From contig MEMB01000004.1 in NCBI GenBank assembly GCA_001768735.1, positions 10,168 through 74,167 on the forward strand: a DNA stretch of 64,000 nt, given 5' to 3'. Every line of letters starts with the position of its first letter. The first letter of the stretch is position 1. The notes beneath the pieces were generated by a model. That model was not told where the DNA came from and did not search any database. It saw nothing but the letters and a program-made list of their open reading frames with translations. Origin of the DNA: Alphaproteobacteria bacterium GWF2_58_20. GTDB lineage: Bacteria > Pseudomonadota > Alphaproteobacteria > UBA1247. The position numbers were made by a program, and so were the translations under genes. Below, piece after piece: positions 1 to 64,000 of this stretch.

Positions 1-349
1 CCGTGACTGCCGCATTACCCGTCAGGCAGGCCTGTTTTTCGGCCATCTGGCCCGCCAGGTGCGCATGGGTATCCTCCCCGTTTACCACACACCCGCCTGG
101 CTGCCTTTCCCCACCACGCAGGACAACCTTTACGGCCCCCTTGGCTGCCACCTGCAGGCCAACAGCATCCTGGAAGGATTTGACCAGACGCTTCCAAATG
201 CGCCCCCGGCCATGCGGCAAGCCCTGCAAACGACCCTTGCGGGCCTGCCCGACCGCAGCGCAGCCCCCGCGCAGCCCCCGAAATGGCGGCGGGGACGGTG
301 GATCATCCGCTATCCTGCCCCTTCTCCAAGGAAGGACGACATGCCATGA
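1..349 (+). CDS. Hypothetical protein, 5'-truncated by the window edge
   Basis: Frame 2 is open from the window start to TGA at 347-349; ATGA overlap with the next gene; ends ...YPAPSPRKDDMP. Confidence 0.5.
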   Translation, partial: RDCRITRQAGLFFGHLARQVRMGILPVYHTPAWLPFPTTQDNLYGPLGCHLQANSILEGFDQTLPNAPPAMRQALQTTLAGLPDRSAAPAQPPKWRRGRWIIRYPAPSPRKDDMP

Positions 350-1323
350 GCGATCCCCAGCATCCGACAATTCCCCGCATGAAACTCCCCATCTGCGCCA
401 CGAATGATTCCCTTCATATGGATTGTCTGCTGGAAGCCTTTTGCAGCAGCAGGTACGGTCACGCCCTGCTGGAATCCGCCTACCACAAGGGTTACCGCAT
501 CAGCCTTGATCACCAGGGGGTCAAGGTTCCCTTGGCAAAATACAACGACAAGAAGAAGATCATCACCCTGCCGGCCTACATGCCGGACGGCATGATTCTC
601 ATGAGCCTGGCCATGGCCCTGCGCGGAATTGCACAGGATGACATCCACATCGAGGACAACGCCAGGCCCAATGAAAAGATTTATGTCATCAAACACAGTG
701 ATTTCTATAATCCGACATCCCAGATTCTCGTCAACCGCCTCCGCAAGGCGGATCAGGTTGTTGCGGCCTTTGACATTGCAGAAGAAATCTCGAAGTCTGG
801 ACATGCCAGCAACATGAATCCTGCAACCTCGATGAAAACCGCCCTGGATATGCATTTCATTTTCGTCAGCAATGCTTATGCCGAAAACATCAGGAACGAT
901 CCGGAAAAAGCCCGGCGGGATGCCTTCAAGGCCTTTTACAAGGAAGTCGCCTGGCTGCCGTCTTTCGATTCCCTGGTGCTGGACCGCATCGAAAAAATGG
1001 AACGCAAGGGCTTTTTCAAGGATGACAAAGCCCTCCTTCAACGTGAGCTGGCCATCAACAACATGTCGCAAACGTTGGAAAAATCCAGCATTCCCTATTT
1101 CAATTCCTCGAAAATCCACTTCGGAGTGCCGCCTTACAACACCATCAACTCCAGCACCAAAACCAGACTGAAAAACATCCTGGAGCGCCTCAAGCTTCCT
1201 GATGACAATATCCTGTACGAAGATCCGGATAATTCGGAGGAATTCGCTCATGTTGACAACGAAGATATTCGTTGCCCATCCGTCCCACGGATCGACCTGA
1301 AACCTGAATTCAGCCCGAAATGA
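346..1323 (+). CDS. Hypothetical protein resembling DUF6782-type putative metallopeptidases, but without the HExxH motif
   Basis: ATG 346 after AAGGAAGGA and coupled to the upstream stop; SRYGHALLESA, LAMALRGIAQ and QILVNRLRKADQ recall that family's pattern (from memory). Confidence 0.55.
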   Translation: MSDPQHPTIPRMKLPICATNDSLHMDCLLEAFCSSRYGHALLESAYHKGYRISLDHQGVKVPLAKYNDKKKIITLPAYMPDGMILMSLAMALRGIAQDDIHIEDNARPNEKIYVIKHSDFYNPTSQILVNRLRKADQVVAAFDIAEEISKSGHASNMNPATSMKTALDMHFIFVSNAYAENIRNDPEKARRDAFKAFYKEVAWLPSFDSLVLDRIEKMERKGFFKDDKALLQRELAINNMSQTLEKSSIPYFNSSKIHFGVPPYNTINSSTKTRLKNILERLKLPDDNILYEDPDNSEEFAHVDNEDIRCPSVPRIDLKPEFSPK

Positions 1324-1769
1324 AAGCCTACACCCTTCTCCGCCACAAAACCCTGGGCGACCATGAGGCCGTCCCGGAGGGCTGGTCATGGAACGCCTTC
1401 CTGATGGGACATCTCTGGGCGCTCTGGCACCATCTGTGGTTTTTCTTCCTGGGCCTTTCGCTGGCCAGCTGGCTCTTTGGCCTAGCCGCCACAGGCCTTT
1501 GCAACATCGTGATCCAGCGTTATGGCACCAACACCGGCATGGATGATTTTGCCCTCGCCATCCTGGCCCTCAAGGTTGACCTTGCCACCAGCACGCTGGC
1601 GCTCATTCCCGTCCTCATTCTTGCGGGGATTTTTGGCAACCGCATGCTCCTGCGCAAACGAATCCAGCAGGGATATGACATTGTTTCACGAAACATGCCC
1701 GCCCGCAGCCGAACAGCCGCCATCCTTTTTGCCGCAACCCATAAGGAAATTCCGGGAAACGCGGCCTGA
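1320..1769 (+). CDS. DUF2628-like membrane protein
   Basis: EGWSWNAFLMGHLWALWHHLW motif, hydrophobic helices, GIFGN near the C-terminus; ATGA overlap with the upstream gene. Confidence 0.7.
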   Translation: MKAYTLLRHKTLGDHEAVPEGWSWNAFLMGHLWALWHHLWFFFLGLSLASWLFGLAATGLCNIVIQRYGTNTGMDDFALAILALKVDLATSTLALIPVLILAGIFGNRMLLRKRIQQGYDIVSRNMPARSRTAAILFAATHKEIPGNAA

Positions 1770-1782
1770 CCGCTTGCGGGAT

Positions 1783-1947
1783 TAGAGCATTTAACGTTTA
1801 GATTGAACAATGCCTGTTGATCTTGGGATGAGCCAGACCGCAAGGCGCAAACCGCAGGGCGATGCGGGCATCGTCCAAGGTTTGAAAACACGGCGGATGG
1901 CCATCAAAAGGCAACAGGGGGATTCAAGATGAACGTTAAATGCTCTA
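1783..1947. mobile_element. Putative MITE / palindromic repeat element, 165 bp including TA at both ends
   Basis: Perfect 16-bp terminal inverted repeat TAGAGCATTTAACGTT...AACGTTAAATGCTCTA, extending to 25 bp with 3 mismatches; internal hairpin GGGCGATG-CGGG-CATCGTCC; no transposase. Confidence 0.75.
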
Positions 1948-3459
1948 TTTCCCGTCCGGTCGCTGGATGGCCGCAGGATTCTCGTTAAAAACGGGAACGC
2001 CATCTGGCCCAAGCTCAACCTTGAACATATCCACCGGCTTGCCGTTCTCCATTTCCTGCAGGGCAGATGCCTGCATGGAGGCCAGGAAAGGCAACAGCTG
2101 CACCACGGGATGGGACGGATCTGAAATGACTGTCCTGGAAGCGGCCGCCACAAGATCTTCAAGCCCGGAAATCCGCAAGGTCGCAGCGCCCTCGATTCTG
2201 GCAGGCGAAACATCGCTGGTCGTTCCATGCACCGCGCCCTTGATATCGACATCTCCAAAAACGCCCGCAAGCTTGGCATCAAACGTTGTGCCCTCCTTCA
2301 CCATGCGGGCATGAATGACATCTTCGGCCTTGGTCATCAACGCCTGTCGCGCCTCGCCTTGCGGCAGGATCGCCACCTGTCCAAGCATGTCCATCCATGT
2401 CTTGAGGATCATCCGGAGGGGGAGCCTGGAAGCATTGATGGTGAGGGACATTTCATGCGGAACAATGTCCGGTTCCGCCATGGGAGGATGCATGGCAACC
2501 CCTTTTTGGGCATAGGTCATGCGCAGGCCGGATTGCGGGGACGCCAGGGCTGTGGCCGCAAGGCCAAAGGCCAGATTGTCAACATCCACACCCGTGCCGG
2601 TTTCCGGATCCTGAAAAGAGATGTCCCGCACATCCATCTGCAAGGCCCCCCCGCCCACAAGGTCAGCCATCTTGCTGAAAAAGGACAGGACAACCTGCGA
2701 AATCTCCTCTTCGGTCAATGCCTTGTCCGGAGTACGGGCAAGGCTGGATTGCAATTCGCTGGAAAGGCCCCTGATTTTTTCCAGATCAAACAGATTCATG
2801 CTGGTGATCGCCTCAACATGGCCAATCCTGAGCAAGTCGGGCTTGCCACTTTCCCGAACATGAAAACCGGACATGTTCAACTTGTCCTGTCCACTCCAGA
2901 GTCCCTTCTCATCCCGTTGCATGTTGCGCACACCCTGCAGGGCCTCCAGATCCATCTGCATCCCGTCGTTTGTGGTCAACCGGATCTTGTCCACCGTCAT
3001 GGCATACTGGATGAAATTCCCCACCTTTTCATGCCAGAGCCCCCCCATGGACTGTTTCCCAAGGGAAACCCTGCCAATCACCTGACGGGAAGCATCGAGA
3101 ACATCCATCTTCTCAGGCAAGCGGATACCAACCCGCCAAACTCCGGTCTCATCCGGCACCAGGCCAAGCTTGATCCCGCCAACCGCCAGTTTCCTGGCCG
3201 CATCCAGCCGAAGATGCATGTCCGGCAGCACCACATTGTACTGTTCCCTGTCCTGGATCACGGACACCTTGCCAAACACTTCAAGGCCGCCATCGGTCTT
3301 CCGTACCGCCGCCACGGCATCCACCTGCGCCTGCAAGATATTCTGCAAACGTGCGGCTTCTTTGGCATTGGTTCCCGCCAAAGCGGACGATGCCTGAAGC
3401 ACCAGCACGCATCCCATCATCCATCCAGAAAAACGCATTGCCATATCCTTTCCAACCAT
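1945..3459 (-). CDS. Exported hypothetical protein (about 500 aa)
   Basis: Long ORF; signal-peptide-like N-terminus ending ASSALA; TAATG coupling to the GT9 gene; the true start may be a few codons downstream. Confidence 0.7.
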   Translation of the reverse strand: MVGKDMAMRFSGWMMGCVLVLQASSALAGTNAKEAARLQNILQAQVDAVAAVRKTDGGLEVFGKVSVIQDREQYNVVLPDMHLRLDAARKLAVGGIKLGLVPDETGVWRVGIRLPEKMDVLDASRQVIGRVSLGKQSMGGLWHEKVGNFIQYAMTVDKIRLTTNDGMQMDLEALQGVRNMQRDEKGLWSGQDKLNMSGFHVRESGKPDLLRIGHVEAITSMNLFDLEKIRGLSSELQSSLARTPDKALTEEEISQVVLSFFSKMADLVGGGALQMDVRDISFQDPETGTGVDVDNLAFGLAATALASPQSGLRMTYAQKGVAMHPPMAEPDIVPHEMSLTINASRLPLRMILKTWMDMLGQVAILPQGEARQALMTKAEDVIHARMVKEGTTFDAKLAGVFGDVDIKGAVHGTTSDVSPARIEGAATLRISGLEDLVAAASRTVISDPSHPVVQLLPFLASMQASALQEMENGKPVDMFKVELGPDGVPVFNENPAAIQRPDGK

Positions 3460-4385
3460 TAATCTTCCAAAAGGCCCGCAAGGGCCCCGATAACCTCTGT
3501 CGCCGCCAGATCGCTCAGGGGCACCCGGCGCAAAACCTTGACCTTGCGCCCGCGCGGGGCCGATTCTGCCGGGTCGGACTCTCCTGAAAACAGCACAAGC
3601 GATGGGGCCCCCGCCATGGCCGCCACATGCATGGGCCCGGTGTCATTGCCAATGGCCGCCACCGCCCCGCGGGCAAGGGCCGCAATATCTGCAATTCCGG
3701 TCCGGTCCACCAGACTTTCCGCCTGCGGACAGGCTGAAAGAATTTCGGCAGCGGATGCAGCCTCATGCCGGGTTCCCAGAACCACCGGCTGAATTCCCCG
3801 GGCCGCCAAAGCCACGGCCAAGCTCCCAAACTGCGACGCTGGCCATCGTTTCCCCGGACGACCGGGCGCCGCACCCGGAACCAGCAGGGCAAACGGAGGA
3901 ACAACGCCAAAAGCCTTTATGTCACCGTCGAGCCACGCCATGTCAGGCTGGGGAACCTTGTCGATCCCGGCCAGGGCCAACTGGGCCACATGGCGGTCAA
4001 ACGCATGCAGGCGATGGAAATCCGCCATGGGCAGCGGGTGGGAACATCCCCGTGCTATCCCGACCCATTCCGGCTTGCAAAACGGCCAGACCACATGGAA
4101 GAACAGACACGTCCGGTCATTCATCTGCAGGTCATAGACGCGGGCAAATTTTCCCTGCCTCAACCGGCGCGCCAGCTGCCACCATTTGCGTATCTGGAAA
4201 AAACGGGCGCGCGTGGTTTCCAGCACCTCATCCGCATATCCGGATTTCCGCAGCAATGGCGCAAAGGCAGGGGTGGTCAGGATCGTGATGCGCGCTCCGG
4301 GATGATGCGCCCGGATGGCAGCCATCGCAGGCAAGGCCAGAATGACATCGCCAAGAGCTCCCAGCTTGATGACAAGGACATTCAT
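3459..4385 (-). CDS. Glycosyltransferase family 9 (LPS heptosyltransferase-like)
   Basis: VLVIKLGALGDV, PGKRWP and IGNDTGPMHVAA motifs. Confidence 0.9.
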   Translation of the reverse strand: MNVLVIKLGALGDVILALPAMAAIRAHHPGARITILTTPAFAPLLRKSGYADEVLETTRARFFQIRKWWQLARRLRQGKFARVYDLQMNDRTCLFFHVVWPFCKPEWVGIARGCSHPLPMADFHRLHAFDRHVAQLALAGIDKVPQPDMAWLDGDIKAFGVVPPFALLVPGAAPGRPGKRWPASQFGSLAVALAARGIQPVVLGTRHEAASAAEILSACPQAESLVDRTGIADIAALARGAVAAIGNDTGPMHVAAMAGAPSLVLFSGESDPAESAPRGRKVKVLRRVPLSDLAATEVIGALAGLLED

Positions 4386-5536
4386 CGCAACACCTCGTCA
4401 TAAACGGCAAGCGTGCCATCCACCATGCGTTCCAGCGCATAGTTTTCCCGCACATGCATCATGGCCGCCGTTCCCAGCGCTTCCCTCGCGTTAGCATCCA
4501 GCGCCAGCGCTTCTTCCAGCGCGCGGGCAAGGGCATCAGCATCATCCGGGGGAACCAGCCAACCGGTTTTCCCGTCGATGATGGTTTCGGCACACCCGCC
4601 AATTCCCGATGCAATCACGGGGCGACCCATGGCTTGCGCCTCTACCGGCACGCGACCGAAACCCTCCGGCACCAGAGAGGGAACCACCACCACCGAAGAC
4701 AGCTGGTAGGCGGTTGTCATGTCATTGCAATGATCGACAAGGGAGACATGGCTGGACAGCCCCAGACTGTTTATCAGCGCAAGGAGTTCCTTTCGGTAGG
4801 CCGATCGGGTGTCATCCCCGCCCAGCATGACACAGAAAAAATCACGCCGCGACAGCTGTACCAAAGCCCGCAACAACACCTCATGGCCCTTGATCCGGGT
4901 CAGTCGGGCCGGCATCAGGATGATTTGCCGGTCATCTGGCAGGGCCCATTTTCGTGAAAGGCCCACCATGCGTTCAGCCGATACCGCCTCCGGCGAAAAG
5001 CGGGAGAGATCGACGCCGCGCGGCACCACCTGGATGATGTCCGGATTGATGGCATAATTTTCCTGGATGTAATGGGAAATGAAATGCGAGATGGCAATCA
5101 CACGCACCCCTTTGGCCATTACGGCATTATAGGCGCGCTTCAGGCGGCCCTGCACCTTGTAGGCCGCATGGAAGGTGGTAACCAGCGGCACACCCGTGCG
5201 TCGGCTGGCGATCAGGCAGCTCCACGCCGGTGCCCGGCTGCGGGCATGAACGAGGGAGATGCCGTTGTCGATGATGACCCTCGCAAGCCGCGCGGCGTTG
5301 CGCCATATGGTCCACGGATTCTTGGAATCCACCGGCAGGATGATGTGGACCGCCTTGGCGCGCTCCAGCTCATGCACCATGGGACCACCGGAAGAGACAA
5401 CATAAGCCCGGGCCCCCGCCTTCACCAGGGCTGCCGCCATTTCCACCGTCCCACGCTCAACGCCGCCGCCCCGCATGGCCGGCAATACCTGCAAGATGGC
5501 TGGGCCTGAACCTGAAGTCCTCTCCCCGGCCTTCAT
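4382..5536 (-). CDS. Glycosyltransferase family 4
   Basis: GGGVERGT, HARSRAPAW, PEGFGRVPVEAQAMG (E-x7-E). Confidence 0.9.
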   Translation of the reverse strand: MKAGERTSGSGPAILQVLPAMRGGGVERGTVEMAAALVKAGARAYVVSSGGPMVHELERAKAVHIILPVDSKNPWTIWRNAARLARVIIDNGISLVHARSRAPAWSCLIASRRTGVPLVTTFHAAYKVQGRLKRAYNAVMAKGVRVIAISHFISHYIQENYAINPDIIQVVPRGVDLSRFSPEAVSAERMVGLSRKWALPDDRQIILMPARLTRIKGHEVLLRALVQLSRRDFFCVMLGGDDTRSAYRKELLALINSLGLSSHVSLVDHCNDMTTAYQLSSVVVVPSLVPEGFGRVPVEAQAMGRPVIASGIGGCAETIIDGKTGWLVPPDDADALARALEEALALDANAREALGTAAMMHVRENYALERMVDGTLAVYDEVLR

Positions 5537-6099
5537 GGCTGCCTCCTGCGCAGAAAAAACACAGCGGCCGCGCCATATCGCCGCCGGTCAAGCCGTTCCC
5601 AGCCCTGCCCCACATCCAGATCCTCGCGGGCAGCCACTTCCGCCACCACCACCGCATCCGGTGCCAGCCATCCCGCCTTTTCAAGCGCGGCAAGGGCAGG
5701 CGGAATGAGTCCGGAAAGATAAGGCGGATCAAGGAACACCAGGCCACAGGCTTCAGGCGCCGCCGGAAGCTGCGGAACGGTGGAAGGGAAAAGACGCGCC
5801 CGGACTTCCTCATGCAAAAGGGAAACATTGCCCTTGCAGGCAGCCAGCGCCTGCGGGGCGCTGTCAATGAAAAAAGCCTTTTCAGCCCCGCGGGAAAGGG
5901 CTTCAAGCCCCAGTGCCCCTGTGCCACAGAACACATCGGCCACCACCGCTCCCAAAACCAGATTGCCCTCAGGCAGCCAGCCATGGTTTTCCAGGATATT
6001 GAACACCGCCTGCCGCGCACGATCGGACGTCGGGCGCACATCCATGCCGGAAGGCGCGCACAGGCTACGCCCGCGATGACGTCCGGCGACAATCCTCAT
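5533..6099 (-). CDS. rsmD: 16S rRNA m2G966 methyltransferase
   Basis: MRIVAG..RGR, RPTSDRAR, FCGTGALGLEALSRGA, FLDPPY. Confidence 0.95.
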   Translation of the reverse strand: MRIVAGRHRGRSLCAPSGMDVRPTSDRARQAVFNILENHGWLPEGNLVLGAVVADVFCGTGALGLEALSRGAEKAFFIDSAPQALAACKGNVSLLHEEVRARLFPSTVPQLPAAPEACGLVFLDPPYLSGLIPPALAALEKAGWLAPDAVVVAEVAAREDLDVGQGWERLDRRRYGAAAVFFLRRRQP

Positions 6100-6836
6100 G
6101 GAGCTTTATCCCCCATCTGCTCCCGCACCACGCGACGCGGCACTTCCTCAACATGGCCCCGCGTCAGATTGCCCAACTGAAACGGTCCATAGGATGTACG
6201 GATAAGCCGTCCCACCTTGAGCCCCACACTTTCCAGCAGACGGCGCACTTCGCGATTTTTGCCTTCGGTAATAGCGATGGATACCCAGACATTATCGCCC
6301 TGCTCGCGCTCCAGCGTGGCCTTGATAGGACCATAAACAACCTTGTCCACAATGCAGCCATCCGCCAGGGTGTCCAGCCGGGCCTGGGTCACCCGGCCAA
6401 AGGCGCGCGCACGGTAATGGCGCACCCAGCCGGTTGAGGGGAGTTCCATCTTGCGGGCCAGCTCCCCGTCATTGGTGAGAAGGATGAGCCCCTCGGAGCT
6501 GAGATCAAGCCGCCCAATGCTGATGGTGCGCGGAAAATCGGGCGGCAAGAGGTCGAAAATCGTTGGACGCCCCATTTCATCCCGTGCCGTGGTCACAAAA
6601 CCGGCGGGCTTGTGGAAGCGCCACAGGCGGGTGGGTTCAACATCGGGAATGGCCTTGCCATCCACCGTGATGAAGTCGGCCGGCATGACCAGCGTTCCGG
6701 GTTCCACAATCACGCGGCCCCCAACGGAGATGCGCCCTTCGGCGATCATTTTCTCGGCGTCGCGACGCGAGCACACTCCGGCGCGCGACAACCTCTTGGC
6801 GATACGTTCGCCTTTTTTGCTTTCAGACGGGTTCAT
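6096..6836 (-). CDS. rluB: S4-domain rRNA pseudouridine synthase (RluB/RsuA family)
   Basis: ERIAKRLSRAGVCSRRDAE, GRLDLSSEGLILLTNDG, EGKNREVRR; start set at ATG 6836 after AGGGGG. Confidence 0.88.
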   Translation of the reverse strand: MNPSESKKGERIAKRLSRAGVCSRRDAEKMIAEGRISVGGRVIVEPGTLVMPADFITVDGKAIPDVEPTRLWRFHKPAGFVTTARDEMGRPTIFDLLPPDFPRTISIGRLDLSSEGLILLTNDGELARKMELPSTGWVRHYRARAFGRVTQARLDTLADGCIVDKVVYGPIKATLEREQGDNVWVSIAITEGKNREVRRLLESVGLKVGRLIRTSYGPFQLGNLTRGHVEEVPRRVVREQMGDKAP

Positions 6837-6932
6837 GCCCCCTGTATAGAGCAAAACATGGCCAAGGGGAATCCCTTCTGACAGTGACAAGGAGGTTTTC
6901 ATCCGGGGCCTTTTGGGTTTATAAGGAACGGC

Positions 6933-7397
6933 ATGACCCTCTCCGTTCCGACATCCCCCCTGCAACAGGCCTTCATTGAAGCCGAAAAAGCCGCAGAACG
7001 CGGGGAGATTCCGGTGGGCGCCGTCATTTATGACCCGGCCGGGAAAACCATTGTCGCCGCAGCCGGAAACCGGGTGATCGAAACCAGCGACCCAACCGCC
7101 CACGCCGAAATCCTGGCCATTCGCGCCGCCTGCATGGTGATGGGAGCCCCGCGGATTCCGGACCTGGAGATTTTTGTCACTCTGGAGCCCTGCGCCATGT
7201 GCGCGGCCGCCATTGCCCAGGCCCGCCTCAAAAAACTGACCTTCGCCGCCTATGACCCCAAGGGGGGCGGCGTGGAACACGGCCCACGCTTCTTCACCCA
7301 GCCCACCTGCCATCACCACCCTGAAATCATCGGCGGCATTGAGGAACGCCGTGCGGCAGAACTGCTGCGCGCATTTTTCATGGACAAGCGGGAATGA
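6933..7397 (+). CDS. tadA: tRNA adenosine deaminase
   Basis: GEIPVGAV, DPTAHAE, TLEPCAMC, DPKGG. Confidence 0.9.
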   Translation: MTLSVPTSPLQQAFIEAEKAAERGEIPVGAVIYDPAGKTIVAAAGNRVIETSDPTAHAEILAIRAACMVMGAPRIPDLEIFVTLEPCAMCAAAIAQARLKKLTFAAYDPKGGGVEHGPRFFTQPTCHHHPEIIGGIEERRAAELLRAFFMDKRE

Positions 7398-8806
7398 CAC
7401 AGCTTCCTGAAAATCCGGCCCTGTTCGAGGGCCCCCCCGCCCTTTCGGTCAGCGAACTGTCCCGCCAGCTGCGCCAGGTGGTTGAACAGTCTTTCCGCCA
7501 AGTGCGCGTGCGCGGGGAAATCTCCCAGCCCAAACTGGCATCCTCCGGACATTTCTACCTGCGCCTCAAGGACAGCGAAGCGGTGATTGATGCCGTCTGC
7601 TGGAAAAAGGTGGCCGCAGCCCTTCCCGTCCGTCCAGAAGAAGGCCTGGAAGTCATCTGCACCGGACGTCTGACCACCTATGCCGGCCGTTCCAGCTACC
7701 AGATTGTCATCGACAGCATGGAGGTGGCAGGCCAGGGCGCCCTGCTCAAGCTCATCGAGGAACGCCGCAAGCGGCTGGCCGCCGAAGGCCTGTTTGATGA
7801 AGAACGCAAGAAACCCCTGCCTTTCCTGCCAAACGTCATTGGCGTTGTTTCCTCCCCCACCGGGGCCGTTATCCGCGACATCCTGCATCGGCTGGCTGAC
7901 CGTTGCCCGCGGCATGTCCTTCTCTGGCCCGTTCTGGTGCAGGGAGAACATGCGGCCATCCAGATCGCCACCGCCATCCGCGGCTTCAACGCCCTGTCAC
8001 CCCATGGCGACATCCCCCGGCCAGACCTCATCATTGTGGCCCGTGGCGGCGGTTCGCTGGAAGACCTCATGGCCTTCAACGAGGAAAGCGTGGTGCGTGC
8101 AGCCGCGGCCAGCGCCATTCCGCTCATTTCTGCCATTGGCCATGAAACGGACACCACCCTTATCGACTTTGCCGCCGACCGTCGGGCCCCCACACCCACC
8201 GCCGCTGCCGAAATGGCGGTCCCCGTCATGGTGGATCTTGCGGCCCATCTCACCGACAACGGCGCACGAATGGCACGGGCCCTGCACAAAACCTTCTCCT
8301 TTTCCGCCACGAGAATCACCGACCTTTCCCGCAGCCTGTCGTCGCCCACCACAGCCATCGCCACGTTCGCCCGACGCTGCGACGATGCCGGAGCCCGGCT
8401 CCAGATGGCCCTGAAAAACGGCATGGACCGGCAACGCTCCAGCACCCATGCGCTGGCCCTGCGGCTGCCGGACATGCTCCCGCGAATCATCCAGGCAAAA
8501 ACGAGCCTTGCCCTTCCCGCAAGGCGCCTGGATCCTGCCATGACGCGAATCGGCGAGCAGGCACAACAGCGTCTGACCCTGGCCGCCTCCCTGCTCGAAG
8601 GCTACTCCCCGCAACACGTTCTCAGGCGTGGCTATGCCATGGTTTCCGCAACTTCAGGAGAAATCCTCACCTCCGCATCCGATGCCGCAGCCGCTCCCCG
8701 CATGACCCTGACATTTGCGGATGGCCGAATCGACGTGCAGCCTCTCAAGGATCGGAAACGCGAATCCGGAAAGCCTGTTGAATCGCAACAGGGAATCCTG
8801 TTTTAA
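7394..8806 (+). CDS. xseA: Exodeoxyribonuclease VII large subunit
   Basis: SGHFYLRLKD, ARGGGSLEDL, SAIGHETD, RAPTPTAAAE, LRRGYA. Confidence 0.95.
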   Translation: MTQLPENPALFEGPPALSVSELSRQLRQVVEQSFRQVRVRGEISQPKLASSGHFYLRLKDSEAVIDAVCWKKVAAALPVRPEEGLEVICTGRLTTYAGRSSYQIVIDSMEVAGQGALLKLIEERRKRLAAEGLFDEERKKPLPFLPNVIGVVSSPTGAVIRDILHRLADRCPRHVLLWPVLVQGEHAAIQIATAIRGFNALSPHGDIPRPDLIIVARGGGSLEDLMAFNEESVVRAAAASAIPLISAIGHETDTTLIDFAADRRAPTPTAAAEMAVPVMVDLAAHLTDNGARMARALHKTFSFSATRITDLSRSLSSPTTAIATFARRCDDAGARLQMALKNGMDRQRSSTHALALRLPDMLPRIIQAKTSLALPARRLDPAMTRIGEQAQQRLTLAASLLEGYSPQHVLRRGYAMVSATSGEILTSASDAAAAPRMTLTFADGRIDVQPLKDRKRESGKPVESQQGILF

Positions 8807-8817
8807 CGACATATTAA
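8803..8817. promoter_or_regulatory. CtrA binding site (TTAA-N7-TTAA)
   Basis: TTAA-CGACATA-TTAA, about 56 bp upstream of the PAS kinase start, in a GC-rich background. Confidence 0.65.
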
Positions 8818-8873
8818 TCAAGGTTACCCATTCTTTATCAACTACCTATGAGGCGTTCTTCAGGGAGTGCATC

Positions 8874-10106
8874 ATGCTCTTGCAGGATGAACATATCCGG
8901 TTGCTTCTCAGCGGTCTTGATTCCCTGCGCGTTGCAGTGGTCATCATCGATGCACAGGAAACCCTGCTCTACTGCAACCAGCATTACAAATATGTCTATC
9001 GCCAGAGCGAAGATCCGGCCAACTTTCTTGGCCAATCGCTGGAAAGCCTGCTGCGCCACCATATGGCGCACGCGGAAATCCTCCAGCCGCCCCCGGAAGA
9101 ATGGCTGGCGGCGCGCATGGCATACCAGCGCAGCGGCACACGCTACATCTTTGAGGAACAGCTGGAAGATGGCCGCTGGATCCAGATCCGGGCGCGTCCG
9201 GTTCCCGGCCAGCTTGGAACCATCCTGCTGCTGACCGATGCCAGTGAAACAAAATCCACTCAAGCCACCATTCTTGAACAGGGCACCCGCCTTGCCGACG
9301 CGATTGCGGAACTGTCGGAAAAGGAAAGGTGCCTTTCCATCATGACACAGGACCTTGACATTGCCCGTACCGACGCCCGCAAGGCGGCCGGGGCGCGCAA
9401 CCTGTTCTTCCACAACATGAACCACCAGCTCAGGACTCCCCTCAACGCCATCATAGGCTTTGCAGACATGATGAGGTCAGAAATGCTCGGACCAATTGGA
9501 AAATCCCGCTACAAGGAATATGCCGATGACATTTTCCAGAGCGGCTCAAACCTGCTCTCGGTCATCAACCAGATCCTCGATTATGCCCAGGTCGGATCCG
9601 CCGCCTATGGCCTGAACCGGAACCTGCATCCTGTCCATGCCCTCATTGACACCTGCGTAAACAATGTTTCCGAAGCGGCCGCCCATGCCGACATCGGTCT
9701 TGACGTGGTGGGTGACCTTGAAGCCCTGCCCCATGTGCATGTGGATGCCATCGCCGCAAGCCAAGCCATCACCAACCTGCTCCTGCAGGCCATTGCCGCT
9801 TCCCCGCGGGGTGGCAGCGTCTATCTTTCCGTATGGGCTGAAAATGGCCACGTCATGTTTGCCGTCAAGGATTCCGGCCATGGCATCAGCGACATTGAAA
9901 TCCGCCAGCTGGATGCCATGGGCGCGGACGAGGCCATGAAAACCCTGCGCAGCCATGCCCACGAAGGCATTGCGCTGCCGCTTTCCAAGGCGCTGGTTGG
10001 CATGCATGGCGGCCATTTCCATGTGGAAAGCAACGAAACTGCAGGCACTACGGTAACCTTCAGTTTCCCGCATCCTGAAATGCAGGCCGAGGCTATCCCG
10101 GCCTGA
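8874..10106 (+). CDS. PAS-domain histidine-kinase-like protein (PleC/DivJ-like) with degenerate ATP-binding boxes
   Basis: PAS region (LEDGRWIQIR); HQLRTPLNAIIGF H-box; DSGHGI G1 box; start ATG 8874 after AGGGAG. Confidence 0.8.
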   Translation: MLLQDEHIRLLLSGLDSLRVAVVIIDAQETLLYCNQHYKYVYRQSEDPANFLGQSLESLLRHHMAHAEILQPPPEEWLAARMAYQRSGTRYIFEEQLEDGRWIQIRARPVPGQLGTILLLTDASETKSTQATILEQGTRLADAIAELSEKERCLSIMTQDLDIARTDARKAAGARNLFFHNMNHQLRTPLNAIIGFADMMRSEMLGPIGKSRYKEYADDIFQSGSNLLSVINQILDYAQVGSAAYGLNRNLHPVHALIDTCVNNVSEAAAHADIGLDVVGDLEALPHVHVDAIAASQAITNLLLQAIAASPRGGSVYLSVWAENGHVMFAVKDSGHGISDIEIRQLDAMGADEAMKTLRSHAHEGIALPLSKALVGMHGGHFHVESNETAGTTVTFSFPHPEMQAEAIPA

Positions 10107-10130
10107 GGCTTTTCACAACAAAAGATTTCT

Positions 10131-11003
10131 TCAGTCCGGCCAGCGACGATGGAGCCAGAGCCATTGCTCCGGGTGTGCCCGCACCCAGCCTTCCACCACC
10201 GCATTGACCTTGGCCATGACATGGGGGGCAACCTGCGCGCGCGGCTTGTCCGAATCCACGTGCATGGGCGCGCCAATCTGGATGCAGAAATCCGTTCCGG
10301 ACGTCCGGGTGATTTCCATCGAATAGATCGGGCATTTGAACCGGTGCGCCAGGTTGGCAATGGCGGGCGCGGTCATGGCATCATGGCCAAAGAACGGCAC
10401 CGGAAGACCATCATTCATTTTCTGGTCCACCAGCAGGATGGCTTTCTTGCCGGAGGCCAGCCACGCCATGAGCTGCGCCGCCCCGCGTCGCCCCTTGGCA
10501 AACCCGTAAGGCCCCCGGAAACGCCGCAGGATGCGGGCGACAAACGGGTTGTTCGGCTCGCGATATACATAGGCGACCTCCATGCCATAGCGGGCATGCA
10601 GGGTTTCCACCAGTTCCCAGTTGGCCATGTGCGCCGCAAGGATGAGCGCCGGCCCCGGTTGCTGACGCAGAGTCTTGAAATGCTCGTCCTCGATCACCTC
10701 TACCCAGCCAGCCCGGCCGGTTTCCAGCGCCTTAAGGTGCGGATATTCCCCTAAAACCCGCCCCAGGTTCTCCCACATGCCGGAAAGCGTTTCCATCCGC
10801 TGCCCTTCGCTCCAATCCGGAAAGGCCCGCCCCATGTTGCGCAGGGCCAGACGGTTGATTCCAAGGTGAGGCCCAAGGACACGGAAAATCCTCCCGCCCA
10901 CGGCAGATGCCCAGCGGACGGGCAGCAGGCGGAACACCCCTGTTGCCAAAGCAAAAGCCAGTCCGCTCACACCATAAGACAGCGTTTTTCCAAAGGATTT
11001 CAT
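10131..11003 (-). CDS. lpxL: Lipid A lauroyl/myristoyl acyltransferase
   Basis: AHMANWE, LVDQKMNDG, PEQWLWLHRRW; ATGA overlap with the lpxK stop. Confidence 0.85.
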   Translation of the reverse strand: MKSFGKTLSYGVSGLAFALATGVFRLLPVRWASAVGGRIFRVLGPHLGINRLALRNMGRAFPDWSEGQRMETLSGMWENLGRVLGEYPHLKALETGRAGWVEVIEDEHFKTLRQQPGPALILAAHMANWELVETLHARYGMEVAYVYREPNNPFVARILRRFRGPYGFAKGRRGAAQLMAWLASGKKAILLVDQKMNDGLPVPFFGHDAMTAPAIANLAHRFKCPIYSMEITRTSGTDFCIQIGAPMHVDSDKPRAQVAPHVMAKVNAVVEGWVRAHPEQWLWLHRRWPD

Positions 11004-11977
11004 GACACGCAACATCCCTTTGCCAACAGCGTCCGCACCTGATCCGGATTCTCAAACACCAACCGGACGGACAGGACGGACAACCCGACCCGCAGCTCCG
11101 GCGACAGGCGCGCCATGTCCTTGGCCGTTGTAAGAAGCCCGGCACCAAGACGCACGGCTTCCGCATGCAGGGCCGCCATTTCCTTCCCGGAATAGGCATG
11201 ATGGTCGGCAAACGGGGCCACCGCCGCAAGAGCAACGCCCTGTGTGCGCAAAAACCCGAAAAACTTCTCCGGACGGCCCAGCCCGCAGAAGGCCAGCCAC
11301 TGTCCCTGCCGAAGCTCCGAAACTTCCGGGCCCGGCACCAGTCGGGCACGGACAACCGGCATGCCTTGCGGCACCTGCGCCAGCACGCCGGTTTCATCTT
11401 CCCCGATGAGGATAACGGCATGACAGCGCGCAAGGGCGGCCGCAAGCGGTTCGCGCAACGGGCCCGCCGGAAGGCAAAGACCGTTCCCGATTCCCACCGC
11501 GCCATCCAGAACGCAAAAACTCAAGGACTTGGCGACAAACGGATTTTGCAACCCGTCATCCATCACCACACAGCGCGCACCGGCCAGTGCCGCCGCCAAC
11601 ACTGAACGCACCCGGCTTTTCCCCACCCATGTGGGCGCCTGGGCCGACAGCAACAGGGGTTCATCTCCTACCATGCGGGCGTCATGAACCACCGGATCCA
11701 CCCGCAGGCTGCCTGCTGCATGCCCTTTATATCCGCGTGACACAAAATGCGCCTGCGCCCCCATTTCCGAAAGCAGCGCTTCAAGCGCCATGGCGGCCGG
11801 GGTTTTGCCGGAACCGCCTGCGGTGGCATTGCCCACACAAACCACCGGAATGGGAGACACCACCGGATGCCGCCGCAAACGCGCCGCCACCACCGCAGCC
11901 TGCAGCCATCCCAGCGGCGCAAGCCAACGGGCAAGAAGGGAAGGATGCGAACGATACCAGAAGGCCGGCGTTTTCAT
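11000..11977 (-). CDS. lpxK: Tetraacyldisaccharide 4'-kinase
   Basis: VGNATAGGSGKTP, SRGY, GDEPLLL, DDGLQ, PAGPLRE, TTAKD. Confidence 0.95.
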   Translation of the reverse strand: MKTPAFWYRSHPSLLARWLAPLGWLQAAVVAARLRRHPVVSPIPVVCVGNATAGGSGKTPAAMALEALLSEMGAQAHFVSRGYKGHAAGSLRVDPVVHDARMVGDEPLLLSAQAPTWVGKSRVRSVLAAALAGARCVVMDDGLQNPFVAKSLSFCVLDGAVGIGNGLCLPAGPLREPLAAALARCHAVILIGEDETGVLAQVPQGMPVVRARLVPGPEVSELRQGQWLAFCGLGRPEKFFGFLRTQGVALAAVAPFADHHAYSGKEMAALHAEAVRLGAGLLTTAKDMARLSPELRVGLSVLSVRLVFENPDQVRTLLAKGCCVS

Positions 11978-13245
11978 GCCCGCCCCCCCGGCAGCAGGGG
12001 ATGCAGACGCGAAAGGATTTCCCCCAGCACATCGCGGTTGCGTTCGGCCACCCCTCCCGCCGCCCGGGCAAGAGCCGCCGCCGCTTCAGGGTGCACAAGA
12101 AGATGCTGGAGCGCTTCCGCAAGGCCCAGGCTTCCGGTCAGCGGCAAAGCCGCGCCTTCCTTTTCAAGATCGGCACAAACCGCCTTGAAATTGAACATGT
12201 GCGGGCCATAAAGAATGGCACAACCCAGCTGGGCCGGCTCGATCGGGTTGTGACCGCCATGCGGCACAAAGGAGCCCCCCATGACCACCACCGGAACCAC
12301 GCGGAACAACAAGCCCATTTCTCCCATGGTATCGGCGACATATACCTCCGTGCCCGGTGCAATGGTTTCCCCGGCACTCCGAACAGCGCAGGAAAGTCCT
12401 TCCGCTCGCAACATTGCCGCCACCTCAACTCCGCGCTGGGGATGCCGGGGCGCAAGGATGGTCAGCAGGCCCGGCAATTTTTCCGCCACCACCTTGTGAA
12501 CATGCGCGGCCATGTCCTCCTCGCCGGGATGGGTGCTTGCATAAAGCCAGCAGACACGTCCGCCGATGGCCGAGGATAGCGCCTCCACCGCCTCTGGTGC
12601 CGCCGGCAGGGGATCGGAAGCGTATTTGAGATTGCCCGAAAGCGCCACATCGGGCGCGCCAATGGCCGCAAGCCGGGTGGCATCGCCTTGCGTTTGCGCC
12701 AGGCAGAACCGGAAGGCCGACAGGAGGGTCCGCGCAAGGACGGGATATTTTTTCCAGCGCCGCGCCGACCGCTCCGACAGGCGTCCATTGAGAAGCACCG
12801 CAGGAATCCGGCGCATCCGGATTTCCGACAGCATGACCGGCCAGAATTCCGATTCCGTCCACAGCGCAAGGTCGGGATGCCAGGCATCAAGAAAACGCCG
12901 CACCCATGGCAGGCAGTCCAGCGGCATGAACTGGTGAATCACCCCCTTGGGCAACCTTTTGCCCATCAGGCGGGCCGACGTCAGCGTTCCTGTGGTTACC
13001 AGCACCGCGATGTCCTTGCGCTGGGCCATGAGGCTCCCGATGAGGCTGAGAATGGAGAGGGATTCCCCGACGCTTGCGGCATGAAACCACACCAGAGGCC
13101 CTGCGGGCCGAACGCAGGATGGATGGCCCATGCGTTCGGAAAGCCGCCCCGCATCTTCCTTGCCCTGACGAACGCGCAGAGCCAGGTGCAGGCGAAGGAT
13201 TGGGGCCAGCAGGGCCGTCATGAACACATAAGCTTTAAGCATCAT
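11974..13245 (-). CDS. waaA: Kdo transferase
   Basis: WFHAASVGE, ESEFWP, GNLKY, STHPGEE, APRHPQR, GGHNPIEP. Confidence 0.95.
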   Translation of the reverse strand: MMLKAYVFMTALLAPILRLHLALRVRQGKEDAGRLSERMGHPSCVRPAGPLVWFHAASVGESLSILSLIGSLMAQRKDIAVLVTTGTLTSARLMGKRLPKGVIHQFMPLDCLPWVRRFLDAWHPDLALWTESEFWPVMLSEIRMRRIPAVLLNGRLSERSARRWKKYPVLARTLLSAFRFCLAQTQGDATRLAAIGAPDVALSGNLKYASDPLPAAPEAVEALSSAIGGRVCWLYASTHPGEEDMAAHVHKVVAEKLPGLLTILAPRHPQRGVEVAAMLRAEGLSCAVRSAGETIAPGTEVYVADTMGEMGLLFRVVPVVVMGGSFVPHGGHNPIEPAQLGCAILYGPHMFNFKAVCADLEKEGAALPLTGSLGLAEALQHLLVHPEAAAALARAAGGVAERNRDVLGEILSRLHPLLPGGRA

Positions 13246-13294
13246 CCCATTGATTCCCGGAAAGACCTGTCCTGATATCCGGCACCTTAGCGCG

Positions 13295-14188
13295 TCATCC
13301 GCCTACATTTCCAGCCAGAAATGCGAAAAAAACCAGAAGGCCGAACACGACATTCGCCTTAAACCGGGACAGCGCAGACGCCGGAGAGGCCAGATCCCAT
13401 GTCAAAACCTGCCATGCCGCATGGGCAAAAGCGGGCAAAAGGGCCAGCAGGACGATGGGGGAAAATCCTACGGCCGCCACCAGAAAGAACCCGCACAGGA
13501 CAAAAACAACAGAAACAAAGGCGCGGACATGTCCTTCAAACCGCAGGGCGGTGGATTTGAGCCCCAGCCGGCTATCCCCTTCACGATCCTGCCAGGCATA
13601 AATGGTATCATAAGCCAGGGTCCAGCAGATCCCGGCAACATAAAGCCACAGGACGGGAAGATCCAGCCGGCCCCGGACGGCGGCCCATCCCATGGGGGCC
13701 CCCCAGTTGAAGGCCAGCCCCAGCACCAGCTGCGGCCAGAATGTCACCCGCTTCATGAGCGGATACACCAGCACAACAGGCAGGGACAGGAAGCCCAGCA
13801 GGAGGACAAGGCGGTTCATCTGGAGCAGGACAAGCAGCCCCCCCAGCATGAGCAGGGCGCAAAATCCCAACGCTGCGGGCACACCCACCCGTCCAGAGGC
13901 CAAAGGACGCTGGGCTGTCCTTTCCACCTTGCGGTCAATGTCGCGATCCAGAATGTCGTTGATGACACAGCCCGCCCCCCGCATGAGGAAAGCCCCAACC
14001 GTAAAAAGGAAATAAAGCCGCCATGCATGCAGGCCTCCACCTGCAAGGGCCACGCCCCAAAAGCAGGGAAGCAGAAGAAGCCAGGCTCCCACCGGGCGGT
14101 CAACCCGGGCGAGATACAGGAACGGGCGCACGGCGGCAGGAAATTTTTCCGGCCAGCGGGCGGTCATGTCGGTATGCATGCTTGTCAT
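13295..14188 (-). CDS. ubiA: 4-hydroxybenzoate polyprenyltransferase
   Basis: GCVINDILDRDIDRKVERT, YPLMKR, YDTIYAWQD. Confidence 0.95.
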   Translation of the reverse strand: MTSMHTDMTARWPEKFPAAVRPFLYLARVDRPVGAWLLLLPCFWGVALAGGGLHAWRLYFLFTVGAFLMRGAGCVINDILDRDIDRKVERTAQRPLASGRVGVPAALGFCALLMLGGLLVLLQMNRLVLLLGFLSLPVVLVYPLMKRVTFWPQLVLGLAFNWGAPMGWAAVRGRLDLPVLWLYVAGICWTLAYDTIYAWQDREGDSRLGLKSTALRFEGHVRAFVSVVFVLCGFFLVAAVGFSPIVLLALLPAFAHAAWQVLTWDLASPASALSRFKANVVFGLLVFFAFLAGNVGG

Positions 14189-14219
14189 CGGGCTTCTTCA
14201 TAATTATAGCTGTGGGAAA

Positions 14220-14993
14220 ATGCAACGCGGAGGACATGAATTGATCCGTCTTTTTGTCGAAGATCCCCTTTCCCAAGGCTTCCTGCTGGGCCTTGACGCA
14301 ACGCGCGCCCACTATCTCATCCATGTCATGCGCATGAATATTGGCGATTCGCTGCTGGTGTTCAACGGTCGCGATGGCGAATGGCACGCCGAGGTGGAAG
14401 GAACCGGAAAAGGCTGGTGCAGCCTGAAGATTGGCGACAAGACCCGCGACCGGGGATACCCTTCGGATCTCTGGCTGCTCATGGCCGCCATCAAGAAACC
14501 ACGCATGGCCATCGCCGTGGAAAAAGCCACCGAGCTGGGCGCCGGACTCATCTGGCCTGTCATCACCCGCCACACCGTCATGGCGAACGTCAATTCCGAA
14601 AAACTGTCCCTTACCGCCATCGAGGCTGCCGAACAATGCGAACGTCTCGACGTTCCCGATGTCCGTCCCCCCACGGCCCTCATGGACATCTTGTCAAAAT
14701 GGCCCGAAGGCCGCAGCCTGGTGGTGTGCGCCGAAACCGGCAACGCCCGCCCCGCCATGGACGTGTTTTCCGGCTGGGCACGGGAACCCGCGCACCCCAC
14801 GGCGATCCTCGTGGGGCCGGAAGGCGGTTTTGCCAAGGAAGAGCTGGAATACTTGGCGTCCCTGCCCTTTGTGCATTTCATCGGCCTCGGCCCGCGCATC
14901 CTGCGCGCCGAAACTGCCGCCATCACTGCCCTTTCGCTGTGGCAGGCCACCTGCGGCGATTTCGGCTTGCCGCCCCGGGGCGAGCCTGACTGA
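14220..14993 (+). CDS. rsmE: 16S rRNA m3U1498 methyltransferase
   Basis: HYLIHVMR, EKATELG, EAAEQCER, VGPEGGF, LGPRILRAETA; start approximate. Confidence 0.93.
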   Translation: MQRGGHELIRLFVEDPLSQGFLLGLDATRAHYLIHVMRMNIGDSLLVFNGRDGEWHAEVEGTGKGWCSLKIGDKTRDRGYPSDLWLLMAAIKKPRMAIAVEKATELGAGLIWPVITRHTVMANVNSEKLSLTAIEAAEQCERLDVPDVRPPTALMDILSKWPEGRSLVVCAETGNARPAMDVFSGWAREPAHPTAILVGPEGGFAKEELEYLASLPFVHFIGLGPRILRAETAAITALSLWQATCGDFGLPPRGEPD

Positions 14994-14999
14994 ACATTT

Positions 15000-16961
15000 T
15001 CAGGGCTTGATGGCGCAGGTATGCCATGTGCCGTTGGACAGCTGGGTTACGCCGCTGTCCATGCCAAGCACCATGGTGGGCACCGAGCGGTTTTCATAAT
15101 TGCCCAACCCCAGCGCCCCCGTCGTTTCCCCTCGTCCCCAGCAATAAAGGGTTGTATCCTTGATGGCGCAATTGTGGTGGTCGCCCGCCGACACCGCCGT
15201 TACGCCGCTGTCCATGTCCACCACCGGAACCGGCGATGTCCGGTTGATGATCGTGCCATCGCCAAGCAGGCCATACTGGTTGTAGCCCCAGCAGTACAGC
15301 GCGCCAGACTTGATGGCGCAGCCGTTCAGGAGACCTGTCGAGATCGACGTCACCCCGCTCCCCATATTGAGCACCGCCACCGGCACATGGCTGTCCGATG
15401 TACCACCATTTCCGAGCGCCCCGCCGTAACCGCGGCCCCAGCAATAAGCCGCGCCCGACCGAACGGCACAGGTATCTTGTATTCCAACCATCACTGCCGT
15501 TACACCACTGTCCATGCCCACCACTGGGGTCGGCGTGGAACGGTTAATGAGTGAATTGTCTCCCAGCTTGCCGAAGCTGTTTTCTCCCCAGCAATACAGC
15601 GCCCCCGACTTGATGGCACAGGAATGGTAATATCCAATGGAAAGCACCGACACCCCGCCCCCGGCAAGGTCTCCCTGCACCTCAACCGGAAGGAGGCTGT
15701 TAATATTGGTACCATCCCCCAGCTGGCCATAAGCGTTTCCGCCCCAGCAATACAGAACCCCGGACTTGATCGCACATGTATGCGTAAACCCTGCATTCAC
15801 AGCCGTCACGTCACTGTCCATGTCCACAACGGATACTGGTGGAATACTGTCCGTTGTGGCATTGTTGCCCAGCTGCCCTTGGTGATTGCGGCCCCAGCAC
15901 GAAACCGCCCCGTTTTTCAGGGCACAGGTATGGTCATATCCGCCTGCGGCCAGGTCCACCCCAAGCCCCATGGCGGACACCGCCACAGCAACGGTATTGT
16001 TGTCGCCATATACATGCCCCACTTTGCCATAAGCAAAATGTCCCCAGCAGTAAAGGTCACTGGGACCAAACCCGTTTGCAGAGCCTGACAGGCCGGCAGA
16101 CACCTCTCCGCCCGCATCGGCAGATACCGTCAGCATTCCCGTGTAAGACCCCACATCCGCATCTGCCGTTGGCTGAACCTCAATAACGCAGGAACCGCCC
16201 CCTGCCAGAGGTGCCGTACATCCATTTGACGCCATGGAAAAATGCGTTCCCGACAGGTTGATGGTCAAATCCGTTGTGGTTTCACAGCCATCGCAGTTGC
16301 GCACCGTAAACGGAACCACATCCCCATACAGCACAAGGCCGACCGACATTCCCGCTGCGGCAATGTCCATCCCGGCTGCGCTGGCGGGATCCATGGAAAG
16401 GACGGCCACCGGCAACCCACCGCCACCTGCAAACCCGCTCGCCACGCCCGCAACCGCCATGGACGCGGTCCCGGCCGTGGTTGCGCTGACGCGCAGTGTG
16501 CCGTCATAGCTGCCATTCCGGTCGGCACGGGGATAAAGAACAATATCGCAGGTAGCCGCCGCATCCAGCGATGCAGCGCAGGTGGTCAGAACCAGATCTG
16601 TCACAAAATTGGCGCCCGCATCGTTTTCAACCTGGAAGACAATGCTTCCAGACGCCACCGTTCCCGTATTTGTCACCTCAAAGGTAACGGAGCTTCCGTC
16701 TGTCCAGACACCATCAGCAGCTCCCAGACCGTTGACATCCATGGCCAGGGGATCGCTGCCACCGGCACTGATGGCAAGGGTTGCAGCCCCTTCCTCATCT
16801 TCATTGTGGGATGCCACCCAATGGGAACAGGAGGCATCATCCATCATGTTGCAGATGTTTTTCCGGATGCGGTACTTTTGCTGTGCAAGCCCCTCCGCCC
16901 CGGCACCGACGGAAACCAGTGCAACCATACCAAAAACCAGCAGCCATTTCATGCAACGCAT
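15000..16961 (-). CDS. Secreted protein: signal peptide, two Cys-containing Ig-like (ASH-like) domains and a C-terminal RCC1/BLIP-II-like beta-propeller
   Basis: ATG 16961 with GGAGG 5 nt upstream; MKWLLVFGMVALVSVGAGA leader; VTFEVTNTG..TC..TC and VPFTVRNC..GC..SC units; seven CWG.N..G.LG...HTCAIK repeats. Confidence 0.85.
   Translation of the reverse strand: MRCMKWLLVFGMVALVSVGAGAEGLAQQKYRIRKNICNMMDDASCSHWVASHNEDEEGAATLAISAGGSDPLAMDVNGLGAADGVWTDGSSVTFEVTNTGTVASGSIVFQVENDAGANFVTDLVLTTCAASLDAAATCDIVLYPRADRNGSYDGTLRVSATTAGTASMAVAGVASGFAGGGGLPVAVLSMDPASAAGMDIAAAGMSVGLVLYGDVVPFTVRNCDGCETTTDLTINLSGTHFSMASNGCTAPLAGGGSCVIEVQPTADADVGSYTGMLTVSADAGGEVSAGLSGSANGFGPSDLYCWGHFAYGKVGHVYGDNNTVAVAVSAMGLGVDLAAGGYDHTCALKNGAVSCWGRNHQGQLGNNATTDSIPPVSVVDMDSDVTAVNAGFTHTCAIKSGVLYCWGGNAYGQLGDGTNINSLLPVEVQGDLAGGGVSVLSIGYYHSCAIKSGALYCWGENSFGKLGDNSLINRSTPTPVVGMDSGVTAVMVGIQDTCAVRSGAAYCWGRGYGGALGNGGTSDSHVPVAVLNMGSGVTSISTGLLNGCAIKSGALYCWGYNQYGLLGDGTIINRTSPVPVVDMDSGVTAVSAGDHHNCAIKDTTLYCWGRGETTGALGLGNYENRSVPTMVLGMDSGVTQLSNGTWHTCAIKP
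15003..16060 (-). repeat. Seven imperfect ~150-bp coding tandem repeats (RCC1 blades)
   Basis: CTTGATGGCGCA-like motif recurs near 15005, 15159, 15307, 15457, 15607, 15763 and 15912. Confidence 0.85.
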
Positions 16962-17141
16962 CCGATCCTCCAGCCCATACCCTTCCCGGCAACCAAAACC
17001 GGAACAAAACCATGATAAGATAAACAAACGAATTATAATATAAAAAAAGAGGGGCACGCTTTCCAGCCTCCTTGCAGGATCCTCTTCCCACCCCGTTGTC
17101 CATACTTGCGCACGGCTTGCAAATCCTCTACATACGCCCCC

Positions 17142-18413
17142 ATGGAAAACCGGGATATCAATATTACCACTCTGGCCAATGGCATGCGCGTTGTCACCGA
17201 CCGCACGCCGTGGGTTGAAACTGCTTCTGTCGGCATCTGGGTTGGCGCGGGCGCGCGCGACGAGGAGAAGGGGGCCAGCGGCATCGCCCATTTCCTTGAA
17301 CACATGGCCTTCAAGGGCACCACCACCCGTTCAGCCCGGGACATCGCCCACGAGATCGAGGCGGTGGGTGGCCACCTCAACGCCTATACCTCGCGCGAAA
17401 GCACAGCCTATTACGCCCGCATCCTGAAAGAGCATGTTCCGCTGGCCATGGACATCCTGTCCGACATCCTGCGCAACTCCACCTTTGCCGAAGAGGAACT
17501 GGCCAAGGAACGGACGGTGGTGCTGCAGGAAATCGGCATGACCGAGGACACACCGGACGATATCGTGTTTGACCTGTTTCAGGAAACCGCCTATCCCGAC
17601 CAGCGTCTGGGACGACCGGTTCTGGGCACGACAGAATCCGTTTCCCGCCTCACCCGTGACGACCTCACCGGTTTCATCCGCCAGCATTACCATCCCGGCC
17701 GCATGGTGGTTTCCGCCACCGGGAACCTCCGGCACGAAGACATCTGCGCACTGGCGGAAAAGCATTTCGGCGACCTGCCCGCCGGTGATCCCGTCCCCGC
17801 CCATGAACCCGCTTGCTACAAAGGCGGCGACCTGCGCCAGGTGCGTGACCTCGAACAGGTACATGTCGTCCTCGGTTTCCGCGGCATCAGCGCCCACGAC
17901 CCCGATTATTATGCCATGGCGGTTTTCGGTACCCTGCTGGGAGGCGGCATGTCCTCGCGCCTGTTTCAGGAGATGCGGGAAAAGCGCGGCCTTGTCTATT
18001 CCATCCACAGTTTTTCAGCCTCTTTCCGCGACGACGGGCTTTTTGGCATCTACGCCGGTTGCACCCCCAGCCACGTTCCGGAAGTGCTGCCCGTCATCTG
18101 CGCCGAACTGGTGGCCGTTTCCAGCCAGGTAACAGATGCGGAAATCGCTTCTGCCAAAGCACAGATCAAGGCCGCCTTCCTGATGGCCCTGGAAAGCACA
18201 TCCTCCCGCTGCGAACAGCTGGGGCAGCAGATGCTGGTGTTCGGACGGCCTGTCCCCCTCACCGAAACCCTTGCGCGGATTGATGCGGTGGACAAGGACA
18301 AGATCCACGCCCTGGTGGCGCGCCTGCTGCAAAGCACGCCTACCCTCACCGCCATCGGCGATGTCTCGCACCTTGAAGCCTACGAGAACGTGCGCAAGCA
18401 ACTCGCGCTTTAA
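17142..18413 (+). CDS. M16B peptidase, copy 1 (canonical, MPP/RPP-like)
   Basis: GIAHFLEHMAFKGT, LNAYTS, ERTVVLQE, LGGGMSSRLFQEMREKRGLVY. Confidence 0.95.
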   Translation: MENRDINITTLANGMRVVTDRTPWVETASVGIWVGAGARDEEKGASGIAHFLEHMAFKGTTTRSARDIAHEIEAVGGHLNAYTSRESTAYYARILKEHVPLAMDILSDILRNSTFAEEELAKERTVVLQEIGMTEDTPDDIVFDLFQETAYPDQRLGRPVLGTTESVSRLTRDDLTGFIRQHYHPGRMVVSATGNLRHEDICALAEKHFGDLPAGDPVPAHEPACYKGGDLRQVRDLEQVHVVLGFRGISAHDPDYYAMAVFGTLLGGGMSSRLFQEMREKRGLVYSIHSFSASFRDDGLFGIYAGCTPSHVPEVLPVICAELVAVSSQVTDAEIASAKAQIKAAFLMALESTSSRCEQLGQQMLVFGRPVPLTETLARIDAVDKDKIHALVARLLQSTPTLTAIGDVSHLEAYENVRKQLAL

Positions 18414-18538
18414 AAACAAGAAGAACAAGAAGCCTCCGCAAAAATGCCGGGTGGCCATGCGGTTTTTGCATACCTTGTGCGCAAACCCGCATGTTACGTT
18501 TCGGAATCCCGACCGTTCCCCAAACAAAGGATCGCAAC

Positions 18539-19873
18539 ATGACAAACGCCAAAGCCCCGCAGGTGACAACCCTCCCCAACGGCCTCAGGATCGTTGTGGA
18601 CGAAAGGCCGGGAAGCGGTTTTGTCAACATGGGCCTCTACCTCATGTATGGCAACATGGATGATCCGCAGGGGCTTGAAGGACTTTCCTGCATGGTGGGC
18701 GACATGCTGATGTGGGGCTCGCCCAGCTACAGCCGCAAGAACATCCTGGATTTTTGCAAAAACGGCAACGAAATCTTCGTTGTCACGGAGACGGAACATA
18801 CCCACTTCATGGCCACGGTCTTTCCGGAAAATCTCGAAAACGCCCTTTCCATTTTCACCAGCGTCATCCAGAACCCGCTCCTTCTGCAGGAAAGCCTGGC
18901 CTATGAAAAGCACATGGCCATGCAAAACATCAAACGCAGCCGGGAAAATCCGAAAGCCGTCCTGGCTGGCCTGCTGAAAGCCATTGCCTTCAAGGATCAG
19001 TCCGTCGGCCGCACCGCCAGCGAGGAAAGCATCAGCCGCATTACGCGTGAACATCTTGCAGCGCAGCTTGAGGCGTTTTACGTTCCCTCCGCCATGGTCC
19101 TGGCCATCTCCGGCGATAAGGACAAGGAATCAGCCATTGCCCTGGCCACGAAGACCCTGGGCACGCTCCCAACCAAGGCGGCACCCGTCCGCACCGCCCC
19201 CATCTTTGTCGGCGGAGACAGCCGCCTTGCACAGGACCGCAGCCAGACGGGCATCCGCCTGGCCTTCCCCTCCCCCGGCATCAACGACAGCGACCGCCAT
19301 GCGGCCATCATGCTGGGCCAGATCCTGGGCGGCAGCATGGACTCCCGCCTGTTCCTGGAAGTCCGGGAAAAGCGCGGCCTGGTTTATGGCATTTCCGCCA
19401 GCAACCTCGCCATGCAGCACGGCGGCCTGTTTGTGGTAGCCGCAGGCACCGGCGACGACGCCAAGGCGGAAAGCAAAAACATCGAGACCATGATTCCCGT
19501 CATCTGCCACGAACTTCTCGACACCACCCGCAACATCACCCCGGAAGAACTGCAACGAGCCCAAAACAGCATCCGGATGAGTTTCGCGCAAGCCAATTGT
19601 TCCTCCGCGAGCATGTGCGCCTTCATGGGGACGACAACCCTGCTTGCGGGCCAGCCTCGCGAACGCTCGGAATCCCTGCGCATTTACCAGACGGTAACCC
19701 CGGAGGACATCAATCGGGTGGCCCAGCGCATTTTCTCCGCCAAGCCTGCCTTTGCCGCCGTCGGCCCACTCGAAGGCCTTCCATCCTATGAGGAAATCCT
19801 GCGCCTGATGCAAAAGGAACCCCAAAAGAAAACCCCGGACAGCCCGGCCCCTTCCATGGCCCCCCGTTCCTGA
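18539..19873 (+). CDS. M16B paralog, copy 2, zinc site lost (alpha-subunit-like)
   Basis: HxxEH replaced by CMVGD; distal ligand position MQN instead of LQE; LGGSMDSRLFLEVREKRGLVY retained; ATG 18539 after AAAGGA. Confidence 0.9.
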   Translation: MTNAKAPQVTTLPNGLRIVVDERPGSGFVNMGLYLMYGNMDDPQGLEGLSCMVGDMLMWGSPSYSRKNILDFCKNGNEIFVVTETEHTHFMATVFPENLENALSIFTSVIQNPLLLQESLAYEKHMAMQNIKRSRENPKAVLAGLLKAIAFKDQSVGRTASEESISRITREHLAAQLEAFYVPSAMVLAISGDKDKESAIALATKTLGTLPTKAAPVRTAPIFVGGDSRLAQDRSQTGIRLAFPSPGINDSDRHAAIMLGQILGGSMDSRLFLEVREKRGLVYGISASNLAMQHGGLFVVAAGTGDDAKAESKNIETMIPVICHELLDTTRNITPEELQRAQNSIRMSFAQANCSSASMCAFMGTTTLLAGQPRERSESLRIYQTVTPEDINRVAQRIFSAKPAFAAVGPLEGLPSYEEILRLMQKEPQKKTPDSPAPSMAPRS

Positions 19874-19905
19874 TCCCGCACAGCCATTCCCGAGGAATTC
19901 CCATC

Positions 19906-21212
19906 ATGACAAAATCCACACCCTTCAAGACCGCCACCCTGAAAAACGGCTTCCGCATCGTGGTGGACGAGCGCCCGGGCATCGGGTTCGTGAAAACCGG
20001 CATCTGGGTCAAGTGCGGTTCCGTCGACGAGCACCGCTCCATCGCCGGGATCTCCCATTTCATCGAACACATGGTGTTCAAGGGAACGGAAAACTTCTCG
20101 CAGGCCAACATCAAGGAAATCGAGAAGCAGGGCGGGGAGTCCAACGCCTACACCTCCTATGACATGACGGCCTACCATGCCACGGTGTTTCCGGAGCATT
20201 TCGCAAAGACCCTTGACCTGATTTCCGACATGGTGCTGTTCCCGACCCTCGCCCACGACATCGACCAGGAACGCGGCGCCGTGCTGCAGGAAATCAAGGA
20301 ATACGCCGACAAGAGCAGCAGCGTCCTTATCAACGCCATGATCAGGAATAGCTTCCGTGACCAGGCCATCAGCTGGCCCATCCTTGGCACACAGGAAACG
20401 GTGTCGGCATGACATCCTCGACCCTCATCGCCTACCACGCCGCCCATTACACGCCAAACAACATGGTTCTGGCCGTTTCCGGCGACGTCACGTTTGAAGA
20501 GGTGATGGCCCTCGCCACAAGGAAACTGGAAGATGTTCCGGCTTTCGAGCAACGCCCCCGGCCGGTTTTCCGGCATACCGGCGGAGAAACCGTCCACCTC
20601 CCCTACAGCGGGGAAGACATGAAGGGCTGGATCTGTTTTCCCGGCATCTCCAGGAATGACCCGGATCACGCGGCCGTCAACATCATGAGCCATATCCTCA
20701 ACCACCGGTTCAATGATGAAATCCAGGAAAACCGGAAAATCGCCTGCAGCACAACCGTTGGACACATGAACCACGCCGATGCCGATGGTTTCGTTGCCGG
20801 CACTTTTGGATCCCCGGAAACCATCGCGCAGGCCCTGCCCGTCCTCTTCCAGGAAATCCGGAACATCCAGAAAAGTGTCCGGCCTGAGGAAATTGCCCTG
20901 GCCCGGGACAGCCTGCGCATGGAATTTGTCCAGGGACTCGAAAAACCGGAGGACATGTGCATGGCCATCGGCAGCCACATGATTGTGTCCGGCACCATGT
21001 TTGACCCACAGGCCGAACTGAGGGCCAGCGCCAAGGTGACCGCACAGGATGTCCAGCGGGTGGCGCGCCGCATCTTCTCCGGCCTGCCCAGCATGACCTT
21101 CATGGGCGCGACCCTGCCCCTGCCCACCCCGCAGGAAATCCGCGCCATGGTGCGCACGCATCCCCAAAATCCCTGCGCCCTGCCTGCCCCCGGCCTCCGC
21201 CCCTGCATGTAA
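19906..21212 (+). pseudogene. M16B paralog, copy 3, split by a 1-nt frameshift into 19906-20412 and 20409-21212 (pseudogene, split gene or sequencing error)
   Basis: HFIEH, SNAYTS and VLQE are intact in part 1; ...GTQETVSA* followed by MTSSTLIAYH aligns without a gap to copy 1 GTTESVSRLTRDDLTGFI. Confidence 0.8.
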
Positions 21213-21234
21213 CCCCCGCCAAGGATACAGGAAC

Positions 21235-22569
21235 ATGACAACGCAGCCCAAGACCCTCACCCTTCCCAACGGCCTCACCATCGTGGTGGACGAACGCCCG
21301 GACGCCGGACGCGTCACCTGCGCCATCGGCATCCGCAGCGGCAGCGATCATGAACCCGCGGAACTCTGCGGCATTTCCCACTTGATTGAACACATGGTTT
21401 TCAAGGGATCCGCCAAATACACCCGGCAGGAGATTGCCGCCATCGAGGATCTTGGCGGAGATACCGGAGCCTCGACCTGCGGGGATTGCACCCTTTACTC
21501 AAGCAACTGCTTCCCGGAAGATTTCCCCCATGTTTTCGACATCCTGTCCGACATGGTCTTGCACCCCACATTTCCCGAGAATGAATTCTCCAAGGAACGC
21601 AAGGTTATCCTGGGAGAAATCGGGGAAAGCGAGGACGATCCGGACGACACAGCCACCGTCCTGACCCTCCGGCACATTTTCCAGGATTCCCCTGCGGGGA
21701 GGCCCACCCTCGGTTTCCGGAAAACCCTTAGAAAAATGACTCCGGACATTCTCAGGGCCTACCATGCCAGCCACTACACGGCCAGCAACATGGTGGTTTC
21801 TGTCTGTGGCAACATCACCGTGGAAAACGTCAGAAACCTTGTCCAAAACAAAATGCAAAACCTGCCGGCAGGACAGGAGAACACCTGCCCGCCTCCCAGC
21901 TATACCCCCGTCGATGTCCGGATCAATGCCAAATTGAGCCAGACGCAAATCCGTCTGGCTTTTCCGGGAATCCGGAAAACCGATCCGGATTATCCCGCAG
22001 CCATCACGCTACAGAACATCCTGAGTGGCGGAATTTCCTCCCGCCTGCATGAATGCGTACGCGAACGGAACGGACTCGCCTATTCCATTGCTTGCTCGCA
22101 CGAGCTCATTGCCGGCGAAGGCGTCTTCATGGTCTTCACTTCCACCGGTATTGGCCAGGCCGGCGCCATGACCGAAACCCTTTGCAAAGCCCTCGTTGAG
22201 GCAACCCGGACCGTCTCACAGGGAGAAATCCGCAAAACGGTCGCGAGCATCCGCATGGGACTTGTCATGGAAATGGAGGGCATGGGTGGCCTGGATACAT
22301 GCCATGCAGAGGACGTCCTTGCCAAACGCCACCTCGGCACATCCATGGATACCCTGGAAAAATACAAGACCGTGACACCGGAAGACGTGATGCGGGTAGC
22401 CAAGCGGATTTTCTCTGCCAAGCCATCGCTCGTGGCCTACGGCCCCCTCAAGGGCCTTCCCGGCATGCCGGAGATCGAAGAGATGCTGCGGGGCAAAGCG
22501 CCAAAACCGCAGGCCGCGCGCAAAAAGCGCCCGCCGGCCCCGGCGCCCAAGCCGCCCGGAACCCCCTGA
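21235..22569 (+). CDS. M16B paralog, copy 4
   Basis: GISHLIEHMVFKGS, ERKVILGE, LSGGISSRLHECVRERNGLAY; Pro/Lys-rich tail. Confidence 0.92.
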   Translation: MTTQPKTLTLPNGLTIVVDERPDAGRVTCAIGIRSGSDHEPAELCGISHLIEHMVFKGSAKYTRQEIAAIEDLGGDTGASTCGDCTLYSSNCFPEDFPHVFDILSDMVLHPTFPENEFSKERKVILGEIGESEDDPDDTATVLTLRHIFQDSPAGRPTLGFRKTLRKMTPDILRAYHASHYTASNMVVSVCGNITVENVRNLVQNKMQNLPAGQENTCPPPSYTPVDVRINAKLSQTQIRLAFPGIRKTDPDYPAAITLQNILSGGISSRLHECVRERNGLAYSIACSHELIAGEGVFMVFTSTGIGQAGAMTETLCKALVEATRTVSQGEIRKTVASIRMGLVMEMEGMGGLDTCHAEDVLAKRHLGTSMDTLEKYKTVTPEDVMRVAKRIFSAKPSLVAYGPLKGLPGMPEIEEMLRGKAPKPQAARKKRPPAPAPKPPGTP

Positions 22570-22586
22570 GCCGCACACAAAACGCG

Positions 22587-22615
22587 AAAACGCCCGCAGC
22601 GATGCGGGCGTTTTT
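22587..22615. terminator. Bidirectional intrinsic terminator
   Basis: AAAA-CGCCCGCA-GCGA-TGCGGGCG-TTTTT between convergent genes. Confidence 0.8.
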
Positions 22616-22668
22616 CATGAAAAGCTTGGCAAGATGTTCTGGCAGGACCCCGAAGGCCCCAAAAAGCG

Positions 22669-23244
22669 TCAGGCGTGCCCGGATTCCGCCGACAGGGACG
22701 GCAGGTCAATCCCCATCTTCTGCAGTGCCCTTTCCCACTTGATGGCCACTTCCACATCAAAAATGAGTTCCGGCGAAGCGGGCGCGCTGATCCATGAATT
22801 GGCCTGCATTTCCTCCTCGAGCTGGCCCGGGGTCCAACCTGCATACCCCAGCAGCAGCATATGCTTCCTGGGCCCCTCCCCCTTGGCAATGGCCTGCAGG
22901 ATGTCCAGCGTGCCTGTCAGGGCAATGCCGTCCTCAATCACCATGCTGCCTTCCTGGAGAAAATCGGTTGTATGCAAGACAAAACCGCGACCGGCTTCCA
23001 TCGGGCCGCCGAAATGCACCTTTTGGTCTTCCTTCGGTTGAATCGTCTTGATTCCCACCTGGTCCAGAAGATCCGAAAACATGACCGACCCAAAAATCCG
23101 GTTGATGACAAGACCCATGGCTCCATGTTCATTATGGGAACAGATGTAAATGACCGAGCGGATAAAGCGCGGATCCACCATGGCAGGCATGGCCAGGAGA
23201 ACATGCCCTTTAAGGTATTGCTTCTCGAGTGTGTTCTGGCCCAT
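22669..23244 (-). CDS. YqgE/AlgH family protein
   Basis: LLAMPAMVDPRF, GAMGLVIN, FGGPME, LGYAGWTPGQLEEE, SGHA; ATG 23244 after GGAGGA. Confidence 0.93.
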   Translation of the reverse strand: MGQNTLEKQYLKGHVLLAMPAMVDPRFIRSVIYICSHNEHGAMGLVINRIFGSVMFSDLLDQVGIKTIQPKEDQKVHFGGPMEAGRGFVLHTTDFLQEGSMVIEDGIALTGTLDILQAIAKGEGPRKHMLLLGYAGWTPGQLEEEMQANSWISAPASPELIFDVEVAIKWERALQKMGIDLPSLSAESGHA

Positions 23245-23280
23245 TATTCCTCCCCGATGAAACCATTGTAAGTCATTCTG

Positions 23281-25263
23281 ATGAAAAAAGCTATCCTCAC
23301 TCTCGCCCTGATTGTTTCTTTTCAAACGGCACGCGCGGAAATTGCATCCTCATGGCAAACGGACGGCGCGCTTTCCGCACGCCTTTTGTCCTCGGAAACC
23401 GCCACCGGAACTCTGCCGGAAATTGGGGCAGGGCTTGAAATTTCCCTTCAGGAGGGCACCAAGCTTTACTGGCGCAGCCCCGGCGATGCGGGCATTGCGC
23501 CTACCTTTGACTGGACAGGTTCCGAAAACCTGAAAAACACCGAAATCCACTGGCCGGCGCCTGTCCGCCATTCTGAATTCGGATTTGAAAGCCATGTGTA
23601 TGAAGGGCATGTCCTGCTGCCCATCAGCCTGGTTCCGGAAACCGCCGGGAAGCCACTCCGGGCCACCCTGGAACTGGAAGCCCTGCTCTGCAGCGAACTC
23701 TGCACCCCCACCCACCTGAACCTGAATCTGGAAATTCCTGCCGGAACTGCCGGCCTCACCCCGGATGCCAACCGCCTGGCCGAAGCCATCGCCAGCCTGC
23801 CCGCCCCGGAAGGCCCGGAAACCGGCACCATCCGCGAGGCAACCTTTGCAGACGGCATTCTTTCCGTGACCGTTGCAACGCCCTCCCCCCTTTCCCATCC
23901 GGATATTTTCGTGGAAACGGATGCCGTTGCCTCCTTTGATGCCCCACAGGTGGAAACCCGTGCGGACGGACGAACCACCACCTTCCACCTGCGCATGCGG
24001 CCTTCGGCCATTGCGCCGGAAACCCTGGTCGGCCTTGCCATGACCTTTACCATGACCGGTGGCGCAAGGGCCCTGGAAACAACGGCCATCGTCACGCCGC
24101 CCACCCTTGCGCGTCCTGCCGAAAGTGCCCCGGCTATCCCTGAGACATCCGCCCTGGCCACAAGGCAGGAAAATGCCGTTCCCAGCCCGGCCATGACAGG
24201 GCCGACTCTCGCAGCCAAACAGGCCCTCCCGACACTTTCAGCCGCCACCATCATCCTCATGGCCCTTCTGGGCGGACTGATCCTGAATGTCATGCCCTGC
24301 GTCCTGCCCATCCTCTCGCTCAAGCTGCTTGCCGTCCTGCGTCACGGCGGCGCAGAGCGTCGGGCCATCCGCACGGGTTTCCTTGCTTCGTCTGCGGGAA
24401 TCCTCACCTTTTTTGCAGGCCTTGCGGGGATGGTCATCCTGCTGAGATCCATGGGCATTTCCGTAGGCTGGGGCTTCCATTTCCAGCAACCGGCCTTCAT
24501 CGCCTTCCTCATGCTGCTCATGCTGGTCTTCGCGGCCAACATGGCCGGGCTTTTTGAAATTCCCGTACCGGCACGCCTTGTCCGTTCCGGTGGCGGCCAT
24601 TTCCTGGAAGGGCTGCTGGCCGCCGTCATGGCCACCCCCTGTTCGGCTCCCTTCCTGGGCGTCACCGTTGGTTACGCGCTTTCGCGGGGGCCCACGGAAA
24701 TCCTCATGGTTTTCATGGCTTTGGGCTTCGGCCTTGCTGCGCCCTTCCTTCTGGTGGCGCTTGTCCCTGGTCTGGTGAAAACCCTGCCAAAACCCGGCGC
24801 ATGGATGGTTCACCTCAAGCGGGGCCTGGCTTTGGCCCTGGTTGCCACCGCCCTCTGGCTTGGCAGCGTTCTGGCTGGACAGCTGCTTCCTGCACCGGAA
24901 CAGGCGGGGGCATCCCTGTGGCGCCCCTTTGCCCCAGAAACCATTCCCTCCGCCCTCGCAGACGGAAAAACCGTCCTGGTTTCGGCCACCGCCGACTGGT
25001 GCCTCACCTGCAAGGCCAACGAAGCCCTGGTTTATGAAAATGAAAAAATCCGCAAGGCGCTTTCCGCCCCACAGATCGTGGCCATGCGCGCCAACTGGAC
25101 CCGCCGGGATGAAGCCGTGGCCACTTTCATGGCCAGCCATGGACGCCGCGGCGTCCCCTTCACCATTGTTTTTTCAGGAAAACATCCACAAGGCCAGGTT
25201 TTGCCGGAAATCCTCACACCGGACACCCTGGCCGATGCCCTGGCCATTCCTCACCTGCCCTGA
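23281..25263 (+). CDS. Protein-disulfide reductase, DsbD/ScsB family
   Basis: [39 protein letters not shown]. Confidence 0.92.
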
Positions 25264-25691
25264 CGTGGAACCGCCGCGCGCGCGAGGACATCGACCCGCT
25301 CGTTCTCCGGATGGCCGGCATGCCCCTCCACCCAGATCCATTCCACGTCATGCGCGGCCATGGCGGTATCAAGCGCCTGCCACAAATCCTGATTCTTCAC
25401 CGGCTTGCGGTCCGAGGTTTTCCAACCATTGCGCTTCCAGCCGTGCATCCACCGCATCACGCCATCCCGAACATAGCGGCTGTCGGTGTGCAGGCGCACC
25501 CGACAGGGCCGCTTGAGGGCCGACAAGGCTTCAATCGCCGCCATCAGTTCCATCCGGTTGTTGGTGGTTTCCCTTTCGCCACCGGAAATTTCGCGTTCCA
25601 CACCGCCATAACGCAGCAACGCTCCCCAGCCTCCAGGGCCAGGATTCCCGCTGCATGCACCGTCGGTGAATATCTCCACATCCTTGCTCAT
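25251..25691 (-). CDS. rnhA: Ribonuclease HI
   Basis: [47 protein letters not shown]. Confidence 0.97.
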
Positions 25692-25771
25692 GACATTTTC
25701 TCTACAGGAAACCCTTGCAGCATGGCAAAGCTTTTTCTACTATCCGCCGTCTTTTACTCCATGAGGTTTTC

Positions 25772-26290
25772 ATGCGCATCCTGCTCCCCCTGTCCTTCGC
25801 CCTGCTTCTGGCCGCCTGCCAGTCCGCCCCAATCCCGGCGCCCAAAGCCTGCCCGCGCATTGCTTTCGTGCCGGATGCGGAAACCGTTTTCCATTACCTG
25901 CCCGGCCGTTCAGGCGAGGATGAAGCCCTTGTTTCCCGTGCCGCGCTCGCCAACTACGGCGGCCAGTGCAGCCAGACGGAAGATGGCAAGATCGATGTGG
26001 AGATGTTCCTTGCCATCGCCGCCCAACCAGGCCCGGCCCTGGCGGGAAAGGAAGAGGGATACGATTATTTCGTGGCCGTCCTCGCGCCCGACGGAACGCC
26101 CCTGGCCAAAAAGGTCTTCCACCGCAGCATCCTTTTTGAAAAAAACGCCAAGGACAATACAACGTGGGTCGAAGAAAACCTGCACCAGCGCATTCCCCTT
26201 GCCTCCTGCGGTGATGGCGGCGCCTGCCAGATTGTCATTGGCTTCCAGCTCACTCCGGACGAACTCACCTTCAACCGCACACGGAAATGA
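25772..26290 (+). CDS. Putative lipoprotein
   Basis: MRILLPLSFALLLAAC lipobox; ACPRI and IGFQLT motifs as in conserved alphaproteobacterial lipoproteins. Confidence 0.75.
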   Translation: MRILLPLSFALLLAACQSAPIPAPKACPRIAFVPDAETVFHYLPGRSGEDEALVSRAALANYGGQCSQTEDGKIDVEMFLAIAAQPGPALAGKEEGYDYFVAVLAPDGTPLAKKVFHRSILFEKNAKDNTTWVEENLHQRIPLASCGDGGACQIVIGFQLTPDELTFNRTRK

Positions 26291-27666
26291 CAAAAACCTC
26301 CCTTTCCCGCGATAGTGTTTTTTACGCCCTGCTGGCGCTTGTCTTCATGGCCCCCCTGCCCTTTGGCGGCATCCTGCCTTCGGCATGGCTCCCCATGGCC
26401 ATGGCGTCCGGCCTGCTTCTGGCAGCCTTCGCCCTGACCCGGCTGAAGGCCGGTGAAACGCCCCCCGTCTCCCTCCGCGCCTGGCGCATTCCCCTTGGCC
26501 TGCTGGCCCTCGCCATGGCCTGGGGATTCCTGCAAACCCTGCCCGCATTTTCCCCCGGAATGGCCCATCCGGCATGGCAAATGGCCTCCGAGGCCACAGG
26601 GGTTCCCCTGACGGGACGCATTTCCATCAATCCTGGTGCGGGCCGCGACATCCTGCTGCGCTGGATGGCCAATCTTGCCGTTTTCTGGCTGGCCCTCAAT
26701 TATGGCCGGAAATCCGGCAACACCCGCGCCTTCCTGCGCACCTTCCTGCTGAGCGCCACAGCATGCGCCGTCTATGGCCTCTGGGTGGAAGGCAATGGCA
26801 GCGCCATGGTTCTGGGCATTGCCAAAATCCAATACAAGGAAAGCCTGACCGGAATCTTCATCAACAAAAACCATGCGGCAACCTTCCTTGGCCTTGGCAT
26901 CCTTTGCGGCCTTTCCCTGCTGGCCTCCACACTGGCATCCATCCCATCCACCCTTGGCCGCCGCGAAAAAATCCACATGATCGGACATGCCCTCTCTGGA
27001 TGGAATGCCCTGCCCGCCGCTTGCCTGGCCCTGCTTGTCCCCGCCCTGTTCCTGACCGATTCCCGGGCCGGTGTCGCCCTGACCCTCCTGGCATCGCTGT
27101 TCCTCATCGTGGCCGCACGCCTGACCAAGAGCATCAGCCGCACCACTTTTCTCATGCTTCTTGGACTGGCCCTGCTGCCCGTTCTTGGCTTCCTGCTTCT
27201 GGGCAACCATACCAACCTGGCCCAACGTTTTGGCTTTTTCGGACAGGACTGGGCCATCCGCATGAACATTTATGAAATCACCCTCCAGGCCCTCGGCCAT
27301 ACGCCTTTTGCCGGAACAGGCCTCGGTACCTTCCCGGACATCTTCCGCATGTACCATAACGGCCTCATGGACGGAGCCGTCACCCAGGCCCACAACACCT
27401 ATCTCGAACTTGCGCTTGAACTGGGAATTCCGGCCACCCTTCTCCTGCTGGCCGCCGGTGCCTGGCCCCTTGCCATTTGCGCCTGCGGCATGGCTGTCCG
27501 GCAGAAAAACCGGATCCTGCCCGCCACCGGCATGGCTCTGGCCTTGCTCGCCGGCCTGCATTCCGCCTTGGATTTCAGCCTGCAGATGCCCGGCCTGGCC
27601 CTGGCCTTCTGGGCGCTGATGGGTGCCTGCACGGCACAAGGCTGGAGCATGAGAAAGAGCATTTGA
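26287..27666 (+). CDS. O-antigen ligase (WaaL/Wzy_C) family membrane protein
   Basis: Many TM helices; FINKNH, SRAG, GTGLGTF, QAHNTYLE, LHSALDF. Confidence 0.88.
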   Translation: MTKTSLSRDSVFYALLALVFMAPLPFGGILPSAWLPMAMASGLLLAAFALTRLKAGETPPVSLRAWRIPLGLLALAMAWGFLQTLPAFSPGMAHPAWQMASEATGVPLTGRISINPGAGRDILLRWMANLAVFWLALNYGRKSGNTRAFLRTFLLSATACAVYGLWVEGNGSAMVLGIAKIQYKESLTGIFINKNHAATFLGLGILCGLSLLASTLASIPSTLGRREKIHMIGHALSGWNALPAACLALLVPALFLTDSRAGVALTLLASLFLIVAARLTKSISRTTFLMLLGLALLPVLGFLLLGNHTNLAQRFGFFGQDWAIRMNIYEITLQALGHTPFAGTGLGTFPDIFRMYHNGLMDGAVTQAHNTYLELALELGIPATLLLLAAGAWPLAICACGMAVRQKNRILPATGMALALLAGLHSALDFSLQMPGLALAFWALMGACTAQGWSMRKSI

Positions 27667-27733
27667 AAAGGTAGGGGGAAGTTGTTATGCTGCGCACCAT
27701 GCTTTTCGTTGCGGACACTTTGCGAATTACGAA

Positions 27734-27774
27734 CCCGGCACCCTGACAGGGATTGCCGGGCCGCTTTTCCTTTT
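27734..27774 (+). terminator. Hairpin with a pyrimidine tract upstream of ileS
   Basis: CCCGGCA-CCCTG-A-CAGGG-AT-TGCCGGG followed by CCGCTTTTCCTTTT. Confidence 0.4.
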
Positions 27775-27808
27775 GCAAAATCCATCCGCTTCCATAAGGG
27801 GTTTTCCC

Positions 27809-30652
27809 ATGTCTTCAAACGACAATGCCAACAGCAAACCACCGGTTTTTCTGCCCAGGACCGATTTCCCGATGCGCGCCGGACTGCCCGCGAAGGAACC
27901 CGAAATCATCGCCCACTGGGAAAAGCTTGGCCTTTACAATCACCTGCGCAAATCCCGCAAGGATGCGCCCCTGTTCATCCTGCATGACGGCCCTCCGTAT
28001 GCCAACGGCGCCATCCATAACGGCCATGCGCTGAACAAGACCCTCAAGGATTTTGTCATCCGCAACCGCAACATGCTGGGCGACAATGCCCCCTTCGTTC
28101 CGGGATGGGATTGCCATGGCCTGCCGGTGGAATGGAAAATCGAGGAAAAATACCGCAAGGAAGGCAAGGACAAGAGCGAAATCTCCATCCTTGATTTCCG
28201 CAAGGAATGCCGGGAATTCGCCCAGCACTGGGTTGATGTCCAGTCAGCCGACTTCCAGCGCCTCGGCATCATGGGGGATTGGCAAAGCCCCTACCTCACC
28301 ATGACCAACCGCGCCGAAGCCATCATCGCCTCGGAGATCCACAAATTCGTGCGCAACGGAAGCCTGTTCCGCGGCCACAAACCCGTCATGTGGTCGGTGG
28401 TGGAAAAAACCGCCCTGGCCGAAGCGGAGGTAGAATACCAGGACCACAAGTCAACCACCATCTGGATCCGTTTCCCCATCACTTCGCCCTCCCATGCCGA
28501 TCTGGAAGGCGCTGACATCGTCATCTGGACCACCACGCCGTGGACCATGCCCGGCAACCGCGCGCTCGCTTTCGGCCCCGACATGGAATACGGCATTTAT
28601 GAAGTGGATGCCGTGGGCGAAAACGCCACGGCAAAACCGGGCGATCGTCTGGTTGTGGCCCTCTGCCGCGCCGATGACGTACGCGAAAATGCCAACATCA
28701 CGGGATGGAGCATCAAGGCCCGACTCAAGGGCTTTGACATTGACGGCACCGTCTGCGCGCATCCGCTCCGCCATCTCGGCTATACCTTCGATGTGCGCGT
28801 CCTGCCTGCCGATTTTGTCACCACTGACACCGGCACCGGCTTTGTTCACATTGCCCCCGGCCATGGCGCGGATGACTTTGTGCTGGGCCGAAAATTTGAC
28901 GTTGAGGTTCCTGAAACCGTGGATGCCGCCGGCGTCCTCATGCCACATGTTCCCGCCTTTGCAGGCCTTACCGTCTATACCGACGAAGGCAAAACCGGAA
29001 CAGCAGAAGCGGCCATTCTCGATGCAATGCGGGCAGCCGGCAAGTTGCTTGCTTCCGGAAAGATCACCCACAGCTACCCTCATTCGTGGCGTTCGAAAAC
29101 GCCCCTTATCTTCCGCACCACGCCACAGTGGTTCATTTCCATGGGAAAAACCGGACTGCGCGCAAGTGCGCTGACCGCCATCGAAAGTGTCCGCTGGGTT
29201 CCCGCACAAAAAATCAACCGCATCAGCTCCATGGTGGAAACCCGCCCCGACTGGTGCATCAGCCGCCAGCGCGCCTGGGGTGTTCCCATTGCCATTTTTG
29301 TCAAGCCGGCCACAGGCGAAATCCTGCATGACGAAGCCGTGTTTGACCGCACCATCAAGCTCTTCGAGGCAGAGGGCGCGGACGCCTGGTTCACACGGCC
29401 AGCGACCGATTTCCTCGGGCCTGACCACAATCCCGCCGAATGGGACATGGTCAAGGACATTGTGGATGTCTGGTTTGAAAGTGGTGCCAGCCATGCCTTC
29501 GTGCTGGAAGACCGCGAAGACCTGCGCAGCCCGGCCGACCTCTATTTTGAAGGCGATGACCAGCATCGCGGCTGGTTCCAGTCCTCCATGCTGGAGAGCT
29601 GCGGCACGCGCGGCGTTGCCCCTTTCAAGACCTGCGTCTCCCATGGGTTCATTCTGGACGAAAAGGGTGACAAGCTGTCCAAGTCGGCCGGCAACGGGGT
29701 CAGTCCGCAAGTGGCCATTGCCAAATACGGCGCCGACATCCTGCGCCTGTGGGTGGCCAATGTCGATTATTCGGAAGACGTCCGCCTGGGAGAAGGCATC
29801 CTGGTCCATGTCGCGGAACAGTATCGCCGCATCCGCAACACGCTGCGTTACATCCTCGGCAACCTCGATGGTTTCACCGAAGCTGAACGCATCCCTTCCC
29901 TGCAAGACCTGCCGGAACTGGAACGCTTCATCCTGCACCGTCTCTGGCAGCTCGATGAATTGCGCAAGGAATGCATCGAAAATTACGCCTTCCAGAAATT
30001 CTTCACCGCCCTGCACAATTTCTGCACGGTAGAGCTTTCGGCCTTCTATTTCGACATCCGCAAGGACAGCTTGTATTGCGATGCCAAGGATTCGCTGCGT
30101 CGGCGTTCGGCCCGCACGGTGCTTGACCACCTGTTCACCTGCCTGGTGACTTGGCTTGCGCCCTACCTCGCCTTCACCGCCGAGGAAGCCTGGATCGCCC
30201 GAAACGGCACCGACAGCAGCGTGCATTTGCAGACCTTCCCGGCCATCCCCGCCTCCTGGCGCGAAGACAAGCTGGCCACAAAATGGGAAGCCGTCCGCAA
30301 TGTTCGCCGCGTGGTCACCGGAGCACTGGAAGTCGAACGCGCCGAAAAGCGCATCGGTTCCTCGCTCCAGGCACATCCCCATGTCTTTATCTCCGACCCG
30401 GCCCTCAAAGCCGCGGCAGCCGGATGCGACATGGCGGAAGTATGCATCACCTCCACCTGCACAATTGATGACGGCAGCGCCCCGGAAAGTGCCTTCACCC
30501 TGCCCGATGTTGCGGGCGTTTTGGTGGCGCCGGGCCTCGCGGAAGGCCAGAAGTGCAGCCGTTGCTGGAACATTCTGCCCGATGTCGGCAGCCATGCCGA
30601 TCATCCGGACATGTGCGCCCGGTGCGATGCGGCCATGAAGGATTTCACATGA
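27809..30652 (+). CDS. ileS: Isoleucine--tRNA ligase (type 1)
   Basis: HDGPPYANG, PGWDCHGLP, WTTTPWT, DWCISRQR, DQHRGWF, KLSKS, C-terminal CSRC/CARC zinc finger. Confidence 0.97.
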   Translation: MSSNDNANSKPPVFLPRTDFPMRAGLPAKEPEIIAHWEKLGLYNHLRKSRKDAPLFILHDGPPYANGAIHNGHALNKTLKDFVIRNRNMLGDNAPFVPGWDCHGLPVEWKIEEKYRKEGKDKSEISILDFRKECREFAQHWVDVQSADFQRLGIMGDWQSPYLTMTNRAEAIIASEIHKFVRNGSLFRGHKPVMWSVVEKTALAEAEVEYQDHKSTTIWIRFPITSPSHADLEGADIVIWTTTPWTMPGNRALAFGPDMEYGIYEVDAVGENATAKPGDRLVVALCRADDVRENANITGWSIKARLKGFDIDGTVCAHPLRHLGYTFDVRVLPADFVTTDTGTGFVHIAPGHGADDFVLGRKFDVEVPETVDAAGVLMPHVPAFAGLTVYTDEGKTGTAEAAILDAMRAAGKLLASGKITHSYPHSWRSKTPLIFRTTPQWFISMGKTGLRASALTAIESVRWVPAQKINRISSMVETRPDWCISRQRAWGVPIAIFVKPATGEILHDEAVFDRTIKLFEAEGADAWFTRPATDFLGPDHNPAEWDMVKDIVDVWFESGASHAFVLEDREDLRSPADLYFEGDDQHRGWFQSSMLESCGTRGVAPFKTCVSHGFILDEKGDKLSKSAGNGVSPQVAIAKYGADILRLWVANVDYSEDVRLGEGILVHVAEQYRRIRNTLRYILGNLDGFTEAERIPSLQDLPELERFILHRLWQLDELRKECIENYAFQKFFTALHNFCTVELSAFYFDIRKDSLYCDAKDSLRRRSARTVLDHLFTCLVTWLAPYLAFTAEEAWIARNGTDSSVHLQTFPAIPASWREDKLATKWEAVRNVRRVVTGALEVERAEKRIGSSLQAHPHVFISDPALKAAAAGCDMAEVCITSTCTIDDGSAPESAFTLPDVAGVLVAPGLAEGQKCSRCWNILPDVGSHADHPDMCARCDAAMKDFT

Positions 30653-31158
30653 TGATGCGGTTACCGGGAAAACCCTTGCGGGCTCCGACGCTCGGCCTCA
30701 TGGTCGCGCTCGGAATCCTCCTGATTGACCAGGCATCCAAATGGATGCTGCTCGAAATGGCGGGATTTGCCGAAACACCACGCATCATTCCGGTCCTTCC
30801 CTTCTGCAACATCGTGCTGGTGTGGAACCGGGGCGTAAGCTTTGGCATGTTTTCCGGAGCCGAGCAGGCCATGCCCTATGCCCTGTCCATCCTTGCGCTC
30901 ATCATCATGACCATCCTGATGCGCTGGCTGCTCAGAACCATTCGTCCCTATCTGGGTGTCCTGCTGGGGCTGGTTCTGGGCGGAGCCATCGGCAACGTGA
31001 TTGACCGCCTGCGCTTCGGCGCAGTTGTGGATTTTGCCGATTTCCATGTCGCAGGCTGGCACTGGCCCGCTTTCAACGTGGCCGATGCCGCCATCAGCAT
31101 TGGCGTAGCCCTGCTCCTCATTGATTCCCTGATCCCTGCAAAGGACAAGACCCCATGA
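30649..31158 (+). CDS. lspA: Lipoprotein signal peptidase
   Basis: DQASK, WNRGVSFG, GGAIGNVIDR, VVDF, FNVAD. Confidence 0.95.
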   Translation: MMMRLPGKPLRAPTLGLMVALGILLIDQASKWMLLEMAGFAETPRIIPVLPFCNIVLVWNRGVSFGMFSGAEQAMPYALSILALIIMTILMRWLLRTIRPYLGVLLGLVLGGAIGNVIDRLRFGAVVDFADFHVAGWHWPAFNVADAAISIGVALLLIDSLIPAKDKTP

Positions 31159-31700
31159 CTTCCTTCCCGCGGATTCTTTCCCTCATCGCCCTGACCGTCC
31201 TTGTGGCCGGATGCAGCAATGCCCGCCAGACCCTGGGCCTTGGCCGCCAGTCACCCGACGAATTCTCCGTGGTCCGGCAAGCGCCGCTATCCATGCCGCC
31301 CGCCTGGGGCCTTACCGCGCCACAGCCCGGCCTTTCCCGTCCACAGGACATTGAACCCACCAAGAGTGCCCGCAACCTGGTCATGGGGGAAACGCCTGCG
31401 CCCGCAGGGTCTTCCTCCGGAGAACGCGCATTCCTTTCCTTGGCAGGCGCAAACCAGGCGGACGACAATATCCGTGCGCTCGTGGACCGCGAAACCACCG
31501 GCCTTGTCCTTGCCGACAAAAATGCCATCGACAAGCTCATCTTCTGGCAGCAGCAGGATCCTCCCGACCCAATCGTGGACGCAAAGAAGGAAGCCCTGCG
31601 CCTGAAGGAAAATGCCGAAAGCGGTACCCCTGTCACCCACGGGGAAACCCCTGTCATCGAACGTCGCCGCAAGGCTCTTTTCGAAGGTGTTTTCAAATAA
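31155..31700 (+). CDS. DUF3035 family lipoprotein
   Basis: VAGC lipobox; PDEFSVVRQAPLSMPP; usual position after lspA. Confidence 0.85.
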   Translation: MTSFPRILSLIALTVLVAGCSNARQTLGLGRQSPDEFSVVRQAPLSMPPAWGLTAPQPGLSRPQDIEPTKSARNLVMGETPAPAGSSSGERAFLSLAGANQADDNIRALVDRETTGLVLADKNAIDKLIFWQQQDPPDPIVDAKKEALRLKENAESGTPVTHGETPVIERRRKALFEGVFK

Positions 31701-31719
31701 GTTCCCGGTTGTGTAGGCT

Positions 31720-31748
31720 TTGACCTTCCTCCCATGATCTGTTAGAAT
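31720..31748 (+). promoter_or_regulatory. Sigma70-type promoter for pgi-mutL
   Basis: TTGACC-N17-TAGAAT. Confidence 0.55.
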
Positions 31749-31780
31749 TCTGTCCGGTCAACGCATATGGGGAGGATATC

Positions 31781-33427
31781 ATGGGAACCCTGACGCAAAG
31801 CCCGGCCTGGCAAAGGCTTCTGGCACACAAGGCATCCCTCGGCAGTCACTTGCGTGACCTGTTTGAGCGCGATACCCAACGGTTTGAGCATTTTTCCGCC
31901 TCCGGAGCCGGGATTTTTCTCGACTATTCAAAAAACCGCATCACCCGCGAAACGCTGGATTGCCTGATTGCGCTCGCCCGCCAGCAGGACGTGGAAGCCT
32001 GGCGCGATGCCATGCTGCGCGGCGACCGGATCAACACCACTGAAAACCGCGCCGTCCTCCACACCGCCCTGCGCAACCGCAGCAATACCCCTGTCATGAT
32101 GGAGGGCCTCGACGTCATGCCCATGGTCAATGAAGGCCTTGCCAAAATGCGCGCTTTCTCTGAAGCCGTGCGCGAAGGCCAGTGGACCGGATTCTCCGGC
32201 AAACCCATCAAGGACATCGTCAACATTGGCATCGGAGGATCCGACCTCGGCCCCTGCATGGCCGCCGAGGCACTGAAGCCCTATGGCCATCCCGACCTTT
32301 CCGTCCATTTTGTTTCCAACGTGGACGCCACCCACATTTATGAAACCCTGCGCCACCTTGATCCGGCCACCACGCTGTTCATCGTCTCATCCAAAACCTT
32401 CACCACCGATGAAACCCTGACCAACGCCGCATCCGCCCGCACATGGCTCATCGGCGCTTCAGAAGATCCTGGAGCCTTGGCCAAGCATTTTGTCGCCGTA
32501 TCCACAAACCTTTCCGAAGTGGAACGCTTCGGCATCCCGGCCGAAAACATGTTTCCCTTTGAGGACTGGGTGGGCGGACGCTACAGCCTGTGGTCACCCA
32601 TCGGCCTGTCGCTGGCCGTTTTCATCGGCATGGACGCCTTCGAGGAAATGTTGTCCGGCGCACATGAAATGGACATTCATTTCCGCGACACGCCCCTGGC
32701 CAAAAACCTGCCTGTCCTGCTGGCCCTCATGGGCATATGGAACATCAATTTTGAAGGCATGTCCGCCCATGCCATCCTGCCCTATGACCAGTACCTTGCC
32801 CACCTGCCCGCCTATCTCCAGCAGCTCGACATGGAAAGCAACGGCAAAACGGTAGACCGCCAGGGCCGCCCGGTGAATTATGCCACCGGCCCGGTCATCT
32901 TCGGCGAACCCGGAACCAATGGCCAGCATGCCTTCTACCAGCTCATCCACCAGGGATGGCCCCGCATCTCGGCCGACATCCTTTTCCCGGCCTTGTCCCT
33001 CCATCCCCTGGCGGACCACCACATCAAGCTGCTGGCCAACGCGCTGGCACAGGGCGAAGCGCTCATGCGCGGCAAGACCGCTGAAGAAGCAAGAGCCGAA
33101 CTGGTGGCCGCCGGACTGCCGCCCGAAACCATTGGCCGCCTTCTTCCCCACAAGATCTTTGCCGGGAACCACCCCACCAACACCCTCATGGTTGACCGGA
33201 TGACGCCACGCCGTCTTGGCGCACTGCTCGCCCTTTATGAGCACAAGATCTTCGTGCAGGGCATCATCTGGAACATCAACAGTTTTGACCAGTGGGGCGT
33301 AGAGCTGGGCAAACAGCTGGCCAAGCCCTTGCTCGCCGAACTGCGGGGCAGCCAGCCGCAGCCGCATGACAGTTCCACCGCCGGCCTGTTCCGCGAAATT
33401 GCCAAGGTCCGGAGCCGCGCCATATGA
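31781..33427 (+). CDS. pgi: Glucose-6-phosphate isomerase
   Basis: [53 protein letters not shown]. Confidence 0.98.
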
Positions 33428-35202
33428 CCATCCGCCGCCTGCCGGACACCCTTGTCAACCGCATCGCCGCAGGCGAGGTGGTCGAGCGCCCGGCAGCCGC
33501 CGTCAAGGAACTGGTGGAAAACGCCATTGATGCCGGAGCTTCCCGCATCGAAGTGGCCATCCGCGATGGCGGACGCAGCTTCATCCTCGTCTCCGATGAC
33601 GGCTGCGGGATGAATGCCGAAGACCTCGCCCTTGCCATTGAGCGTCACGCCACGTCCAAACTCCCGGACGACGATCTTACCCACATCATGACCCTGGGAT
33701 TTCGGGGAGAAGCCCTGCCTTCCATCGCGGCCGTCAGCCGCATGGCCATTTCCACCCGGAAACGCGGTGAGGATTCCGGATGGCGCATGACCATTGAAGG
33801 CGGCGCCGCCGGGAACGTCGCGCCCGCCGGACACCCGCAAGGCACCCGCATCGAGGTGCGCGACCTTTTTTTTGCCACGCCCGCCCGGCTCAAGTTCCTC
33901 AAGACGGTCCGCACGGAAGCGCTGCATGTGCGGGATACCCTTGAACGGCTGGCCATGGCCTATCCGGATGTGGGATTTACCTTTACCGATGATGACCGCA
34001 CCGTGCTGCGCCTGGATCCAGGCCCGGATGCCAATCCGGCTTCACGGCTCCTGCGTCTGGGCGCCATCATGGGGCAGGATTTTCAGGCCGCCGCCCTGCC
34101 TGTCTCCGTCGAACGGGAAGATGCCCGCATGGGAGGCTATATCGGGCTGCCCACCCTCAACCGCCCCACGGGGCAGCACCAGTTCCTGTTCGTGAATGGC
34201 AGGCCGGTCCGCGACCGCCTGCTCATGGGTGCCCTGCGCGCCGGATACGCCGATGTGCTGGCCCATGACCGTTACCCCATGGTTGCCCTGTTCATCGACC
34301 TGCCTGCGGAAGATGTGGATGTCAACGTCCACCCCGCAAAAACCGAAGTGCGTTTCCGCGACAGCGCAGGCATCCGTTCCCTGCTGGTCTCCGGCATCCG
34401 CAAGACCCTGGCCGACGCTGGACACCGCACCGCACCCGCCCTTGCAACCCATGTCCTGTCCGCATTCCATCCCCATGCGGGCGCAGGGGCAAGACCTTTC
34501 ATGCCCCACGGCGAAATGGCCGATTCCGCCATGACCCAGGCAGCCTTTGCGCCCTTTCCTGGCGAATCCCTGCCACAGGCGCGCACGGAAATGCCGCAGG
34601 AAATGGATACCCTGCAAAAGCATCCACTGGGCGCGGCGGTGGCGCAAGTCCACAACACCTTCATTGTCTCGCAGACGGAAGACGGCCTCGTCATCACCGA
34701 CCAGCATGCCGCCCATGAACGCCTCACTTACGAAAAAATCAAGACAGCCCTTGAGGGAACCGGCATTGCCCGCCAAGCCCTTTTGCTGCCGGAAGTGGTG
34801 GACATGCCGGAGGTCGATGCCGAACGCCTTGCCACCCGGCAGGAGGAACTCCTGAAACTGGGCCTCATGATTGAACCTTTTGGCCCGGCCAGCGTTCTTG
34901 TGCGCGAAATTCCCGCCCTGCTCGGACAATCCGACATCCAGGGCCTGATAAGGGACATAGCCGACGAACTTTCCGAAAATCCGCAGGAAAGCCTGCTTGC
35001 GGGCCGCCTGATGGCCATCTGCTCGCGCATGTCGTGCCACGGTTCCGTGCGCGCCGGACGCACACTTGCCATCGCGGAAATGAATGCCTTGCTGCGCCAG
35101 ATGGAAGACGCTGCCTTCTCTGGTCAATGCAACCATGGACGCCCAACCCACATTGCGCTAAAGTTATCTGACATTGAACGGCTTTTTGGCCGCCGTAAAT
35201 AA
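33424..35202 (+). CDS. mutL: DNA mismatch repair protein MutL
   Basis: [44 protein letters not shown]. Confidence 0.97.
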
Positions 35203-35223
35203 CAAAAACAGGGAATCGCCCAC

Positions 35224-37284
35224 ATGAAAATTGTCGCCCACACCGCCCTTGCCCTTGCCCTTTTGACCAGCACATCCGCCATGGCTGCCGATGCGTCCAA
35301 AAACCTTCCGCTCAAGCGGGTCATCCTGTCCACCAGCGGACTGGGGCATTTTGAGCATGAGGGCCCCGTCAGTGGCAACAGCACCGTTGACCTGCCCGTC
35401 CGACTCGACCAGGTGGACGACATCCTCAAGAGCCTTGTGGTCCTGGATGCCACCGGACGCGTGAGCAACGTTACCCTGCCAGGCCGCGAACCCCTGCAGC
35501 AGGCCTTTCGTGACCTGCCCTTTACCGAAACGGATCTCTCCTCCCCGGTCGCCCTGCTCAACGCCCTGCAAGGCGCTGAAGTGAAGATCGACGGGTCCAG
35601 CAAGATTGCGGGGCGCCTCCTGCGCGTGGTGGCAGAAGACTCCCGCATGGGCGAGGAAACCGTGACCCGCCACCGTGTCAGCGTGATGACCGATTCCGGC
35701 CTTCAACAGGCCGTTCTGGAAAATATCGACAACATCCAGTTCACTTCGGAAAAGCTGCGCACCCAGATTCGCGAAGCCCTGGATGCCATGATGGATGCCA
35801 GAACCCGTGACATGCGCACCCTGTCCGTCAACCTGCGCGGCGATGGCAAACGCAATGTCGGCCTCGCCTATGTGGTGGAAACCCCCTTGTGGAAATCCGC
35901 CTACCGGATGGTATTGCCCCCCGCTGGCAAGGAAAGCCTTGTACAGGGCTGGGCCGTGGTCGAAAACATGACAGGCGGCGACTGGAACGATGTGGAAATG
36001 ACCCTGATTTCCGGCAATCCCGTCACCTATCGCCAGCCTCTCTACACGTCCTATTATGTCAGCCGTCCCGAACTGCCCGTCTCGGTCCTCGGCCGCATCA
36101 TGCCCCGCAAGGATGCGGGCGCTGTCGGCATGGCAGAGGACATGGAAATGATGGACATGTCTTCAGAGTCCTATGGTGGGGGCTCCATGCTCAAGTCCCT
36201 GCGCCGCATGGACATGGCGGAAAGCATCATGCCACAGATGGCCATGGCGCCGGCATCCGCCAATTTCTCCAGCATTGCCACCGCCAACAAGGCCACCGAA
36301 AGCACCGAAGCGGCAACCCAGGTTCTGTTCCGTTTCCCCGGCACCATTTCGCTCAAGGCCGGCTATTCCATGATGCTGCCTTTCGTGAGTCGCAAAATGC
36401 CCGCGGAACGCCTCTGGCTTTACCAGCCCGATGTCAATGCAGACCATCCCCTTGCCGCCCTGCGCCTGAAGAATGACGGCGACTCCAGCCTGCCTTCCGG
36501 CATCCTGACCCTTTATGAACAATCCGGCAAAGGCAATGCCACAACCTTTGTGGGCGATGCCGACATGCCCATCCTGGCCAAGGGCGAGGAACGCATGGTG
36601 AGCTTTGCGCTGGATTCCAAGACCACCATTCTGCGCGACAGCCGTCAGGACAGCCTGACCGGCGACATCCGCATCAGCGGCGGCGTGGCGCAGATTGCCA
36701 TCACCAGCCGCGCCGAAACCACCTATACCGTCAAGGCGCCGGAAGGCGAAGACCGCGCCATCCTCATCGAACATCCGAAACGTTCGGGATGGAATCTTGT
36801 CGCCCCGGATCCCAAGAGTGCCGAGGTTACAGACGGTTTCTACCGCATTCCGCTCAAGGCCCCGGCGGGCAAGAGCGTGAACCTCAAGGTGGTTCTGGAA
36901 AAGCCGGAAATGCGGAGCCTCCAGCTTCTCAACCTGTCCTCCAGCGACATTTCCACCTATCTTGCCAGTTTTGGCAAGGAAAGCCCCAAGGCCCGCAAGG
37001 CTTTTGAAACCATGGCATCGCTGCGCCGCGATGTGGATGCGGTGGATGCCGAAATCCGGGCACTCTCCAATGAGCGTGACGGCATCACGAGAGACCAGGA
37101 GCGTCTGCGCGACAACCTCGAAAGTGTGCCGGAAGACAGTGATCTGGCCCGCCGCTACCTCGCAACCATGGACAGCCAGGAGACCCGGCTTGAAACCATT
37201 GCCAAGGCCATCACCGAACAGGAAAAGGCCAAGGCCAAGGCGGTGGCAAAACTCAAGGCTGCCATCATGGACATGAGCATCTGA
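35224..37284 (+). CDS. DUF4139-like exported protein
   Basis: Signal peptide (AMA-ADA); DDILKSL, WKSAYR, QGWAVVEN..G.DW, IEHP; C-terminal coiled coil DQERLRDNL. Confidence 0.8.
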   Translation: MKIVAHTALALALLTSTSAMAADASKNLPLKRVILSTSGLGHFEHEGPVSGNSTVDLPVRLDQVDDILKSLVVLDATGRVSNVTLPGREPLQQAFRDLPFTETDLSSPVALLNALQGAEVKIDGSSKIAGRLLRVVAEDSRMGEETVTRHRVSVMTDSGLQQAVLENIDNIQFTSEKLRTQIREALDAMMDARTRDMRTLSVNLRGDGKRNVGLAYVVETPLWKSAYRMVLPPAGKESLVQGWAVVENMTGGDWNDVEMTLISGNPVTYRQPLYTSYYVSRPELPVSVLGRIMPRKDAGAVGMAEDMEMMDMSSESYGGGSMLKSLRRMDMAESIMPQMAMAPASANFSSIATANKATESTEAATQVLFRFPGTISLKAGYSMMLPFVSRKMPAERLWLYQPDVNADHPLAALRLKNDGDSSLPSGILTLYEQSGKGNATTFVGDADMPILAKGEERMVSFALDSKTTILRDSRQDSLTGDIRISGGVAQIAITSRAETTYTVKAPEGEDRAILIEHPKRSGWNLVAPDPKSAEVTDGFYRIPLKAPAGKSVNLKVVLEKPEMRSLQLLNLSSSDISTYLASFGKESPKARKAFETMASLRRDVDAVDAEIRALSNERDGITRDQERLRDNLESVPEDSDLARRYLATMDSQETRLETIAKAITEQEKAKAKAVAKLKAAIMDMSI

Positions 37285-37301
37285 CAGCGGAGGCAGGATC
37301 C

Positions 37302-38171
37302 TTGCATACACAGCCTGCAGAAATCCTTGTGCGACTGGCACGAATCCTGCCCCTTGTCCTCATCACTTGTGGCGTTTTCATCTCTGTCTTCATGTCCTCC
37401 TGCGGACCATCGCAGGAGCGGCAGGAAGTGCTTGTCCATTTTTCGGGACATTCGGAAAACAACACACAAACCATCAACCATGATGTCTTCAATGAAATCC
37501 TGCGCACCTATGTGCAACCCGACCGCGACGGAATTTCCCGTTTTGCCTATGGCGAAATTGCTCCGGCCGATCGCGAAACCTTGCGCACCTATATCTTCAA
37601 CCAGATGGTCCTCATCCCGATTGCCCAGTATTCACGGAACGAGCAACTGGCCTACTGGATCAACCTCTATAATGCCCTGACCCTCCAGCTGGTCCTTGAC
37701 CATTACCCGGTACGAAGCCTTGAGGACATCAACATTTCCCCGGGCCTGTTCCAGAAAGGTCCCTTTTACAAAAAACTGCTCAAGGTGGATGATATTGCCC
37801 TGTCGCTCGACGATATCCGCAACGGCATCCTCCTTCCCGTCTTCAAGGATGCCCGCATCCATTACGCCCTGACCCTCGCATCCCTGGATTCCCCCAACCT
37901 GCTGCCACGCAGCTTTACCGCTGCAACAGCGGATGCGCTGCTGGATCAGGCCGCCATCAGCTTCATCAACCATCCCCGTGCGCTGCATTTTGAGGAAGAC
38001 CACCTGGTTGCCAATGCCCTGTTCCTTTGGTACCGCGACGATTTCGGCTCGGGGGGGGAATTCATCAACCACCTGCTCCGCTATGCCAATTTCGACCTCG
38101 CCAAATACCTCATAGAAAATCCGCCTGTTGGCCAATACCATTTTGACTGGACAATCAACGCCATTGATTGA
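37302..38171 (+). CDS. DUF547-like protein, copy 1 (possible lipoprotein)
   Basis: LAYWINLYNA, LSLDDI, DARIHYAL, DWTIN; start uncertain. Confidence 0.8.
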   Translation: MHTQPAEILVRLARILPLVLITCGVFISVFMSSCGPSQERQEVLVHFSGHSENNTQTINHDVFNEILRTYVQPDRDGISRFAYGEIAPADRETLRTYIFNQMVLIPIAQYSRNEQLAYWINLYNALTLQLVLDHYPVRSLEDINISPGLFQKGPFYKKLLKVDDIALSLDDIRNGILLPVFKDARIHYALTLASLDSPNLLPRSFTAATADALLDQAAISFINHPRALHFEEDHLVANALFLWYRDDFGSGGEFINHLLRYANFDLAKYLIENPPVGQYHFDWTINAID

Positions 38172-38208
38172 AAGAAACCCCTATGTTATCTATCAGGACA
38201 TGAGGGGG

Positions 38209-39051
38209 ATGCTCGGACATATCGCAAAAAAATTCCTGTTCATCGTGCTGATGGCACTGGCCGGGATTTCTTCCGCATCGGCCAGGGATATTGCCGAATA
38301 CTTTGCCAGGCACAATGAATCCGCGCAGGATACTCCCATGGATTTCGCCCCCTGGAGCCATTTCCTGACCACTTATGTTGAACCCGGCATCAATGGCGTC
38401 AACCGCATCGACTACAAGCGGGTTTCCGATGAAGACCATGAAGCCCTCGTCCGTTTCATCGACATCACCCTGGCCACCATTCCTGTCAGCCGCCTGCGCC
38501 GGCAGGAACAGCTCGCTTACTGGATCAACCTTTACAACGCCCTGATTGTTCGCGTGGCGCTGGATCATTATCCGGTTTCAAGCATCCGCGACATCAACAT
38601 TTCCGGCCTGTTTTCCAGGGGCCCCTTCAAACGTCGGCTGGCCAAGGTCGAAAATCGTGAAATTTCATTGTCCGACATCCGGGACATCATCCTGATGCCT
38701 CCCATCTTCAATGACTCCCGCATTCCCTATGCCCTTTGTGACGGCACCATGGGCGGGCCGCAGATCTGGCCGGAAGCTTTCCAGCCCGCAACCATTGATT
38801 TCCAGCTCAACCGGGCCGCCACAAATTTCGTCAACCACCCGCGGGCCTTCAGCATTGAAGATACCCGCCTTACGGCCTCCATGCTTTACAAATGGCAAAA
38901 GACTGCATTTGGCAAACAGGATGTCGATATCCTGCTGCACGCCATCCGTTTTGCCGATCCGGGGCTTGTCCCGACCCTGTCGAGTCACAGCCAGATTGAT
39001 GATTATTTTTATGATTGGCGCCTGAATGAGCCTGATATTTTCAGGCCATAA
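38209..39051 (+). CDS. DUF547-like protein, copy 2 (exported)
   Basis: Signal peptide; LAYWINLYNA, ISLSDI, YDWRLNE; ATG 38209 after GAGGGG. Confidence 0.8.
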   Translation: MLGHIAKKFLFIVLMALAGISSASARDIAEYFARHNESAQDTPMDFAPWSHFLTTYVEPGINGVNRIDYKRVSDEDHEALVRFIDITLATIPVSRLRRQEQLAYWINLYNALIVRVALDHYPVSSIRDINISGLFSRGPFKRRLAKVENREISLSDIRDIILMPPIFNDSRIPYALCDGTMGGPQIWPEAFQPATIDFQLNRAATNFVNHPRAFSIEDTRLTASMLYKWQKTAFGKQDVDILLHAIRFADPGLVPTLSSHSQIDDYFYDWRLNEPDIFRP

Positions 39052-39060
39052 GTTCCGCGC

Positions 39061-39693
39061 TTACAAAACCCCGTCTTCAATATAGGAAAGCAAGGGTTCC
39101 CAGTCCGCCCTGAAAACCTCTGTCCGCTTGTCCTTGAGGTCAAACAGGCCCAGCCCCACATTGGCAACCTCGGAATAGAGCTGGCTGTCACGCAAGCGGG
39201 TCAGGACATTGAGCCCCGCCCCATTCAGGAAAAGGTCCAGCCGCGCTGCCGCACGCGTGTTGGCACGCACGCGGTTTCCCACCAGCGCAAGGATCTTCCG
39301 GTTGCGGCGCACCGCCTTGATGTCTGAAAGTTTTTTGAGGAACTGCCGCGACCCGTCCTCATCAAACACGGAAGGCAGCACCGGGATGACAATGATGTCG
39401 GCCATGTCCACCAGTTCCTCAATCTGACCACGCCGCATGGCGGCCGGCGCATCCATGATGAGCCTGTCCACCCCACGGGGCACCTTGAGGGCCTCCCCGC
39501 GCGACCAGCTGCATGTGGCAATGGCCGCAAGATGGCTTGGCCGCCTGGCCGCCCACAACAGGCTGGAATGCTGTTTGTCCGCATCGGCCAACAGAACCTG
39601 TCGCCCGGCAGAAGCCATGGCGACCGCAAGATTCGTGGCCATGGTCGTCTTGCCACATCCGCCCTTGGTATTGCCAACCAGGATTGAAATCAT
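39061..39693 (-). CDS. Orphan ParA-family ATPase
   Basis: KGGCGKTT deviant Walker A, DADKQ, MDAP; no adjacent parB. Confidence 0.88.
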   Translation of the reverse strand: MISILVGNTKGGCGKTTMATNLAVAMASAGRQVLLADADKQHSSLLWAARRPSHLAAIATCSWSRGEALKVPRGVDRLIMDAPAAMRRGQIEELVDMADIIVIPVLPSVFDEDGSRQFLKKLSDIKAVRRNRKILALVGNRVRANTRAAARLDLFLNGAGLNVLTRLRDSQLYSEVANVGLGLFDLKDKRTEVFRADWEPLLSYIEDGVL

Positions 39694-39837
39694 CGTGCAT
39701 CCCCAGGAAATGAGATCATCACTTTCTTACTTACCCGACTGGGCCCCAAATGTCGATAACCCGCATCACTTGATTTTTGGCCAGCTTTCTGGCAGTCTCT
39801 ACAGCAGTATGTTTTCATGCTCGAAAGGGGCAATGCC

Positions 39838-40122
39838 ATGACAAAGTCGGAACTGATCCTGCGCCTTGCGCAACGCAACCCGGAACTCTATCAGCGCGAC
39901 GCCGAGAAAATCGTTGATGTCGTTTTCGAGGAAATCGCCCAGGCCCTCAGCCGCGGTGAACGCGTTGAACTGCGCGGATTTGGTGCCTTTTCCGTCAAGG
40001 ATCGCAAACCCCGCATTGGCCGGAATCCCCGTACGGGCACATCCGTTTCGGTCCCCGGCAAGCGCGTTCCGTTCTTCAAGACCGGAAAATTCCTGCGGGA
40101 TCGCCTGAACGGCAAAGTCTGA
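39838..40122 (+). CDS. ihfB: Integration host factor beta
   Basis: [32 protein letters not shown]. Confidence 0.95.
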
Positions 40123-40152
40123 GTTTTTTCATCCGTCCAAGGAGTTCACGCC

Positions 40153-40464
40153 ATGCGCCTGTTATCCTGGCTCATCACGATCCCGCTGGCTGGCATCATG
40201 GTGGTATTCGCCATTGCGAACCGCCACCTTGTTGACATCTCCACCGGCCCCCTTGGGGATTCCATCCGCATGCCGCTGTTCATTCCCGTTCTGCTGGCGC
40301 TGCTCATCGGTTTTCTGCTGGGCAGCCTGTCCACCTGGCTTTCCTGCATGATTCGCACCAGCCTTCCCAAAAACAGGAACCGTTCCCGCACGGCACGCGA
40401 CCTTGCAGTCCTTCGTGATGACATCATCCGCGATGACCACAAGGCCAACGCTCCCAAGGAGTAA
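40153..40464 (+). CDS. lapA: LapA family membrane protein
   Basis: VVFAIANR motif, two TM segments, position after ihfB. Confidence 0.75.
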   Translation: MRLLSWLITIPLAGIMVVFAIANRHLVDISTGPLGDSIRMPLFIPVLLALLIGFLLGSLSTWLSCMIRTSLPKNRNRSRTARDLAVLRDDIIRDDHKANAPKE

Positions 40465-40470
40465 TTCCAC

Positions 40471-41484
40471 ATGAACTGGATCACCAACATTGTCCGCCCA
40501 AAAATTCGGGCGCTGGTTCCCGGACGCCAGCATGACCTGCCAGACAACATGTGGATCAAGTGTCCCAATTGCGGCGCCATGCTGTTTCACCGCGATCTTG
40601 AGCAGAACCACAAGGTCTGTCCGCATTGCAACCACCACATGCGCCTTGAGGTGGACAAACGTCTGGACCTGATTTTTGACAATGCTTCATGGCGCACCAT
40701 CGAATTGCCGAAGGTGCCGTCGGACCCGCTCAAGTTCCGTGACCAGAAGAAATACACCGAACGGCTCAAGGATTACCGCAGCAAGACGGGCCGCGAGGAT
40801 GCCATTGTTGTTGCTTATGGCGAAATTTCGGGCATTGAAGCCGTGGTGGCCGCCTTTGATTTCAACTTCATGGGAGGATCCATGGGGATTTCCGTGGGAG
40901 AAGGCATTGTTGCCGCCGCCCGCCTGGCCATCCTCCAGCAAAGCCCCCTGATCATCATTCCGGCCTCCGGAGGCGCCCGCATGCAGGAAGGCATGCTGTC
41001 CCTGATGCAGATGCCTCGCACCACCATTGCGGTCACCCAGGTCAAGGAAGCCGGCCTTCCCTTCATTGTCCTGCTCACCGACCCAACCACGGGCGGTGTC
41101 AGCGCATCCTTTGCCATGCTCGGCGATATCCATATTGCCGAACCCGGTACGCAAATCGGCTTTGCCGGGGCGCGCGTCATCCAGGAAACCATAAGGGAAA
41201 CCCTGCCCAGCGGATTCCAGCGTGCCGAATACCTCAAGGACCATGGCATGGTGGACATGGTGGTGGCCCGCAAGGACCTGCCGGAAACCTTGGGACGAAT
41301 CCTCTCCATCCTGCGCCAGCCCCTTGAAAAGGCCAAGGTCATCCGGCTTCCCCTGGGTGTCGCCAAACCTGCCTTGCGCAGCATTGGGGGCCGCAAGGCG
41401 GACAGCAGCGACAATGCCAAGGATTCCCGCAAGCGCACAATCAAGCGTGCCCGGAAGGATGACTCTGGTGACGAACCCATCTGA
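40471..41484 (+). CDS. accD: Acetyl-CoA carboxylase carboxyltransferase beta
   Basis: WIKCPNC..CPHC zinc finger, [33 protein letters not shown]. Confidence 0.97.
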
Positions 41485-42178
41485 CGGGCCTCGCCGCATC
41501 ATCCTTGTCGATGATGACCGCAATATCCTCGCTTCGGTATCCATCGCCCTTGAAACCGAAGGATTCTCGGTGGAGTCCTTTACCGATGGCGAACAAGGCC
41601 TGCGCGCCATCCTTGCACATCCCCCCGGCCTGGTGGTGCTGGACATCAAAATGCCCCGCATGGATGGCATGGAAGTTCTCACCCGGCTGCGCCGGACCTC
41701 CCAGATCCCCGTCATTTTCCTGACGTCAAAGGATGATGAAAGCGACCAGATTGAAGGCCTGCGCATGGGGGCAGACGACTACATTACGAAACCCTTTTCC
41801 GTCAATTTGCTGATCCAGCGCATCCTGACCATCCTGAGACGACAGCAGATCCGCGGAAACCCTGTGGCAGACAGCAAAACCATCCAGCGCGGCCCCCTGA
41901 CCATGGACGCCAACCGGCAGACCTGTTCCTGGAAAGACAAGGACGTGGATCTTACCGTGACCGAATTCCTGCTGGTCTGGCTGCTGGCCGAATACCCCGG
42001 ACATGTCAAGACCCGCAACCAGATGATGGACGCGGCCTATGGCGAAAACCTCTATGTCGATGACCGCACCATCGACAGCCACATCAAACGCATCCGCAAG
42101 AAATTCCGCGATCTTGACCCGGATTTTTCCCACATAGAAACCCTTTACGGGGCAGGATACCGCTTTGTGGAACCCTGA
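41468..42178 (+). CDS. chvI: Response regulator ChvI
   Basis: [40 protein letters not shown]; GTG start (ATG 41459 is the alternative). Confidence 0.92.
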
Positions 42179-43907
42179 CCGCATCCGCGCCTTTGCAGGA
42201 CGCATGCGCAACCGTTTCCTGCCAGCCTGTGGCCCTGAACAAAACAGCTCGATCAAACTGATCTGGCTGACCTTTTACTGCACGCCACGCCCGCGCGCCG
42301 ACATCTGGGGCGTATCCCGGCTGACCTTGCGCATTCTTGCGGTCAATGTCCTGTCGCTCGCCACCCTTGTTGGCGGTTCGCTCTACCTCGTGACCTACCA
42401 GGAAAAGCTGGTCGCCACGGAAATCAATGCCCTTCAGCGTGAAGCCAGCATCTTCGCAACGGCCCTTGGAGAAGGGGCCGTATTCCGCTCCCCTGCCGGA
42501 CACTATAGCGTATCGGGAAACCTGGCCCGCCAGATGGTCTCCCGTCTGGTGGACAAGACCAATATCCACACCCAGCTCCTTAATCCGCAAGCCCGGGTCA
42601 TCACTGAACAGAAGCAGGAACCGCCCCCCCCGGAACAGGATCCCCTGGACACCTCCATGTCCCGGAAAAAATTCTTCGGAACGCTTGACCGCATGGTTGC
42701 CTATTTTTCATCCCTGCTGGAAAACATCCTTTTCCAGCATCAGGACCTGCCCGGCATTTCCGACGCGCTCGCCTTCACACCCAACACCCCGGACACGGCA
42801 GCCGCCCTGTCCGGAAAATCCTCGTCCACCGCATGGCGCCTTGAAAATGGCCACATCGCCTTTTCCGCCGCCGTTCCCATCACCCGCAGCGGCGTCATCC
42901 TGGGCGTTGTCCACCTCTGGCGCGACAGTTCCCGCATTGATGAAACCATGCGGTCGGTCCGCTGGGACTTCCTGCGCGTTTTCCTTGGCGCCTTGTCCAT
43001 CACCATCCTGCTCTCGCTTTACCTGGCCAGCGCCATAGCACATCCCATCAGGCGTCTCGCCATCGCGGCCGAAAACATCCGGAAAGGCCATTCCGATGCC
43101 GGCGGCCTTCCGGATTTCTCCCGTCGCCATGATGAAATCGGCGACCTTTCCCTTGCCTTGCGGGCCATGACGGCAACTCTGGAATCCCGCCTGAACAGCA
43201 TGGAAAAATTTGCCGCCGATGTCTCCCACGAAATCAAGAACCCCCTGACATCCCTGCGCAGCGCGGTGGAAACCCTCGCCCGTGTCAAGACACCTGAACA
43301 GCAGCAGAAACTGCTGTCCATCATCAGCCATGACGTTCTGCGGATTGACCGCCTGATCACCGACATCTCCAAAGCATCACGGCTGGATGTTGAACTCTCG
43401 CGCACGGAGGCCGTGGCCATTGACATGCGCACCCTGCTGGGCAACCTGGCAGATGCCCATGCCACCACCGCAGCCGGCCAGGAGGCATCCCCCCACATCC
43501 AGCTGGACCTGCCGCCACAGGAAGTCCCCCTCATGGTTACCGGAAACCACGACCGGTTGATGCAGGTGCTGGAAAACATTCTGGCCAATGCCCTGTCCTT
43601 CACCCCCCCCAACAGCCAGATCCACATGGAAGCCCGGCACAAGGATGCCCATCTTCTGGAAATCCGCATCCGCGACGAAGGGCCCGGCATTCCACCCCAC
43701 AAGCTGGAAACCGTGTTTGAACGTTTTTATTCGGAACGCCCCTCAAATGAGGAATATGGCTATCATTCCGGCCTGGGACTGAGCATTTCCCAACAGATTG
43801 TCAAAGCCCATGGCGGGCAGCTCCTGGCAGACAATCATATCGACAATCAGGGCAACATCCGGGGAGCTGTATTCACCCTTTTGCTGCCTCTGCGCAACAG
43901 CGCCTGA
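42165..43907 (+). CDS. chvG: Sensor histidine kinase ChvG
   Basis: [49 protein letters not shown]; start uncertain. Confidence 0.92.
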
Positions 43908-43938
43908 CCCCTGTCTCTCCCAAGACGGAAGCCTTCCG

Positions 43939-44622
43939 CTACATCCGGCCTTCCTGGCGTGTCGGCCCAAAATACAGCTTGCATAGCCTGGAAGGATCGA
44001 GGCCCTGGTAATCCGGCGCGCCATTATTCCAGTGGGTGCCATAACATCCGGTTCCCTGCTGTACGGTCTGGACATACCCGAACTGGCTGCGGCCATCGTC
44101 AATCTTGCGGTCAATCAGCGCAATGACGCGAATGGGCAGGATATCCCCTCCCGCCTGCTGGCCGATGCTGCCGGAATCCACATTGTTGATGCCGGGGCCA
44201 TGAATGCGAAACCAGAACCCGTAAGGGTTGAGGTTGATGGCGTCAATGATCGCGCCCCGGAAATGCCCGGAAGGAAAGGGCACTCCGGACTGGCCATCAT
44301 GGTTGGCGGTACAGGCGGGACAGGGAGATATCCCGGAAACACGCCCCGTGGAGGCCAGATCGTTCCAGACATGCACAACTTCCGCATTGCCGGAAATCTC
44401 GGAATCTCCATTGTCATCCCCCGGCAAACGACGGTGTTCAGACTTGAAAACTTCCCAGCCGCCCTGAATTTCGGAAATGGAAATGAAAATCCGGTTGACC
44501 CTTGCGGATTCAACAAGATCCAGTCCCTTCAGGATACCGCCAACCAAAATCCCTATGACAATAAGGACGATTGCCAGCTCAACCAGGGAGAAACCCGCCT
44601 TTGCATGTCCGGTTCCGTTCAT
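43939..44622 (-). CDS. Prepilin-type N-terminal cleavage/methylation domain protein
   Basis: KAG/FSLVELAIVLIVIGILVGGILKG class III signal; LPGD and IDRKIDDG motifs. Confidence 0.88.
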   Translation of the reverse strand: MNGTGHAKAGFSLVELAIVLIVIGILVGGILKGLDLVESARVNRIFISISEIQGGWEVFKSEHRRLPGDDNGDSEISGNAEVVHVWNDLASTGRVSGISPCPACTANHDGQSGVPFPSGHFRGAIIDAINLNPYGFWFRIHGPGINNVDSGSIGQQAGGDILPIRVIALIDRKIDDGRSQFGYVQTVQQGTGCYGTHWNNGAPDYQGLDPSRLCKLYFGPTRQEGRM

Positions 44623-44727
44623 GAGAAAAACTCATGGGGTCCGATCTTTTGATTGTCAACCCAAAAGTGGCGGCTTTCCGCTTTTTTTGCGATTGACAGG
44701 AAGCGCGGGGAGCCGCAACATATCCTC

Positions 44728-45162
44728 ATGCTCATCCTCCACGGAACATGCATTGACATTGATGGCGCGGCCGTCCTCCTGCGGGGGGAATCCGGCAGCG
44801 GAAAATCCGACCTTGCCTTGCGCCTGATTGAGGATGGCGCCCGGCTCATCGCCGATGACCAGACCTGTTTCATCCGACAGGATACCCAATTGCTTGCTTC
44901 CCCGCCCGACTCCATCCAGGGCCTTCTGGAAGTCCGGGGCGTGGGCATCGTCCGCGTTCCCTTTTCCCGGAAGGTTCCCCTGCGGCTTGTGGTGGATCTC
45001 CTGCCGGACGCCGGCATTGAACGCATGCCGGAGAAAACCGCAGTCATCCTGATGGACCTCCATTTTCCCAGCGTTTCCCTCCCGGCCTTCCATGCCGCCA
45101 GCGCCGCCAAGGTGCGCATGGCCCTGGCCTGCAGCCTCCATCCGGACATGGTTTCCTCATGA
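44728..45162 (+). CDS. hprK: HPr kinase/phosphorylase (short alphaproteobacterial form)
   Basis: LHGTC, GESGSGKSDLALRLI, IADDQ, LEVRGVGI. Confidence 0.9.
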   Translation: MLILHGTCIDIDGAAVLLRGESGSGKSDLALRLIEDGARLIADDQTCFIRQDTQLLASPPDSIQGLLEVRGVGIVRVPFSRKVPLRLVVDLLPDAGIERMPEKTAVILMDLHFPSVSLPAFHAASAAKVRMALACSLHPDMVSS

Positions 45163-46088
45163 CCCCTCCTGCCGACCTTTTCCCCGAAAGTCCTTCAGGT
45201 CTGGCCTCGCGGCATCCCAAACTGCCGCCGCGCCGTGTCATCCTCGTGACGGGCATGTCCGGCGCCGGATTGTCCACCACCATCAAGGCCCTTGAAGACC
45301 TGGGATATGAAACGGTGGACAACCCCCCTCTTTTCCTCATCAGCGGGCTGCTGGAACAAGGCGACATGCTGGGCCGACCTCTGGCCATTGGTCTGGATTC
45401 CCGTACCCGCGGCTTTTCCGCCGAAGCTTTCCTGGGGCAGATGCGGGAGCTGGCGGCCCGCCCCGGCCTGCAGGTCCAGACTGTTTTCATTGAATGCGGC
45501 GACGACATCCTGCTGCGAAGATACACGGAAACCCGGCGCAAGCATCCCTTGGCCCTTGACCGCCCGGTAATTGACGGCATCCTGCGTGAACGCCGCCTGC
45601 TGTCAGGCCTGCGCGATGAGGCTTCCCTCGTCATTGACACCTCGGACATGACCCTGCATGACCTGCGGCGTCTGGTAGGGGGACATTTCCATGTAGATAT
45701 CAAGCCAAAACTGAGCCTGTTTGTCATGTCTTTTGGTTTCCCGCATGGCGTTCCCCGCGAGGCCGACATTGTTCTGGACGCCCGTTTCCTGCGCAATCCC
45801 CATTATGATCCGATCCTGCGCCCCCTCACCGGCAAGGATGCCGCCGTGGGGGAATATGTGGCGCGCGACCCGGATTACCCGGCGTTCATCAACAATATCA
45901 CTCAACTCATTGATCCCCTGTTGCCTCGTTTCCAGCAAGAGGGTAAAAGCTACCTGACCATTGCCATTGGCTGCACGGGAGGACGGCACCGTTCCGTCTT
46001 CATTGCCGAAACGCTGGCGGAATGGATCAGGGACAAGGGATATCCCGTAGGCACCAACCATCGGGAACTGTCACGGCAGAAAGGATAA
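45159..46088 (+). CDS. rapZ: RNase adapter RapZ (P-loop protein)
   Basis: VTGMSGAG, EDLGY..VDN, ETRRKHPL, DARFLRNP, GCTGGRHRSV. Confidence 0.93.
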   Translation: MTPPADLFPESPSGLASRHPKLPPRRVILVTGMSGAGLSTTIKALEDLGYETVDNPPLFLISGLLEQGDMLGRPLAIGLDSRTRGFSAEAFLGQMRELAARPGLQVQTVFIECGDDILLRRYTETRRKHPLALDRPVIDGILRERRLLSGLRDEASLVIDTSDMTLHDLRRLVGGHFHVDIKPKLSLFVMSFGFPHGVPREADIVLDARFLRNPHYDPILRPLTGKDAAVGEYVARDPDYPAFINNITQLIDPLLPRFQQEGKSYLTIAIGCTGGRHRSVFIAETLAEWIRDKGYPVGTNHRELSRQKG

Positions 46089-46091
46089 GCT

Positions 46092-46493
46092 ATGATTGGT
46101 TTAGTTCTTGTCACCCATGGACAATTGGGACGCGAATTCATCGCGGCCCTCGAACATGTTGTCGGCCCGCAGGAACAGGTGCAGGCTGTCTGCATCGGCG
46201 CTGACGACGACATGGAAACCCGCAGGGCGGAAATCATCCAGGCGGTGGCGAATGTCAACAGTGGGAACGGCGTTGTCGTTCTAACCGACATGTTTGGCGG
46301 CACCCCGTCCAACCTTGCCATCTCCGTCATGAACCCGCCGGACATCGAAGTCATCGCAGGGGTCAACCTGCCGCTGCTCGTCAAGCTAGCCAGCCTCCGG
46401 AATGAACCCATGGCCAAGGCTGTTGCCACCAGCCGCGACGCCGGGCGCAAATACATCAATGTTGCCTCGGCCCTTCTGGCGGAGGGCGGCTGA
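46092..46493 (+). CDS. PTS EIIA component (mannose/fructose family)
   Basis: MIGLVLVTHG, TDMFGGTPSNLA, GVNLP. Confidence 0.93.
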   Translation: MIGLVLVTHGQLGREFIAALEHVVGPQEQVQAVCIGADDDMETRRAEIIQAVANVNSGNGVVVLTDMFGGTPSNLAISVMNPPDIEVIAGVNLPLLVKLASLRNEPMAKAVATSRDAGRKYINVASALLAEGG

Positions 46494-46774
46494 TGGAAAA
46501 TCCAACCCGCCACAAGGCTGTTGTCACCATTGCCAACACCCGCGGCATGCACGCCCGGGCAGCCGCGCGATTTGTCAAGATTGCCCAGGGGTTTTCTGCG
46601 AACATCGAAGTGGAACGCAACGACATCAGTGTCAGCGGACGTTCCATCATGGGCCTCATGATGCTGGCCGCCGGACAAGGGACACGCATTACCATCCGCG
46701 CCAATGGCCAAGACGCCCCGCAGGCCATCGAACATCTTGTAAACCTCGTGGAACGCCGCTTCGACGAGGCATGA
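46493..46774 (+). CDS. ptsH: Phosphocarrier protein HPr/NPr
   Basis: [17 protein letters not shown]. Confidence 0.9.
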
Positions 46775-46799
46775 TCTCCGCATGAAGAAGGGAGCTGCC

Positions 46800-48086
46800 A
46801 TGGCAGATTTCAAGGTCAAGGATATGGAACTTGCCGCCTGGGGCCGCAAGGAAATCACCATTGCCGAAAGTGAAATGCCAGGCCTCATGGCCCTGCGCGC
46901 CGAATATGCCGGACAGAACCCGCTGGCAGGCGCCCGGATTGCCGGTTCCCTGCACATGACCACCCCCACCGCCGTGCTGATTGAAACCCTGCGCAGCCTT
47001 GGCGCCGATGTCCGATGGGCGTCCTGCAACATCTTCTCCACCCAGGATCAGGCCGCCGCTGCCATTGCCGCAACCGGTGTCCCGGTTTTTGCCTGGAAAG
47101 GCATGTCGGATGAAAACTTCTGGTGGTGTCTTGAGCAAACCATCATCGGTCCGGATGGATGGCGCCCCAACATGATTCTCGATGATGGCGGCGACCTCAC
47201 CAACGTCCTGCATGACAAATTCCCGGAGCTGCTGGAAGGCGTGCGCGGCATTTCCGAGGAAACCACAACGGGCGTCCATCGCCTTTATGACCGCGCCCGT
47301 ACCGGAACCCTCAAGGTCCCCGCCTTCAATGTGAACGACAGTGTCACAAAATCCAAGTTTGACAACCTTTACGGCTGCCGGGAAAGCCTGGTGGACGGTA
47401 TCAAGCGCGCCACCGGCGTCATGCTGGCAGGCAAGGTTGCCGTCGTGTGCGGCTATGGCGATGTCGGCAAGGGGTCGGCGGCCAGCCTACGCGGACAGGG
47501 CGCACGCGTTCTCATCACCGAAATCGATCCCATCTGTGCCCTTCAGGCCGCCATGGAAGGTTATGAGGTCGTTCGCATGGCCGAGGCTGCACCGCTGGGA
47601 GACATTTTTGTCACCGCCACCGGCAACGTCTCCGTCATTACCCGTACCCACATGGAACGGATGAAAGACCGCGCCATTGTCTGCAACATTGGTCATTTTG
47701 ACAGCGAAATCGACATCGCAGCCCTGTCAGACCTGGCCTGGACGGAAATCAAGCCGCAAGTGGATGAAGTGACCTTCCCGGATGGCCACCACCTCATCAT
47801 CCTTGCCAAGGGGCGTCTTGTGAACCTGGGCTGCGCCATCGGCCATCCCTCCTTCGTCATGAGCGCATCCTTCACCAACCAGGTGCTGGCCCAGATCGAG
47901 CTCTGGCAAAATCCTGGCAAATACGCGCCCGGCGTACATATTCTGCCGAAACAGCTTGACGAAAAAGTGGCCCGCCTGCATCTGGGCCGCCTTGGCGTGA
48001 AACTGGAAACCCTGACGCCACAACAAACAGAGTACCTGGGCCTTCCTGCAGAAGGGCCCTTCAAACCCGACCATTACCGCTACTGA
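46800..48086 (+). CDS. ahcY: Adenosylhomocysteinase
   Basis: [54 protein letters not shown]. Confidence 0.98.
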
Positions 48087-48107
48087 CCGGAAGGACTGAT
48101 CCACCGC

Positions 48108-50366
48108 ATGCCCTTTTCCCGGAAACATGGCCCGCTTGCAAGATTCCTGGATTGCCTCTACGGGAGGGCCTCCAGGGAAACTGAAGTCCTCATCAAGCAG
48201 ATGCTTGTGGGAACGGCTTCAACCGGCTGTTTCTGGACGGCAACCGGCGATGAAATCCTCGCTGACAATTTCGGGGTATTCTTTGGCCATCCCGACCTGC
48301 CGGAATTTGGTGCCATCCGGGAAACCCTTCTCCATGAAGGAGAAGACCTCTGGCACAACCTGGAAGGCCTTATCCGCACCGGAAACGCCTTTGAAACCAC
48401 CCTCACCACCCATGATGGCCGCATTCTGGCCTGCGAGGGACGCCCCGCCGCAGGCGGGTGCATGATCCGCCTGCGCGACCTCACGGAAAGCATCCTGGCC
48501 AGCAACCAGCTGGCCGAACGCAAGAACCTGCTCGACAGCCTGCCCGTCCCTGTCTGGCGGCGCGACCAGGCACTGGGGATCGAATGGTGCAACCGCGCCT
48601 ATGCCCATGCCGTGGGCGTGGACCAGTCTGAAGCCATTTCGAGCCAGATGGAACTGGGATCCAGCCGGGAATCCTTTGGCCGCAACATGGCGCGCAGGGC
48701 CATGGAAAAAGGTCTTGTCCAGACGGAACGCCTGCATACGGTCATCCGCGGCCAGCGCCGCCTCCTGCAAATCAGCGAAAAGCCGCTGACCGGAGAATCC
48801 GAAGCCCCCGGAACCATTGGTTTCGCCCTTGACCTGACCGATGTTGAGCAAACCCGGAGCGAACTTGAACGCCATATTGCCGCGCATGAGGATGTGCTGG
48901 AACATCTCAGCACCGCCGTGGCGATTTACGGACCGGACAAGCACCTGCAATTCTACAACAGCGCCTTTTCCCAACTCTGGCAGCTGGAGGATTCCTGGCT
49001 GGAAACCAAGCCGTCCTTTGCCGACATCCTCGAAATCCTGCGCGACCAGCGCCGCCTGCCGGAATCCGTGGATTTCCGGGCCTACAAGAACCAGTGGCTG
49101 GCCAAATTCACCGACCTCCTCCAGCCGGAGGAAAGCCTTCTCCACCTGCCAGACGGCACCACCCTGCGCGTTCTCATTGCCCCGCATCCGCTGGGCGGCC
49201 TGCTGCACATCTACGAGGATGTCACCAGCCGCATCCAGCTGGAAACCTCCTACAACACCCTGATGGCCGTGCAGCACGAAACCATCAACAACCTGGCCGA
49301 AGGCATCGCGGTGTTTGGCAGTGATGGCCGCCTCAAGCTTTCCAATTCCGCCTTTCTCCACATCTGGGAACTGACCCCGGAAGACCTGGCCGAAGAACCG
49401 CACGTCACCCAGCTCATCACCCGGATGGGAGAAGCCTTCGAAAATGGCGGCGCCTGGAACACCTTCCGGGAAACCTTCCTGAACAATGCCCTGGGACGCG
49501 GACAGGAAAGCGGACGCGCCACACTGTCCAGCGGCACGGTCCTGGAATATGCCTTCCTGCCCCTGCCGGATGGCGCCATGCTGTGCAGCTGCCTCGACAT
49601 CACCGCCGGCGCACGCGCCGAACAGGCCTTGCGCGAACGCAATGCCGCGCTCAAGGCCGCCGAACGGCTCAAGGTCGATTTTCTCGCCAACGTTTCCTAC
49701 CAGCTGCGCACCCCCCTCAACGCCATCATCGGCTTTGCGGAAATCCTGGCCAAGGCCTATTTCGGCCAACTCAATCCCCGCCAGCAGGAGTATGCGGAAG
49801 GCATCCTTGAAGGCGGACAGAAACTCTTCTCCCTCGTCAACGACATCCTGGACCTTTCTGCCATTGAAGCCGGCTACATGCGCCTCAACCTGTCGATGGT
49901 CGATGTGGAATATGTCCTGTCCACCGTGGTCAGCCTTACCGAGGAATGGGCGCGCAAGCACAACCTCATCCTTGAAATGCACTGCGCCCCGGATGTGGGC
50001 TCCATCATTGCGGACGAACAGCGCATCAAGCAGGTTTTGCTCAACCTGGTGAGCAACGCCATCCGATTCAACCGTCCCGGCGGCCAGATCATGGTCTCCG
50101 CATGGCGCGAAGGCAATGAAGCCCTGCTCAGCGTTTCCGACAATGGCTGCGGAATCGCAGAATTCCTGCACGGACAAGTCTTCGAGCCCTTTGAACGCGC
50201 CGATGGGGGCCCACAGCAGGGGGCCGGACTGGGGCTCGCCCTTGTCCACAGCTTCATTGATCTCCATGGGGGAAAGGTGGAGCTTTCCAGCCAGGTGGAT
50301 GTCGGAACCACCATCATCTGTCGCCTGCCTTTCCAAGCCATTGCCACCGGTTTCCGGGAGGATTGA
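48108..50366 (+). CDS. divL: Multi-PAS pseudokinase DivL
   Basis: NVSYQLRTPL (Tyr at the phospho-His position); several PAS domains; conserved position between ahcY and tsaE. Confidence 0.88.
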   Translation: MPFSRKHGPLARFLDCLYGRASRETEVLIKQMLVGTASTGCFWTATGDEILADNFGVFFGHPDLPEFGAIRETLLHEGEDLWHNLEGLIRTGNAFETTLTTHDGRILACEGRPAAGGCMIRLRDLTESILASNQLAERKNLLDSLPVPVWRRDQALGIEWCNRAYAHAVGVDQSEAISSQMELGSSRESFGRNMARRAMEKGLVQTERLHTVIRGQRRLLQISEKPLTGESEAPGTIGFALDLTDVEQTRSELERHIAAHEDVLEHLSTAVAIYGPDKHLQFYNSAFSQLWQLEDSWLETKPSFADILEILRDQRRLPESVDFRAYKNQWLAKFTDLLQPEESLLHLPDGTTLRVLIAPHPLGGLLHIYEDVTSRIQLETSYNTLMAVQHETINNLAEGIAVFGSDGRLKLSNSAFLHIWELTPEDLAEEPHVTQLITRMGEAFENGGAWNTFRETFLNNALGRGQESGRATLSSGTVLEYAFLPLPDGAMLCSCLDITAGARAEQALRERNAALKAAERLKVDFLANVSYQLRTPLNAIIGFAEILAKAYFGQLNPRQQEYAEGILEGGQKLFSLVNDILDLSAIEAGYMRLNLSMVDVEYVLSTVVSLTEEWARKHNLILEMHCAPDVGSIIADEQRIKQVLLNLVSNAIRFNRPGGQIMVSAWREGNEALLSVSDNGCGIAEFLHGQVFEPFERADGGPQQGAGLGLALVHSFIDLHGGKVELSSQVDVGTTIICRLPFQAIATGFRED

Positions 50367-50369
50367 TCC

Positions 50370-50852
50370 ATGACGACAAACCTGCCCCTTCCCTTTTGCC
50401 ACGATCTGGCAGACGAAGCTGCGACCATTGCCTTTGGCCGTGGTATCGCAGCGCTTCTCCGGCCCGGCGATGTTGTGGCCTTGTGGGGAGATCTTGGCGC
50501 CGGGAAAAGCTGTCTGGCCCGCGCCATCATCATGGCACGAAAGCCCGAAGAAAACGAAGCGCCCAGCCCAACCTTCACACTGGTGCAGACCTATGGCGAC
50601 ATCTGGCATTTCGACCTCTACCGCATCCGGGAAGCCGATGAGATCTATGAGCTGGGCTGGGATGAAGCCCGCGAAGACGGCATCCTCCTCATTGAATGGC
50701 CCGACCGGCTGGGAACCCTCCTGCCGGAAAACCGGCTCGATATCACCCTGACCTTTCCGTCACCCGACCGGCCCGACCGTCGCATGATCTGCCTCACCGC
50801 CTCCCCTGCATGGCTTGACCGCTGGAGCGCCTTCCGGGCCCTTGTCCCATGA
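50370..50852 (+). CDS. tsaE: t6A biosynthesis ATPase
   Basis: GDLGAGKS, PSPTFTLVQTY, HFDLYR, IEWPDR. Confidence 0.95.
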   Translation: MTTNLPLPFCHDLADEAATIAFGRGIAALLRPGDVVALWGDLGAGKSCLARAIIMARKPEENEAPSPTFTLVQTYGDIWHFDLYRIREADEIYELGWDEAREDGILLIEWPDRLGTLLPENRLDITLTFPSPDRPDRRMICLTASPAWLDRWSAFRALVP

Positions 50853-51565
50853 TGTCCATCACCACTGGCATGCTGCTGGCCGCCGGACGTGGAGAGCGCA
50901 TGCGTCCACTCACCGACACCTGCCCCAAACCGCTGCTGGAAATCTCTGGACGTTCCATGCTGGACCGGGCGCTTGACCAGATGGAGGCGGCGGGCCTCAC
51001 GCGGATTGTCGTCAATGCCTGCTACCGGGCCGGTCAGGTGGAACAGGCGCTTGCCACCCGAAACGGCCCCTGCCTTTTTTCCCGTGAAAGCGAAGCCTTG
51101 GAAACCGGGGGCGGCATTTGCAATGCCCTGCCCCTGCTGGGAGACAAACCCTTTTTTGTCATGAATGGCGACGGCGTGCTGGAAAATACCGATCCTTCCC
51201 CTTTCGCCCGGCTGGCTGCCGCATGGAATAGCGCCCGCATGGATGCCCTGCTGCTGGTGCTCCCGGTGGCAAAGGCCCATTTCTTCGGCAGCCCCGGCAA
51301 TTTCCGCCTCCTGCCGGATGGACGGCTTGTCCATGGCACACAGGAACAGCCCGCCGACATGGCCTATATCGGGCTGCAAATCCTCCACCCCCGCTTGTTC
51401 CACGGCATCGCGCCCCATGCGTTCCCCTTGCGGGAACTCTATGCCAAGGCCGCAGGCGCGGGCCGCCTTTTTGGCCTGACGCACACCGGAACATGGCTGC
51501 ATGTCGGTACACCAAAGGCTTATGCCGAGGCTCCCGCCCTCATGGAACACCTCGGAATTCCATAA
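50849..51565 (+). CDS. murU: Nucleotidyltransferase, MurU-like
   Basis: LAAGRGERMRPLT..PKPL, LETGGG, NGD, WLHVGTP. Confidence 0.8.
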   Translation: MMSITTGMLLAAGRGERMRPLTDTCPKPLLEISGRSMLDRALDQMEAAGLTRIVVNACYRAGQVEQALATRNGPCLFSRESEALETGGGICNALPLLGDKPFFVMNGDGVLENTDPSPFARLAAAWNSARMDALLLVLPVAKAHFFGSPGNFRLLPDGRLVHGTQEQPADMAYIGLQILHPRLFHGIAPHAFPLRELYAKAAGAGRLFGLTHTGTWLHVGTPKAYAEAPALMEHLGIP

Positions 51566-51592
51566 AAAAAGGGGCGGGAAAATCCCGCCTTC
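51564..51592 (-). terminator. Intrinsic terminator on the minus strand
   Basis: Minus strand reads GGCGGG-ATTTT-CCCGCC-CCTTTTTTT. Confidence 0.65.
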
Positions 51593-51860
51593 GATGTCCA
51601 TCATACCGGAATCCCCGGACGTGACATCCAGCATCATTTGTGGCGCGTCACATCGACAACAGGCATTCCGGGCACCACGTTCATCGTCGAAGGATTGCCG
51701 GAAACCACCGACATCGAAAGCCCCGTCGAACTCCCCCCGTCACGCTCCGAAACCCACGAGGCACGGGAGTATCCCCGGTATCGTAAGTGATCTTGCGAAT
51801 CCTGTACCCCTGCGCAGCCGCAGCAGCGCCTGCACCACAAAAAAGCAACTGGCATTCCCG
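51585..51860 (-). pseudogene. Frameshifted remnant paralogous to the N-terminus of the 15000-16961 protein
   Basis: GAGAAAAAQGYRIRKI versus GAGAEGLAQQKYRIRKN; after a frameshift, SRASWV...LSMSVVSGNPSTMNV versus SCSHWV...LAISAGGSDPLAMDV. Confidence 0.7.
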
Positions 51861-51999
51861 GTGTCTTTCCCTCCCGTTTTCCCGAAGCGTCCGCCTTTCG
51901 CGGGAGCGGCGGCAGCGCACACGGGGAACGCTTTTCCTCTCCCGTGGCACGCCACGATCACCTGTGGCATTTTCCCGAAAAATCGGGCATCATTTCCCC

Positions 52000-54912
52000 A
52001 TGAAGGGCGTGTTCAACATTCCTGCCGGTTGCGCGTTCGTGGACGACCTTGCCCGCGGCGTGCTGGCCCACGCCCGGGAGACAGGAATTCCCCTGCCGCA
52101 ACACCTCATCCTGCTACCCACCCGCCGGGCCGCGCGCGCCCTGCGGGAAGCCTTCCTGCGACAGTCGGACGGCCTGCCTGTCCTCCTGCCCCGCATGATG
52201 CCTGTCGGCGATGCCGATGATGCCGATATTGCCCTGTCCCCTGGCGGCGCAGGCATTCTTACCCTGCCACCCGCCATCACCCCACTGCGTCGCCAGCTCC
52301 TGCTGGCCCGCCTCGTCATGGCCCGCGAAGCCATGTCCGCCGACCAGGCCGCCCTGCTGGCACAGGCTTTGGGCGACTTTCTGGACGAGGTGCAAACCGA
52401 AGGCGCCGATCTTTCCCGCCTGAAAGAGCTTGTTCCGGAACGTTTTGCCCTGCACTGGCAAAAAACCCTCGACTTCCTCTCCATCCTGACCAGCCACTGG
52501 CCCAGGATCCTGGAACAGGAAGGTGTCATGGACATTGCTGCGCGCCGAATGCAGCTCCTGCGCATGCAGGCAGAGGCATGGCGCACCACTGCCCCCTCCC
52601 ATCCGGTCATTGCCGCCGGTATCACAGGCTCCATTCCGGATGCCGCAGCCTTGCTGGGGGTCATCGCCACCCTGCCGCAGGGAATGGTGGTTCTCCCCGG
52701 ACTGGATGCCGGGATGGATGAAGACAGCTGGCAGGCTTTGGGAGACAGCCACCCGCAGCATCCCCTGCGCACCCTGATGGAACGCCTTGGCCTTGACCGC
52801 AAAAATGTCCAGCCATGGCCAACCACCACCGCAGCCATCCCTGACCGGACACGTCTCTTGCGGGAAGTCATGCGCCCTGCCGAAACCACCGACCTCTGGC
52901 GCGCCCTGCCACAAAACCTGTCGGAAAGCCTTGGCGGCCTGCACCGCATCATTGCCGGAAATCCGCGCGAAGAAGCAGAAAACATTGCCGTCATCCTGCG
53001 CAAATGCCTTGAAACACCAGGGAAAACAGCCGCCCTCATCACGCCGGACCGTGCCTTGGCTCGGCGGGTTTCCGCCGCCCTTGGACGATGGGCCATTACC
53101 GTCAATGATTCGGCGGGCACCCCCCTTTCCCACACCCCGGTTGGCAGCTGGTTGCGCCTGACCGCCGCCATGGCCGCCAGTCCACACGACCTGCCCACCC
53201 TGTTTGCCGGACTGAAGCATCCCCTCATGGCAGCGGGCCTTGCCCCTGCCAGTGCCCGGAAACATGTTCGTGCGCTCGAAAAAACCGTACGTTCCACACT
53301 TCTGGACCATGACGATCCCCTGTCGCCCTGTGCGGATACGGAACAGGGCCTGTGGCTGGCCAATGCCCGAAGTCGCCTCGCCCCTCTGGCCAACCTTCTG
53401 GAAAATCCGGACGTCCCCGTTTCCCTCCACACGCTTCTTGCAACCCACATTTCCGTTGCCGAAGCCTTGGCCGAAGACGGCGAAAACCCTGGCTCTGCCC
53501 GCATCTGGCACCATGATGATGGCGAGGCGGCGGCCCGCTTCCTGGCTGAGCTGGATGCCGCAGCCCATGACTTTCCAGACATTCCCGCCAGCGATTACGC
53601 CGGCCTCATGGAAGGGCTCATGGCGAATGTCCCGGTGCGTCCACGCTATGACTTCCACCCGCGCCTGTTCATCTGGGGCCTCATGGAAGCCCGGTTGCAA
53701 CAGGCGGACATCCTCATCCTTGGTGGGCTCAATGAAGGCACCTGGCCAGGCGCCACCGCCACTGACCCATGGATGTCGCGCCCTTTGCGCCAGGATTTTG
53801 GCCTCCCGCCGCCCGACATCGCCATCGCTCAGGCGGCCCTGGATTTCAGCCAGGGGTTCACGGCACCGGACGTCTGGCTCTCCCGCTCCCTGCGCGCAGA
53901 AGGCTCCCCCACCCAGCCTGCCCGCTGGCTGCTCAGGCTTGATGCCGTGCTTGAAGGAACAGGTCTTCCTCCCAACTGCATTGACGATGCCGTCATCGCC
54001 AGCTGGGCCAAGGCCATGAACCAGCCGGATCATTTTGCTCCCGGAGAACGTCCCGCCCCCTGTCCGCCGGTTTCCGCCCGGCCCCGCCGCCTTTCCGTGA
54101 CAGCCATTGAAACATGGATACGCGACCCTTATGGCCTCTATGCCCGCCATGTCCTCGGCCTGCGCAAGCTTGAACCCATCAATGCCACACCTGGCGCTGC
54201 CCAGCAGGGGTCTGCCCTGCATGAGGCCCTGCACCGCTTCCTCACCCAGTACCCCGACCGCCTGCCGGATCATGCCCTGGAAGACCTGTTGGCCTTTGGA
54301 CGTGAAGCCTTTGGCCCAACCCTTGCCCGCGAGGATGTCTGGGCCTTCTGGTGGCCACGCTTTGTCGAAAACGCCAAATGGTTCCTCGCCAAACAGGACA
54401 AACGCCTGAACCAGGGCATAAAACCCTGCGCTGCGGAAGTTTCCGCCAGCATGGTGCTGGATGCGCCCGCCGGGCCTTTCACCCTGACGGCCAAGGCTGA
54501 CCGCATCGACCGGGATTCTGATGGAAACCTCATCATCATCGACTACAAGACAGGCGTGCCGCCACAGAAAAAAGCCATGGAATCCGGCCTTGCCCCCCAG
54601 CTTCCCCTTGAAGCGGCCCTGGCAGAGGCAGGGGCCTTTTCCGACATTCCCGCAGCGCCCGTGGCGCGCATGGAAATCTGGCACATGAATGGCCGCCCCA
54701 AAGACCTGGACATCAAAACCTTCGCGGCCAGCCTTGTTGCCCCGGAAATGGAACGCCTGCAAACCCGCATTGCCCACTATGATGATCCATCCACCCCCTA
54801 TGACGCCATTCCCCTGCCCGGCCGCGCACCACGCTTCAATGATTACGCCCATCTTGAGCGCACGGATGAATGGTCGGTCACGGAAAATGACGGCGGGGAG
54901 GACAGCCCATGA
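52000..54912 (+). CDS. addB: Double-strand break repair protein AddB
   Basis: LLPTRRA, TPDRALARRV, LNEGTWP, LSVTAIETWIRDPY, KADRID, IDYKTG, PQLPLE. Confidence 0.95.
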   Translation: MKGVFNIPAGCAFVDDLARGVLAHARETGIPLPQHLILLPTRRAARALREAFLRQSDGLPVLLPRMMPVGDADDADIALSPGGAGILTLPPAITPLRRQLLLARLVMAREAMSADQAALLAQALGDFLDEVQTEGADLSRLKELVPERFALHWQKTLDFLSILTSHWPRILEQEGVMDIAARRMQLLRMQAEAWRTTAPSHPVIAAGITGSIPDAAALLGVIATLPQGMVVLPGLDAGMDEDSWQALGDSHPQHPLRTLMERLGLDRKNVQPWPTTTAAIPDRTRLLREVMRPAETTDLWRALPQNLSESLGGLHRIIAGNPREEAENIAVILRKCLETPGKTAALITPDRALARRVSAALGRWAITVNDSAGTPLSHTPVGSWLRLTAAMAASPHDLPTLFAGLKHPLMAAGLAPASARKHVRALEKTVRSTLLDHDDPLSPCADTEQGLWLANARSRLAPLANLLENPDVPVSLHTLLATHISVAEALAEDGENPGSARIWHHDDGEAAARFLAELDAAAHDFPDIPASDYAGLMEGLMANVPVRPRYDFHPRLFIWGLMEARLQQADILILGGLNEGTWPGATATDPWMSRPLRQDFGLPPPDIAIAQAALDFSQGFTAPDVWLSRSLRAEGSPTQPARWLLRLDAVLEGTGLPPNCIDDAVIASWAKAMNQPDHFAPGERPAPCPPVSARPRRLSVTAIETWIRDPYGLYARHVLGLRKLEPINATPGAAQQGSALHEALHRFLTQYPDRLPDHALEDLLAFGREAFGPTLAREDVWAFWWPRFVENAKWFLAKQDKRLNQGIKPCAAEVSASMVLDAPAGPFTLTAKADRIDRDSDGNLIIIDYKTGVPPQKKAMESGLAPQLPLEAALAEAGAFSDIPAAPVARMEIWHMNGRPKDLDIKTFAASLVAPEMERLQTRIAHYDDPSTPYDAIPLPGRAPRFNDYAHLERTDEWSVTENDGGEDSP

Positions 54913-57900
54913 CCTCCGGGACGCCCAAACAATATGCGGCCGCTGATCCGCAAAGCTCTGTCTGGGTTGGAGCTTCGGCAGGCACCGGGAAAACCAAGGT
55001 CCTGACCGACCGTGTCCTGCGCCTGCTGCTCTCGGGCGTTTCCCCCGAACGCATCCTCTGCATCACCTTCACCAAGGCCGGAGCCATGGAAATGGCCTCG
55101 CGCATCAACAGGCGGCTGGCCCGCTGGGCCATCCTTGATGACCTGGCCCTTGCCGAAGAGGTTGCGGATCTTGGCGACATCCCCCCCTATGAGGCAGACA
55201 TCCGCACGGCCCGCAAGCTTTTTGCCCGCGTTCTTGACACGCCTGAAGCCCTGCGCATTGAAACCATCCATGCCTTCTGCCAGTCGGTGCTGCGGCGTTT
55301 CCCGCTGGAAGCCGGAATATCGCCCCACTTCGAGGTCCTTGACGACCTTTCAGCCGACGAAATCCTCGACAAGGCCCAGCGCGCCATGATTGCCCGCATC
55401 CGCAACGGCGGGGCTACGCCTTCCTCCACCTCCGGCTTGGCCGCCGTCAGCGCCTTTACCAACGAGGAAGGATTTTCGGACATCCTGCGCGCCTTGCTGG
55501 CCGACCGCGGACGCCTGTCGGAAACCAAGGCAAAACATGGCGGCATTGCCCACATGCGCCGCACCATGGCCAAGACCCTTGGCCTTGAGCCTTCTGCCAC
55601 TCTTGAACATGTCTCCGCCTGTCTCTGCGCAAGCGTGGATGATGCCGCCCTGAAAGCCGCCTGCACCCTTCTGGATGGCGGCTCCGATGCCGACCAGAAA
55701 CGTGCGAACGCCATCCGGGCTTGGCTGGCGGAAAAAGACCGCAGTACAAGCCTCGACGCCTATATTGCCCTTTTCCTGACCATGGAAGGCGCCGCGCGCA
55801 AAACACTGGCGACCAAGACCTGCGCTGCGGCGCTCCCTGCCCTGCAACAAGAACAGGAGCGCCTGCGCCAAGGCCTGCAGGCCCTCAAGGCGGCCCGCTG
55901 CCTGGAGGCCAGTTGCGGCCTCCTGCATCTGGCAGATGAAATCCTGCACGACTATGCCCGAACCAAAAAAGCCCGGGCATTGCTGGATTATGACGACCTC
56001 ATTCTTGCCACCCGCACCCTGCTCACCCGTTCCGGCAGCGCGGACTGGGTTCTGTTCAAGCTTGATGGCGGGTTTGACCACATCCTGGTGGATGAAGCAC
56101 AGGACACCAACCCCGACCAGTGGGAAGTCATCCGGAATCTCGCTGGCGAATATTTTGCAGGTCTGGGAGCCCGCGACAAGCCCCGTACCCTTTTTGTGGT
56201 GGGCGACATCAAGCAATCCATTTTCAGCTTCCAGAAAGCTGATCCCACCTGTTTCAACCACATGCGTGACCATTTTCGCACCCGCGCCTGCGCTGCGGAA
56301 AAACCCTGGCGGGAAATTCCCCTTGAAGAGTCCTTCCGTTCCGTTCCCGCCGTTCTGGCGGCCGTGGATGCCGTTTTTGCACAACCAGACGCCGCCAAGG
56401 GGGTTGCTGGAGACGCCCTTATCCACCACACATCCCGCCGCATGGGACAGGCCGGAAGCGCTGAGATCTGGCCGCTCCTCACCCAGAACCCGGACGAAGA
56501 CCCGGACCACCCCGGCCCGCCGCCCGCCGAACAGCTGGCCATCCGCATCGCCCAGACCATCAGGACATGGCTGGATGACGGGACTTCCCTCCCGGCCCGC
56601 GGCCGCCCCATTCTGCCCGGCGACATCCTCATCCTCGTGCGCCATCGCGGCCCCTTCTTCACCCGTGTCATCCGCGCCCTGCGCCATGCCGGTGTTCCGG
56701 TCGCCGGGGCAGACCGCATGCTGCTGGGCAGCCAGCTCCCGGTCATGGACATGCTGTCCATCATCAAGGTTCTGTTGCTGCCCGAAGACGACCTGACCCT
56801 TGCGGCCGTCCTGAAATCCGCGCCCATGGGCCTGTCCGAAGAAACCCTGTTTTCCCTCGCCCACAACCGCCAGAACAGCTCTCTCTGGGAACGCCTGGGA
56901 GCCAGCCGGTCCCCCGATGCCATGGCCGCCCGGAGCTGGCTGGAATCCCTGCGTGCCCGCGCCGATTTCATCCCGCCCTATGAAGTCCTTGAAAGCATCC
57001 TGTCCAGCCCCTGCCCCGCCGATCCTAGCGGCTGCGGACGACGTGCCTTCCTCCGCCGACTGGGATCTGAAAGCACCGATGCCCTTGATGAACTCCTTGA
57101 AAAGGCGCTGGCGTTTGAACGGTTGAACCCGCCCTCCCTGGAAGAATTCGTGCTGTGGATGGAAGGGGGGCCGTGCGAAATCAAGCGCGACATGGACGAA
57201 GGCCGGCTGAACGAAGTCCGCATCATGACCGTGCATGGATCCAAAGGCTTGCAGGCTCCCATTGTTTTCCTGCCGGACACCACCAGCCAGCCCCGTTTCA
57301 CCAACCAGCTCATCTGGACGGAAGACGGACTGCCCCTCTGGGTTCCCCCGGCCCTGCGCGACCAGGAAACCCTTGCCCCGTATATCGCTTCCCTCAAGAG
57401 CAAGGCGGACGATGAATACCGCCGCCTGCTTTATGTCGCCATGACACGCGCCGCAGACCGACTCATCATCTGCGGGGCCTCCCGCCGCGATGCAGCACCC
57501 GGATGCTGGCACAGCCTTGTCCATACGGGATTGGCAGCCATCGCTTCCCCCTTCCCCTGCGGCGATGGCCTGGAAGGCCTGCGGCTGGAAACCCCGCAAA
57601 CCGCCGCCCCAAAAACAGAATCGCCCCCACAACCGGCCGCGCCCCCTGTTCCATTGCCGGACTTCTTCAGCCAGCCTGCCCCTGAAGAACCCCGCCCGGC
57701 CCGGCCCATCGCTCCCTCCAGGCCTGCCGAGGAAGAACCCGCCTGCCTGTCGCCTCTGGCCACGGGCGAAGATGACAGCGCCAAATTCCAGCGGGGGCTC
57801 ATCATCCACAAGCTCCTGCAAACCCTGCCCGATGTGCCTCCAGAAAAGCGGAAAGACCTGTGCCGCACCTTTCTGGCAAGCCCGGCCCACGGTTTTTCTC

Positions 57901-58277
57901 CCGCCCGGGCACAGGCCATTGGCGATGAGGTTCTTGCCCTCATGGCCCGGCCCGACCTTGCCTTCCTGTTCGGAAAGGACTCCATGGCCGAAGTCCCCAT
58001 TTCCGGCCGGATTTCCGACAGCCTCGTCATCAGTGGCCAGATTGACCGCATTGCCATCACGCCAGATGCCATCTTTATTGTTGATTACAAAACCAACCGT
58101 CCCCCCGCCCGCGATCCTTCCGAAACCCCGGCGGCCTACCTGCGCCAGATGGCCGCCTATCGCGCCGCCCTGCGCAGGATTCATCCCGGCAGGCGCATCA
58201 CATGCGCCCTGCTCTGGACCAATACCTGCCACCTGATGCCCCTGCCCGATGACCTTCTGGATTCCCATGCCCCTTGA
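54909..58277 (+). CDS. addA: Helicase/nuclease AddA
   Basis: ASAGTGKTKVL, TIHAFC, LVDEAQDT, MTVHGSKGL, LYVAMTRA, GQIDR, DYKTN. Confidence 0.97.
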   Translation: MTSGTPKQYAAADPQSSVWVGASAGTGKTKVLTDRVLRLLLSGVSPERILCITFTKAGAMEMASRINRRLARWAILDDLALAEEVADLGDIPPYEADIRTARKLFARVLDTPEALRIETIHAFCQSVLRRFPLEAGISPHFEVLDDLSADEILDKAQRAMIARIRNGGATPSSTSGLAAVSAFTNEEGFSDILRALLADRGRLSETKAKHGGIAHMRRTMAKTLGLEPSATLEHVSACLCASVDDAALKAACTLLDGGSDADQKRANAIRAWLAEKDRSTSLDAYIALFLTMEGAARKTLATKTCAAALPALQQEQERLRQGLQALKAARCLEASCGLLHLADEILHDYARTKKARALLDYDDLILATRTLLTRSGSADWVLFKLDGGFDHILVDEAQDTNPDQWEVIRNLAGEYFAGLGARDKPRTLFVVGDIKQSIFSFQKADPTCFNHMRDHFRTRACAAEKPWREIPLEESFRSVPAVLAAVDAVFAQPDAAKGVAGDALIHHTSRRMGQAGSAEIWPLLTQNPDEDPDHPGPPPAEQLAIRIAQTIRTWLDDGTSLPARGRPILPGDILILVRHRGPFFTRVIRALRHAGVPVAGADRMLLGSQLPVMDMLSIIKVLLLPEDDLTLAAVLKSAPMGLSEETLFSLAHNRQNSSLWERLGASRSPDAMAARSWLESLRARADFIPPYEVLESILSSPCPADPSGCGRRAFLRRLGSESTDALDELLEKALAFERLNPPSLEEFVLWMEGGPCEIKRDMDEGRLNEVRIMTVHGSKGLQAPIVFLPDTTSQPRFTNQLIWTEDGLPLWVPPALRDQETLAPYIASLKSKADDEYRRLLYVAMTRAADRLIICGASRRDAAPGCWHSLVHTGLAAIASPFPCGDGLEGLRLETPQTAAPKTESPPQPAAPPVPLPDFFSQPAPEEPRPARPIAPSRPAEEEPACLSPLATGEDDSAKFQRGLIIHKLLQTLPDVPPEKRKDLCRTFLASPAHGFSPARAQAIGDEVLALMARPDLAFLFGKDSMAEVPISGRISDSLVISGQIDRIAITPDAIFIVDYKTNRPPARDPSETPAAYLRQMAAYRAALRRIHPGRRITCALLWTNTCHLMPLPDDLLDSHAP

Positions 58278-58301
58278 ACTTGGGCGCAAGGCATCCTACA
58301 T
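58273..58301 (+). promoter_or_regulatory. RpoH (sigma32)-like promoter for trxA
   Basis: CTTGAA-N16-CCTACAT, close to the alphaproteobacterial RpoH consensus. Confidence 0.5.
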
Positions 58302-58346
58302 TTAACATATCTGCAACGTTCGGTCCCAATGGAAAGGAATTCCCCC

Positions 58347-58670
58347 ATGACCTGCATCCACGCAAATGACACCACCTTTGAAGCTGAAGTCCTCAAGGCT
58401 TCAGGCCCGGTCCTGGTTGATTTCTGGGCGGAATGGTGCGGCCCCTGCCGCATGGTTGGCCCCATCCTTGAAGAAATTGCCACGGAAAAGGCCGGCAAGC
58501 TCAAGGTGGTCAAGATCAACATTGATGAAAGCCCGCTCACGCCAGACAAGTATGGGGTGCGCGGCATTCCCACCCTGATGGTGTTCAAGGACGGCAAAAT
58601 TGTGGAAACCAAGGTGGGGGCCATGGCCAAAAGCGCCCTCTCCGCATGGATTGATGGCATCACCGGCTGA
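58347..58670 (+). CDS. trxA: Thioredoxin
   Basis: DFWAEWCGPC, RGIPTL. Confidence 0.97.
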   Translation: MTCIHANDTTFEAEVLKASGPVLVDFWAEWCGPCRMVGPILEEIATEKAGKLKVVKINIDESPLTPDKYGVRGIPTLMVFKDGKIVETKVGAMAKSALSAWIDGITG

Positions 58671-58694
58671 TACTGGAGCCTTTGTCCACACATG

Positions 58695-58732
58695 AAAACG
58701 CCCGCCGGAACACCTTCTGGCGGGCGTTTTTT
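58695..58732. terminator. Bidirectional intrinsic terminator
   Basis: AAAACGCCCGCCGGAA-CACC-TTCTGGCGGGCGTTTTTT between convergent genes. Confidence 0.8.
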
Positions 58733-58750
58733 CATGAATGGCTTCTTCCC

Positions 58751-60043
58751 TTACAACGCAAAAAGCGCCGCAAGTTCCATATGCGGGGAATACAGGAACT
58801 GGTCCACAGGCCAGATTTTTTCCATGCGATAGCCGGCCGCAGCCAGAACGGCAGCATCCCGCGCAAAGGTTGCCGGATTGCAGGAGACCATCATGACCCG
58901 TGAGATCCCGGCTTTCACCACTTCGTCCATTTGCGCTGCGGCTCCCGCGCGGGGAGGATCCAGCACCACACCCTCCATCCCGGCCAGCTCTTTCGCCAGC
59001 ATGGGATGCTGCATGAGGTTGCGCCGGAGAATCCTGAGACGCTCTCCCAACACATTCCGGCGACCTGCATCTTCCAGCGCCGCCATGGCTTCAGGATCTG
59101 CATCCACCGCAAGAACCCTCTTGCCTTCTGCCACCAAAGGCAGGGCAAAAGTGCCAATGCCGGCATAAAGGTCTGCGACCTTCTGGCAATTTGCCATGCC
59201 TTCCAGAACCGCCGCCACCAGCGCTTGCTCACTGGCAGCGCTGACCTGCAAAAACCCGCCGGCAGGCGGACGCACCACAAACCCGCCCATGCGGATTTCC
59301 GGCACCTGCCGCACCAGCAGTGGCTCAACCGGCGCACGTTCATTCCGTCGCCAGGACAGCCGGGCAATTCCCAACATTTCCGCTGGACCTGCAAAAGCCG
59401 AAACATCAAAGGCGGACAGCGGGCGCGCCCGCACCAGCAAAACATCCAGAGCATTTCCAAGCACCGCAACCTGCAGGTCTGCCGTTTCCCCCGGCTTCAG
59501 GATTTCCGCCAGAGCAGCCCGCAATCCGGGGAGGGCGGACACAATCCTCTGGTCAAGGACAAGGCAGGTTTCCATGTTGCAGATGGTGTGGCTGCCCGCC
59601 TGATTGAACCCAAGGCAAACGGAAGAGCCGGAACGCTGAACAGCAAAACAGGCCCGCCGACGCTGGCCTTCCCCTGTCCAGGAGGGAGCTGCCCACGTCA
59701 CCGGCGACAACCCAGCCCGGGACACGGCCGTTTCCAGCACGCCAAGCTTGAAGGCCCGGTAAGCCTCCTGCCGCACCTGCTGGAGGCTGCATCCCCCACA
59801 ACCATCCTTCCCGATTGCGGCATGATGCGGGCATCCAGGAACCTGGCGCTGGGTTCCGGATTCCAGCAATTCCAAAGCCTGTCCAAGACAGACCCCGCCC
59901 GGCCCATTGCCACGCACGGCCACCCTGACCCGGTCGCCCGGCACGGTCAGCGGAACATAAAGCCGTCCTTCCGGCAGGAGGGCCATGCCATCCCCGGAAG
60001 CGCCCAACGCCTCAATCACAATGTCCTGACATTTTTGTGTCAC
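58751..60043 (-). CDS. rlmD: TrmA/RlmD-family RNA m5U methyltransferase
   Basis: TRAM-like N-terminus, CPH..CGGC, FLQ, DLYAGIGTF, LDPPRAG, VSCNPATFARD; GTG start coupled to the upstream stop. Confidence 0.85.
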   Translation of the reverse strand: MTQKCQDIVIEALGASGDGMALLPEGRLYVPLTVPGDRVRVAVRGNGPGGVCLGQALELLESGTQRQVPGCPHHAAIGKDGCGGCSLQQVRQEAYRAFKLGVLETAVSRAGLSPVTWAAPSWTGEGQRRRACFAVQRSGSSVCLGFNQAGSHTICNMETCLVLDQRIVSALPGLRAALAEILKPGETADLQVAVLGNALDVLLVRARPLSAFDVSAFAGPAEMLGIARLSWRRNERAPVEPLLVRQVPEIRMGGFVVRPPAGGFLQVSAASEQALVAAVLEGMANCQKVADLYAGIGTFALPLVAEGKRVLAVDADPEAMAALEDAGRRNVLGERLRILRRNLMQHPMLAKELAGMEGVVLDPPRAGAAAQMDEVVKAGISRVMMVSCNPATFARDAAVLAAAGYRMEKIWPVDQFLYSPHMELAALFAL

Positions 60044-60477
60044 AGCATGCTTTCCAGCTTGGCGCGCAGGGATGCAGGCAGAGGGCACATGCGTTTGGTG
60101 CTGCGGTCAAAAAAAGCCAGCACCGCTTCTTCTGTTGCCGTACAGACATCCCCGCAAAACAGGGCGCTGCCCAACGTGATGAACCCTCGCCCCATCTCCA
60201 GCAGGGCCACACCAATGCGCACCTCGTCTCCCAGGAACATCTCCGCCCGGTAGGAAATGCTGTTGCGGATCATCGCCCGCCCCATTTCCCCCGGATCAAG
60301 GGCCATGCCACAGGCTTCGGCAAAGGCGATCCGTCCCTCTTCAAAAAAGGTGGCAAACGCCTTGTTGTTGCAATGTCCGAACATGTCCATGTCGGCAAAA
60401 CGCACATGATCCCGCGCCCAGATCCGGTAGTATTCTGGCCGGACAAGGCTTGCGGGATCGTGCGCTGTTTTTTTCAA
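60040..60477 (-). CDS. Acyl-CoA thioesterase (4HBT/YbgC-like)
   Basis: VRFADMDMFGHCNN, FEEGR. Confidence 0.85.
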   Translation of the reverse strand: MKKTAHDPASLVRPEYYRIWARDHVRFADMDMFGHCNNKAFATFFEEGRIAFAEACGMALDPGEMGRAMIRNSISYRAEMFLGDEVRIGVALLEMGRGFITLGSALFCGDVCTATEEAVLAFFDRSTKRMCPLPASLRAKLESML

Positions 60478-60488
60478 GGCAGATCGTC

Positions 60489-61025
60489 TTACTTGGCGGA
60501 CATCACCATGATCATCAGCTGCCCCTCAAGCTTGGGGGCCTGCTCGACCTTGGCAATATCATCGAGGTCCTGCTGGAGACGGGCGATCAGCTTGACACCC
60601 AGATCCTGGTGAACCATTTCGCGCCCACGGAATCGCAGGGAAACCTTTACCTTGTCTCCCTCCTCAAGGAACTTGCGTGCGCGCTTCATCTTCACCGTAT
60701 AGTCGTTGTCATCAATATTGGGGCGGAACTTCAGCTCCTTGATGTCAATGATCTTCTGGTTCTTCCGCGCCTCGTTGCGCCGCTTTTGCTGCTCATACTT
60801 GTATTTCCCGTAATCCAGGATCTTGCAAACCGGTGGATCCGACTGCGGGGAAATCTCGACAAGATCCAGCCCCGCTTCTTCGGCGGCGCGCAGGCCGTCC
60901 CGCGTGGTCATGATTCCCATGACCTCACCTTCGGGACCGACAACACGGACAGACTGGGACCTGATCAGGCCGTTGACGCGCAGCTCGTCACGCGAGGGGG
61001 CGTCATTCTGAAACTGCTTAGCGAT
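60489..61025 (-). CDS. infC: Translation initiation factor IF-3 (probable AUC start at 61025; an in-frame ATG is at 61031)
   Basis: LDLVEISP, PPVCKILDYGK, KELKFRP, LRFRGRE. Confidence 0.95.
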   Translation of the reverse strand: MAKQFQNDAPSRDELRVNGLIRSQSVRVVGPEGEVMGIMTTRDGLRAAEEAGLDLVEISPQSDPPVCKILDYGKYKYEQQKRRNEARKNQKIIDIKELKFRPNIDDNDYTVKMKRARKFLEEGDKVKVSLRFRGREMVHQDLGVKLIARLQQDLDDIAKVEQAPKLEGQLMIMVMSAK

Positions 61026-61036
61026 GGTCATGCTCC

Positions 61037-62995
61037 TTAAATAATATTGCGATACGTATCGCCCGCAACCCGTGCGAGCGGGGAAGTTGCTTCCTCAACA
61101 AGATTACGGATAGCGTCGTCAAGTGCAAGTGTTTCTTGCGCCTGGGACCCCAAACGGCGTAACGCGACCTGCCGTCCTTCCGCTTCGCGCTTGCCCAGCG
61201 CAAGGATGATGGGCGCCTTTTTCACGCTGTGTTCACGAACCTTGTAGCCAATCTTTTCGTTGCGCCGATCCAGCTCAACCCGCAGGCCAGCGCACGAAAG
61301 CGCACGTGCCACTTCCTCGGCATAATCGTCGGCATCGCTGGTGATGGTGGCCACCACCGCCTGCACAGGCGCCAGCCAAAGCGGCAGGTGCCCGGCATAA
61401 TGCTCAATGAGGATGCCGGCAAACCGTTCCAGCGAACCAAACAGGGCGCGGTGCAACATCACGGGGCGCTGCTTCTGTCCCGATTCGTCGATATAGCTGC
61501 TGCCGAATCGCTCCGGCAGGTTGAGATCCACCTGCAGCGTGCCGCACTGCCAGTCGCGGCCAATGGCGTCGCGCAAGACGAATTCCAGCTTCGGGCCATA
61601 GAAAGCGCCTTCACCGGGATTGAGCTCATAGGCCAGGCCCATGTGGTCCAGCGCACCCTTGAGCGATGCTTCCAGCTTGTCCCAGGTTTCATCCGTCCCG
61701 ATACGCTTTTCCGGACGGTCGGAGAACTTGATGCGCACGTTGTCGAAACCGAAATCCTTGTAGATGTCCATGATGAGGTCGATCACCTTGCGGCATTCAT
61801 CCTCCATCTGGGCTTCCGTGCAGAAAATGTGGGCGTCATCCTGCGTGAAAGCGCGCACCCGCATGATCCCATGCAGGGAACCCGAAGGCTCGTAGCGCAG
61901 CACCTTGCCGAACTCGGCAATGCGGAGCGGCAGGTCGCGGTAGCTCACGATGCCCTTGTTGTAAACCTGAATGCCGCCGGGGCAATTCATCGGCTTGATG
62001 CAATAGGTGCGGTCTTCAACCACGGTTGTGTACATGTGTTCACGGAAGGTGAACCAGTGGCCCGAGGTTTCCCACATCACCTTGTCCATGACTTCCGGCG
62101 TGTTGATTTCCACATAGCCGGCCTTGTCCTGACGGCCGCGCATGTAGGCAATCAGGCCCTGGAACATGCTCCAACCCTTGGGATGCCAGAACACGGAACC
62201 CGGGGCTTCCTCCTGGAAGTGGAACAGGTCCATGTCCTTCCCAAGCCGGCGGTGGTCGCGCTTTTCCGCTTCTTCCATCTGGAGCAGGTAGGCATCCAGC
62301 TCGGCCTTGGTGCGCCACGCCGTACCATAAAGGCGCTGAAGCATGGCATTCCGGGAATCCCCGCGCCAGTAGGCCCCCGCCACTTTCATGACCTTGAAAG
62401 CCGTTCCCACCTTGCCGGTGGAGGGCAGATGCGGGCCACGGCAGAGGTCGAGCCAGTCGCCCTGCCGGTAGATGGAAATCTCGGCGTCTTCCGGCAGATC
62501 CTCGATGATTTCCGCCTTGTAGGCTTCGCCCTTGAAGCGGAAATGCTCGATGGCATTCGTGCGGCTCCACACCTCACGCACCAGCGGCTTGTCTGCCGCG
62601 ATGATCTCGCGCATTTTGGCCTCAATGCGGGCGAAATCCTCCGGCGTGAAGGGTTCGGCACGGGCAAAATCGTAATAGAAACCGTTTTCAATGGCCGGGC
62701 CGATGGTCACCTGCGTGCCGGGAAACAATTCCTGCACAGCTTCCGCCATGACATGCGCGGCATCATGCCGGATGAGCTCAAGGGCTTCCGGCGAATCACG
62801 GGTAATGATGGAAACCGACGCATCCGAATCCAGCGAATGGGACAGATCCACCAAAATGCCGTCCACCTTGGCTGCGACGGCTTCCTTCGCCAATCGTGGG
62901 CTGATGGTGGCCGCGATTCCGGCACTCGTCGTGCCCACGGGAAATTCCCGCTTCGCGCCGTCCGGAAATGTAATCGCGATCATCTGGCCGCTCAT
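61037..62995 (-). CDS. thrS: Threonine--tRNA ligase
   Basis: [52 protein letters not shown]. Confidence 0.98.
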
Positions 62996-63038
62996 GGCTG
63001 CAATTCTCCTGTTGCATAAGTTCAAAAGACGTCTTGCG

Positions 63039-63147
63039 GGCATACCCCCGCCCCTTCAAATTGTCAAGCGTTTCCAAGCATTTTACGAAAATGCATAGCA
63101 GGGTTGCGTTCATGGTGATTGACAGCGGCTGCGGCTTTCTATAGCTT
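63039..63147. promoter_or_regulatory. Divergent sigma70-like promoters (thrS and HAD gene)
   Basis: Minus strand TTGACA-N17-TATGCC (63067-63039); plus strand TTGACA-N17-TAGCTT (63119-63147). Confidence 0.4.
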
Positions 63148-63183
63148 CCGTGAAACATTATGAAAAAGAAAGAGAGAGCCAAT

Positions 63184-64000
63184 ATGCGAGAAATCCGTCT
63201 CGCGGTGTTTGATTTTGATAACACCCTTTGGGAAAACATGCGCACCAGCGAAATTGCGGTCCGCGGTTTCATCACCCGCCTCAGCAGGGACAGCGGCCTG
63301 TCGGAAGACAGCATTAAGGCCGGAACCCGCAAGGCTTTTGAAAACAACTTCATCTTTGAATATCCGGACAGCATCCGGCACAATCCCGTTCTCCAGGACG
63401 CCTTCCCTGGCGAAGACCTGAACACACGGTTTGCCGGAGCCATTCATGCCTTCCATGATGCCATCCGTGAACAAACCCGGCCCTATGCAGGCATCCGCAA
63501 CATGCTGCGGCGTCTCAAGCTCTCCGGCATCAAGCTGGTTTGCTACTCCGAATCCAGTGCCCGTGTTCTGGCCAACCTGATGAAGCCCATGGGCATCGAC
63601 AGCCTGTTTGACATTGTCTGCAGCACGCCCAGCGCTCCGCAGTATGCCAAATCGGCCGACGAACGCATGACCCTGCGCGACGTCAGCCACGGCCTGTCCA
63701 CCCGCCAGATGGAAGTGGCTGGCATGCCGGAAGGCACCAGCCCGAAGGATCATCCTGAAATCCTCAGCATGCTCCTGGACGCCATGAATGTGCAGCCACA
63801 TGAAGCGGTGATGGTGGGTGACCACCTGGTCCGTGACGTGGATATGGCGCAGAAAATCGGTGTGCGGGGCTTCTGGGCCAAATATGGCCGCGACAGTGTG
63901 CCAACCCTGACCATGAGCGCCGCCCTGCGGCCCTATGTCCAGCATCTGTGTGAACAGCATGTCCAGGGCACCCACAACCATGTGGTTCCCCATGCCGTGC
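63184..64000 (+). CDS. HAD-superfamily hydrolase, 3'-truncated (absent from the ORF track because it has no stop in the window)
   Basis: Read by hand: MREIRLAVFDFDNTLW (motif I), CYSES, PK, MVGDHLVRDV (motif IV). Confidence 0.88.
   Translation, partial: MREIRLAVFDFDNTLWENMRTSEIAVRGFITRLSRDSGLSEDSIKAGTRKAFENNFIFEYPDSIRHNPVLQDAFPGEDLNTRFAGAIHAFHDAIREQTRPYAGIRNMLRRLKLSGIKLVCYSESSARVLANLMKPMGIDSLFDIVCSTPSAPQYAKSADERMTLRDVSHGLSTRQMEVAGMPEGTSPKDHPEILSMLLDAMNVQPHEAVMVGDHLVRDVDMAQKIGVRGFWAKYGRDSVPTLTMSAALRPYVQHLCEQHVQGTHNHVVPHAV

Follow-up and report, generated by a model that had tools for sequence, protein, structure and literature searches.

Pairs of active and inactive M16 subunits are the textbook route to the mitochondrial processing peptidase (MPP), and a run of four M16B genes in an alphaproteobacterial genome raises the question of whether such a pair is encoded among them and what its origin might be. 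The window analysed here, a stretch of 64,000 nucleotides of contig MEMB01000004.1 from Alphaproteobacteria bacterium GWF2_58_20, carries on the chromosome four M16B zinc-peptidase genes that make up one operon and differ in their histories, of which there are two. The four genes adjoin one another on the + strand at 17142-22569, as an earlier note on this DNA had described, and are 26-42% identical among themselves, far above chance. Both PF00675 and PF05193 are found above cut-off in copies 1, 2 and 4, and in copy 3 they are spread over two ORFs. No further M16 gene was identified in the genome (94.6% completeness), whose 4 PF00675 and 4 PF05193 matches all fall within the array. The intergenic gaps measure 32 nt between copies 2 and 3 and 22 nt between copies 3 and 4, with AGGA ahead of each start. 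Upstream of copy 1, at 17012..17039 on the + strand, lies a sigma-70-like promoter match (ATGATA-16-TATAAT, 10/12), a consensus match only, and weak because 2 were found against 1.8 expected in shuffles. A GC-rich 12-bp hairpin (22587..22614, listed on the - strand), palindromic and flanked by an A-run and a T-run, sits between copy 4 and a convergent AlgH-like gene and is probably a two-way terminator. None of the RNA runs searched for this stretch contains it. All four proteins are taken to be cytoplasmic, since none possesses an obvious N-terminal hydrophobic signal-like stretch.

Copy 1 (17142..18413, + strand, 423 aa) is a complete M16B peptidase (PF00675, 5.7e-48; PF05193, 4e-50), and its alignment displays HFLEH, NAYTS, E..E, GGGMSS and the R/Y pair. 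It matches 20 canonical singles, which carry the full motif set in 20/20, with phmmer E values of 1e-154 to 1e-120, and is nested in their clade with a support of 92/95 and ~55% identity. Its best PDB matches are BHP (3hdi, 4.8e-94) and then beta-MPP (3e-91). By its placement in the tree, copy 1 is the orthologue of the alphaproteobacterial single MPP-like or RPP-type gene, and the only copy belonging to that clade. The earlier note took one such gene to be the norm in this class, and this stands: of 400 genomes searched at E<=1e-40, 323 others gave a match, and 7 of those hold more than one. Because every catalytic element is present, copy 1 would act as a homodimer in the manner of BHP.

Copy 2 (18539..19873, + strand, 444 aa) is of the inactive type. 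Its start at 18539 is favoured by an orthologue over an alternative ATG at 18491. The zinc site reads CMVGD, N takes the place of the distal E and a degenerate FVVTE forms the substrate strand, while GGSMDS and the R/Y pair in REKRGLVY are retained; copy 2 is regarded as an inactive homologue because HXXEH and the distal Glu are missing. The orthologue, P0002, is an intact ORF of 444 aa with 84% identity (80% in domain D1, 86% in domain D2) and identical losses. These losses are maintained, being conserved in a second organism at that identity, and in all sequences of the copy 2 type (4/4) both HxxEH and the distal E are missing, whilst the R/Y pair is present. The best PDB match is likewise 3hdi. 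Relatives of copies 3 and 4 at ~80% beside P0002 were not listed, in a search that was weak, as it left this genome's own copy 4 unlisted and missed P0425.

Copy 3 had been described as one gene copy, with its frameshift overlooked, and consists here of two ORFs in different frames joined by an ATGA stop/start overlap. The N piece (19906..20412, + strand, 168 aa; PF00675 only, 6.8e-35) comprises the catalytic domain D1 with HFIEH, NAYTS and E..E. It terminates in ETVSA followed by TGA and shares 60% identity with P0425, an intact orthologue that reads through as ETVSAM at the corresponding position. The C piece (20409..21212, + strand, 267 aa; PF05193 only, 9.7e-27) comprises domain D2 and a Pro-rich tail, with a five-residue deletion in the Gly loop and Q/C in place of R/Y; P0121, an identical 267-aa protein, is recorded on 3 contigs. 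The break itself (20405..20412, + strand) is a 1-nt deletion at 20407/20408 relative to an intact allele, and leaves the TGA of the N piece overlying the ATG of the C piece. No residues are lost, and only the inter-domain peptide bond is interrupted, exactly at the domain boundary. The intact allele, in which a C inserted after 20407 restores a single frame, rests on one 309-nt contig of run X6 (3 mismatches, depth 2) from a near-identical strain in another study. X1, the source run as assembled by Logan (depth 13.2), also carries the deletion allele, as does X4 on a 263-nt contig with 0 differences; the window and X4 are two samples of one study, so that fixation is not implied. In all sequences of the copy 3 type (4/4), HxxEH and E..E are present, the five-residue loop deletion is shared and R/Y is missing. 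Their identities in D1 and D2 are 60/41, 52/32 and 46/25%, compared with 59/52% for the singles, and a higher conservation of D1 than of D2 fits the roles suggested below for these domains.

Copy 4 (21235..22569, + strand, 444 aa) is an M16B protein of the complete type with a Pro/Lys-rich tail. It contains HLIEH, E..E and R/Y, and its substrate strand is GASTC. In the tree it pairs with P0241 (96/87; 41-44% identity), which has all motifs, and it would most likely form a separate homodimer of different specificity. For each of the four copies, alignment reproduces the motifs called in the earlier note, namely the full set in copy 1, CMVGD, E to N, GGSMDS and R/Y in copy 2, HFIEH, NAYT and the distal E with the loop deletion and R/Y to Q/C in copy 3, and both sets with NAYT changed to GAST in copy 4.

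The complementary, alpha/beta-like loss that had been seen in copies 2 and 3 is upheld and follows the pattern of 18/18 canonical pairs. Copy 3 possesses the zinc site but Q/C instead of R/Y, copy 2 possesses R/Y but no zinc site, and this reciprocal distribution is that of heterodimeric bacterial M16B enzymes. Amongst 18 canonical alphaproteobacterial pairs, all active subunits (18/18) are without R, with Y surviving in 1, and all inactive subunits (18/18) keep R/Y. Fusions of two units show the reciprocal split in 132/138 (104 + 28), among 148 top matches classified. A canonical pair is present in 24/40 relatives from the class, in contrast to this genome, which has no M16 gene outside the array. 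Two metagenomic proteins, P0361 (887 aa) and P0362 (900 aa), fuse a unit of the copy 2 type to a following unit of the copy 3 type, in the order of the array, and their halves sit in the copy 2 (100/99) and copy 3 (100/99) clades with congruent internal branching. The longest contig of each has the same length, 8937, which hints that the two may lie on one contig. The predicted structure of P0361 (pLDDT 87.0, pTM 0.86) shows disorder only in the linker 427-453, and superposes over its full length on closed four-domain M16 structures (9ldy_A, TMq 0.77; IDE, 0.70-0.76).

A heterodimer of copies 2 and 3 is well supported because their reciprocal pattern matches the canonical pairs and fusions and because P0361 and P0362 join both unit types; the two are most likely halves of one enzyme, which would pair physically. 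They would form a clam shell with a single composite active site, to which the copy 3 N domain would contribute HFIEH...E and the copy 2 C domain, facing it across the chamber, the completing R/Y pair; the opposite half-site is dead on both sides. In the review PMC12731061, R/Y in D4 completes the site that HXXEH forms in D1, and this would be the site used by the pair. In other organisms the two units constitute one chain of ~890 aa, with the Pro-rich tail of the copy 2 unit as a linker. Here, because the 1-nt deletion cuts copy 3 into two ORFs, either the enzyme would be built from three chains, with translation restarting at the preserved Met codon, or it has been lost very recently; we infer that the split form still functions. 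The combined reading, with copy 1 as a standard enzyme, copies 2 and 3 as one heterodimer (copy 3 being split in this strain) and copy 4 as a separate homodimer, is moderately probable.

Other arrangements of the same genes have to be considered. The pair may be non-functional in this strain, because the window, the source-run Logan assembly and another sample from the study all carry the frameshift in copy 3; copy 3 would then be a fresh pseudogene and the enzyme dead, with copy 2 decaying or partnering copy 4 or copy 1. A slippery heptamer was looked for before the stop and none was found, which makes programmed frameshifting unlikely, and the C half of copy 3 diverges faster from P0425 than the N half (41% versus 60%). 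On the other hand, the lesion is the sole one in 435 codons and lies exactly within the inter-domain linker, ATGA is recreated on a pre-existing Met codon with AGGA 12 nt 5' of it, GC3 is normal in both pieces, and both deletion samples come from one study, so that a pseudogene, although possible, is doubtful. Copy 4 or copy 1 could just as well lend its zinc site to copy 2. Copy 2 might also be a pseudoenzyme that serves otherwise than in proteolysis, for instance as a scaffold, a chaperone-like binder or a regulator, and stays unpaired with copy 3, as all four of its zinc/catalytic residues and its substrate strand are gone, and M16B-like pairs with other roles are named families, of which the YfmF/YfmH models matched far below cut-offs. 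The strict retention of R/Y and the REKRGLVY block in 4/4 sequences of the type, which catalysis with a partner needs, and the covalent fusion of such units to units of the copy 3 type make this improbable. The preferred reading is still that copies 2 and 3 work as a pair.

As to origin, the trees place copies 2-4, as three old types of paralogue, in a separate clade that is thinly sampled and marked by Pro-rich C-terminal tails. Each has orthologues in other metagenomic organisms (clade supports of 100/99, 100/99 and 96/87), and so the description of the pair as lineage-specific is not supported. Nor is the proposal that copies 2-4 arose within this lineage by tandem duplication beside a parent gene, copy 1. 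The genes are indeed adjacent on one strand, and the best matches of all four belong to the MPP-like group rather than to the canonical pairs; however, copy 1 sits among the canonical singles (92/95), copies 2-4 are no closer to it (30-31%) than to each other (31-33%), and orthologues of all three exist elsewhere. Duplication from copy 1 is accordingly a very remote prospect. A constraint uniting copy 1 with copies 2-4 costs 75.7 lnL and is rejected by the AU test (p-AU 0.00018), barring long-branch artefacts. These trees took in canonical singles, bacterial pairs and fusion units, and no MPP sequences.

Copies 2 and 3 may instead share descent with the canonical pairs of the SPH2681/SPH2682 type, copy 4 having regained or kept the full motifs. 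Uniting the copy 2 type with canonical inactive subunits costs 12.5 lnL (AU p 0.187), and uniting the copy 3 type with canonical active subunits costs 11.2 lnL (AU p 0.123), and the AU test rejects neither; the trees have long deep branches, and the composition of many rows is deviant. Against this, ML trees unite the three types (97/95 in the careful tree, 94 in a 63-row quick tree) and place them inside the MPP-like superclade (99), apart from the canonical inactive subunits and aiC units (99). The Pro-rich tail and a VTPEDVxRVAxxIFSxKP block are common to the three types. The array runs from inactive to active, as opposed to active to inactive in 17/18 canonical pairs. Canonical inactive subunits mostly have an extra loop residue, which 3/4 sequences of the copy 2 type are without (P0362_N has an insertion of its own), and the loop deletion of the copy 3 type is not found in canonical active subunits. 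Common descent with the canonical pairs is somewhat unlikely. An independent origin is favoured by the trees and not secured (AU p 0.12-0.19). The fuller proposal, that in this clade an alpha/beta-type M16B heterodimer evolved independently from a homodimeric, MPP-like ancestor, an origin not described before, the same enzyme being kept as one chain (P0361, P0362), two (the intact allele, P0425-type) and three working chains (here), is offered tentatively. If true, it would provide a ready-made series of duplication, reciprocal loss, fusion and fission for testing the evolution of the M16 clam shell, MPP alpha/beta included.

The locus adds a further active/inactive pair, probably independent, among the close bacterial sequence relatives of beta-MPP. 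An ancestral-like complete copy 4 and a standard copy 1 share its operon, and fused and split versions of the pair exist in nature, so that four or five cloned genes would allow tests of subfunctionalisation, of the specificity of subunits and of how well domain fission is tolerated. As regards annotation, the label "pitrilysin family protein" conceals a distinct clade, copy 2 alone should not carry the name "peptidase", and the two ORFs of copy 3 are parts of a single gene that a one-base deletion has broken.

Amongst known systems, SPH2681/SPH2682 of Sphingomonas sp. A1 and TTHA1264/TTHA1265 of Thermus thermophilus resemble copies 2 and 3 as two adjacent M16B genes for proteins of ~45-50 kDa. 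According to PMC12731061, such bacterial heterodimers likewise carry HXXEH...E on one subunit and R/Y on the other, and form one composite active site in the clam shell. Unlike them, copies 2 and 3 are placed by ML trees in neither of the canonical subunit clades, are ordered inactive then active, have Pro-rich tails on both and a five-residue Gly-loop deletion in copy 3, share their operon with a complete paralogue (copy 4) and the MPP-like copy 1, and have the active subunit split here. The MPP alpha/beta pair is similar in combining a catalytic subunit with a homologous non-catalytic one, which in MPP is required for substrate handling, and by sequence copy 1 and the clade as a whole appear to be the nearest bacterial relatives of beta-MPP. 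In PMC12731061, alpha-MPP has an extended glycine-rich loop and MPP is without the R/Y pair; by this account copy 2 differs from alpha-MPP in its ordinary short bacterial loop (GGSMDS) and its R/Y (REKRGLVY). BHP (BH2405) is described there as a homodimer with two sites. Copies 1 and 4, like BHP and singles of the Rickettsia RPP type, unite HXXEH...E and R/Y in one chain, although the substrate strand of copy 4 is GASTC, not NAYTS. Finally, P0361 and P0362 are single chains like the four-domain M16 proteins PqqL, FusC and IDE, in which the active half comes first, whereas in P0361, P0362 and 28/138 fusions the inactive half comes first, and the window, unlike PqqL, FusC and IDE, encodes separate chains.

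The earlier note had described four adjacent M16B paralogs. Four copies are present on the forward strand, and copy 3 proved to be divided between two ORFs in different frames. Copy 1 (17142-18413, 423 aa), copy 2 (18491 or 18539-19873, 460 or 444 aa) and copy 4 (21235-22569, 444 aa) each possess the Pfam domains Peptidase_M16 and Peptidase_M16_C. The 168-aa ORF at 19906-20412 (c3N) possesses only Peptidase_M16, and the 267-aa ORF at 20409-21212 (c3C) only Peptidase_M16_C. The intergenic gaps are 125 nt between copies 1 and 2 (from start 18539), 32 nt between copies 2 and 3 and 22 nt between copies 3 and 4, and AGGA-type motifs are found ahead of the starts of copy 2, c3N, c3C and copy 4. Positions 17012-17039 give a promoter-like match, by sequence only, and a two-way hairpin occupies 22587-22614. 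No Rfam match was found in window 14000-26000, and the four-copy stretch was not found in any RNA run.

Alignment reproduced every motif call of the earlier note. Copy 1 contains the zinc motif HFLEH, the substrate strand NAYTS, E..E, the Gly loop GGGMSS and the R/Y pair. Copy 2 has CMVGD at the zinc site, the strand FVVTE and E..N, and retains a Gly loop (GGSMDS) and R/Y. Copy 3 retains HFIEH, NAYTS and E..E; its Gly loop carries a five-residue deletion and its R/Y positions read Q/C. Copy 4 possesses HLIEH, GASTC, E..E, SGGISS and R/Y. No NCBIfam family scored above cut-off for any of the four copies, and an ESM Atlas search with copy 2 returned generic M16 clusters only. Copy 4 is absent from the listing of its own word-based protein search, and copy 2 and c3C are listed in theirs; the gene model of copy 4 may differ in public annotation.

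The two ORFs of copy 3 represent one M16B gene in two frames, since they hold only the first and only the second domain, respectively. The 168-aa ORF ends in GCA TGA, and the ATG of the 267-aa ORF overlaps that stop. Logan contigs of four sequencing runs were compared with window 17000-22700. Across this entire region the window agrees with X1 (depth 13.2), probably the run from which it came, and a 263-nt contig over 20240-20502 from X4, another sample of that study, shows 0 differences. In X6, from another study and habitat, a single 309-nt contig at depth 2 over 20238-20545 has 3 mismatches and an extra C behind 20407, with which the frame continues as ...V S A M T S S.... The break site in P0425, an intact orthologue, has the sequence ETVSAM; together with the X6 contig this indicates that the intact gene is ancestral and that 1 nt has been deleted in the window. 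This costs no residue, as the N piece ends in ...VSA and the C piece opens with a pre-existing Met, and the sole loss is the bond joining domains D1 and D2. Programmed frameshifting was rejected, as a slippery heptamer is absent ahead of the stop. For copy 3 in this strain there are two possibilities: very recent loss, or production as two separate chains, for which termination-reinitiation at the ATGA, with an AGGA 12 nt upstream, could account. X6 and a further run, X7, contain pieces about 99% identical to copies 1, 2, 3 and 4, so that three studies and habitats contain each of the four copies at least in part; neighbouring copies are never bridged by one contig in these two runs.

The genome carrying the window (1.71 Mb, 7 contigs, 94.6% complete) is related to its closest kin among the genomes compared at the level of class at best. 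Its M16 genes are confined to the array, where all 4 PF00675 and 4 PF05193 matches lie. The array is flanked by housekeeping genes (UbiA, RsmE, an RCC1-repeat protein, AlgH-like, DsbD, RNase H, LPS core genes, IleRS, PGI, MutL, AddAB and ThrRS). A horizontal island was considered and rejected because GC is flat at 0.59-0.60, GC3 is native-like and the neighbours are housekeeping genes. The RCC1-repeat protein (15000-16937, reverse strand) is large, lies upstream of copy 1 in divergent orientation and contains at least six RCC1 repeats (PF00415, 1.4e-53; RCC1-like domain, 4.3e-57) and about 270 N-terminal residues that match no Pfam family. Elsewhere in the window, two slightly overlapping DUF547 paralogues lie side by side on the forward strand (37302-38171 and 38128-39051) with a DUF4139 protein upstream, and five long reverse-strand ORFs of 330-796 aa (1945-3459, 26065-27639, 40687-41766, 48219-50609 and 50645-51637) are without a Pfam match at E<=1e-5.

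Copy 1 belongs to the canonical singles, the MPP-like single genes of the class. It matches the MPP-like single gene of 20 other alphaproteobacterial genomes at E 1e-154 to 1e-120 and lies inside the canonical-single clade with support of 92/95 in the careful IQ-TREE tree (52 rows by 460 columns). That one such gene is usual in the class, as had been stated, was borne out by a copy count with the copy 4-type relative P0241 as query (E<=1e-40) in a sample of 401 genomes from this class, among them G040 and G239, which are unpublished. A match is present in 324 of them, and besides the genome with the window, which counts three because the split copy 3 falls out, just 7 have two. No c3-type gene was found in the five of these seven searched with P0425 (best 32%), G014 and G292 lying outside those five. 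In G014 (L019, G014:C1:1489000-1499000), ORFs 3737-5041 and 5614-6888 are tandem divergent MPP-like genes, mutual nearest kin at 100/100, that have a five-residue Gly-loop deletion in common. One is complete (HLIEH, R/Y) and the other possesses neither the zinc site (RLIEH, E>H) nor R/Y (C/S), so that the loss is not reciprocal. Adjacent MPP-like pairs also occur in two more genomes of the class (G384:C27:57268-59824 and G105:C80:90363-92951; L137, L143, L141, L146); they are 20-32% identical to P0425 and not c3-type.

For copies 2, 3 and 4 the matches in the MPP-like group are better than those to the canonical pairs, the bacterial active/inactive M16B heterodimers. The proposal that they are offshoots of copy 1 is contradicted by the careful tree, in which constraining copy 1 with them costs 75.7 lnL (p-AU 0.00018). 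Nor are they lineage-specific, as had been suggested, for each groups with relatives from elsewhere, recovered by a profile search of 1.84 billion representatives. Copy 2 forms one clade with its orthologue P0002 and the N units of the metagenomic fusions P0361 and P0362 (100/99), copy 3 with P0425 and the C units of the same fusions (100/99), and copy 4 with P0241 (96/87). The three clades are united at 97/95, c2-type and c3-type being sister groups (91/71), and all ten sequences have in common a Pro-rich C-terminal tail and a VTPEDVxRVAxxIFSxKP block. Of these relatives, none turned up in GTDB representative genomes, and genome-contig searches with copy 2 and with P0425 gave no close relative. 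A metagenome scan with P0241 returned generic M16B at 30-37% identity only and did not recover P0241's own contig. A word-based search with c3C gave no relative above 31%, a blank that reflects limited sensitivity because the profile search found P0425 and the fusions.

The ten-row clade falls within the MPP-like superclade in the ML trees. As c4-type sequences and outgroups are complete, parsimony places the reciprocal loss within the c2/c3/c4 clade. In the 63-row quick tree, starred branches (99*) set this clade apart from a group made up of canonical inactive subunits and the C units of fusions with active-first order; the N units of these fusions join canonical active subunits at 88 on an unstarred branch. 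A shared origin with the canonical pairs was not rejected by the AU test on the careful tree, either for c2-type with canonical inactive subunits (p 0.187) or for c3-type with canonical active ones (p 0.123), and the trees, from which MPP alpha/beta sequences were left out, contain long branches and uneven composition. On balance, an origin independent of the canonical pairs is fairly probable. The 63-row tree contains further separate splits, namely P0390 and the inactive-first fusion family of P0363 type, so that such splits look recurrent. The two units of P0390 are mutual nearest kin (100*), and in this protein an independent duplication within the chain, with reciprocal loss, seems likely. 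The other is a single-chain M16B family of about 900 aa (P0363-P0384 and others) with an inactive, R/Y-bearing unit first and an active unit second.

Passages of PMC12731061 describe M16B enzymes as either homodimeric (BHP) or heterodimeric (MPP, TTHA1264/1265, SPH2681/2682, AlbF/AlbE). By the same account, HXXEH lies in D1 of one chain, and the site is completed by an R/Y pair that the other half contributes from its C domain, D4. The full motif set is kept in 20 of 20 canonical singles. Among the canonical alphaproteobacterial pairs fetched, R is missing at the R/Y position in 18 of 18 active subunits (Y is kept in one) and R/Y is kept in 18 of 18 inactive ones. The same zinc/RY division is found in all four c2-type and all four c3-type sequences. 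Motif classes were assigned to 148 of the top 150 profile matches, the other two (P0002, P0241) being query members. Two-unit fusions account for 138 of the 148: 104 are Zn+RY- followed by Zn-RY+, 28 have the inverse, inactive-first order, and 6 are Zn+RY+ followed by Zn-RY+. The ten single units comprise nine complete ones and P0425 (Zn+RY-). P0361 and P0362 join c2-type and then c3-type units covalently, an order that matches that of the genes in the window. A model of P0361, built with 26 other inactive-first fusions in its alignment, has a pLDDT of 87.0 and a pTM of 0.86, and its disordered linker corresponds to the Pro-rich tail. Over its full length the model can be superposed on four-domain M16 enzymes in the closed state (9ldy_A, TMq 0.77; IDE, 0.70-0.76), and it fits open PqqL and FusC less well (0.42-0.54). 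Conservation in c3-type sequences is far higher in D1 than in D2, whereas in copy 2 D2 at least equals D1. Copies 2 and 3 thus most likely belong together as a predicted heterodimer.

Copy 1, whose motifs are complete and whose best solved relatives are BHP and beta-MPP, would be a homodimeric general oligopeptidase. Copies 2 and 3 would form a heterodimer with a single composite site from D1 of copy 3 and D2 of copy 2, and copy 4 would be a separate complete enzyme with an altered substrate strand. The canonical pair, present in 24 of 40 sampled relatives, is missing from this genome, and the copy 2/copy 3 enzyme may fill its role.

The four-copy observation is thus partly confirmed, and the interpretation in the earlier note partly supported. 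No NCBIfam model claims the array proteins, and a literature search yielded no account of an array of this kind. Two-gene active/inactive M16B operons are already known, as passages of PMC11266112 and PMC12731061 describe, so that the principle is not new. What is new is a distinct M16B clade with inactive-first gene order, a Gly-loop deletion in the active, c3-type subunit, Pro-rich tails that in fused relatives turn into the linker, a complete paralogue and an MPP-like gene in the same operon, and a catalytic subunit, copy 3, that is naturally and cleanly split. The order of units in the inactive-first fusions of about 900 aa is the reverse of that in PqqL and FusC.
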